Shown: positions 1 to 41,300 of the stretch, in pieces | Numbering within the stretch: the stretch's first letter is position 1 | Layout: each line of letters opens with the position of its first letter | Assembly: GCA_047973165.1 (NCBI GenBank) | Contig: JBKEBM010000065.1 | Coordinates: 1-41,300 of the forward strand | Direction of reading: 5' to 3' | DNA: 41,300 nt | Source: Chthoniobacterales bacterium | GTDB taxonomy: Bacteria; Verrucomicrobiota; Verrucomicrobiia; Chthoniobacterales; JBKEAD01 | Position numbers and translations under genes: made by a program | Notes under the pieces: generated by a model | Told to the model about the DNA's origin: nothing | What the model saw: the letters and a program-made list of their open reading frames with translations, nothing else | Database searches by the model: none

Positions 1-195
1 AGGCATGATGCGCGAAATGTCTCCTCCACGGCCTGGCGCAACCGTCTGGCAGATGCCATTGTCGATGGAATTTCAAGCTACCGGCTGCTGAGCGAATACC
101 GCATTGCCCCTCGGGTGGTTAACGATTATCGCGAGATGGTCCGCCCCGACACACCGCTGGATCCGGCTTCAAAGAAAAAACTGAAGCTTCCCTGA
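1..195 (+). CDS. 3' end of a probable N-acetylmuramoyl-L-alanine amidase (Amidase_3), truncated by the window edge
   Basis: Frame 1 is open from base 1 to TGA 193-195 and reads RHDARNVSSTAWRNRLADAIVDGISSY...KKKLKLP*. DAxxxxSxxWRxRLAxAIxxGIxxY resembles the terminal helix of Amidase_3 domains. Confidence 0.6.
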   Translation, partial: RHDARNVSSTAWRNRLADAIVDGISSYRLLSEYRIAPRVVNDYREMVRPDTPLDPASKKKLKLP

Positions 196-225
196 ATCTC
201 TGATTCGTATGACAAGCCCCCCCCG

Positions 226-250
226 GTAGGGTCATTTTGATAAAATGACC
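226..250. repeat. GTAG-footed perfect hairpin (REP-like palindrome or bidirectional terminator)
   Basis: GTAG (226-229) followed by GGTCATTTT-GAT-AAAATGACC (230-250), between two convergent genes. Confidence 0.5.
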
Positions 251-287
251 GCCTCGTGTGAGGAATGCACCATGCTGCGGTCGCTAG

Positions 288-2642
288 TCATTTTTCGTTT
301 TTGGCTTTGGCCATGGCCTGGCTGAACCAGTCGTTGCCGGCAGCTCCGGAGTTGCTCGCCGGGCTGTTGGATTTTTTTCCCTGGAGGGCGGCGCGGCGTT
401 CGGCCCGGTTTTTTGGCTTTGAGAAAGGTCTGTTGCCGTTGCCTGATGATTTTGCTCCGCGTGGTGCTGCGAGGTCGGGGTTTGTTTTTAAGGAGAGTGC
501 GATGCGCTTGCGGTCGAGGTCCACTTCGACGACGGTGGCCTGCACTTTTTGCCCGACCCGGACGACATCTGAGGGGTCTTTTACAAACTCGTCGGAGAGC
601 TGGCTGATGTGGGCAAGGCCGTCCTGGTGGACTCCTACGTCGATGAAGGCGCCGAAGGCGGTGACGTTGGTCACGATGCCGGGGAGGTGCATGCCGGGTT
701 TCAGATCGGTGGGTTTGGAGACTTCGTCGGCGAAGCTGAAGACTTCGAATTGGGCGCGAGGGTCGCGTCCGGGCCGGGCGAGCTCGGCGAGGATGTCCTG
801 GAGAGTTGGAAGGCCGAGGTCGCCTGAGACGTAGCGGTCGAGGTTTCTTTTGATCTGCTGGCGGCGGCTGTCATCAGTGATCAAATCGGGAATTTCGCAA
901 CTGAGGTCGGTGGCCATTTGGCGGACAGTGTCGTAGCGCTCGGGATGCACGGCGGAGGCGTCGAGGGGATTTTTTGCGCTGCGTATGCGAAGGAATCCGG
1001 CGGCTTGTTCGTAGGCTTTGGGGCCTAGACGCGGGACTTTGGAGAGGTCGTTTCGGGAGCTGAAGGGGCCGTTTTCATTTCGGTAGGAAACGATATTTGT
1101 GGCGATGGTGGTGTTGAGTCCGGAGACGTAGCTCAGGAGCTGGGCACTGGCGGTGTTGAGCTCGACGCCGACGCCGTTTACGCAACTGATGACGGTGTCG
1201 TCGAGGGCGTGCTTGAGGAGATTTTGGTCCACGTCGTGCTGGTATTGGCCGACGCCGATGGATTTCGGGTCGAGTTTTACAAGCTCTGCAAGGGGGTCCA
1301 TGAGGCGGCGTCCGATGGAGACGGCTCCGCGGACGGTGAGGTCGTGGTCGGGGAATTCTTCGCGGGCAACTTCGGAGGCGGAGTAGATGGATGCGCCGGA
1401 TTCGTTTACCATTACGATGGAGATTTTTGCCGGGAGGCCGATGCCGCGAACGAAGAGTTCGGTTTCGCGTCCGGCAGTACCGTTGCCGATGGCGATAGCG
1501 TCGATCTGGTATTGGGTGAGCATGGCTTTGATTTTGGTGGCGGCTTCGGCGGCGCGTCCGGTCTCGGGGTAGATGACGTCGTGGTGGAGGAGCTTGCCCT
1601 GGGCGTCGAGGCAGACGGTTTTGCAGCCGGTGCGGAATCCGGGGTCGATGGCCATAACACGTTTCTGGCCGAGGGGAGAGGCGAGGAGGAGTTCGCGGAG
1701 ATTTTCAGTGAAGACGCGGATGGCTTCTTCGTCGGCTTTCTTTTTGAGGGCGAGGCGGGTTTCTCCTTCCATGCTGAACTTGAGGAGGCGCTTGAAGGAG
1801 TCTTCGGCGGCGAGGGCGACCTGCTGACTTGCGGGGTTGTCGCCTTTTACAAAAATATCGTGGAGGATGCTTTGGGCTCGGTCTTCGGGGGGCTGGACGC
1901 GGACGAGGAGGAAGCCTTCGGTTTCGCCTCGGCGCATGGCGAGGACGCGGTGGGAGGGGGCATTTTTTATAGGTTCTTTCCAGTCGAAGTAGTCTTTGAA
2001 TTTTGCGCCTTCGGTTTCTTTTCCGGTGAGAACTTTGGAGGTGATTTCGGCGTCGGACCAGAAGAGAGTGCGTAGGGAGGCGCGGGCCTGGGCGTCGTCG
2101 CTGATGTGCTCGGCGAGGATATCGCGTGCTCCGGCCAGGGCGTCGTCGGCAGTGGGGACTTCTTTTTTTGGATCAATGAAAGCGGCGGCTTCCTGGAGTG
2201 GGTCGGTGGCGGGGTTTTGCTCCCGGAGGATTTCTGCGAGCGGGGCGAGGCCTCGTTCGGTGGCGATGGTCGCTTTTGTGCGGCGTTTGGGTCGGAAGGG
2301 AAGATAGATGTCTTCGAGTTTGGTGAGCGTGGTGGCTGCGGTGAGTTTTTCTTTGAGCTCGTCGGTGAGGAGCTTGCGCTCGGTCAGAGATTTCAGGATG
2401 GAACTGCGGCGTGCGTGGACTTCTTTTAGCTGGCTGAGGCGGTCGCGGATGCTGGTGACAGCGACTTCGTCGAGTGAGCCGGTGACTTCTTTTCGATAGC
2501 GGGAGATGAAGGGGACAGTGGCTCCTTCTTCGAGGAGGAGGGCAGTTGCGAGGATTTGTTTTTCGCTGAAGGGGAGTTCAGCAGTCAGGATTGAGACGAA
2601 GGGACGGATATTTTCGAGGGAGGCAGATGCTGTGTCGGTCAT
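288..2642 (-). CDS. tex: Tex/YhgF family transcriptional accessory RNA-binding protein
   Basis: GATVPFISRYRKEVTGSLDE N-terminus, YqgF-like AIDPGFRTGCK, VNESGASIYSAS, IGVGQYQHDV, HhH region, and C-terminal S1 domain (VTNVTAFGAFIDVGVHQDGLAHISQL). Confidence 0.97.
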   Translation of the reverse strand: MTDTASASLENIRPFVSILTAELPFSEKQILATALLLEEGATVPFISRYRKEVTGSLDEVAVTSIRDRLSQLKEVHARRSSILKSLTERKLLTDELKEKLTAATTLTKLEDIYLPFRPKRRTKATIATERGLAPLAEILREQNPATDPLQEAAAFIDPKKEVPTADDALAGARDILAEHISDDAQARASLRTLFWSDAEITSKVLTGKETEGAKFKDYFDWKEPIKNAPSHRVLAMRRGETEGFLLVRVQPPEDRAQSILHDIFVKGDNPASQQVALAAEDSFKRLLKFSMEGETRLALKKKADEEAIRVFTENLRELLLASPLGQKRVMAIDPGFRTGCKTVCLDAQGKLLHHDVIYPETGRAAEAATKIKAMLTQYQIDAIAIGNGTAGRETELFVRGIGLPAKISIVMVNESGASIYSASEVAREEFPDHDLTVRGAVSIGRRLMDPLAELVKLDPKSIGVGQYQHDVDQNLLKHALDDTVISCVNGVGVELNTASAQLLSYVSGLNTTIATNIVSYRNENGPFSSRNDLSKVPRLGPKAYEQAAGFLRIRSAKNPLDASAVHPERYDTVRQMATDLSCEIPDLITDDSRRQQIKRNLDRYVSGDLGLPTLQDILAELARPGRDPRAQFEVFSFADEVSKPTDLKPGMHLPGIVTNVTAFGAFIDVGVHQDGLAHISQLSDEFVKDPSDVVRVGQKVQATVVEVDLDRKRIALSLKTNPDLAAPRGAKSSGNGNRPFSKPKNRAERRAALQGKKSNSPASNSGAAGNDWFSQAMAKAKNEK

Positions 2643-2750
2643 GGATAAAACGGGGGAGTCTGGATAATCGATCCGAGAAAATCAACTTTGAATAAACGGA
2701 GATTTTTATTCGTTAGTTGCGCAACTGTTCCGTCGGGCCTGGTTTCAGGC

Positions 2751-2779
2751 TTGCCAGGAGGGAATGTTTTGTTGAGAAT
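2751..2779 (+). promoter_or_regulatory. Putative sigma70 promoter for the GGDEF/EAL gene
   Basis: TTGCCA (2751-2756), 17-bp spacer, GAGAAT (2774-2779), 11 bp before the GTG start. Confidence 0.35.
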
Positions 2780-2789
2780 CCCCGAAAAT

Positions 2790-2798
2790 TGTGGATAA
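2790..2798 (-). promoter_or_regulatory. Perfect DnaA-box 9-mer overlapping the GTG start
   Basis: TGTGGATAA is the reverse complement of TTATCCACA. Function is not established. Confidence 0.3.
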
Positions 2799-5700
2799 GC
2801 CTTTTAAAAAGCCTTCTCGCTGGTATTCAATCGGTCTGCCGGCAGGTATTGCCTGCCTGATTCTGGGAGGTATCCTGACTTTATTTATTTTAATGGAGCA
2901 GTGGCGCGGGGAGCAACGTTACGGAGCCGATCATCTTGACTCCTGGATAAAAGCTCTGAGGGCAGGTATGACCTATCAGGAGCAAATTGCCGCCTCCATC
3001 GCAGAATCAACTCAGGATTCCTCCAGGCTCATGCGTCTCCTGGCTGAGGCCGATAAGGAAAAAAGGGAAGGGGTGGAGACTTATTTAAAAGAGGTTTATC
3101 TGCCGGGTTTGCGTGTATTCGAACAAAATGGTCTGGTAGCTGTAAATTACTTTTTGCCGGATGGAGAGCTTCTGCTGCAGACGTATCCGATCGAGCCTGA
3201 CGAAAGGCTGTCGCAGACGGTTATGTCGATGATGTCACTGACAAATTCGACGTTAATTTCGCAGAGTGCCTTTGTTGAAACTCTGTCCTTTGAAGGGTTC
3301 AGGTATGTCTATCCTTTATTTTATGACAAAGCGCATGTCGCTAACCTGGATATTGGGTTTTTACCAAAGACGATTACGGATTTTCTGAAACGTTCGATTG
3401 ATGGTTGGTCTGATTTTGCGGTGAAGGCAACTCTGATCACAAGTAAAGGTAAAGGTCGGCATATTGACTCTTATGAAAAGAGTAAATTTTTACCGGGTTA
3501 TTTTATTTTAAAAAAATCGGAAGAGCAGCAAGGAGCACAGTTAAAATCAATTATTGGTGAAGGTGAACGGGGTATCAAAATACAGGAAGACGCCAGGAAA
3601 GAGTTTGCTGGTCTGCTTTCCCTGAGAAGTTCCGGAATCGCTTCGTTTAAAAGTGGCGGTTTCTATTGGGATGTTATGGTTTATCCGCAAACTGATATAA
3701 CGGGTGCCGTCGTAGGGCAGTTTTTTGCGATCAATGAGAATCAGTTTTTACCGACACTCTACAGCGGCACAAGACGAAATATAGTAGTAGCATGGGCCTG
3801 CACCTTTCTCGCGGTCTTGTTATTTTCCATGTCGTATTTGCAACGGCAGTGGCTGCTTAGTTCGCAGGTCGAGGCTGTTTCTCAATTGGAGGATATCGGA
3901 AAAACGATCCCAGGAGCGGTTTATCAAAGCCAGTATTGGCCGGAGACCGGGCAGTCTCTGATGAAATTTATATCTCCCGGTGTTATAAAGCTGTTTTTCG
4001 ACTCGCAGGAAAAATTTTTAAAAAAACCTGATCTCTGGATGGATTATATTATTCCCGATGATCGGACAAAAGTGAAAAAATCGATGGCTCTTTGTGCGGA
4101 GGAGTTGCGCCCGTGGGCGGAAGAGTTTCGAGTCAAAACAAGTGATGGTAAAACGACCTGGCGTGAAGTCAAAGCCCAGCCTGAATTGCAAAAAGACGGC
4201 AGTATTATTTGGAACGGTTTTTTGGCAGAAGCAGATGATCGTAAAGCCGCTGAAAAAGCTCTCAGCGAAAGTGAGCAGCGTTTTCGGGACATGGCAGAGG
4301 CCGCCGGAGAATACCTTTGGGAGACAGACAAACGAGGATGCTATATTTTGCTTTCACATGGTGCAGGGAGCGTTTTTGGTGCTCCCAGGGAGTTACTTAT
4401 TAATAAAAAACCTGAAGATTTTGCGCCTCCCGAGAGTCGCGAATGGGTTACACAAATCTGGAAAAACATTCGGGAAAAAGGGGAGGCTTTCCGCGAGCTG
4501 GAATTCTGTATTCGCCGCTTGTCCGGAGAATTGGTCTGGGTGCGCTACAGCGGCACACCTTTTGTGGATACAGATGGAAATTTTGCTGGTTTTCGTGGAA
4601 CCGGACTGGACGTCACCAGGGAGAAGCTGGCTGGTGAGCTTGTAAAACAAACCCAGGAAAGACTGGTCCTGGCAACTAATGCCGGAAATCTTGGTGTTTG
4701 GGAATTTTCCTTCAAAGAAAACAAGTTCATCCTGGACGAACTTTGCTGTCAGATTTTTGATCTTCCCAGGGGTGTAAGTAAAAGAAGCCTGGAGGAGATT
4801 CTGGAGCTCTTTGTTCCCGAAGATAAAGAACAAATGAGAGAGACCATACAGGCTTTGCTTAGGGGAGAAGAGCGGCCAAATATGGACTTGCTCATTAAAA
4901 CTCCCAGGGGAGAAGAGCGTATTCTGTCCACTTCGGTTAGTTCGGCAAAAAATGAAAGTGGAGAAGTGATTCGAATAGCCGGTGTTATTTCTGATATTAC
5001 AAGCCGTAAACGTATCGAGGAGCAGGTGCGAGCTACTCGTGATATGCTGGAGAGTGTGATGGATGCATCTTCGGAAGTAGCTATTATCGCAACAGATAAT
5101 AATGGTATTATTACCGTCTTCAACAGCGGAGCCGAAAAAATGCTGGGATACTCAGCCAGTGAGGTAATTGGAAACGAAACTCCATTACTGTTTTTCAAAA
5201 ATGAAAAATCCACCGGATCGGTCAATTCCACGGATATATTACTCCATGCAGCGCAGCAGAAACTTCCAAACGACCGGGAATGGAAATATATTTGTAAAAA
5301 TAAAGAAATTATAACCGTTTCGCAGGTTATAACTGAACGCTGGGATGACAATGGTGTCAGGGAAGGTTTCTTATGTGTTGCTCTTGATATTACAGAACGG
5401 CAGCGTACAGAATATAATCTTGCACGCAGTGAAAAAGTATTGCGTGCCTTTGTCGAGCATACGCCTGCTGCCGTTGCAATGTTTGATACAAATTTAAATT
5501 ATATTGCTCACAGTCGCCAGTGGCTCACTGACTATAATATATTTTCAACCCCCTCCACTGATGATCCTTCCCATGCCGTTTTTCCCGAGCTTGGTGAATA
5601 CTGGAAAAACATTCATAAACGTTCGTTGGCTGGGGAAATCGTCTCGCAGGATGAAGATAAGATAGAATATTCCAATGGACAGAAATTCTGGCTCTCCTGG

Positions 5701-7509
5701 GAAGTAAGACCCTGGTTTTCTGTTGGAGGTAAGATCGGTGGAACGATGATGCTGACCATCGACGTAACGGATCAAAAACAGGCAGAGCAACACCTGATGC
5801 GTGTAAATGAGGACTTACAACTCTCCCAACGTATCGCCAGGCTCGGCGGATGGTCCTGGGATGTAGGAAGTGAAAAAATTATCTGTACTGAGGAATTATT
5901 TCGTATTTTTGGAATGAATCCGAATGGCCATTCTGTGGATAGGTCGAAGCTTAAAGAAATATTCGCTTACAAGGCTATACTCAAAATTTATAATTTTGTT
6001 AATTTAGCTATAGAGTTTGGTGAGAGAAATGTTTTTGAGGTAATTGGCAGAAAAACAAATTCTGAAAATACTCAAAGCAGTGAAGAAATTAATATATTAA
6101 TCCGACTTGAACCCGTTATCTCCGGGAATGGAAATATAAGGAGGCTTTACGGTTGCGTTCAGGACGTTAGTGAAATGCATCGTGCTCGTGAAGCTTTGGA
6201 AAAAAGTAATGAGAGGCTACAGGAAGCAATCGCTCAAACAAAAGAGCTGGCATCCAGGGACCCACTGACAAATCTGTATAACAGAGCTTTTCTCATGGCG
6301 GAGTTGGAACGCGCTTTACGTCGAGTTTCTAATAATTCTGTTGAACAAACCCTAATATATATAGATCTGGATAATTTTAAAACAGTAAATGACAGCCAGG
6401 GGCATAGTGCTGGTGATTCAATCCTCCAGGCAGTTTCGCGCTTACTTGAAAAGCACTTTAAACCCGAAGAAATTATAAGTCGTTTTGGCGGAGATGAATT
6501 TATAGGAATTTTTCAGCGTAACGAGGCTGAATCAATTAAAGCGGCCAAAACAATAATTTCAGACATTAAGACACACTTGTTTCAGGGAGCCGAGCGGCTC
6601 TATGCCATAGGTGCTTCTATTGGTGTCTGTCAATTAAAGGAAAATTTAACGGCTGAGGATGCTGTTTCCCGTGCAGATGCAGCATGTTACGCGGCAAAAC
6701 GACTAGGACGTAATCGAGTAAAAGCCTTTCGCCCAAATGCAACAGGAATGGAGCTTACTCTGGGTATTCAGGACTGGAGCCAGGTTCTGGGAGAAGCGAT
6801 TTATGACAAGCGCTTTGAAACCTGGTTTCAGCCTATCGTGCGCCTTGATACCGGAACACCCATATTTTTTGAAGTCTTACTTCGCCTTCGCGGGCAAAAC
6901 AAAGATATTATAGAACCATCGACTTTTATTCCTCCGGCGGAGCGAATGCAGTTAATGCCGGAGCTGGATTTTTATGTGATAGAACAATCAGCCCGCATAT
7001 TATTAAAATACCCGAACGTAAATCTGAGCATTAATTTAAGTGCTCAGTCACTGGCTATGTCTGACATGCTGAAATCTATCGACAGAATTTTTCTGCTTAA
7101 GTCTATCGATCCTTCAAGAGTCACTTGGGAGATAACTGAAACGGAAGCTCTTACTAATATTGATGAAGCTGCATATCAAACCCAGGCTTTGCATGAGAGG
7201 GGGTTTCTTATAGCTCTTGATGACTTTGGGTCCGGGTTTTCCTCCTTTGATTACCTTCGAAAACTACACATTGATTTTTTAAAAATTGATGGGAGTATTA
7301 TCAAAAACATCGCACAGGACTCTGCAAGTTATGCTTTTACGAAGGCTATTCATGATATAGGCAAATCCATGAATTTGCAGTGTATCGCCGAATATGTCGA
7401 AACAAGAAGAGTAGCTCAGATTTTGTCAGAAATTGGTATTCTTTATGGACAGGGCTTCCTTTTTTCTGCACCCCAACCTGACTTTAAGGCCAACATGGTT
7501 AATGTTTAG
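2791..7509 (+). CDS. Membrane-anchored multi-PAS diguanylate cyclase/phosphodiesterase (TM, periplasmic Cache-like sensor, TM, ~6 PAS/PAC, GGDEF, EAL)
   Basis: Two TM helices (~aa 13-35 and ~331-350). Repeated PAC ends (DVTREK, DITSRK, DITERQ, DVTDQK, DVSE). GGDEF motifs DPLTNLYNR, IDLDNFKTVND, SRFGGDEF. EAL motifs FEVLLRL, INLS, EITET, LDDFGSGFSS, KIDGS, EYVE, QGF. Confidence 0.95.
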   Translation: MDKPFKKPSRWYSIGLPAGIACLILGGILTLFILMEQWRGEQRYGADHLDSWIKALRAGMTYQEQIAASIAESTQDSSRLMRLLAEADKEKREGVETYLKEVYLPGLRVFEQNGLVAVNYFLPDGELLLQTYPIEPDERLSQTVMSMMSLTNSTLISQSAFVETLSFEGFRYVYPLFYDKAHVANLDIGFLPKTITDFLKRSIDGWSDFAVKATLITSKGKGRHIDSYEKSKFLPGYFILKKSEEQQGAQLKSIIGEGERGIKIQEDARKEFAGLLSLRSSGIASFKSGGFYWDVMVYPQTDITGAVVGQFFAINENQFLPTLYSGTRRNIVVAWACTFLAVLLFSMSYLQRQWLLSSQVEAVSQLEDIGKTIPGAVYQSQYWPETGQSLMKFISPGVIKLFFDSQEKFLKKPDLWMDYIIPDDRTKVKKSMALCAEELRPWAEEFRVKTSDGKTTWREVKAQPELQKDGSIIWNGFLAEADDRKAAEKALSESEQRFRDMAEAAGEYLWETDKRGCYILLSHGAGSVFGAPRELLINKKPEDFAPPESREWVTQIWKNIREKGEAFRELEFCIRRLSGELVWVRYSGTPFVDTDGNFAGFRGTGLDVTREKLAGELVKQTQERLVLATNAGNLGVWEFSFKENKFILDELCCQIFDLPRGVSKRSLEEILELFVPEDKEQMRETIQALLRGEERPNMDLLIKTPRGEERILSTSVSSAKNESGEVIRIAGVISDITSRKRIEEQVRATRDMLESVMDASSEVAIIATDNNGIITVFNSGAEKMLGYSASEVIGNETPLLFFKNEKSTGSVNSTDILLHAAQQKLPNDREWKYICKNKEIITVSQVITERWDDNGVREGFLCVALDITERQRTEYNLARSEKVLRAFVEHTPAAVAMFDTNLNYIAHSRQWLTDYNIFSTPSTDDPSHAVFPELGEYWKNIHKRSLAGEIVSQDEDKIEYSNGQKFWLSWEVRPWFSVGGKIGGTMMLTIDVTDQKQAEQHLMRVNEDLQLSQRIARLGGWSWDVGSEKIICTEELFRIFGMNPNGHSVDRSKLKEIFAYKAILKIYNFVNLAIEFGERNVFEVIGRKTNSENTQSSEEINILIRLEPVISGNGNIRRLYGCVQDVSEMHRAREALEKSNERLQEAIAQTKELASRDPLTNLYNRAFLMAELERALRRVSNNSVEQTLIYIDLDNFKTVNDSQGHSAGDSILQAVSRLLEKHFKPEEIISRFGGDEFIGIFQRNEAESIKAAKTIISDIKTHLFQGAERLYAIGASIGVCQLKENLTAEDAVSRADAACYAAKRLGRNRVKAFRPNATGMELTLGIQDWSQVLGEAIYDKRFETWFQPIVRLDTGTPIFFEVLLRLRGQNKDIIEPSTFIPPAERMQLMPELDFYVIEQSARILLKYPNVNLSINLSAQSLAMSDMLKSIDRIFLLKSIDPSRVTWEITETEALTNIDEAAYQTQALHERGFLIALDDFGSGFSSFDYLRKLHIDFLKIDGSIIKNIAQDSASYAFTKAIHDIGKSMNLQCIAEYVETRRVAQILSEIGILYGQGFLFSAPQPDFKANMVNV

Positions 7510-7794
7510 GGTGCTTCCGGAAATAATTTTTTCTCTCCGGCCCAGACTTACGAGGCAACAAACTACCTGGGAGACAGACCCGCCTCTCTCGTTGGTGATT
7601 ATTGCAGGTTGGGCCACTATCCATGATTCCGAAGCCCTTGTCTTGCCTGACTTACCATTGCATAAACTGTGTTTTTTTCTCAAACTCGCAAGGCAGAACT
7701 TGAATTTTACGTCTATTTTCACAAAGCTTCGATCCGCAAAAAATAATTTCTGTTTTCCTTTTTCGATATTTCTATCAGTCTCTTCGTCCACCAC

Positions 7795-9264
7795 ATGCCT
7801 GCTTTTTTAAAATTTATCATCATCTGCGTTGAGGTTCTGATGATCTTCAACCTTCTCATCATCGTGCACGAACTCGGCCATTTCCTTGCCGCCAAATGGC
7901 GCGGACTGGTTGTCGAGAAATTTGCGATCTGGTTTGGAAAACCACTCTGGAGTAAAACCATCGGCGGTGTCGAATACCGCCTGGGCAGCATTCCGGCAGG
8001 TGGCTTTGTCGCTATTCCTCAGCTTGCACCGATGGAAGCTGTCGAGGGGGGATCAAAAAATGATCGTGCCGCCCTGCCGCCCGTCAGTCCGTTGGACAAA
8101 ATCATCGTCGCTCTTGCCGGACCACTTTTCAGCCTGGGCCTGGCCTTCGCCTTTGCCGTCCTGGTCTTTTTCATAGGACGTCCGGTTAGCGAAGGTGAGA
8201 TGGGAACGACCATCGGCTACGTATTACCGGGCGGTCCTGCAGCGGAAGCTGGTCTGCACGCAGGTGATAAAATTCTCTCCATTGATGGTCACAAGGTCTC
8301 CCGCTTTTCCGCAATGGGCAATGTCGGTGAAAGCATCATCTGGAATATCGCCACCAGCGAAACTCCAGTCATCCCCATCGAAATCGAACGCGACGGCGAA
8401 ACCAAAACCTTCGAGGTTGCACCCGTCACTCCGGAACGTACGGGCTGGGGACGCAAGCGCCTCCGCCAAATCGGAATCGCCCCGCAGGAGACTCCTCTCA
8501 TCGCCCGTATTATCCCGAACAGCCCTGCCGCTGCCGCCGGTCTCAAACCCCAGGATGAGGTCACAGCCGTGGACGGGCAGAAGCTCCTCAGCATGGGCGA
8601 CCTCGCAGATTATCTCAACAAATTCCAGGGCAAGGAAATAACCCTCACCGTCGTTCGCGACGAAAAAGGTCAGACACTCACCCGGGATATCACCGTCACA
8701 CCAAAAATACCCGAGGGCGAAACCAAACCACGCATCGGCATCCAGTGGGACACTACGGGTAAAACAACCCTCATCTATCCAAACCCCGTCAGCCAAGTCG
8801 TTGGCAGCATGACAACCATGTGGGCTACGATAGTCGCCGTTATCTCTCCAAAATCGGACATCAATCTTTCGCATCTCAGCGGGCCGGTCGGCATCATGCG
8901 GGTGTATTACATTCTCTTTGAGTCACCAAATGGCTGGCGGGCGGCACTCTGGTTCAGCGTTGTTCTCAATGTCAACCTCGCTATTTTAAATCTCCTGCCG
9001 CTCCCCGTGCTTGATGGCGGACACATCACACTCGCTTTGATCGAGGCGATTCGACGCAAGCCCATTAGCATTCGCGTGCTTGAAATCGTGCAGACGGCCT
9101 TTGCTCTCCTGCTCATCAGCTTCATGCTCTACGTTACTTTTTACGACGTGCTGGACTTGCCTTTCCCTGGTAAATCCGGTGGCGATACAAAAATTCCGGA
9201 GATGCATTTTAAACCCGATGCGGCAACACCTGCACCCCAGGCTTCACCGCAAAGCAGTCCGTAA
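7795..9264 (+). CDS. rseP: RIP metalloprotease RseP (M50, two PDZ domains)
   Basis: HELGH zinc motif, ALAGP, two PDZ-like segments (GGPAAEAGLHAGDKILSIDG; NSPAAAAGLKPQDEVTAVDG), SGPVGI, NLLPLPVLDGGH. Confidence 0.96.
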   Translation: MPAFLKFIIICVEVLMIFNLLIIVHELGHFLAAKWRGLVVEKFAIWFGKPLWSKTIGGVEYRLGSIPAGGFVAIPQLAPMEAVEGGSKNDRAALPPVSPLDKIIVALAGPLFSLGLAFAFAVLVFFIGRPVSEGEMGTTIGYVLPGGPAAEAGLHAGDKILSIDGHKVSRFSAMGNVGESIIWNIATSETPVIPIEIERDGETKTFEVAPVTPERTGWGRKRLRQIGIAPQETPLIARIIPNSPAAAAGLKPQDEVTAVDGQKLLSMGDLADYLNKFQGKEITLTVVRDEKGQTLTRDITVTPKIPEGETKPRIGIQWDTTGKTTLIYPNPVSQVVGSMTTMWATIVAVISPKSDINLSHLSGPVGIMRVYYILFESPNGWRAALWFSVVLNVNLAILNLLPLPVLDGGHITLALIEAIRRKPISIRVLEIVQTAFALLLISFMLYVTFYDVLDLPFPGKSGGDTKIPEMHFKPDAATPAPQASPQSSP

Positions 9265-9300
9265 GTCCTTTGTTTTAGCGGTCTGCCAACGGATTTTGAA

Positions 9301-11130
9301 ATGAATCTTCCCTTAGCGTATTGCGATAGTCGTTTTTCCTGGCGTCGTCTTCCCACGCGAAAAGTTCAGCTTGGCGGGCTCTCCATCGGCGCAGAAAATC
9401 CCATCCGCATTCAGTCCATGCTGACCTGTGATACCATGGACACCACTGCCTGTGTCGAGCAGACAAAGGCACTCGTCGAAGTCGGTTGCGAAATCGTTCG
9501 CATCACCGCGCCCACAATTAAAGATGCTGCAAACCTGGAAAATATCGTCTCCGAGCTGCGTTCTCTCGGCTGCGACGTACCTGTTGTTGCCGACATTCAC
9601 TTCAAGCCCCAGGCTGCGATGGAAGCAGCTAAATGGGTTGAAAAAATACGCGTCAATCCAGGCAACTATGCGGACTCCAAAAAATTTGCTGTCCGTGAAT
9701 ACAGCAACGAAGAATACGGCGAAGAACTTCATCGCATAAAGGAACGCTTTTCCCCCCTCGTCAAATACTGTCGCGATAAAAAACTCGCCATGCGCATCGG
9801 AACCAACCACGGCTCTCTCAGCGACCGCATCATGAATCGCTACGGCGATACGCCACGCGGCATGGTGGAAAGCGCACTCGAATTTGCCCGCATCGCCCGG
9901 GAACTCGACTACCATAATTTTGTTTTTTCGATGAAAGCCTCGAATCCGAAAATTATGATCGAGGCTTACCGGCTGCTTGCAGCGCATTTGCGGCAACTCG
10001 GGCCGGACTGGAATTATCCTCTCCATCTCGGCGTCACGGAAGCAGGCGACGGAGAAGACGGACGTATAAAGAGTGCTGTCGGCATCGGCAGCCTGCTGGC
10101 CGACGGTCTTGGAGACACCATTCGCGTATCGCTCACCGAAGACAGCGTCCAGGAAATTCCCGTTGCTCAGGCACTGGCCGACCACATTTCAACAACCTTC
10201 GATCGTCCCGATTCTCACGCTCTCTCCACACCGAAAACAGAAGCCTGGTCACCTGATCCCTTCAGCTACACACGCCGCCCCGGCAAGGAAATTTCTTTTG
10301 ACAGCCAACTCGGCAAAACCCGGATCGGTGGCGAACAACTCGTGCAGGTTGCGATCCGCCCGAGCAGCTTTGAGCAGCTTGCACACAAGATCGACGCCCT
10401 TGGCGACTTCCGTCCCGACTTTGTCATTCCTGCGGATGAAGACCCGCACTATGTCGAAATCGATCCTCGCGACGACAATGAAATTTGCCGCGTCAACTCG
10501 CTGCCGGACCCATGTCTTATCAGCATCCCCGATGCGTGCGACGTGCCGGTCATCCATGCCTTTCGCCTCCTGGCAGCAAAACTTGATCCCCGGCATCCTC
10601 TCCTGCTCAAAGACACCTTTACTCCATCCCGCGACGATACGCGCCCTTTCCTGGAAAGCCTTCTCGAAGCCTCCGTCAACCTCGGTTCGCTGCTCTGCGA
10701 CGGTATCGGGGATGCCATTTTGGTGCAGGGTGAAAAAGCACCCGGCCAGGCATTGCGACTTTCTTTTAATATTCTCCAGGCCGTCGGTGCCCGTATTTTC
10801 AAGACAGATTACGTGGCGTGTCCAAGCTGCGGGCGCACGCTTTTTGACCTCCAAAGCACAACGGCACGAATCAAAGAAGCTACCGTCCACCTCAAAGGCG
10901 TCCGCATCGCCATCATGGGCTGCATCGTCAACGGACCGGGCGAAATGGCCGATGCCGATTTTGGCTACGTCGGTGGTGCTCCAGGAAAAGTAAACCTCTA
11001 CGTTGGTAAACAAGCCGTTAAATTTAACATCCCCGAAGCCGAAGCGGTAAGCCGCCTCATCGACCTGATCAAAGAACACGGACGCTGGGTTGACGCTCCG
11101 GGCAAACAATCACAAGCCAATCTCTCATGA
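9301..11130 (+). CDS. ispG: (E)-4-hydroxy-3-methylbut-2-enyl diphosphate synthase, long form with insertion domain
   Basis: PIRIQSM, VADIHF, RVNPGN, RIGTNHGSL, PLHLGVTEAG, GDTIRVSL, Fe-S ligands CPSCGR and MGCIVNGPGE. Confidence 0.97.
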   Translation: MNLPLAYCDSRFSWRRLPTRKVQLGGLSIGAENPIRIQSMLTCDTMDTTACVEQTKALVEVGCEIVRITAPTIKDAANLENIVSELRSLGCDVPVVADIHFKPQAAMEAAKWVEKIRVNPGNYADSKKFAVREYSNEEYGEELHRIKERFSPLVKYCRDKKLAMRIGTNHGSLSDRIMNRYGDTPRGMVESALEFARIARELDYHNFVFSMKASNPKIMIEAYRLLAAHLRQLGPDWNYPLHLGVTEAGDGEDGRIKSAVGIGSLLADGLGDTIRVSLTEDSVQEIPVAQALADHISTTFDRPDSHALSTPKTEAWSPDPFSYTRRPGKEISFDSQLGKTRIGGEQLVQVAIRPSSFEQLAHKIDALGDFRPDFVIPADEDPHYVEIDPRDDNEICRVNSLPDPCLISIPDACDVPVIHAFRLLAAKLDPRHPLLLKDTFTPSRDDTRPFLESLLEASVNLGSLLCDGIGDAILVQGEKAPGQALRLSFNILQAVGARIFKTDYVACPSCGRTLFDLQSTTARIKEATVHLKGVRIAIMGCIVNGPGEMADADFGYVGGAPGKVNLYVGKQAVKFNIPEAEAVSRLIDLIKEHGRWVDAPGKQSQANLS

Positions 11131-12200
11131 GCGAAACCCTCTCCCTGCACACTGCCTCCGCTGACTACCAGGTCCACATCGGTCCCGGCTTACTCGACCA
11201 GGCCGGGCGCATCTCCCGCGAACTTTCCAAAAGCAAACACTGCGCCGTAATCACTGACGAAAATGTTGCTCCACTTTATCTCGAACGTCTCCTCGCATCG
11301 CTTTACTCCAGCGGTTGGACCGCCGTCCCCATTACCGTCCCCGCGGGCGAAAAATCCAAGTCGCTGAACCACACGGAAATCTGCTGCGAGAAAATGATTG
11401 CTGCCGGGCTGGACCGCAAAGCACTCCTGTTTGCTCTGGGCGGCGGAGTTGTTGGTGATTTGGCAGGCTTCGTTGCCTCGATTTATTTTCGCGGTATTCC
11501 CTTTATTCAAATCCCAACCAGCGTTGTTGCTCAGGTCGATAGTTCGGTCGGAGGAAAAACCGGCGTCAATAGTCGACTTGGAAAAAATCTCATCGGTGCC
11601 TTTCAGCAACCCCTGGCCGTTATTGCCGATACCGATACTCTGAAAACGCTGCCGCCCCGCGAATTTTCTGAAGGCCTCGCCGAAGTTGTCAAACACGCCA
11701 TTATTCGCGACCGCTCCCTTCTTGACCTTATTGAAACAGCACCGACAGAAAATACGCCAACTCTCATCAGGCGTAATGTCCGCATCAAAGCCGACATCGT
11801 CGAAGAAGACGAAAAAGAAATCAGCGGCACGCGGGCACTTTTAAATTTCGGACACACCGTCGGCCACGCCATCGAAAACGCAGCCGGCTACGGACAATTC
11901 CTGCACGGAGAAGCCATCAGCCTCGGCATTCTCGCTGCTCTGAGACTTTCGGTAATCCACGCCAACCTGCCACAAAGCGAAGCAACTCTCATCGAAGAAA
12001 AACTTCACTCCCTCGGCCTACCCACAAAACTTCCTGAAAACCTGACAGACCAGAGCATTCTGACAGCGATGAAAACGGATAAAAAATTTCAGGAAGGCAA
12101 AATCCATTTTGTCCTGACCCAAAAGCTCGGCAGTGCTTTTGTCAGTAATAAAATTACCATGCAGGACATCCAAAAAAGCTTACAAACTCTGCACAGCTAA
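11127..12200 (+). CDS. aroB: 3-dehydroquinate synthase
   Basis: GEKSKS, ALGGGVVGDLAGF, AQVDSSVGGKTGVN, GKNLIGAF, LNFGHTVGHAIE, HGEAI, DKK. ATGA overlap with ispG. Confidence 0.97.
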   Translation: MSETLSLHTASADYQVHIGPGLLDQAGRISRELSKSKHCAVITDENVAPLYLERLLASLYSSGWTAVPITVPAGEKSKSLNHTEICCEKMIAAGLDRKALLFALGGGVVGDLAGFVASIYFRGIPFIQIPTSVVAQVDSSVGGKTGVNSRLGKNLIGAFQQPLAVIADTDTLKTLPPREFSEGLAEVVKHAIIRDRSLLDLIETAPTENTPTLIRRNVRIKADIVEEDEKEISGTRALLNFGHTVGHAIENAAGYGQFLHGEAISLGILAALRLSVIHANLPQSEATLIEEKLHSLGLPTKLPENLTDQSILTAMKTDKKFQEGKIHFVLTQKLGSAFVSNKITMQDIQKSLQTLHS

Positions 12201-12203
12201 AAA

Positions 12204-12809
12204 CTACTTACGCCCCGCCCGCCGCTCGGCCTCTTCGTCGATTGCTTTCACTGTAGTTTTCGCCTCCTTCAGTGCCTGGTTTTTCAGTCCGGTAACCAAA
12301 TTTGTTATTGGCACGACCAGGTTCGTGTAGCACATCAGAGTCTGGTTTTCGCCGTAAGGCTCGATGCGCAGCGACCCATTGCCGGACTTTGCCAGGGGAG
12401 ATTTCAGAAGCTTCCACTTCACCTCCCAAAGAGAGCCTTTTTTTGAATACGAATTTCGGACCGTATAAGAAATTTTTTGCAGCACAGGAACCTTCACCGT
12501 GTAGCGCAAGTCCTTACTCCCATCCGGCTCCGTCGCAATCACCTCTGCCGAAATCAACTTGGGTGTATAAGTCGTAGCCGCATATTAATCGGTAAACAAA
12601 TCCCACACAACCTCCGGTGGTGGATCCAGCACACGATACAAGCCCAACTCCGGCCAGGGAGACTTCACTTCACGGCTCTTAACCACGATTTCATGATCGA
12701 CAAGTTGCTTTTGCTCTGCCGCAGACAGCTCATTAAAAATATCCCCGCGAACTGGTAGCGAAGACACAACCAAACCGATGATACCCATTAAATAAATACG
12801 TGATTTCAT
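12204..12809 (-). pseudogene. Exported START/SRPBCC-like protein interrupted by one in-frame TAA (pseudogene or sequencing error)
   Basis: ORFs 12585-12809 and 12204-12557 share a frame and join as ...PPEVVWDLFTD*YAATTYTPKLISAEV.... N-terminal signal peptide. PPEVVWxxxTD and GSLRIEPYGENQTLMCY are typical of SRPBCC folds. Confidence 0.7.
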
Positions 12810-12917
12810 AAATATACCATTCGCTTCTATGCCTCACTTTCAAATATGCAAAATACTCGTGCCTGACAAGACAACGAGTTGACGGCATCATATTTCCAAA
12901 GCAAACTGCCAGCGATC

Positions 12918-14099
12918 ATGTTATTTTTCCCCTTTGTGGCCGCGGCTTCGGCCTCTTTGTCTTCCGACTCCACGGCCTCCTGGACGCTTCTGATCGTTTA
13001 CTTCTGCCTGGCAATCGGAGTTTCATTTTTCTGTTCTGTCTGGGAGGCCGTCATCCTCAGCGTCACAAATCCTTACATTGCCAACCTGAAAAAAAAGCGG
13101 CCCAAAACCGGCAATCGACTGGACAATTTAAAAAAGCACATCAGCCGTCCCCTCTCCGCCATCCTCACACTCAATACCATCTCTCACACAGTCGGCGCCA
13201 TGGGAGTTGCCTCACAAGTCACAGCTCTCGGAGGTGGTAAATGGGATGCCGTCGCGGGTGCATTTATGACCATTGCCATTCTGATCGCATCAGAAATTAT
13301 CCCAAAAAATCTCGGGGCACGTCACTGGCGGGCATGGGCACCCTGGGTTGCTATCTGCCTCAGTTGGCTGACAAAATTAATGACTCCCATCATCCGAATC
13401 CTGGAGATTTTCAGCAAATCGCATCACAAAGAAGCCACCTTCAGCCGGGATGAACTAAAGGTAATGGCCGAGATCGGAACACGTCAGGGAAAGCTCCGCG
13501 AAGAAGAATCCCGCATCCTGGACAACCTCCTCCAGCTCCGCAGCATCTCCGTTCACGAAGTCATGACCCCCCGTGTGGTTGTCTTCGCTCTGCCTGAAAG
13601 CACGACCATTCAGGAATACATCGACAAGCACGACAGCTCACCTTTTTCGCGAATACCCATCTACTCCGAAAACCGTGATGACATTCATCACTTTGTCCTG
13701 AAACACGACATCCTCCTCGCCGCAGCACAAGGCAACTTTACGCTGACTTTAAAAGACCTGAAACGCAAACTGCTCGCAATTTCCGAAGTTACAAAACTAA
13801 CGAGTGCCTTCGAACACCTCGTCGCTAACCGAAGTCACATCTCTCTCGTGCTGGATGAATACGGTGGCATGTCCGGCCTCGTTACCATGGAAGACATCGT
13901 CGAAACTCTGCTTGGTCTGGAAATTATAGACGAAGCAGATACCCGGGAAGATATGCAGGAATTTGCACGAAATCTCTGGAAAGCCCGCGCCGCCAAAATG
14001 GGCCTGGAAATCGAAATCCTGTATCGGAAAAATAATATCCGACGCGCTGGTACCCGGTTTTTTTATTTTAAAAGCGTCCCACGCATTTCCATTGGCTGA
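12918..14099 (+). CDS. CNNM (DUF21) + CBS-pair membrane protein (hemolysin/CorB-like Mg2+/Co2+ transport family)
   Basis: SFFCSVWEAVILS, AILTLNTISHTVGA, SEIIPK, VMTPR, FSRIPIY, VLDEYGGMSGLVTMEDIVETLLGLEIIDE. ATG 12918 preferred over TTG 12879. The last ~28 codons are suspect. Confidence 0.92.
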   Translation: MLFFPFVAAASASLSSDSTASWTLLIVYFCLAIGVSFFCSVWEAVILSVTNPYIANLKKKRPKTGNRLDNLKKHISRPLSAILTLNTISHTVGAMGVASQVTALGGGKWDAVAGAFMTIAILIASEIIPKNLGARHWRAWAPWVAICLSWLTKLMTPIIRILEIFSKSHHKEATFSRDELKVMAEIGTRQGKLREEESRILDNLLQLRSISVHEVMTPRVVVFALPESTTIQEYIDKHDSSPFSRIPIYSENRDDIHHFVLKHDILLAAAQGNFTLTLKDLKRKLLAISEVTKLTSAFEHLVANRSHISLVLDEYGGMSGLVTMEDIVETLLGLEIIDEADTREDMQEFARNLWKARAAKMGLEIEILYRKNNIRRAGTRFFYFKSVPRISIG

Positions 14100-16339
14100 A
14101 AAAGAATCCAAACCCCTAAGTAAAAAAGCCCTCCGGCCAAAAGCAGCCAGGGAGTCACGACACGCCAAAATGATATATTTTTATTATTATCAATAAAACG
14201 GTTCGCAAATTTCCATACAAGCAGTGTCGAAGATACAAAGGCTGCATTTAACAGAATTAACTCAACAGGAAGGAGCCACTCCAAAAGCTGAATCGGTGGA
14301 CGCCAAACACTCTCCGCAGAACTCCCAATAAAACGCTGAACCACCGGAACAATCGTCCCCAGTCCTGTCAAAAAATGAAAACTAAAATGTGCCGCCCACA
14401 TTCCCAGTCCAAGCGGAACAAGTGTGTAAGCAAAACTCAGAACTTCCGTTTTAAATAAATCTGCCTTCCGGCCAAAAGCAGCCCACGCTGTCAGCCCAAG
14501 CAAAATTGCAGGAAGCAAAATACAACCTGCAAAAATAAAAGCAGCCACCAAGACCAGCCGCATCCTCTCCCCCAATCCGGCCATGACATAATCTTCCAAA
14601 GCAAGAACAGGAGAGATCATCGCAGCTGCATTCGTAAAGGCTGCAAAAACAATAACGATACAAAGCGCCAGAATATCTCTTCTCTGTAATAAACGAGCGA
14701 TGCCTGATTCTGAAATATTGTCAGCGACCTTTAAGAAATTCTTCGAAGGCGAGGTCGCCACCCAGCCCACGTTGTCGTGCGGACAGGCACGCACGCAATC
14801 CAGGCAAAACGTGCAGTCCATATTTCCCTGTTTCCTGGGTTGGAAAAGTGTGAGTTCGCAGCCGCGTGATTTTTCGTTTCCTTTGATGCAGTCAAAAGTC
14901 TTACAGGAGGCACAAACATCGTGACTGCGAGTCGTAATCTGAAAAGGAGATGCCAGCGATTGAACAAAATTAAAATGTCCGATCGGACAGACATATTTAC
15001 AAAAACTGGCTCCTTTAAAAATACTATCAATCAACGCAGACCCTGTAAAATAACCGATCACCAGCCATGCCGTGAGCTGAGGATGATCCCAAAGTGCAAA
15101 GGATTCGTAGGCCCACAGATAAAAAAGCAGGAGAAACAATACTAACCACTTCAGCCGCAGCCAGCGCGGCCAGACCAGACGTGGCGAAATTATTTTTCTC
15201 AGTCCGTCCCGAAATAAAATGAAAGGACAGCCGAAGCAAAATATATTTCCGACCACCAGCAAGGCGATAATCGAAAAGGCACGCCAGTAGGTCCAGGGCA
15301 ACACACCAGCCAGATTCAACGGACTGATCTGTGGACCAAACAACCCATCCACAACGAGTAAAACAGCAATTAAAAACAAGAGGAACTGAACACTGCGTCG
15401 AAAGGTAAGTGAGCTTAAAAGTGATCCAAAAAACGGAACCGCCAGCAAATCAAAAGGTCGGGCAGAGACCTTACCTTCGCCACGTAAAACGGTTTTCTTT
15501 TCAGGACGAAAAAACTCAGATGGTCTTACGCCTTTGTGCACAGAAAGTAACTTCATCGCAATAAAAGCCGCCGGAATAAAATAAGCCATCGATCCGGGAA
15601 CCCACATGATAACACCTGCTGCCGCCTGATCTGCCGCTGCGCTTACATCAAAAATACGCGGTGCCAACCGATAAGTCTCGTAGATCACTCCGTCATAAAA
15701 AGTGAGAAAGGCGGCGAGCAATGTGTTCTGCAAATCCGCCAAAAGCAGATACGGAATCATGCTCCAGCGTGGCCAGCTTTCCCGAAAAGGCCAAGGAGCA
15801 ACAACCGGCCACCAGAATAATACAGCCGTGAAAAAAAAGCAGGCATGCTCGAATTCATGCACGTTGTTCCGACTCAGCGCAGCGTCATAGAAGCTCGGAA
15901 TATGCCAGGCTATATTTGAGAACATAAAAATCCCCAGCGCAAAAGGTGGCCAGGTCAGAAAGCGTCCGATGCGTTTCAGAGGTAGCCAGTTCAGCAAAGG
16001 AGCCACCCCCGCGTGCGCCCAGTTTCGCGGAAGTCCGCGCAGCAGCGGCAGCAGAGGGCTTCCCAGTAAAAGCAGAGGTGGTGCCAGCATGGTCAGCAAA
16101 AGGTGCTGTGCCATGTGAGCCTGCAACAACAGCGAAGCAAAAGAATCCAGCGGCGAAGCCACCGCCGCATACAAAGTCAAAAGTCCACCGATAAAACAAA
16201 GCATCCTCCACGCCGGAAAACGCTGCGGCAAAATTCGTCTCAGCCTCCACCAGCCGCGAAAATAAAAAAACGCTGCAGGCAAAAGGAGCAGCAGCCAACC
16301 TGGATTCAACGACCAGGATGCAAAGGCAGCTTCACTCAC
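14063..16339 (-). CDS. ctaG: Fusion of caa3-type CtaG oxidase assembly factor (N-terminal) with a NapH/CcoG-like membrane 4Fe-4S polyferredoxin (C-terminal)
   Basis: CtaG motifs SPLD, AHMAQHLLL, WHIP, HEFEH, DQAAAGVIMWVPG. C-terminal motifs FCFGCP, FCKYVCP, CASCKTFDC, CTFCLDCVRACP among many TM helices. One uninterrupted 758-aa ORF. Confidence 0.88.
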   Translation of the reverse strand: MSEAAFASWSLNPGWLLLLLPAAFFYFRGWWRLRRILPQRFPAWRMLCFIGGLLTLYAAVASPLDSFASLLLQAHMAQHLLLTMLAPPLLLLGSPLLPLLRGLPRNWAHAGVAPLLNWLPLKRIGRFLTWPPFALGIFMFSNIAWHIPSFYDAALSRNNVHEFEHACFFFTAVLFWWPVVAPWPFRESWPRWSMIPYLLLADLQNTLLAAFLTFYDGVIYETYRLAPRIFDVSAAADQAAAGVIMWVPGSMAYFIPAAFIAMKLLSVHKGVRPSEFFRPEKKTVLRGEGKVSARPFDLLAVPFFGSLLSSLTFRRSVQFLLFLIAVLLVVDGLFGPQISPLNLAGVLPWTYWRAFSIIALLVVGNIFCFGCPFILFRDGLRKIISPRLVWPRWLRLKWLVLFLLLFYLWAYESFALWDHPQLTAWLVIGYFTGSALIDSIFKGASFCKYVCPIGHFNFVQSLASPFQITTRSHDVCASCKTFDCIKGNEKSRGCELTLFQPRKQGNMDCTFCLDCVRACPHDNVGWVATSPSKNFLKVADNISESGIARLLQRRDILALCIVIVFAAFTNAAAMISPVLALEDYVMAGLGERMRLVLVAAFIFAGCILLPAILLGLTAWAAFGRKADLFKTEVLSFAYTLVPLGLGMWAAHFSFHFLTGLGTIVPVVQRFIGSSAESVWRPPIQLLEWLLPVELILLNAAFVSSTLLVWKFANRFIDNNKNISFWRVVTPWLLLAGGLFYLGVWILFQPMEMRGTLLK

Positions 16340-16358
16340 TACGCAAAAAATTTACACC

Positions 16359-17858
16359 CTATTCTGTCTCGGCAGATTTTTCCTCGGGAGGCTTTGCCGG
16401 AAAGGTCGAATCCAGTGCCTCGGGGACTGCCTCGGGGGTCAGTGAGGAGAGGTAGGCAACCACGGCAGACGTTTCTGCCGGAGTTAAATTGTGCCCGTAA
16501 GCCGGCATATTGCCACCGCCCTGCAGGAGCTGTCGTGTAAGCTGCGGCACGGTCAGCCGCGAGGCGACTCCCGCCAGATCGGGACCGCGTTTTCCGCCGA
16601 TATCGCCGATCGCATGGCAGTTGCGGCATTGTTTATACTGCACAACAAGGTTGCCGCGAAGCTCCAGTGGTGAACGGTCATCAATAAATTCTTCGGGAGT
16701 TATATCGCGACTCCAGGCTTCCATATGAGGAGACCAGGGTGAGGTTTTCCCGAGATAAGTCAGCGTCAGCAAAGCCAGCCAGACGAGAACCGTAACGATC
16801 ACCGCAAAGGGACGTCGCAGAGCACTTTTTTCACCAACATTGTCAATAAACGGCAGAGCAATGAGAATGACTCCTATGACCATCGGGCCGAGTAAAAGCA
16901 CAACCGTCTCCATGTAAGGCGGCAGCAAAGCAGCCACGGCAAAAATCCAAAGAAAGGGCAGGTCCGGACGCGGCGCTGTATTGATATCTAGCGGATTTGG
17001 CGGGCCGTTCGGACCGGTAGGACCAAAGTAAGCAGAGCAGGCGATGATGAGCAAAAGCACAAACGCACTGAAAATAAGATCCTTGCTGATGGCCTTCGGA
17101 ACAAATGGAACGCCCTCTTTCTCTATAATTCCTTCGTATTCCTCATCGTAAGTTTCTCGACGAATAGCCGTCCCGGGTTTTGGAAATTCGTTAATTCCTT
17201 TTTTCAGAACCAGGCGCAGGTGCAGACTGATCACCGCAATAATCAGGCCTGGCAATACGAATACATGCAGCGAGAAAAAACGACTCAGCGTATCCCCCGC
17301 GATGATGGGGCCGCCGAGCATCATGTTGACCAGGCTCTGTCCCATCACGGGTACGCGGCCCATGATCGAAGCACCAATGCCAAGCCCCCAGTAGGCGTCC
17401 TGATCGAAGCGCAGGATTTGTCCGGTGAAGGACATGCCCAACGTAAAGACCATGAGAAAAATTCCCGAAATCCAGGTCAGTTCGCGTGGATATTTATAAG
17501 CTCCGAAGAGGAAGACCTGTGTCATGTGAATGCACATGAAGAGAACCATGAAGTTCGATCCGTAGGAGTGCATCGCACGGATGAACCAGCCCAGGGGTTG
17601 CTGGAAGTTGAGGTAGAGGAGCGTGGTGTAAGCCTCCGCGCCGGACGGGACGTAAACAAGCGCGAGGAGAATTCCCGTGATGATCTGGATCGAGAAGCAC
17701 AGCAGCGTGGCGCTGCCAAAAACATACCACCAGGAGCCGGAGGTCTTTGGCACTTTGTGGCCGGCCGTGGCATCGAAAACTTTTTGCAGATACAGCCGCT
17801 TGTCGAGCCACTCAAAAGTGGCCTGTGCAGCTTCAGCAATGCGATTCGTAAAATTCAT
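16359..17858 (-). CDS. qcrB: Cytochrome b of a Rieske/cyt b complex, with subunit IV and a C-terminal monohaem cytochrome c in one polypeptide
   Basis: Haem b histidines in RAMHSYGSNFMVLFMCIH and FSLHVFVLPGLIIAVISLH, YKYPRELTWISG, Qo-site position PRPDLPF, CRNCH...GPDL...NMPAY. Confidence 0.93.
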   Translation of the reverse strand: MNFTNRIAEAAQATFEWLDKRLYLQKVFDATAGHKVPKTSGSWWYVFGSATLLCFSIQIITGILLALVYVPSGAEAYTTLLYLNFQQPLGWFIRAMHSYGSNFMVLFMCIHMTQVFLFGAYKYPRELTWISGIFLMVFTLGMSFTGQILRFDQDAYWGLGIGASIMGRVPVMGQSLVNMMLGGPIIAGDTLSRFFSLHVFVLPGLIIAVISLHLRLVLKKGINEFPKPGTAIRRETYDEEYEGIIEKEGVPFVPKAISKDLIFSAFVLLLIIACSAYFGPTGPNGPPNPLDINTAPRPDLPFLWIFAVAALLPPYMETVVLLLGPMVIGVILIALPFIDNVGEKSALRRPFAVIVTVLVWLALLTLTYLGKTSPWSPHMEAWSRDITPEEFIDDRSPLELRGNLVVQYKQCRNCHAIGDIGGKRGPDLAGVASRLTVPQLTRQLLQGGGNMPAYGHNLTPAETSAVVAYLSSLTPEAVPEALDSTFPAKPPEEKSAETE

Positions 17859-17861
17859 TTG

Positions 17862-18452
17862 TCAGGCCGGGGTGTCCGTGGATTCGGCTGTTCCGGGGTT
17901 GGAGAGCGTGGGCAGCATGCCGCCTTTGATGAAAAGGCTCCCGTTCTTGATTTTTGTTTCGTAAGCGAAGAGTCCGCGCGGTGGTGGGCCCGAGGCACGC
18001 GAACCATCCTGGTAATAAACGCCACCGTGGCAGGGACACATGAAGAGCTTGGATTCCTCGAACCAGCGGACCGGGCAGCCGAGATGGGCGCAGTTGATCG
18101 CAAAGACCTGGAAGTCGTTGTTTTCGATCCGGCGAACCCAGCAGGGGATATCTGCCGTCTCACCGTCCCAGGTACGTGAGTGGGGATTTTTAAAGGAGGC
18201 AAGGCGTGTTGTGTTTTGTGGAAATTTATCGACCTTTCCGAGATCGATCCACTCAAGATTTTTTTTCTCTGCGAAACTCGAAAACAAATATCCCACGATG
18301 GGAACACTCACCAGGGCGCCCGCCACGACATTCAGACCGACGCCGAGTTTCAGTAAAAAATTTCGGCGGTTTTGGTTGTCCTGGGTGTTGGCGTTGCTCT
18401 CAGGGTTTTGTTGTGCCGACTGGCAGCAGGGACGTTGCTTTTCCTCACTCAT
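17862..18452 (-). CDS. qcrA: Rieske 2Fe-2S subunit
   Basis: Tat motif NRRNFL plus TM, CAHLGC and CPCHGG boxes, SGPPPRGL. ATG 18452 overlaps the upstream stop; alternative start 18479. Confidence 0.95.
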   Translation of the reverse strand: MSEEKQRPCCQSAQQNPESNANTQDNQNRRNFLLKLGVGLNVVAGALVSVPIVGYLFSSFAEKKNLEWIDLGKVDKFPQNTTRLASFKNPHSRTWDGETADIPCWVRRIENNDFQVFAINCAHLGCPVRWFEESKLFMCPCHGGVYYQDGSRASGPPPRGLFAYETKIKNGSLFIKGGMLPTLSNPGTAESTDTPA

Positions 18453-19200
18453 AGATGGGCTGGTTGGTTCCGGTTTCATTTGTCGCAGGAAGCTCGGGAT
18501 TTAATTTGGCGGGATTTGAACTCGGGCGAAACGTATCGATCCAGGCGATAATATCGGCAATTTCTTTATCGGAAATGGCCTTTCCTTTGATGCGTTTTCC
18601 TAGTGGTTTCATACCAAGCTCGGGATGCCCCACGACGATGATGCCGCGGATATACTGATCCGTCGTGAGAGACAGATAGGCCGGATGGATAAAGGAATCC
18701 GGCTCCGGTTCATCCGAGTCGTCCTGTGCGTGGCACTTCGCGCAATACACCGTAAAAACTTTTTTCCCCTGCGCGACATCTCCCAGGGTCGGTGAGAAAT
18801 AGGGCGGAATATCCTCGGCTAGTTGCAGAGGCTCTCCCCGGCTTTTGATTCCTTTGACGAGTATGTCGATTTGCTCGTCGGTGAGGTTGCCGCCCTGAGG
18901 CTTTGAAAAAGCAGGCATCGGCGTGCCAGGGCGACCGTTTGAAATAACATCGTGCAGCACTTCTGCGGGAACCCATTTGGCGTAAGTCGGGTCCGCAAGC
19001 GGCATAGATGCGGCCAGGTTTGAGCCGTCGGAGTGGCAGGCTAGGCAGTTGATTTTAAAAAGGCTGTCGAAGTCGAGGTTTGCACTCGAAGGTTGCCAGA
19101 CGTCGGATTTTTTCGGATAGCCCGGCATCCAGTCACAGGAGGCGAGTTGAAAAATCAGACACCACAACATGAGGGAGGAGATTTTTATCAGTAATTTCAT
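18445..19200 (-). CDS. Dihaem cytochrome c lipoprotein
   Basis: Start ATG 19200 (ATGA overlap with upstream gene). Signal peptide with lipobox LASC. CLACH...GTPMPAF and CAKCH...LGM. Confidence 0.9.
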   Translation of the reverse strand: MKLLIKISSLMLWCLIFQLASCDWMPGYPKKSDVWQPSSANLDFDSLFKINCLACHSDGSNLAASMPLADPTYAKWVPAEVLHDVISNGRPGTPMPAFSKPQGGNLTDEQIDILVKGIKSRGEPLQLAEDIPPYFSPTLGDVAQGKKVFTVYCAKCHAQDDSDEPEPDSFIHPAYLSLTTDQYIRGIIVVGHPELGMKPLGKRIKGKAISDKEIADIIAWIDTFRPSSNPAKLNPELPATNETGTNQPIYE

Positions 19201-20063
19201 GCGTCCTCCTTTTCCGGTCCGTCTTGCGATTCGATACCGAGCTTCGCGGCGAGTGGCCAGCTTTGCATGGTCTCGACCCGTTCCGTTCTGTAAATGACAA
19301 ACCCGGCTACAAGTCCAAATGCAATCTGACACAAAACAAACCATAACCAATCAACGCGAGACGCAAGTGCCGGATCGATGACTCGCATGACGGAATGCAT
19401 CACTCCGGTCCATATCAGCGGAGCGACAACTCCGGCCCAAAACCATTTCAGTTTTCTCGGAAGCATCGGGAGCATCACGGTGTAGAGCAGGCCTACGATG
19501 ACCGACATGCACAGGTGAATCACACTGCCCACAATCAGCCCCGTCGAGCTGAACTCCGTCAGCGTTTTGAGGTCCGCCGTTGCCAGGGTTGGCACGCCCG
19601 CTGCCGCCAGCAAATTGATTGGATACCAAATGCTTCCCTGCGTCACCAGACCGTAAGCAATCGCCAGGGCAGCCATCACTGCAGCACCGACCAGACCGCC
19701 AATCACCCCAGCCGTGTAGGGGTGCATATCCACCGGCACACGCACGCGGTGTAGTTTTTCTCCGGCTTTCAAATGAGCGACTTTCTGAGGAGCCGCGACA
19801 ATCTCCACCGCCCGCTCCGAGGGTGGGCGCAGCGGCACCCGCTCATGCCGCGAATGCGGAAAGACCTGCCCGAAAAGACCACGCACGGAAACAAGGATAA
19901 AAATAAGTCCCACAATGCTGACAAGGGCATTCGTGACAAGCCCCGCGCTGGCAAGGGTGATCCCCAGAGCCAGCATCATCGGCCAGGCCGTCGAAGCCGG
20001 TAGATCAACTCCCTGCTCCGAAGCTGAGTCTGCGTGATGCGTTTTTTTTGATTCCTGCTGCAT
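19197..20063 (-). CDS. Multi-pass membrane protein; N-terminal helical hairpin resembles COX subunit III N-terminus / CtaF
   Basis: Likely start ATG 20063, 8 bp after the coxC stop. LPASTAWPMMLALG plus 2 TM, a soluble linker, then ~4 TM. Lies inside the oxidase operon. Confidence 0.8.
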   Translation of the reverse strand: MQQESKKTHHADSASEQGVDLPASTAWPMMLALGITLASAGLVTNALVSIVGLIFILVSVRGLFGQVFPHSRHERVPLRPPSERAVEIVAAPQKVAHLKAGEKLHRVRVPVDMHPYTAGVIGGLVGAAVMAALAIAYGLVTQGSIWYPINLLAAAGVPTLATADLKTLTEFSSTGLIVGSVIHLCMSVIVGLLYTVMLPMLPRKLKWFWAGVVAPLIWTGVMHSVMRVIDPALASRVDWLWFVLCQIAFGLVAGFVIYRTERVETMQSWPLAAKLGIESQDGPEKEDA

Positions 20064-20071
20064 AATATTTT

Positions 20072-20668
20072 TCAGACCCCTATGATGTAAACAAGTGTGA
20101 GCACGACGAGCCAGATGGCGTCTACGAAATGCCAATACCAGGAAACCATTTCAACATGCTCGTGGTGAGAGGCGTCGATTTTTCCGCGTAGCCCGGAGAT
20201 GAAAGTTACGGTCAGCAAAACGAGTCCGATGATCACATGAGAGGCGTGCAGACCGACGAGCGAATAGAAAGTTGTACCAAAAACATTTGTGCTGATCCAA
20301 AGGTGTTTTTCAAAAATGAGATGCCGCCACTCCAGCGCGGTGAAAGTGATAAAAGCGGCACCCAGCAAAATCGTAATTCCCCACCCCGCGAAGAAGACAG
20401 GGCGACTGTTTTTTTTCAGAGCACGCTCTGCCAGCAGGATCGTGAAACTGCTTGAAAACAGGCATATCGAAGCAAGCAGCGGCAGCTCCAGGACCTGACT
20501 CGGATACGGCGGATTGAGGCTTTTTCCCAGGTAAAAAACGTAGGCCACCACAAAAATCGTAAACAGCGAAGACTCTGCAATGATGAGCCCAAGCATCCCG
20601 ACTTTACGTTTGGACGGGAGTTTCTGCCTTTGCGGAATTTCATCTGAAGTGTGGGAGATCGTAGTCAT
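20072..20668 (-). CDS. ctaE: Cytochrome c oxidase subunit III (short 5-TM form)
   Basis: GMLGLIIAESSLF, LFSSSFT, FYSLVGLHASHV, WYWHFVDAIW. ATG 20668 overlaps the subunit I stop (ATGA). Confidence 0.95.
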   Translation of the reverse strand: MTTISHTSDEIPQRQKLPSKRKVGMLGLIIAESSLFTIFVVAYVFYLGKSLNPPYPSQVLELPLLASICLFSSSFTILLAERALKKNSRPVFFAGWGITILLGAAFITFTALEWRHLIFEKHLWISTNVFGTTFYSLVGLHASHVIIGLVLLTVTFISGLRGKIDASHHEHVEMVSWYWHFVDAIWLVVLTLVYIIGV

Positions 20669-22359
20669 TCGTATTTCCAATCCGGGTCGTCAGGGTGCTT
20701 CAAATCCCAAAGCGGGCGGCGACTGCGCACAACGGGTTCTTTTTCAAAATTGTAACTCGGCGGCGGAGAAGTGGTCGTCCATTCCAGGGTCCATGCGTCC
20801 CAGGGATCGTCGCCGGCTTTTTTCCCGCGCCAGTAAGAGTAAAGTAAGTTGAAGATAAAGAATAAAACTCCAAGAGCCTGAAAAATGACGCCGATACTCG
20901 AAATCAGATTCCATATCTCCCACCCGCGTCCGGCTTCGTAAGTAAATACGCGGCGCGGCATTCCCATGATACCAGCGATGTGCTGCGGTCCAAACGTGAG
21001 ATGAAAACCGATGAGAAAAAACCAAAAGTGCAGGTTGCCGAGACGGACGTTGAGCATCCTGCCAATCGCTTTGGGATACCAGTAATAGATCGTTGCAAAA
21101 ACCGTAAACAACAACCCGCCGATCAGAACATAATGAAAATGCGCTACGACAAAATAGGAATCCGTCAACTGCCAGTCAAAGGGAGCCATTGCGAGCATCA
21201 CACCCGTCAACCCCGCAATGAGAAACTGAAAAAGAAAGGCGATACAAAACATCATGGGCAGCTCAAAGCGAATCTTTCCGCCCCAGATTGTGCCCAGCCA
21301 GTTGAAAATTTTAATGCCCGTAGGAACCGCGACCAGCAAAGTCGAGATCACAAAAAAGGTATTAGACATCGAGCTCATCCCCACGGCAAACATATGGTGC
21401 GCCCAGACGCCGAGGCTGATAAACGCAATCATCACCGACGCCGCAACCATCACGGGATAACCAAATATCGGCTTCCGCGAAAATACCGGGATAATTTCCG
21501 AAGCCGCCGCAAAGCCGGGAAGTATTAAAATATAAACCTCGGGGTGCCCGAAAATCCAAAAGAAATGCTGCCACAGGACGGCGGAACCACCGGCCTGGGT
21601 ATTAAAGAAATTTGCTCCGAGAAAGCGATCCAGCAGCAGCATGATCTGGCAGGCCGACAGCGGAGGAAGTGCTATCAAAATCAGAAAAGCAACCACGACC
21701 ATCAGCCAGACAAAGACCGGCATTTTACCGAGGGTCATTCCGCGACAGCGAAGACTAAAGACGGTCGCCAGGACATTTACCGAAGCCGTGATGCTGCCCA
21801 CACCTGTCAAAAAAATACTCAGAATCCAGTAATCCGTGCTGTTTCCCCGCGAAAAAGCGCGCCCCGTGAGCGGTGCGTAAGCAAACCATCCCACGTCCGG
21901 CGCCGATCCCGCACCATAAAGTCCCTCCGAGCCAATGTAACTGAAATACAGCAAACACGCGCCAAAAAAGAAAATCCAGAAACCAAACGCATTCAGGCGC
22001 GGAAAGGCCATGTCCCGCGCACCAATCATCAGCGGAACCAGGTAATTCGCCATGCCTGTAATGATCGGCATCCCGACCAGAAAGACCATCGTCGTCCCGT
22101 GCATCGTAAAGAAGCGATTAAAAACATCGGGGGCCAGAAAGTCGTTTTCCGGGATCGCAAGCTGAATCCGCATCAGCCCAGCAAGCACTCCGGCCAGGGC
22201 AAAAAAGAGCAGGCCCGAACCGATATACATCAGACCAATTTTTTTATGATCTACCGTGGAGGCAATATCCGAAAACCAAGAGGAATACGCGGACGGAAGT
22301 ACCCCACCCGGCGCGGGCGAGGAGAGCGGTAAATCAGCAGTGGAAGTTCCGTTTGGCAT
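20665..22359 (-). CDS. ctaD: Cytochrome c oxidase subunit I, A1 type
   Basis: VDHKKIG, TMHGT, DMAFPRLN (D-channel), FGHPEVY, WAHHM, VPTGIK (K-channel), HFHYV, GMPRR. Confidence 0.98.
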   Translation of the reverse strand: MPNGTSTADLPLSSPAPGGVLPSAYSSWFSDIASTVDHKKIGLMYIGSGLLFFALAGVLAGLMRIQLAIPENDFLAPDVFNRFFTMHGTTMVFLVGMPIITGMANYLVPLMIGARDMAFPRLNAFGFWIFFFGACLLYFSYIGSEGLYGAGSAPDVGWFAYAPLTGRAFSRGNSTDYWILSIFLTGVGSITASVNVLATVFSLRCRGMTLGKMPVFVWLMVVVAFLILIALPPLSACQIMLLLDRFLGANFFNTQAGGSAVLWQHFFWIFGHPEVYILILPGFAAASEIIPVFSRKPIFGYPVMVAASVMIAFISLGVWAHHMFAVGMSSMSNTFFVISTLLVAVPTGIKIFNWLGTIWGGKIRFELPMMFCIAFLFQFLIAGLTGVMLAMAPFDWQLTDSYFVVAHFHYVLIGGLLFTVFATIYYWYPKAIGRMLNVRLGNLHFWFFLIGFHLTFGPQHIAGIMGMPRRVFTYEAGRGWEIWNLISSIGVIFQALGVLFFIFNLLYSYWRGKKAGDDPWDAWTLEWTTTSPPPSYNFEKEPVVRSRRPLWDLKHPDDPDWKYE

Positions 22360-22365
22360 AGCGGG

Positions 22366-23484
22366 TTATTTTAAAGTCATCAAAAAATCGGTGATGGAGT
22401 TCACCTGTTCGTCGCTCAGTTTCATATCCGGCATGAGCGCACCCTGTTTATGTTTCTGCGGGTCGTGCACCCAGTCACGAACATTTTCGCGAGTCAGCGG
22501 AAGAATACCCGCGCCGAGATTCATACGCGTGGCAAATTTCGAAAGGTCCGGCCCAAAAACACCCTCGGCAATCGTTCCACCAATTCGGTGACAATTGATG
22601 CAGGCCGTATCAAAAAACGCATCCTTCCCTGCGGCAACACCTTCGTCAAAAACCACGGGTGCTTTTTGCTCCTGCACCCATTTTTCAAAATCCTCCGGCG
22701 TGTGAACAACTACACGCAGAAGCATATTTGCATGCTGCGTGCCACAGTATTCCGCACAGTTTCCGAAATACACCCCGGTGCGCATCGGCTCGATCCAGGT
22801 GTAGTTATCGTGATTCGGAAACAGGTCCGTTTTTCCCGCGAGTTGTGGCATCCAGAAACTGTGAATCACATCCGCAGACTGCAATTTAAAATGCGTCAAC
22901 CGTCGCTTCTCCTCCGAACTTACCGGCACATGAATCTCGTTGGCCGTCACGATTCCAAGCTCGGGATAGTGCACCTCCCACCACCACTGATGCCCTACGA
23001 GGCGGATTTCGAGAGCGTCCTCGGGCATCGGAGCATTCTGAATCTCGCCAATACTGCGAGCAGCCACCAGGATCAAAACCAGCGTAATCAAAACAGGAAT
23101 AACCGTCCAGGCCATCTCAATCTGCGTCCCACCATAAACCTGCGCCGGCTCAGAATCATCGTCACCAGCAACACGGCGAAATTTAAACAAAGCATAAACC
23201 AGCAAACCGCTTACGATGACAAAAATCGCCGCCGTGATACCCAGGACAAAAATCGCCGCCTCGCGAATCGATTCCGCCGGAGTGGAAACCGGATCAAAAA
23301 TATTCGTAATAGGATACTCCGGCAAATCGGGCGTCGCTGCCGACAAATCCACGGTAAAAAACAAAGCAAATGCCAGGCAGCAAAACGCAACACTGCGAAT
23401 TGAAACCCCAGACAAAACGGCCTCTTCCCGGAGAGGAGACAAAAATCGGTAAAGCCGGAAGAACTTTGTAATCATACGAAACAC
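22366..23484 (-). CDS. ctaC: Cytochrome c oxidase subunit II with fused cytochrome c (caa3 type)
   Basis: IEMAWT, GHQWWW, DVIHSFW, CuA motif CAEYCGTQHANM, C-terminal CINCH...GPDL...ALMP. Start is either GTG 23484 or ATG 23475. Confidence 0.96.
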   Translation of the reverse strand: MFRMITKFFRLYRFLSPLREEAVLSGVSIRSVAFCCLAFALFFTVDLSAATPDLPEYPITNIFDPVSTPAESIREAAIFVLGITAAIFVIVSGLLVYALFKFRRVAGDDDSEPAQVYGGTQIEMAWTVIPVLITLVLILVAARSIGEIQNAPMPEDALEIRLVGHQWWWEVHYPELGIVTANEIHVPVSSEEKRRLTHFKLQSADVIHSFWMPQLAGKTDLFPNHDNYTWIEPMRTGVYFGNCAEYCGTQHANMLLRVVVHTPEDFEKWVQEQKAPVVFDEGVAAGKDAFFDTACINCHRIGGTIAEGVFGPDLSKFATRMNLGAGILPLTRENVRDWVHDPQKHKQGALMPDMKLSDEQVNSITDFLMTLK

Positions 23485-23525
23485 TTGTTCGATAGTCGCC
23501 GCACATTCACCAGAAAAGCAAATAA

Positions 23526-23555
23526 AATCTAACGACGGTTTTTGATTACCTTCAA
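23526..23555 (-). promoter_or_regulatory. Putative oxidase-operon promoter overlapped by an FNR/CRP-family box
   Basis: TTGAT-TACC-TTCAA at 23542-23555 (9/10 to TTGAT-N4-ATCAA). Minus strand reads TTGAAG-18 bp-TAGATT. Confidence 0.45.
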
Positions 23556-23621
23556 GGGTACACCCAAAAATAGTTGAATGAGCTTTTCCGGCCAGTTGAG
23601 TTCGCCCGGAACCGCAGAATT

Positions 23622-23650
23622 CGCATAATTTTCGCCAGGTAAATTACGCA
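23622..23650 (-). terminator. Stem-loop downstream of rsgA
   Basis: Minus-strand RNA UGCGUAAUUU-ACCUGGCGA-AAAUUAUGCG forms a 10-bp stem with two G-U pairs, 27 nt after the rsgA stop. No strong U-tail. Confidence 0.35.
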
Positions 23651-23677
23651 TGTTTCCCTGATGAACGCGATCTTTGC

Positions 23678-24811
23678 TTAATAGTCGTCGTCTGTATTTT
23701 CCGTATACCGAGGGTGATGTCGTTCCAGCGTTTTGGTATGCTGTTTGTGTTCCCTGCGGGTTTTGCTGTCGGCGTCGCGTCGGGTTCGGCGGGATATGGT
23801 GAGCTGGCGTTTTTTACGTTTGGCGCGGAGGCTGGCTATTTCTTCGTCGAGCTTTAAAAAGGCAGCGAGTCGTTTTTCACTAAGAACATCATTTTGAATT
23901 GCTGCACGAATGGCGCATCCCGCACTTTTCGGTTCGTGACGACAGTCGTTGAATTTGCAGGTTGCAGCTAGTTCTTCGAGATCGGCAAAATGCTCGCGCA
24001 GAGTGACCTCGTCGGTCCACATGTGAACCTCGCGGATTCCAGGGTTGTCAATGAGGATGCCGCCGCTGCGAAGAACCATGAGTTCGCGGGCGGTTGTCGT
24101 GTGGCGTCCCTTGCCGGTGGTGGCATTTACTTCGCTGGTCCACTGGTAATCGCCACCGAGAAAATGATTGATGAGGGTTGATTTACCAACGCCACTGGAG
24201 CCGATAAAAGCGAGGGTGCGACCGTGCTCAAGGTGGTTTTTTAAAATATCCAGGCTGCTGGTATCAGTGATGCTGGTGAGGTGAACACTTGCACTTGGGT
24301 TGAGATTGCAAACGGCTGCGACGGCTTCTTTTTTTTGCTCTTCGGAAAATAAATCCATTTTGTTGATTAGGACAATGGCCTCGGCGCCACTGCGTCCGAT
24401 GATCGCAAAGTAACGCTCCAGACGACGCAAATTGAGGTCAGCTTCGGCATCGGTAACGACGACAACCGCATCGACATTTGCCGCGATGACCTGCTCTTCG
24501 GTGCTGCGCCCGGAGGCTTTGCGAGAGAGACAGGTCTGGCGCGGGAGGCGAGCGCGGATAACATGTTCTTCATTCTCGCCGCCGACCTCGACGGCAACCC
24601 AGTCGCCGACAGCAGGGAGATCGGCATCGGTCTGAGCATCATGGTAAACTTTTCCGCCCATGACGACTTCGAGTTCACATCCGTCTGCCAGCAGCGCACC
24701 GTAGGTGATTTTGTTGTCGCGAATGAGGCGGGCGGGCTGCCAGTCGGTAGTCTCGTATTTTTCCCATTCCCGGGCGTGACGGGAGTTCCAGCCGAGAGCA
24801 TCCAGGGTCAT
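23678..24811 (-). CDS. rsgA: Ribosome small subunit-dependent GTPase A
   Basis: PAVGDWV OB fold, IAANVD, NKMD, GSSGVGKSTLIN, GRHTTT, IDNPG, Zn finger CKFNDCRH...C. Confidence 0.96.
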   Translation of the reverse strand: MTLDALGWNSRHAREWEKYETTDWQPARLIRDNKITYGALLADGCELEVVMGGKVYHDAQTDADLPAVGDWVAVEVGGENEEHVIRARLPRQTCLSRKASGRSTEEQVIAANVDAVVVVTDAEADLNLRRLERYFAIIGRSGAEAIVLINKMDLFSEEQKKEAVAAVCNLNPSASVHLTSITDTSSLDILKNHLEHGRTLAFIGSSGVGKSTLINHFLGGDYQWTSEVNATTGKGRHTTTARELMVLRSGGILIDNPGIREVHMWTDEVTLREHFADLEELAATCKFNDCRHEPKSAGCAIRAAIQNDVLSEKRLAAFLKLDEEIASLRAKRKKRQLTISRRTRRDADSKTRREHKQHTKTLERHHPRYTENTDDDY

Positions 24812-25434
24812 GTCGGCGTGGAGGTTTTGTGGTCCGCTTTTTGCTGATCGAGACTTGCGGAAATAATATCCAGGATTTCTTTGCGGCCCTTGCCAAGTTT
24901 TGCCGAGCTGAAAATGTAGTCGGGCATATCGTCGGCGACGCTTTGCAGTGCAGCGAGAAATGCGTCTTTATTTTTTTCAGCGGCAGCGGCAGAAAGCTTA
25001 TCGGTTTTTGTAAAAACCAGAATGAAAGGAAGCCCTGCCGAAACCATCCAGTGAAGAAATTCCAGATCGATGCGCTGAGGGGAATGCCGGGAATCGATGA
25101 GGACAAAAGTGCCGCTCAGGTTTTGGCGTTTTTGCAGGTAGTCGGTGATGATTTTTGCGAAGCCAGCACGCTCCTTGCGACCGACTTTTGCGTAACCGTA
25201 ACCCGGCAGATCAACGAGATTCCAACGCTGATCGATCGAAAAAAAATTGATGAGACGTGTTTTGCCAGGGGTCGCCGAGACTTTGGCGAGACCTTTGGAA
25301 TTTGTCAGGGCATTGATCAGAGAGGATTTGCCGACATTGGATCGACCGATAAATGCAAACTCGGGCGAATGGCTTGCAGGGCATTGCTTGAAACTGGCAG
25401 CACTGGCCAGCCAGGAGGATTTGCGGATGATCAT
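24808..25434 (-). CDS. engB: Ribosome biogenesis GTP-binding protein YihA/YsxC
   Basis: PEFAFIGRSNVGKSSLIN, SATPGKTRLINFF, VDLPGYGYAK, TKTDK. Confidence 0.97.
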   Translation of the reverse strand: MIIRKSSWLASAASFKQCPASHSPEFAFIGRSNVGKSSLINALTNSKGLAKVSATPGKTRLINFFSIDQRWNLVDLPGYGYAKVGRKERAGFAKIITDYLQKRQNLSGTFVLIDSRHSPQRIDLEFLHWMVSAGLPFILVFTKTDKLSAAAAEKNKDAFLAALQSVADDMPDYIFSSAKLGKGRKEILDIISASLDQQKADHKTSTPT

Positions 25435-25576
25435 GTAATTTTTTGATTCATGGCGGGGATGAAGGGATAAAAATCAGCAGATTCGCAATTTTTTTTTGGA
25501 GGTGCAATTTTTTTGGTGAATAAAAATTTGTAAGCTTCCTTGCGTTTCCCCTCGGAGCGAGGCTTTATTTCAGCCT

Positions 25577-27037
25577 ATGGAAAATTCGCCGTTACAGGAA
25601 TTGATAGCCGTTCGTCGGCAGAAACTCGCTGCCATTCGCGAGGCAGGTGTGGACCCGTTTGGTGGACGTTTTGAAACAGACGGCACTGTGGGTAAACTCC
25701 GGGAACAGTTTGAGGAAGGGAAAAAATTTCGCCTGGCCGGACGTATCACCGCCCATCGCGACATGGGGAAAAGCCACTTTATCGACCTTTCCGATTTTAC
25801 AGGACGCCTTCAGGTTTACCTCAATGCGAAGCAGGTCGGTCCGGAAAAATTCGCCATCTTCGGGCAACTGGACATCGGAGATTTTATCGGAGTGGAGGGT
25901 GAGTGCTTCACCACCAAAACGGGTGAGCCAAGCCTGAAAGCCGCGACCTTCACCGTCCTCTCAAAGTCGCTGCGTCCGCTGCCGGACAAATGGCATGGCG
26001 TCACCGACACGGAAGTTAAATACCGTCAACGCTACCTCGACCTCATCGCCAATCCGGAGTCGCGGGAAGTTTTTGCAAAACGCATCCGCATCATTCGCGA
26101 AATCCGCCGCTTTCTGGAAGATCGCGATTTTCTCGAGGTCGAAACTCCCATGATGCAAAGTATCGCCGGAGGAGCTGCCGCCCAGCCTTTTAAAACACAC
26201 CACAACGCGCTGAGCCTCGATCTTTACCTTCGCATTGCACCCGAGTTGTATCTGAAACGTCTCCTCGTCGCCGGTATGCCACGCGTCTTTGAACTCAATC
26301 GTAACTTCCGTAACGAAGGGATATCCCGCCGCCATAACCCCGAATTTACAATGCTCGAAGCCTATTGGGCCTGTGCGGATTTTGAAACGATGGCTGACAT
26401 GGTCGAAGAGCTGATTTGCCACCTCGCCGAGAGCATCGCAGGCAGTCTGCAAATCGAACACAAAGATGCCGACGGAAATGTAAAAAAGACAATCAATCTC
26501 GCTCGCCCCTGGAAACGGGCACGCTACCAGGACCTCATCGAGGAAGTCGAGCCAGGCTGGTTCGCACGCGATTCCGAAAGCAAACGCGAACGCGGGAAGG
26601 AGCTGAAACTCGACCTCAGCCACTGTCATGAAGACTTTGAACTAACCCAGCAAATTTTTGAAAAACTCGTCGAAGAAAAAACGATCGATCCGGTCTTCGT
26701 GACCCATGTTCCAAAAGAACTCGTTCCGCTCGCCAGGCAAAATCGTGATGACGACAGCCTTGTCGATGTTTACGAACTCATCATAAACGGCCAGGAAATT
26801 TCGCCGGGATACTCCGAACTGAATGACCCTGAAATTCAGCGGAAGCGCCTCGAAGAACAGTCGGGTGAAGAAACTCAGGACATCGATCAGGACTTTCTGA
26901 CATCCCTGGAATACGGAATGCCACCTGCCGGAGGTATCGGTATCGGTATCGACCGCCTCGTCATGATGCTCACTGGTGCCGAAAGCATTCGTGACGTCAT
27001 CCTCTTCCCGCATCAGAAACCCCGGGTTGAAAGTTGA
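25577..27037 (+). CDS. lysS: Lysine--tRNA ligase (class II)
   Basis: OB fold (RDMGKSHF), YRQRYLDLI, GGAAAQPF, YLRIAPELYLKRL, FRNEG...HNPEF, YGMPPAGGIGIGIDRL. Confidence 0.98.
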   Translation: MENSPLQELIAVRRQKLAAIREAGVDPFGGRFETDGTVGKLREQFEEGKKFRLAGRITAHRDMGKSHFIDLSDFTGRLQVYLNAKQVGPEKFAIFGQLDIGDFIGVEGECFTTKTGEPSLKAATFTVLSKSLRPLPDKWHGVTDTEVKYRQRYLDLIANPESREVFAKRIRIIREIRRFLEDRDFLEVETPMMQSIAGGAAAQPFKTHHNALSLDLYLRIAPELYLKRLLVAGMPRVFELNRNFRNEGISRRHNPEFTMLEAYWACADFETMADMVEELICHLAESIAGSLQIEHKDADGNVKKTINLARPWKRARYQDLIEEVEPGWFARDSESKRERGKELKLDLSHCHEDFELTQQIFEKLVEEKTIDPVFVTHVPKELVPLARQNRDDDSLVDVYELIINGQEISPGYSELNDPEIQRKRLEEQSGEETQDIDQDFLTSLEYGMPPAGGIGIGIDRLVMMLTGAESIRDVILFPHQKPRVES

Positions 27038-27092
27038 GTCCGAAATGCCTGGCATCCCAAAAAATTTAAGTGTAAGAAGTCCCTTTCGCTTT

Positions 27093-27122
27093 TTGATGAG
27101 GCAGAGCCTTGTCGCTTATTAT
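27093..27122 (+). promoter_or_regulatory. Putative sigma70 promoter of tRNA-Leu
   Basis: TTGATG-18 bp-TATTAT, ending 14 bp upstream of the tRNA. Confidence 0.5.
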
Positions 27123-27136
27123 CAGAAAGCAAAAAA

Positions 27137-27219
27137 GCCGGCGTGGCGGAATGGCAGACGCAACGGACTTAAAATCCGTTATCCTCACGGGTGTGCGGGT
27201 TCGAGTCCCGCCGCCGGTA
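27137..27219 (+). tRNA. tRNA-Leu (anticodon UAA), CCA not encoded
   Basis: Acceptor GCCGGCG/CGCCGGT plus discriminator A, D-arm GGCGGAATGGCAGACGC, anticodon arm ACGGA-CTTAAAA-TCCGT, long variable arm, T-arm GCGGG-TTCGAGT-CCCGC. Confidence 0.97.
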
Positions 27220-27422
27220 ATCCCTGCATTAATTTCTGCTGACTGCACAGCAAGCACGGCTTTTGAGCTGCCCTTGAATCAAAATTACCTGTTCTGTGCA
27301 AAACCTGGGCTGACAGATATTTTTTTAATTGGGAGCCTGTCTTTCCATCCCGCTCTCACCTTCCGGCACACCACTTTCACAAAAATTAAAACTTGCTGAT
27401 TGCCCTAACACCTGGCTTCTTT

Positions 27423-28403
27423 ATGCAGATGAAATTTTTGGTAACCGGAGGCGCTGGATTTATTGGCAGCCACATTGTATCTCGCCTGCTTTCCGAGGGG
27501 CACGATGTCAGCATTATTGATAATTTTAACGACTTCTACGATCCGCAGATTAAGCGTGACAACATCACGAACCAGCAGGCCGCTGCCAAAAAATCCGTAA
27601 ACGGTGCCCGCCTACAGGTTATCGAAGCAGACATCACCGATAATGCTGCCGTTACAAAACTCATCAGCGAAGGCACCTTTGATACGATAATTCACCTCGC
27701 CGCCCGGGCTGGCGTCCGTCCCTCCATTCAAAAACCCAGGCTCTATCTCGATACCAATATCACGGGCACATTTAATCTCCTGGAGGCTGCAAACAACGCG
27801 GGATGTAAACATTTTATTTTTGCATCCAGTTCCTCAGTTTACGGACTGGCCGAGACGATTCCCTTTTCCGAAAATATGCCCCTGCCACGCACGCTGAGTC
27901 CCTACGCTGCAACCAAACTCGCGGGTGAACAGCTCTGCGCAAATTTCTCGCACCTCTACGACATGCGCACGATCTGCCTGCGCTTCTTCACCGTTTACGG
28001 ACCTGCACAACGCCCCGACCTCGCCATTTATAAATTCACCCATATGATCGACCAGGGCCAGCCCATTCCAAAATTCGGAGATGGCAACACGCGCCGTGAC
28101 TACACTTACGTGGACGATATCGTCGATGGAGTCATAGGTGCTATCAATTACCGTGATAAAAATTTTGACGTCTTTAATCTTGGCGAAAGCGAAACAACAA
28201 CCCTGAACACGCTCATCGCACAAATCGAAAAAAATCTTGGTAAAAAAGCTCTCATTGAGCAACTCCCCGAACAGCCCGGCGATATGCCGCGCACCTGCGC
28301 AGACATTACCAAAGCTCGCCACCTCATCGGCTATAACCCGCAAACAAAAATCTCTCAGGGCATTCCAAAATTCGTGGAATGGTATTGCCAACACAAAACC
28401 TGA
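27423..28403 (+). CDS. NAD-dependent nucleotide-sugar epimerase (UDP-glucuronate 4-epimerase-like)
   Basis: [58 protein letters not shown] at 27423 or 27429. Confidence 0.93.
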
Positions 28404-28404
28404 C

Positions 28405-29922
28405 ATGACCAAAACCGCCATCACACCCACACGCAGCGACGATTTCCCCGAGTGGTATCAGCAACTCATCAAAGCCGCCAACCTCGCTGAGAATTCCGAC
28501 GTTCGCGGCTGCATGGTCATCAAACCCTGGGGCTACAGCCTTTGGGAAAACATGCAATCCGTCCTCGACGGCATGTTCAAAGCCACCGGCCACAAAAATG
28601 CTTACTTCCCCCTCTTTATCCCCCTGAGCCACCTGCAAAAAGAAGCCGAACACGTCGAAGGCTTCGCCAAAGAATGCGCCGTCGTCACCCATCACCGACT
28701 TGAACTCCAGGACGGCCAGCTCACCCCATCAAGTCCGCTGAACGAACCCCTTATCGTCCGCCCAACCTCCGAAACCATCATCGGAGCCAGCTACGCCAAA
28801 TGGGTCCAATCCTGGCGCGACCTCCCCATCCTCATCAACCAGTGGGCCAATGTCGTCCGCTGGGAAATGCGCCCCCGCCTTTTCCTCCGCACAGCCGAAT
28901 TCCTATGGCAGGAAGGCCACACCGTGCACGAAACCGAACAAGAAGCTATCGAAGAAACTGAACGCATGCTGGGTGTTTACAAAAACTTTGCCCGCGACTA
29001 CCTCGCCATCCCCGTGATTACCGGGGAGAAATCTGCCGGCGAACGTTTCCCCGGTGCTGTTTCCACCCTCTGTATCGAAGCTATGGTACAGGATAAAAAA
29101 GCCATCCAGGCCGGCACCTCGCACTTTCTCGGACAGAATTTTGCCAAAGCTTCCGGTATTCAGTTTGCCTCCCGCAGCGGTGAAACAGAATACGCCTGGA
29201 CCACAAGCTGGGGCGTCAGCACCCGCCTCATCGGCACCCTCATCATGGCTCACGGCGACGACGACGGCCTTATCCTGCCGCCTCGCATCGCCCCCTCACA
29301 AATTGTTATCCTCCCCATCACACCAAAAGAAGACACGCGGGATGCTGTGCTTGCTGCTGCTGCCCGGCTTTCCCGCTCACTCCACGGCTGTCATTTCCGG
29401 GACGAGCCCCTGCGTGTCGAAATCGACAAACGCGATCTCGGAGGTGGTGTCAAAAAATGGGAATGGGTCAAAATGGGCGCACCGATTCGCCTCGAAATCG
29501 GCCCTCGCGATCTGGAGAAAAAAACGGTCGCCCTCTCACGTCGCGACCGTCCCGCCAACGAGAAAGAATTTATCCACTTCGACGAACTCCCCGCGAAACT
29601 GCCCGCCATCCTTGAGGAAATCCAGGGCGAGCTCCTGGCAAAAGCCACTGCCTTCCGCCAGGAAAACACGCGAACCATCGACAGCAACGAGGATTTTTAC
29701 TCCTTCTTTACGCCAAAGAATACTAACAAACCCGAAATCCACGGCGGCTTCGCACTCACCCACTGGGACGGCTCTGTCGAGGTCGAAGAACAAATCAAAA
29801 ACGATCTGAAGGTCACCATTCGCTGCATCCCGGATGACGATGAATTCCCCAAAGACCCCGGCACCTGTCCCTTTAGCGGAAACCCCAGCAAACAACGCGT
29901 CGTCTGGGCAAAATCTTACTAG
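28405..29922 (+). CDS. proS: Proline--tRNA ligase, archaeal/eukaryote-type
   Basis: Start ATG 28405 (MTKTAITPTRSDDFPEWY), HVEGFAKE, RPTSE, QWANVVRWE, FLWQEGH, QAGTSHFLGQNF, C-terminal AKSY. Confidence 0.97.
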   Translation: MTKTAITPTRSDDFPEWYQQLIKAANLAENSDVRGCMVIKPWGYSLWENMQSVLDGMFKATGHKNAYFPLFIPLSHLQKEAEHVEGFAKECAVVTHHRLELQDGQLTPSSPLNEPLIVRPTSETIIGASYAKWVQSWRDLPILINQWANVVRWEMRPRLFLRTAEFLWQEGHTVHETEQEAIEETERMLGVYKNFARDYLAIPVITGEKSAGERFPGAVSTLCIEAMVQDKKAIQAGTSHFLGQNFAKASGIQFASRSGETEYAWTTSWGVSTRLIGTLIMAHGDDDGLILPPRIAPSQIVILPITPKEDTRDAVLAAAARLSRSLHGCHFRDEPLRVEIDKRDLGGGVKKWEWVKMGAPIRLEIGPRDLEKKTVALSRRDRPANEKEFIHFDELPAKLPAILEEIQGELLAKATAFRQENTRTIDSNEDFYSFFTPKNTNKPEIHGGFALTHWDGSVEVEEQIKNDLKVTIRCIPDDDEFPKDPGTCPFSGNPSKQRVVWAKSY

Positions 29923-29931
29923 AACCAGGAT

Positions 29932-29973
29932 AAAAAAAGCGGGCGTCGGCCACAAGTATGACGACCTGTTTTT
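29932..29973. terminator. Probable bidirectional intrinsic terminator between proS and the hydrolase gene
   Basis: AAAAAAA-GCGGGCGTC-loop-GACGACCTGT-TTTT: imperfect stem flanked by A and T tracts between convergent stops. Confidence 0.55.
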
Positions 29974-30972
29974 CTACGATTCGAGCAACTGCAGTTCTGT
30001 ACTTTCCCGGATAATCTGAGAAAAATAATCCGGGACCGCCAAAGGTGCCAGTATCCCGTGATCAGGAATTCGTTTAAGCCTGGCCTGTGGCAGCTTTTCC
30101 ATAACGGCGAGGATTTCTTTTTCTGAGAAAAGGTCAGATTTTTCAGGCCAGAAAATAGTTGTGGGAACCGGAAAATTTTCCAGGCGTTCGCTTAGACTGG
30201 CGGAAAGACGTCCGCGTAAAAAGGCCCATATCACACGATCTGCTCCGGGCAGAGAAGCACACAGAGAGAGAACGCGAACTGTTTTCGGATCGATTTGCTC
30301 CGGGTCTCTAAAGCCGATCTCTTCAAGCCATGAGCGTACAAACCGGGGCTTTGAAAGATAATTTCTCCAAACGAAAGAACGCAGCAGCGGCATACGACCG
30401 ATCCCCATGATACGACGTGCGCGATTCTGACGCAGCGGTGCGGCAATTCCCAGTGGAAGCCAGGTGATCATTTGGGAAAATAATTCCGGATGCTGTGAGG
30501 CGAGTAAGAAAGCAAACTGTGCTCCGATACCGGAGCTTACCAAAACAGCCCGGCGCCCCTGGCAGACTTCGTGCAAAAACTCCACCAGGCTTTGAGCGTA
30601 GTCCGCTGCATCAAGCGTATATTTCGGACGCTGACTCTCACCGAACCCAATCAGGTCCGGAGCGATTACTTCGTATCCCCCGGCAAAGTGAGAGTAAACT
30701 TTTGACCACTCATAGGACGAAGCACCGGGATAAATCCCGTGTAAGAAAATCACAGGCTGGCCGCTCCCCGAGGTGTGGTAAACCATTTCTCCCAGACTGG
30801 TTGCAGCGATGCGACTGGCAAAGATCGCCGGTGATAAACTATCCGGTATTTCCGTGCGTCGCGGGCGCCGAAAACCATAGCGCAGAGCCAGCAAAACACC
30901 TCCGGTCAATCCAACGCCCAGACCGACACTCAGAGCCTTTTTGCGGCTCGTCTTCTCAATCAGCTTTCTCAC
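29974..30972 (-). CDS. Alpha/beta hydrolase-fold protein with N-terminal TM anchor and non-canonical active site
   Basis: PVIFLHGI, SSYEW, APDLIGFGES. The nucleophile elbow reads VSSGIG rather than GxSxG. Confidence 0.85.
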   Translation of the reverse strand: MRKLIEKTSRKKALSVGLGVGLTGGVLLALRYGFRRPRRTEIPDSLSPAIFASRIAATSLGEMVYHTSGSGQPVIFLHGIYPGASSYEWSKVYSHFAGGYEVIAPDLIGFGESQRPKYTLDAADYAQSLVEFLHEVCQGRRAVLVSSGIGAQFAFLLASQHPELFSQMITWLPLGIAAPLRQNRARRIMGIGRMPLLRSFVWRNYLSKPRFVRSWLEEIGFRDPEQIDPKTVRVLSLCASLPGADRVIWAFLRGRLSASLSERLENFPVPTTIFWPEKSDLFSEKEILAVMEKLPQARLKRIPDHGILAPLAVPDYFSQIIRESTELQLLES

Positions 30973-30981
30973 AATGAAGGC

Positions 30982-32001
30982 TCAGAAACAAATTCTGACA
31001 TCCTGCTCGCCTTCGACAATTCGACCAATTATACGTCCGGAAGTCGCCTTGCAAACAGCCCGTGCGCTGGCTGGCCTTACAAACAGGACCATGCCGATTC
31101 CCATATTAAAAACCTGATACATTTCGAGCGGATCAACCTTTCCCTTTTCGGCAATGATTTTAAAAATCGCCGGAACCTTCCAGGCTGCAGCTTCGATTTG
31201 TGCAGCCGTCCCTGTCGGCAAAACACGGGGCAGATTATCGATGAGTCCCCCACCTGTGATGTGGGCTGCACCAAGCAGTTGCCGAGAGGGAAGAGCCGCC
31301 AGCGTGGGCTGATAGTTTCGATGAACACGCAAAAGCTCTTCGCCAAGCGATTTCGTGAGACCTGCTATTTTGCTGGTGATTTTGAACCCTGCTTTTTCAA
31401 AAAGCACCTTTCGGGCGAGGGAATAGCCGTTGGTATGAAGTCCGTTTGACGGGAGACCGATTAGCACATCGCCGCGACGGATACGCGAGCCGTCAAGAAG
31501 CTTTTTCTTATCTGCGATGCCGACTATCGTTCCGGCCACATCGTATTCGCCTCGTCGATACATGCCTGGCATCTGGGCAGTTTCGCCGCCAACGATGGCG
31601 CATCCGGCAGCTCGGCAGGCTTTTGAGAATCCTTTTAAAATATCTGCAAATACTTCTGGCTCCAAACGTTCGGCTGCCAGATAGTCTAAAAAAAACAAGG
31701 GGCGTGCTCCGATGACAGCGATGTCGTTGATGCAGTGATTCACAAGGTCTTGCCCGATGGTGTCGTGACGCCCCGTGGCGAAAGCGATTTTGAGTTTTGT
31801 ACCGACACCATCCACACTGGAGACGAGAACGGGTTCTTTCAACCCCTTTAAATCGGGCTGGAAGAGGCCGCCAAAGCCGCCGATTTTTCCCAGCACTTCC
31901 GGCCCCTGGGTTGCACGGACGGCTCGCTGGATTCCGGCTTTTACTTTATTGCCGAGGTCCACATCGACACCGGCTGCGGTATAGGCTTTCTTTTTTTTCA
32001 T
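30982..32001 (-). CDS. purM: Phosphoribosylformylglycinamidine cyclo-ligase (AIR synthase)
   Basis: YTAAGVD, DGVGTK, PLFFLDY, GGETAQMPG, SNGLHTNGYSL, HITGGG, FNMGIG. Confidence 0.98.
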   Translation of the reverse strand: MKKKKAYTAAGVDVDLGNKVKAGIQRAVRATQGPEVLGKIGGFGGLFQPDLKGLKEPVLVSSVDGVGTKLKIAFATGRHDTIGQDLVNHCINDIAVIGARPLFFLDYLAAERLEPEVFADILKGFSKACRAAGCAIVGGETAQMPGMYRRGEYDVAGTIVGIADKKKLLDGSRIRRGDVLIGLPSNGLHTNGYSLARKVLFEKAGFKITSKIAGLTKSLGEELLRVHRNYQPTLAALPSRQLLGAAHITGGGLIDNLPRVLPTGTAAQIEAAAWKVPAIFKIIAEKGKVDPLEMYQVFNMGIGMVLFVRPASARAVCKATSGRIIGRIVEGEQDVRICF

Positions 32002-33461
32002 AAACTGCTTTTTCCGAAAAGAGGTGGCTGGCTCTTGTCATCTTCGAGAAGCCCACGGCTGTGACGACGTTTTTCCATCGCAAGTTTATCAACCGATGGA
32101 TCAAAGGCTACGGGATAGTCGCCATTGAAGCAGGCGAGACAAAAGGAATTTTTGTCGCGGCCCGTTGCAGCCACCATTCCCTCAAGATCGAGGTATCCAA
32201 GGCTGTCCGCACCGAGATAATTGCAGATTTCATCAATACTGCACTGATTGGCCAGGAGTTTCTCAGCATCGGGAAAATCAATACCGTAGTAGCAGGCATG
32301 CCTGTGCGGCGGACAGCTCACACGCATGTGGACTTCTGCGGCGCCGGCCTCGCGGAGGTTGACGACACGTGCCCGTGCTGTGGTTCCCCGGACGATGGAA
32401 TCATCGATCACGACCACACGCTTGCCGCGAACGGATTCACCGATGAGGTTTAGTTTTACCCGGACATTGAAGTCGCGGATCATCTGACTGGGCTGAATAA
32501 AAGTCCTCCCGATGTAGTGGTTGCGCACGAATCCCATCTCGAAGGGAATGCCAAGCTGGTCGGCAAACCCCATCGCACAATAAACTCCGGAGTCCGGAAC
32601 CGGGACGACTACGTCTGCATCCACCGGGTGTCGCCGAGCGAGTTCACGTCCCATTTCGACACGGGCAGCTTTTACATTTACATCGCCAATATCGCTGTCG
32701 GGCCGGGCAAAATAAACGTATTCAAAAATACAAAAGGCCTCGCGCCGTTTCGGAAAAGGAAACTCGGAGCGGCAGCCGTTTTCATCGATGATGACAACCT
32801 CACCGGGTTTGATTTCGCGGATGTATTCGGCCTGGATGAGGTCCAGCGCACAGGTTTCAGAAGTCAGTATGTAAGCATCTCCCAGGCGCCCGAGGCTGAG
32901 AGGGCGAAAACCATTCGGATCCCGAAAACCGATGATTTCTTTTTCGCCCATGAGTACCATGGAGAATGCCCCTTCAAGGCGACGGAGGGCGGCCAGAGGA
33001 TTGCGGGCCCCCTCGGGCTGGGCAAGAAGATGGAGGACAATCTCGCTGTCGGCAGTCGTCTGAAAAATGGAACCCGAGGCTTCGAGTTCGTGGCGAAGCT
33101 GAACGGCATTTACAATGTTTCCATTATGAGCAATGGCTAACTGACCTCGTTCTGTATCGACCAGAAAGGGTTGTGCGTTAATGATGTTACTCGAACCCGT
33201 CGTGGAGTAACGCACATGTCCAATGGCACGTGAACCCTTGAGAGTTTCGAGAACATCCTGACGAAAAACCTGAGAAACGAGTCCCATGCCTTTGTGAGTT
33301 CGGAAGTGTGACTCGTCGCCGTTGCAGCAGACAATTCCCGCACTTTCCTGGCCGCGGTGCTGAAGGGCGAAAAGTCCGTAGTAAGTCAGTATCGCGGCAT
33401 TTGGATGTCCAAAAACGGCAAAGACTCCGCATTCATGTTTCGGTTTATGAAAACTTTCCAA
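31998..33461 (-). CDS. purF: Amidophosphoribosyltransferase
   Basis: Propeptide ...PKHE|CGVF, QHRGQESAG, HVRYST, CIFEYVYFARPD, VIDDSIVRGTT, Fe-S cysteines (CYYGIDF, CLAC). Start uncertain (TTG 33461). Confidence 0.97.
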   Translation of the reverse strand: MESFHKPKHECGVFAVFGHPNAAILTYYGLFALQHRGQESAGIVCCNGDESHFRTHKGMGLVSQVFRQDVLETLKGSRAIGHVRYSTTGSSNIINAQPFLVDTERGQLAIAHNGNIVNAVQLRHELEASGSIFQTTADSEIVLHLLAQPEGARNPLAALRRLEGAFSMVLMGEKEIIGFRDPNGFRPLSLGRLGDAYILTSETCALDLIQAEYIREIKPGEVVIIDENGCRSEFPFPKRREAFCIFEYVYFARPDSDIGDVNVKAARVEMGRELARRHPVDADVVVPVPDSGVYCAMGFADQLGIPFEMGFVRNHYIGRTFIQPSQMIRDFNVRVKLNLIGESVRGKRVVVIDDSIVRGTTARARVVNLREAGAAEVHMRVSCPPHRHACYYGIDFPDAEKLLANQCSIDEICNYLGADSLGYLDLEGMVAATGRDKNSFCLACFNGDYPVAFDPSVDKLAMEKRRHSRGLLEDDKSQPPLFGKSSL

Positions 33462-33622
33462 GGTAGGTGAGCTGGTAAGACTTTTTCATGACCTGGAGAA
33501 AGCGAACATGCAACTCTTTACCCAAAACAATTCTGAAAAGTCTGTGCTCTTTATCTGTTTTCGTAAATTTCCTGCCGAAGAAATATTGAAAATGCAGTTT
33601 TTTGCGGCTTATCTCGTGCAGC

Positions 33623-34681
33623 ATGTTAAGCGAACTTCGACTTCGGGATTTTCGATGTTTTGAGACTTTGGAGTTCCAGCCGGAAGCCGGAGTTAACTTT
33701 CTCGTCGGGCAAAATGCTCAGGGCAAAACCTCCATTCTGGAAGCAGTCTGTATGCTGGCACGGCTGCAGTCGCCCCGCACCCGCACGCTGAAACAATGCA
33801 TTCGTTTCGGAGCAGATGCGGCCAGCCTGGACGGACGCCTTTACGATCAGCACCTGCATTTTAAATGGGGAGCAGGCGGACGAAAAACTGAAATGGATTC
33901 GGTGCTGCAATCAAAGAGCCAGGAGTATCTCAGCGTCGCCCGGGTCTCCTGGTTTTCAAACGAAGACATCGACCTGGTTCGAGGGAGTGGTGCAGGGCGT
34001 CGACGCTATCTCGATTTTCTGGGTGCCCAAACGGTAGCAGGTTACCTGGCAGCTCTGCGGGGTTACGAGCGTGCCCTTCGGTCGCGAAATTACCTGTTAA
34101 AACAAGGGCGCCCCTGGCAGGAGATCGAAGCCTGGCACGAAGCACTGAGCCGCATGGGGAGTTTTCTGGTTCGCACACGACACGAGATGTTGTTGGAGCT
34201 GGCCCCGTTTATTAGTGAAGCCGCAACGGCAATCAGCAATCGTGATGATGAAGTCGGCGTCCGTTTTTTTCCGAATACAGAAGCGGCGACGGAAGAAGAA
34301 ATGCTGGCAGCCCTTGCGGCAAATCGTGAAAAAGATGAACGCCTGCGACAAACAGGTATCGGACCACACCGGGATGATTTTTCGCTTTCTCTCGAAGGAC
34401 GTCCGGCAGCAGAGTTTGCTTCCGAAGGACAACAGCGAACAATTGCCCTTGCCCTGCGAATCGGACAAACCCAACTTCTGCAAAAGCGGACGGGTATGCC
34501 ACCTCTTTTGCTGATTGACGATATTTTCGGAGAGCTGGATCGGGATCGACGAAATCGTTTACTCTCCATTTTTCCCGGAGCAGCGCAGACTTTGATTACG
34601 ACAACCATGCTCGACTGGCGAGATCATGGTGCTACAGCTAAAATTTTTGACCTGAAAGAAGGGAAACTGCGGAGTCATTAA
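33623..34681 (+). CDS. recF: DNA replication/repair protein RecF
   Basis: LRDFRCF, Walker A GQNAQGKT, RRRYLD, GPHRDD, ASEGQQR, Walker B LLLIDDIFGELD. ATG 33623. Confidence 0.95.
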   Translation: MLSELRLRDFRCFETLEFQPEAGVNFLVGQNAQGKTSILEAVCMLARLQSPRTRTLKQCIRFGADAASLDGRLYDQHLHFKWGAGGRKTEMDSVLQSKSQEYLSVARVSWFSNEDIDLVRGSGAGRRRYLDFLGAQTVAGYLAALRGYERALRSRNYLLKQGRPWQEIEAWHEALSRMGSFLVRTRHEMLLELAPFISEAATAISNRDDEVGVRFFPNTEAATEEEMLAALAANREKDERLRQTGIGPHRDDFSLSLEGRPAAEFASEGQQRTIALALRIGQTQLLQKRTGMPPLLLIDDIFGELDRDRRNRLLSIFPGAAQTLITTTMLDWRDHGATAKIFDLKEGKLRSH

Positions 34682-34697
34682 AGGGCACGCCTGAAAA

Positions 34698-34713
34698 CCT
34701 GCTTTTCGGCAGG
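34698..34713. terminator. Short hairpin between convergent recF and fabF
   Basis: CCTGC-TTTTCG-GCAGG, 16 bp after the recF stop. No U-tail. Confidence 0.25.
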
Positions 34714-34785
34714 GAGGCCGGACAAAACCTCGCTGACTGCCTGGCCTTGGATTCGAAATGTATTACCTTTGAAAGCGAAGTGGAA

Positions 34786-36027
34786 TTAAACACGTCGTGC
34801 GATCAGCGTCGCATTGTGACCGCCGAAACCGAAGGAGTTGCTTAGCACGACATCGAGTTTTTTCTCGCGGGCCGTGTGCGGCACGTAGTCGAGGTCGCAT
34901 TCCGGATCGGGATTATCGAGGTTGATGGTAGGAGGAATAACTCCGTGCCTAAGTGCCAGGATGCTGGCGGCGAGTTCGACGCCTCCGGCTGCTCCCAGGA
35001 GGTGGCCGGTGCAGGATTTTGTGGAGCTGATGGCTACCGATTTTGCAAATTCACCGAGAGCCTGTTTGATGGCTTTTGTCTCACAAATATCGCCAAGCGG
35101 GGTCGAGGTCGCATGCGCATTGATGTAGTCGATATCTTCGGGATTGACTCCGGCGTGCTTCATGGCGAGAGCCATTGCACGGGCTGCGCCTTCGCCATCG
35201 GGAAGAGGTTGGGTCATGTGAAAAGCATCTGCCGAGGCACCGTAGCCGGCGAGTTCGCAGTAAATGGTAGCACCGCGTTTTTTGGCGTGTTCGTATTCCT
35301 CAAGCATGAGAATGCCGGCACCTTCGCCCATCACAAAGCCGTCGCGGTCGCGGTCGAAGGGGCGGCAGGCTTTTTCGGGTTCGTCGTTGCGGCAGCTAAG
35401 AGCTTTCATCGAGGCAAATCCGGCTACGCCCAGAGGGGTGATCGTCGCTTCGCAGCCTCCGGCCAGGAAGACGTCGGCATCTCCAAATTTGATGATGCGC
35501 CAGGCTTCACCGAGAGAATTATTTGCTGTGGCGCAGGCGGTCACAATCGTCATGTTTGGACCACGCAGATTGTATTCCATCGAAACAAGTCCGCTTGCCA
35601 TGTTGCTGATCATCATTGCAATGGTGAAGGGCGAGACGCGGGAGGGGCCTCGCTCCAGGAGGCGTTGGCTTTCGTCTTCCATGCTGCGCAGGCCGCCGAT
35701 ACCGCTGCCAATGATTACACCAAAGCGGTCCCGGTCAACGGCTTCGAGGTCAATTCCGGAGTCTTCGAGTGCCATTTTGGAGGCTGCGACTCCGAACTGT
35801 GTGAAGCGGTCCGTGCGTCGTGCTGTTTTGGGAACTTTAAAATAGGGAGCAGGCACAAAGTCCTGAACTTCACCGGCGATTTTGCAGTCAAAGTTTGTTG
35901 AATCAAAGGCTTTGAAGGGGGTGATTCCATTCTTTCCTTCAGTGAGGTTTTTCCAAAAGGTATCAACATCGTTACCGATGGGTGAAATGACTCCTAAGCC
36001 AGTAACAACGACTCTTCTTTGATTCAT
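34786..36027 (-). CDS. fabF: Beta-ketoacyl-ACP synthase II
   Basis: RRVVVTGLG, catalytic TACAT, RDGFVMGEGAG, NAHATST, GHLLGAAG, SNSFGFGGHN. Confidence 0.98.
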   Translation of the reverse strand: MNQRRVVVTGLGVISPIGNDVDTFWKNLTEGKNGITPFKAFDSTNFDCKIAGEVQDFVPAPYFKVPKTARRTDRFTQFGVAASKMALEDSGIDLEAVDRDRFGVIIGSGIGGLRSMEDESQRLLERGPSRVSPFTIAMMISNMASGLVSMEYNLRGPNMTIVTACATANNSLGEAWRIIKFGDADVFLAGGCEATITPLGVAGFASMKALSCRNDEPEKACRPFDRDRDGFVMGEGAGILMLEEYEHAKKRGATIYCELAGYGASADAFHMTQPLPDGEGAARAMALAMKHAGVNPEDIDYINAHATSTPLGDICETKAIKQALGEFAKSVAISSTKSCTGHLLGAAGGVELAASILALRHGVIPPTINLDNPDPECDLDYVPHTAREKKLDVVLSNSFGFGGHNATLIARRV

Positions 36028-36151
36028 AATTTAACTTGTTTGTATTCGGGTTGAGTGCTCAAGCCCCTTACTTGGTGTCATGGGGAGAGAATTTGGCAAT
36101 AAAAATCGCATAATTCCTTAAGCTTTGCAGAGCAAAAACTTCGAAAATTAA

Positions 36152-36427
36152 TCATAAAAAAGAATGATGACTTGTGCGCTCGGTCAAAGCTCCGCAGCGT
36201 GGGCAGGGTAGTGGCAAACCGTCTTTGTTTTTCCCAGCGTCGTAATTTTGCTCTTCGTCAAAATTTTCAAACTCCATACCGCAGAGGCGGCACTGGATAC
36301 GACGGGATAAATTTTCACTACGGCGTTTTTTTAGCATCAGATCATAGGTGATCCAAAAGAAAAAAATCCCTGCCAGAAAAATAAACAGGTAAATAAAAAC
36401 AAAGCCACTTGGCGATACGGGAATCAT
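36152..36427 (-). CDS. Small single-TM protein with CxxC...CxxC zinc-ribbon
   Basis: Hydrophobic aa 9-27, basic KKRR, CRLCG and CPRCG. ATGA overlap with the upstream gene. Confidence 0.75.
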   Translation of the reverse strand: MIPVSPSGFVFIYLFIFLAGIFFFWITYDLMLKKRRSENLSRRIQCRLCGMEFENFDEEQNYDAGKNKDGLPLPCPRCGALTERTSHHSFL

Positions 36428-37206
36428 GAGGATGGGAGAGTTGTTTGCGGAAAAACGTCAGGTCCCCAGAGGAACCAAACGGAGCCCCAGGTTAAGGGTC
36501 CGGATGGCTGCTGACTTTGGGCTTTGTTTTCGACAGGTGTTTTCAGCAAGGTCTGTCGGGCAAGCTGATCGAGTGCTTCACTGCCGCTGGATTTTTGGAG
36601 AAAAATGTAGCGAATTTCATTTTCAGGCGAGAGTGCTACATCCAGAACAGTCGGAGCGGGAAACTCGTTTGGCGGACGTCGGAGCAGAGTCATATCGGGT
36701 TGTAGCCAGTCGATATTTGCAAGAGAACCGGTGCCCTCAACCCTGGTTACGGGATGTGGAGGAGGGATGACATCGTTTGTCGAGTGGCGTACCAGGCCGC
36801 TTTCTGTATCCGCGAGAAATTCAAAAATTCGTTCTGGCGGCAGGACTCTCGGGCTTTGTATTTCGGGGACAAGAATATCCGGGCGATGAGTGTCGAAGCT
36901 GGGCTTGAAAGAAATTTCCGGAAGCTGGAAAAGCTCGCGTTTATCGGGTTGATACTGAGAAAAAACAGAAGGATCGGAGGCCTCAAGCCAGGCGTAAAAA
37001 ACGTCGGCTCGGGGCGTCGTTTGAAGAACAGCCAATACCGATGCCGGGTGATAAGCTCCTTGTGAAGCCGGAGGATAAACGATTTGAAAAACCACCAGTG
37101 AAGCGAGATGCAAAGCCAGACTGACGATAACCATCAGCGGAAACATGACACGAAGGATATGCTTTTGAGGCCATCTGAATAAAAGGCTGGACGGGTCAGT
37201 TTTCAT
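36424..37206 (-). CDS. TonB/TolA-like energy transducer
   Basis: Likely start ATG 37206. One TM with VSLALH (S-x3-H), Pro-rich linker, C-terminal QKSSGSEALDQLA resembling TonB_C. Follows exbB-exbD. Confidence 0.65.
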   Translation of the reverse strand: MKTDPSSLLFRWPQKHILRVMFPLMVIVSLALHLASLVVFQIVYPPASQGAYHPASVLAVLQTTPRADVFYAWLEASDPSVFSQYQPDKRELFQLPEISFKPSFDTHRPDILVPEIQSPRVLPPERIFEFLADTESGLVRHSTNDVIPPPHPVTRVEGTGSLANIDWLQPDMTLLRRPPNEFPAPTVLDVALSPENEIRYIFLQKSSGSEALDQLARQTLLKTPVENKAQSQQPSGPLTWGSVWFLWGPDVFPQTTLPSS

Positions 37207-37600
37207 CCGTAGCCAGGATAACAGAGATGCCCAGCTCCAGGGCCAGGTTTGTAACCGCCGTGACTCGCTCATACGGAACACTGCGATCGGCTTTTATAAT
37301 GAGTGCGGTATTGGCAACAGCCTCCGGACGATCCTGGAGATGCTGGCGAAGCTCATCCAGCGTAGTTTTATGATTCTGAAAATACAGCTCAGGCTTTGGA
37401 GAACCCGTAAGGCTGACTACCTGGGGATTGCGCAAAGGCGCCAGAGCAAATGGCGAGAGTGGCACATTAACAGCGACGCCAGGCTGGAGCAGAAAATTGG
37501 TGCTCAGAATAATGAAAAAAATAAGGATCAGGCAAAGATCAATCGTCGGCGCAAAATAAAGAAAGGCCGGTTTGCTCGGATATCTGCGGGATAGACTCAC
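37196..37600 (-). CDS. exbD: Biopolymer transport protein ExbD/TolR
   Basis: APTIDLCLILIFF (conserved TM Asp), VNVP, LIIKADRSVPY. Confidence 0.92.
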   Translation of the reverse strand: MSLSRRYPSKPAFLYFAPTIDLCLILIFFIILSTNFLLQPGVAVNVPLSPFALAPLRNPQVVSLTGSPKPELYFQNHKTTLDELRQHLQDRPEAVANTALIIKADRSVPYERVTAVTNLALELGISVILATDEN

Positions 37601-37611
37601 GACGTTTTAAA

Positions 37612-38259
37612 TCAGTGTTTGGCGGCATCCGCCGGGGACCGTTTTTCCTTACCGCGACGCTCCAGAAGCAGATGGCTGACCTCGATGGCAGCACGCTCCA
37701 TATCAGCGATGACTCCATCCACTCGTGCCCCAAGGTAGGCGTAAGCAAAATAAACCGGTATTGCTACAGCGAGCCCTGCAGTGCTGGTGATGATACTTTG
37801 AAAAACTCCCCCTGCAATCTCAGCGGTCGTCGTATAAATGCCCTGGGAGCTGATGGACGAAAAAGACCCAAGAAGACCCAGCAAAGTTCCCAAAAGACCT
37901 ATGAGTGGTGAGGCGTATGCGATGGATGAAAGCAAGGGCAGGCCGCGCTCTAATTCCGGAATTTCAAGGCGAGCAGATTCTTCACCAACTACGCGAAGCT
38001 CGACAGCATCCGCTTCTCCGCGAAGCAAAAGCGTATGAACCACACGAGCAACAGGGCCTGGAGTCAGAGCTGCTTCCTGGATTGCCTCGCCGATATCCCC
38101 TCGTCGAATGAGTGTGGCGATCCCTCTCAAAAAATCTGCTGTTGAAATCGTGCATCGATAGAGGTGAAAAATACGCTCAATAAAAGCACCGATTGCTACG
38201 GTACTGAACAGCAACAGAACCCACATCAGGGGCCCTCCTTTTTGAAAAATTTCCAGCAT
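37612..38259 (-). CDS. exbB: MotA/TolQ/ExbB proton channel protein
   Basis: GGPLMWVL, LERGL, SPLIGLLGT, TAGLAVAIP. Confidence 0.93.
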   Translation of the reverse strand: MLEIFQKGGPLMWVLLLFSTVAIGAFIERIFHLYRCTISTADFLRGIATLIRRGDIGEAIQEAALTPGPVARVVHTLLLRGEADAVELRVVGEESARLEIPELERGLPLLSSIAYASPLIGLLGTLLGLLGSFSSISSQGIYTTTAEIAGGVFQSIITSTAGLAVAIPVYFAYAYLGARVDGVIADMERAAIEVSHLLLERRGKEKRSPADAAKH

Positions 38260-38339
38260 GGAGACTCTGTTTTCTTTTAATTATGAAAAACTGTAAAGAA
38301 TCAACCTCTGCACAGGATGAAAGAAATCATCCCTCCCAC

Positions 38340-39299
38340 TCAGGGAGTTGCCTGGGTTTTGGTGTTGCTTCCTTTTTTGGGTGGAGAGGTCAGGGAATCC
38401 GAATCTCCGATATTCAGGAAAGGAACCAGTCCGCTGCCGCCGGTGATCCTCGGGAGAATTCCGTCCCACTTCTCAACTGTGCGTAGTTGAATAATAGCCG
38501 GGCTTGCAGCAAGAGCTTCGGCCTCACGACGAATGGCGTCGGCCCGTGCCACGGATTGAGATTCAATGGCAAATGCCTCGGCTGCAGCGGCCAGCTTGCG
38601 CTCCTCTGCAGCGGCTTCAGCCTGCGTAACCCGACGATTTTTTTCATTTTTTGCCTGCAGAGCCTGCTGTTCAGCCTGAACTTTTAATTCAATCGCACGG
38701 TTAAATTCGTCGCTGAAATCAAAGTCTGTAATGGCAATGCTCGCGATCTTTAAGGCGTTCCGGATATCTTTTTCCTGAAGAATAATATCGATGAAATTCT
38801 CGACCGAGGCCTGGATTTGCTGCTTCACGAGTTCGCGTTTTGTCACGAGTTCCTCAGCGGTGAATTTTGCAGTCACGGCCTTTACGCACTCCTGAATAGC
38901 TGGCTCCACTGTGGTAGCTGCCACGTTATCCGGTCCGCCGATACGATTGTATGTCTGCGGAGCGAGCTCGCCTGTCAGCGAGTAGGTGACTGTAACTTCG
39001 GTGCTGACAGTTTGCAGGTCGCGCGATGCTGCGGTGGACTGCGCATTGGTTGCCCGCAGACGAATATCGAGTTGCTCCACCTTATCAATAAAAGGACGCT
39101 TGAAATGCAAACCAGGTTTAAGCGGCGTATCCACAACCGCACCAAAACGCTTGATGACACCCACATGCCCTGCCTGCACGACCACAATGATTCCGCCAAG
39201 GGAGATCAGCACCACAATTAAAATCAAAATAACAGGAATGATTCCGGCCAGAGCAGCAACATTCGTATTTGCCGAAATTTTATTAAGGAAGCGTGTCAT
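38340..39299 (-). CDS. Prohibitin/SPFH (band 7) family protein
   Basis: N-terminal TM, VQAGHVGV, PGLHF, SRDLQ, KAVTAKFTAEELVTKRE, FNRAIELK, EKWDG. Confidence 0.93.
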   Translation of the reverse strand: MTRFLNKISANTNVAALAGIIPVILILIVVLISLGGIIVVVQAGHVGVIKRFGAVVDTPLKPGLHFKRPFIDKVEQLDIRLRATNAQSTAASRDLQTVSTEVTVTYSLTGELAPQTYNRIGGPDNVAATTVEPAIQECVKAVTAKFTAEELVTKRELVKQQIQASVENFIDIILQEKDIRNALKIASIAITDFDFSDEFNRAIELKVQAEQQALQAKNEKNRRVTQAEAAAEERKLAAAAEAFAIESQSVARADAIRREAEALAASPAIIQLRTVEKWDGILPRITGGSGLVPFLNIGDSDSLTSPPKKGSNTKTQATP

Positions 39300-39352
39300 A
39301 GTGTTGGTAAGGTAATGGGTTCTTTGTGTCTTGTCCAGGTTCAGTCACGACA

Positions 39353-41230
39353 TCAGGCTTTTTGTGCCGCCTTTGCCCTGGCTGCCTTTTCGGCCTCATC
39401 CACTTTGGGGACAAAAGCAAAAATTGTTGTTCCTGCCGGGACTTTACTCAATCCGGCTTCTGCAGGTCGCAGCCCTTTGGAATCCTGTAGAAAAAGAATG
39501 ATTGCCTCCGGGTTGGCAGAGCTGAATTTTTCAAAATCAAAAATTTCAGTAATCTGATTTTTTTTGACGACAAAACCGGCCTCCGCTTTTTCCTGCAGAG
39601 ATGTGTAATTCGGACCTCCGGAAAAGCAAAGACGACTGCGTACCTCATCAGCAGCCGCTTTGGAGTGGTGCTCATCTTTATCCGCCGGACTAAGCTGCCA
39701 GACGTGTGCTCGTGTAAAAAAATGGCTGAATTTATAGGCTGCAATCGAATTGACCTCATCATTCGGCGTGCAGGCGATCAGGTGGATCAACCCGTTAAAA
39801 TCAAGCTCCTCTTCTGCAAACTCTGATAAAATATTTGCCCGGTGAGCTTCCATGCCAAGCATTTTGGCAGCCGCCACATTTGAGAAATTTGTGTCGAGCA
39901 GCATCACACGATGTCCCTCATCATACAGTGCTTTGGCGATGAGACGCGCCGCTTTGTTTGCCCCGGCAAAAAGAATGCCCGTTGGATTTCTGACAGCCAG
40001 TCCGAGGTGACGCGCAAGCGGTTTGGCCGTCAGCCCGTAGATACAAACCGTCCCGACAATTACCAAAAAAATCAGCGCGACAATATCCCTGGCCTGATCC
40101 GCAATGACCGGAGACAACTCAGCACCAAACGCACCATGTGCAGCCGAAAGCTGAAACTCCAAAGCAAAAATCGACGCAACCGCAGCAGCCACAATCCCCC
40201 TCGGTGCAAGAAACGCCAGAAAAGTCCGCTCCCGAAACGACGTGCGAGTCGAAAAAATAAGAGAAGCATAAACCGACAACGGACGACCAATAATAATAAG
40301 AAAAGCCAGAAGAGCCGCGCCTTTTCCAAGAGTGTCGCCAAGATCAGTCGGAGCAATCCGACCCGAAAGAATCAAAAAGAGTGCCGATATTATCAGGGTG
40401 CGAAGATTTTCCTTAAACTCAAGAATGTGCTTCACCGAAACCGAACGCTGATTCGCCAGCAACACTCCCAAAACAGTAACCGTCAGCAAGCCACTTTCCT
40501 TCTCAATCGCATTCGAAACCGTAAAAGCCACCGCGACCAGACTCAGCAAAAATACCGGCTGCAAAAAATCCGGCACACTGTGATGCCGAAGTAAAAACTC
40601 CACTATTTTTGCCAGAATAAATGCCCCCAGAATCCCCACGAGCAGAAAGACCAATGTGGACTGCAGCAAATTTGTCCACGCATCCGTAATGTTGCTCGAA
40701 AGTGCTGCTTTAAAAACCAGAACCGCCAGAATCGCACCGATCGGATCGACCATGATGCCCTCCCATTTCACGATTGAAGCGATTTTTTTATTTGGACTCA
40801 CATGCCGAAGCAGCGGTGCAATCACCGTCGGTCCCGTAACCGTCAGGATCGATCCTATAAGCGCAGCAATCCGTATATCATAACCCAGAATCCAGGTCAT
40901 GAACCCCGTTGTCAGCCCAAAGGAAATCGCGACCGCAATCGTGCAAAGCCGTAAAATCGGCAGGCCCGACTCCCGCAGTTCGCGAAACTTTAAAGTAAGC
41001 CCGCCCTCGAAAAGAATGATGGCCACAAAAAGCCCGACGACCGAAAGCAGTGGGCTCGAATGCCCGTCACCCGCCGCAAGAAAATCATCAATCCGAACTC
41101 CCGTGATCTGGCCAAAGCCAAAACCAAAAGCCAGTAACAGCAAAATGGACGGCAGCTTAAAACGCCAGGCCAGCCATTGCGCGGTAATCCCCAGTGCCAG
41201 AATCCATGTTAGAAAAGCAATCGAAGTCAT
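39353..41230 (-). CDS. CPA1/NhaP-type cation:proton antiporter with C-terminal TrkA-N-like domain
   Basis: AQWLAWR, ILFEGGL, VTGPTV, WEGIMVDPIG, APRGIVAA, about 13 TM, then a Rossmann-like domain (ILFAGA...LLDTN). Confidence 0.93.
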   Translation of the reverse strand: MTSIAFLTWILALGITAQWLAWRFKLPSILLLLAFGFGFGQITGVRIDDFLAAGDGHSSPLLSVVGLFVAIILFEGGLTLKFRELRESGLPILRLCTIAVAISFGLTTGFMTWILGYDIRIAALIGSILTVTGPTVIAPLLRHVSPNKKIASIVKWEGIMVDPIGAILAVLVFKAALSSNITDAWTNLLQSTLVFLLVGILGAFILAKIVEFLLRHHSVPDFLQPVFLLSLVAVAFTVSNAIEKESGLLTVTVLGVLLANQRSVSVKHILEFKENLRTLIISALFLILSGRIAPTDLGDTLGKGAALLAFLIIIGRPLSVYASLIFSTRTSFRERTFLAFLAPRGIVAAAVASIFALEFQLSAAHGAFGAELSPVIADQARDIVALIFLVIVGTVCIYGLTAKPLARHLGLAVRNPTGILFAGANKAARLIAKALYDEGHRVMLLDTNFSNVAAAKMLGMEAHRANILSEFAEEELDFNGLIHLIACTPNDEVNSIAAYKFSHFFTRAHVWQLSPADKDEHHSKAAADEVRSRLCFSGGPNYTSLQEKAEAGFVVKKNQITEIFDFEKFSSANPEAIILFLQDSKGLRPAEAGLSKVPAGTTIFAFVPKVDEAEKAARAKAAQKA

Positions 41231-41300
41231 CTTAAAAAGTCAGACTGCAGACCATGGATCAACCCTCTCAATTCCGCAAGTCCGCGCATACGCCCGATGG

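Follow-up and report, generated by a model that had tools for sequence, protein, structure and literature searches.

The gene at 14063..16339 (minus strand) of the window, meaning the whole analysed stretch of 41,300 nucleotides, encodes a single protein in which a Bacillus-type CtaG is joined to a membrane-bound iron-sulfur module, and because unfused relatives of this module lie beside copper chaperone genes, the fusion probably controls whether copper is oxidised or reduced while the oxidase is assembled. The reading favoured here, to which a probability of roughly 50% is assigned, is that two cooperating units in one 16-TM protein load copper into the caa3-type oxidase encoded upstream. 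By analogy, the fusion is best read as a copper-redox module for A-type oxidase biogenesis that would work like CcoG without being a CcoG member. Dedicated copper reduction has, to our knowledge, been reported so far only for cbb3 oxidases, via CcoG, and would, if this reading is true, be extended to A-type oxidases, the phyla concerned being Verrucomicrobiota, Acidobacteriota, Planctomycetota, Chloroflexota, and Gemmatimonadota. "CtaG/ferredoxin" is already in use as a product name at JGI, and no description of a CtaG-ferredoxin fusion was found in literature searches.

The open reading frame was confirmed as genuine, far beyond chance. It runs uninterrupted over 758 residues from a GTG start on the minus strand, a strand that the original prediction had not given. 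The start lies 19 nt past the stop codon of the cytochrome b gene, and the 3' end shares 37 nt with a convergent CNNM/CBS gene (12879-14099, plus strand). The fusion gene is the final gene of an operon for a caa3 oxidase and a bc complex, whose upstream genes (16359..23484, all on the minus strand) were assigned by Pfam and NCBIfam as coxB with a cytochrome c domain (22366-23484), coxA (20665-22359), coxC (20072-20680), a subunit-IV-like/DUF6789 ORF (19197-20135), a dihaem cytochrome c (18445-19350), a Rieske protein (17862-18479), and a cytochrome b fused to a cytochrome c (16359-17858). The oxidase is A-type, with CoxA above the TIGR02891 cut-off, and no cbb3 genes (ccoNOQP, ccoGHIS) are associated with the fusion in this operon. 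The claim that sco and cox11 are missing from the operon holds for the whole window, as Pfam scans of its ORFs (those of at least 150 aa judged coding and four shorter ones) gave no match to Sco, Cox11, PCuAC, or YtkA. Searching the window by tblastn with Sco, PCuAC, YtkA, and CopCD queries from other phyla also returned nothing, which is a weak test because the queries are distant.

The assignment of residues ~1-270 to CtaG was borne out by the HMM scan. Residues 25-264 (15548..16267, minus strand) match Pfam Caa3_CtaG (PF09678) with E 9.6e-56 and 189.3 bits against a gathering threshold of 27.7, cover profile positions 2-234 of 237, and form seven TM helices in the model, while the cut-off of the CtaG equivalog NCBIfam TIGR02737 was missed (68.5 bits vs. 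279.35). The motifs AHMAQH (residues 74-79), WH (145-146), HEFEH (161-165), and DQAAAGVIMW (237-246) hold H75, M76, Q78, H79, H146, H161, H165, D237, Q238, M245, and W246, which are invariant in 35 homologues and are all predicted to lie in the periplasmic leaflet. CtaG is required for active caa3, a role that the operon position of the fusion would fit; PMC13344008 calls the copper centre served by CtaG unknown and states that Firmicutes have no CcoG homologue. CtaG has been described in papers as a distant relative of CopD, and papers from 2019 and 2026 still term the function of the Bacillus-type protein poorly understood and leave its copper centre unassigned. A Lys/Arg-rich linker, predicted to be cytoplasmic, follows (residues 266-310; 15410..15544, minus strand); it carries a mean of 9.0 K+R across 35 homologues, and its residues 270-291 have a pLDDT below 50.

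The C-terminal half begins with a NapH/YccM-like four-TM membrane core (residues 311-440; 15020..15409, minus strand), delimited by hhalign, NCBIfam, and invariance, with helices at ~311-334, 352-381, 398-413, and 420-440 in both models and hydropathy in agreement. The second helix of the core carries, in its inner half, the invariant CX2CP as CFGCP (residues 368-372 with C368, C371, and P372; nt 15224-15238). Residues 441-553 (14681..15019, minus strand) form a predicted cytoplasmic Cys-rich domain, which carries the equally invariant CX3CP motif CKYVCP (residues 447-452 with C447, C451, and P452; nt 14984-15001) and two putative cluster motifs, together spanning nt 14780-14914. One is a non-canonical CxxCxxxxC...C, read as CASCKTFDC...GC (residues 476-494), with invariant C476, C479, C484, and C494 and an insert of variable length; the other is the canonical CxxCxxCxxxCP, CTFCLDCVRACP (residues 509-520), with invariant C509, C512, C515, and C519. 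Pfam Fer4 families matched this half below threshold only. All 12 cysteines of the C-terminal half are invariant in 35 fused homologues, as are the His/Met residues of both halves, and the cysteines together with M574, H651, H655, P749, M750, and M752 are again invariant in 26 fused and unfused homologues. Every motif named in the original prediction was located in the 758-residue translation, and the Cys motifs, whose lack of conservation it had listed as a possible refutation, proved invariant in both sets. The best 120 of 3245 database matches are full-length proteins of 733-813 aa with 48-57% identity, apart from one copy that is 100% identical.

The protein ends in a five-TM tail that is not found in YccM (residues 554-758; 14066..14680, minus strand) and is kept in a Deinococcus homologue. 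Its invariant residues are N570, A571, and M574 (nt 14618-14620), H651 and H655 within the AHxxFH (nt 14375-14392) of WAAHFSFH (residues 648-655), and P749, M750, and M752 within QPMEMRG (residues 748-754; nt 14078-14098), and the predicted topology puts all of them on the periplasmic side. In one Longimicrobiales homologue (L079), the C-terminus is prolonged by a Met/Glu/His-rich tail, a kind of tail typically found at periplasmic Cu(I) sites. When the Fe-S domain is excluded, loops predicted inside carry a mean of 22.2 K+R and those predicted outside 7.3, and by this charge bias the clusters would be cytoplasmic and the C-terminal PMxM would face outwards. Core and tail model as one compact unit (pLDDT 85.8, pTM 0.88). 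In the full-length model, the placement of CtaG relative to the C-terminal half is not confident (pTM 0.58). Structure comparison found no solved structure similar to either model.

Conserved His/Met sites, which CtaG and the tail both have at the predicted periplasmic face, might also point to a protein that is chiefly a copper transporter, with CtaG and the tail as import and export paths and the Fe-S domain as a gating redox or oxygen sensor instead of a reductase. CtaG affects copper intoxication in B. subtilis, and that of Corynebacterium glutamicum is fused to a CopD domain (PMC13344008); CopC-CopD is moreover encoded in the cluster around one unfused module (L068, see below). However, eight invariant cluster cysteines plus two invariant Cys-Pro motifs match the electron-transferring relatives, and a pure sensor would not need both. 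Neither CtaG nor the tail is known to act as a transporter, and transport as the main function is regarded as quite improbable.

By its sequence, the C-terminal half is distantly related to the NapH/NosR/YccM membrane polyferredoxins, among which CcoG is said to be counted. The family profile aligned to E. coli YccM in hhalign with 97.1% probability and E 5.6e-11, in an alignment that takes in the four-TM core as well as the two Cys-Pro and the two ferredoxin motifs, the CX2CP of the fusion being aligned to a CX3CP of YccM with a one-residue gap. The top NCBIfam matches were NapH/MauN, NosR, and NapH; for NapH/MauN (TIGR02163), E was 7.5e-8 and the score of 31-32 bits was below the cut-off of 213.05, which YccM itself also misses with 90 bits. 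Membership in the CcoG/FixG family was rejected (TIGR02745 12.5 bits vs. 316.7, E 0.052), and no Pfam match to a CcoG-type C-terminal periplasmic Ig-like domain was found, residues 554-758 being the five TM helices. From the earlier description as NapH/CcoG-like, the NapH/YccM-type homology was thus retained and membership in CcoG dropped, and the HMM scores place the module closer to the electron-transfer proteins NapH/MauN and NosR than to CcoG. As the half reaches no curated Pfam or NCBIfam cut-off, any transfer of function from CcoG is long-range; the protein family defined here lies outside every one of these cut-offs.

The same matches would suit a NapH-type respiratory electron-transfer subunit, which would either oxidise quinol as a dehydrogenase or connect by redox to the bc complex or the oxidase of the upstream genes, with the CtaG fusion as incidental packing at the operon end. 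Quinol oxidation has been proposed for the membrane segments of NapH (PMC5928378), and the fusion gene comes directly after cytochrome b in 49 of the 74 loci with N-to-C order. A survey of the distribution, as suggested by the original prediction, speaks against such packing. The fusion is conserved and widespread, as supported by its presence as an intact single ORF in 72 of 80 related loci from Verrucomicrobiota, Acidobacteriota, and Planctomycetota; two further loci carry a frameshifted fusion, five the iron-sulfur module alone with no ctaG within the available flanking sequence, and in L079 the order is reversed, the module gene coming first and sharing 8 nt with the start of a separate ctaG. 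Fifty of the 74 N-to-C loci are joined to bc/caa3 genes, and cox genes lie further upstream in the same order where the flanking sequence suffices. No cytochrome b gene precedes the fusion in 24 of them, yet it is intact at the 18 of these with at least 3 kb of upstream sequence, and the six cytochrome b-free loci that were examined all have unrelated housekeeping neighbours. Unfused copies are accompanied by copper chaperones, not by bc genes or a NapG-like partner. In a tree of the C-terminal half, 70 fused rows and one unfused row form one well-supported clade, and the label changes between fused and unfused only twice. This pattern argues for selection on the fusion and not for chance packing, and a respiratory subunit appears the least probable of the explanations considered. 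The conserved joining of CtaG to a redox module argues that copper insertion through CtaG requires an electron input of its own.

Information on the neighbours of the unfused module comes from six loci only. In four of the five loci with the module alone, it is located directly after a gene for a YtkA/CtaK-like copper chaperone, and Sco is nearby in two. The gene order is CopC-CopD, CopC, Sco1, two PCuAC genes, a YtkA-like gene, and the module in L068; Sco1, a YtkA-like gene, and the module in L080; a YtkA-like gene and the module in L067; and a YtkA-like fragment and the module in L072. In L078, the module is divergent from coxB-coxA-ctaA/ctaB, and in L079 an ORF with a Sco1 domain lies upstream. 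CtaK/YtkA acts with Sco in CuA assembly (PMC13344008), and the position of the unfused module beside copper chaperone genes independently supports a role in copper handling and oxidase assembly, as does the overlap of the module gene with ctaG in L079. It had been objected in advance that the halves might be separate, unlinked genes in relatives; this applies in part, namely to the five of 80 loci without ctaG in the available flanking sequence, but there the module has links to further copper chaperones of the oxidase.

The Sco1 genes adjoining the module in L068 and L080 and the Sco1-domain ORF in L079 could also belong to a thiol-disulfide reductant pathway, in which the Fe-S clusters reduce disulfides of the module's CX2CP and CX3CP and keep the cysteines of Sco or of the subunit II CuA site reduced for copper insertion, comparable to ferredoxin:thioredoxin reductase or heterodisulfide reductase. 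Invariance of the paired-cysteine motifs would fit this, and for NosR the RdhC paper considers disulfides likelier than a cluster at the CX3CP motifs (PMC5928378). Both Cys-Pro motifs are, however, predicted on the cytoplasmic side, whereas Sco and CuA are periplasmic. The periplasmic face has no conserved cysteines but His and Met, which would be copper ligands and not thiol-exchange residues, and Pfam scans revealed no thioredoxin-like domain in the fusion, so that a thiol pathway is held to be very improbable.

In the favoured reading of copper loading by two cooperating units, the first would be a Bacillus-type CtaG whose seven TM helices offer candidate His/Met/Asp ligands in the periplasmic leaflet, and the second a separate branch, so far without a model, within the NapH/NosR/YccM/CcoG membrane polyferredoxins. 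Electrons from some donor would enter two cytoplasmic-side [4Fe-4S] clusters and move on to the cysteine pairs of CX2CP and CX3CP; at these pairs, on the inner face of the membrane, Cu(II) might be reduced to Cu(I), as reported for CcoG. The five-TM tail, with a putative periplasm-facing His2/Met3 site made up of M574, H651, H655, M750, and M752, may link the redox site to the periplasmic side for Cu(I) exchange with a chaperone, the partner being possibly CtaG where the two are fused and, where the module stands by itself, a YtkA/CtaK-like lipoprotein. We infer both copper as the substrate and the direction of its flow, from Cu(II) reduction to a hand-over of Cu(I) to CtaG. A more far-reaching version, which is tentative and rather unlikely, takes the module for a trans-membrane copper reductase and Cu(I) conduit of a type new to bacteria, with electrons travelling via clusters and Cys-Pro pairs and Cu(I) passing from the His2/Met3 site straight to CtaG when fused or to YtkA/CtaK when separate. 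If true, this would make Cu(I) available in the periplasm for CuA/CuB assembly with no need for a CopA/CcoI-type ATPase, represent a bacterial Fe-S-based counterpart of the eukaryotic Fre/STEAP reductases, and give a first biochemical handle on the action of Bacillus-type CtaG. Clear targets for mutagenesis among the invariant residues are CX2CP, CX3CP, M574, AHxxFH, and PMxM.

Compared with known systems, the N-terminal half resembles B. subtilis CtaG as a clear member of PF09678 that follows a caa3-type oxidase operon, but the B. subtilis protein stands alone, and the fused half remains below the NCBIfam equivalog cut-off. The CtaG-CopD protein of C. glutamicum is a precedent for CtaG joined to a copper-handling module, although the partner domain differs and CopD is not a redox protein. 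In Archaeoglobus fulgidus CopZ, a copper chaperone is fused to a Cu(II)-reducing Fe-S domain (PMC7558416), which is a precedent for this kind of fusion, but again with a different partner domain and in a soluble, cytosolic protein.

Modules of the NapH, NosR, and RdhC type have four membrane segments, two CX3CP, and two 4Fe-4S motifs (PMC5928378). NapH/MauN and the C-terminal part of NosR, the best HMM matches though with scores far below the curated cut-offs, resemble the module in four membrane segments, two Cys-Pro motifs, and, putatively, two 4Fe-4S motifs, and NosR too works for a copper enzyme (N2O reductase); unlike them, the fusion has CX2CP as its first motif and is without a NapG-type partner, an FMN-binding domain, or a nap/nos context. 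YccM, described as a shorter CcoG homologue without the Ig-like domain (PMC7558416, a review), aligns with the module throughout the four-TM core and at both Cys-Pro and both ferredoxin motifs, but its first motif is CX3CP, its two ferredoxin motifs are canonical, and it has neither the five-TM tail nor CtaG. CcoG is a membrane protein with two [4Fe-4S] clusters and two Cu sites that reduces Cu(II) (PMC7558416). The CcoG/FixG protein of Rhodobacter capsulatus is like the module in combining, within the membrane, a pair of [4Fe-4S] motifs (putative in the module) with two additional Cys sites, in its tie to haem-copper oxidase biogenesis, and in belonging to the same superfamily, linked via YccM. 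It ends in a periplasmic Ig-like domain where the fusion has a five-TM His/Met tail, and it serves C-type oxidases from ccoGHIS clusters, whereas the fusion is located in an A-type caa3 operon and carries its own CtaG.

The fusion is encoded at 14063-16339 as a single open reading frame of 758 amino acids, as the original prediction had it; it lies on the minus strand with a GTG start, and all of the motifs named there were found at the residue positions predicted for them. The stop codon of a cytochrome b gene precedes its start by 19 nt, and at the 3' end it shares 37 nt with a convergent CNNM/CBS gene. Upstream (16359-23484, minus strand), caa3-type oxidase and bc-type complex genes form a single operon. 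Pfam and NCBIfam models identified coxB carrying a cytochrome c domain, coxA (above the cut-off of TIGR02891), coxC, a subunit-IV-like/DUF6789 open reading frame (19197-20135), a dihaem cytochrome c (18445-19350), a Rieske protein and, immediately before the fusion, a cytochrome b fused to cytochrome c. The subunit-IV-like frame (312 amino acids) gave a weak match to PF12270 (actinobacterial oxidase subunit IV) and one to DUF6789, each slightly below the cut-off, and has about 150 nt in common with the following frame, so the dihaem cytochrome c gene probably starts further downstream. Among the scanned open reading frames of the window, none encoded Sco, Cox11, PCuAC or YtkA, in line with the earlier remark that sco and cox11 are missing from the operon. 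Elsewhere in the window, both on the plus strand, lie a 1572-amino acid signalling protein with multiple PAS domains, GGDEF and EAL (2791-7509), and a long-form IspG/GcpE of 609 amino acids (9301-11130), in which an insert splits the Pfam domain into two stretches.

The predicted CtaG identity of the N-terminal half was supported by an HMM scan, in which residues 25-264 matched Pfam Caa3_CtaG (189 bits, E 9.6e-56); the score against the NCBIfam equivalog of Bacillus CtaG was below the cut-off (68.5 vs 279.35). Invariant in 35 aligned homologues are H75, M76, Q78, H79, H146, H161, H165, D237, Q238, M245 and W246. According to one article, CtaG is required for active caa3 oxidase by an unknown mechanism (PMC13344008).

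The C-half carries two Cys-Pro motifs, first CX2CP (C368, C371, P372) and then CX3CP (C447, C451, P452), and eight more cysteines, which make up a canonical and a non-canonical cluster motif. All 12 of these cysteines are invariant, and the conservation on which the prediction had been staked was thereby upheld. In the tail (residues 554-758, five transmembrane helices), N570, A571, M574, H651 and H655 (AHxxFH), and P749, M750 and M752 (PMxM) are invariant. Haem binding by the tail was rejected, as H651 and H655, the sole invariant histidines there, sit on the same helix at a distance of four residues. The isolated C-half was predicted as a single compact unit (pLDDT 85.8, pTM 0.88); a complex prediction of the CtaG half, the C-half and two 4Fe-4S clusters scored 0.00 and counts neither way. 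Topology was derived from the modelled helices and from loop Lys+Arg counts over 35 homologues (mean 22.2 on one side vs 7.3 on the other). On this basis, CtaG would have its N-terminus outside and seven transmembrane helices, and the Lys/Arg-rich linker, the iron-sulfur domain (residues 441-553) and both Cys-Pro motifs would be cytoplasmic or face the cytoplasm. On the periplasmic face would lie the C-terminal PMxM, H651/H655, M574 and the His/Met cluster of CtaG. The conserved centres of each unit would thus lie on defined sides, with one of the C-half on either side of the membrane. A rival reading, a copper transporter with the iron-sulfur domain as its sensor, is considered unlikely.

Of 8000 candidates scored in a search for proteins of similar length, 3245 matched at E <= 0.001. 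Besides one 100% identical copy, the 120 matches listed had 733-813 amino acids, 48-57% identity and 97-100% query coverage, and several carried JGI names such as "CtaG/ferredoxin" or "CtaG/polyferredoxin". With the C-half as query, 1842 cluster representatives were found at E <= 0.001, of which 314 reached E <= 1e-30; the best 150 comprised 50 with CtaG on the N-terminal side, 20 complete ones without CtaG and 80 unclassifiable fragments. Longer homologues (17 of the 150 representatives scanned) had no additional domains past CtaG and weak Fer4 matches. In reference genomes, a relative was encoded in 506 of 599 candidate stretches, of which the best 80 were kept, and unfused forms are therefore under-sampled. 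The predicted linkage of the two halves held for most of these 80 loci, with an intact single open reading frame in N-to-C order in 72 and a frameshifted one in two (L001 and L059), but not for all: the module stood alone in five, and in a Longimicrobiales locus (L079) module and ctaG were separate genes, in this order, overlapping by 8 nt. The closest relative among the 80 (L001 10001-12290, 75% identity) comes from a Chthoniobacterales MAG. Its frameshift lies within the fusion near 11218-11223, the downstream piece being annotated by NCBI as a separate 251-amino acid hypothetical protein (P0154); it is due to an error in the assembly or else marks a pseudogene.

The 74 loci with N-to-C order belong to Verrucomicrobiota (53), Acidobacteriota (10) and Planctomycetota (11). 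The fusion is joined to bc/caa3 genes in 50 of them (29, 10 and 11, respectively), and the remaining 24 are Verrucomicrobiota throughout, 18 of these with at least 3 kb of upstream sequence. All six non-operon fusion loci examined had unrelated housekeeping genes as neighbours. Cytochrome b is found directly 5' of the fusion in 49 of the 74 loci, across the three phyla, with cox genes beyond it where the upstream sequence suffices. The shared operon and the adjacency of cytochrome b and fusion suggest an obligate bc-oxidase supercomplex.

In a maximum-likelihood tree built quickly from 86 C-halves, from which frameshifted (L001, L059), contig-end-truncated (L008, L014) and partially matching (L053) entries were left out, unfused forms made up a basal grade. 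One clade (SH-aLRT 99) contained the 70 fused rows and one unfused row, the Longimicrobiales module was its sister (support 88), and the fused/unfused label changed twice on the tree. The outgroup, a Deinococcus protein, has a long branch, and the root is therefore uncertain. The pattern fits a single fusion after gene adjacency.

This Deinococcus ficus plasmid protein (452 amino acids) has the whole C-half including the tail in common with the fusion (E 6e-42). On plasmid pDFI1 (L081 5934-8215), this distant, full-length homologue of the module overlaps the end of a 308-amino acid hypothetical gene without Pfam match, and DUF3105 and DUF305 genes are nearby. In the Atlas, residues 540-758 matched a 249-amino acid hypothetical-protein cluster (1133 members, mostly Chloroflexota; predicted-structure TM 0.81/0.72) and Pseudomonadota clusters of 475-505 amino acids (TM about 0.7), one automatically named 'fenitrothion hydrolase family'. 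Possibly the tail is a module in its own right. Shorter proteins matched the tail in 50 cases, mostly on short contigs; all five inspected begin within the domain, one being the L001 frameshift product. Two plasmid proteins of cyanobacteria, annotated as regulators of the cyclic-nucleotide-binding or nitrogen-assimilation type, matched residues 42-388 of the 468 of the C-half (E about 1e-15 to 1e-17). The matched stretch takes in the module core plus a portion of the tail, and these matches point to possible further fusions of this membrane module.

The strongest functional evidence comes from the neighbourhoods of the unfused module. CtaK/YtkA is described, in the article cited above for CtaG, as a lipoprotein acting with Sco in CuA assembly (PMC13344008). 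The module follows CopC-CopD, CopC, Sco1, two PCuAC genes and a YtkA-like gene in Chloroflexia (L068), Sco1 and a YtkA-like gene in Gemmatimonadales (L080), a YtkA-like gene in Thermoanaerobaculia (L067), and a YtkA-like fragment at a contig edge in Bacteroidota (L072). In Caldilineaceae (L078), it is divergent from coxB-coxA-ctaA/ctaB, with a sub-threshold YtkA-like open reading frame two genes downstream, and in the Longimicrobiales locus a Sco1-domain frame precedes module and ctaG. The Longimicrobiales module (L079 9941-11635, plus strand) has a long Met/Glu/His-rich extension past its PMxMRG motif, which presumably resembles a periplasmic Cu(I)-binding tail. The favoured reading, to which we give a probability of roughly one half, is that the C-half is a copper-redox module that works like CcoG in A-type oxidase biogenesis. 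Cytoplasmic iron-sulfur clusters would feed the Cys-Pro sites, copper would be reduced, and Cu(I) would be exchanged with CtaG or YtkA at the periplasmic His/Met site. A thiol-reductant pathway for the cysteines of Sco or CuA also comes into consideration and is rated as quite improbable, slightly more so than the transporter.

The C-half remained under every Pfam and NCBIfam cut-off, with Fer4 families reaching E 0.03 at best. NapH/MauN was the top NCBIfam model (32 bits vs a cut-off of 213), followed by NosR and NapH; a NapH-type subunit for respiratory electron transfer is held to be the least probable of the alternatives. The 'NapH/CcoG-like' label of the original prediction stood as homology by way of E. 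coli YccM (26-member family profile, 97.1% probability, E 5.6e-11, 200 columns, spanning the four-helix core together with the two Cys-Pro and the two ferredoxin motifs), but the CcoG model itself gave only E 0.052. Foldseek against the PDB library found no match at E <= 0.001 for the full-length model (pLDDT 77.8, pTM 0.58) or the C-half model, a sequence search of PDB chains gave none at E <= 1, and no structural analogue can be named. The fusion was nowhere described among the papers found, although fusions of this kind may be mentioned where the original CcoG paper surveys homologues; as had been supposed, databases do contain it, where it goes by automatic names.

New in this protein of the NapH/CcoG superfamily are the tail, the changed first motif, CtaG as partner and an A-type oxidase as presumed client. 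YccM is, in a review, described as a CcoG homologue without the Ig-like domain (PMC7558416), and in comparison the C-half has five extra transmembrane helices after the iron-sulfur domain. The module common to NapH, NosR and RdhC consists, as the RdhC paper defines it, of four membrane segments and carries two CX3CP motifs, to which NapH and NosR add two 4Fe-4S motifs (PMC5928378), whereas the first Cys-Pro motif of the fusion is CX2CP.
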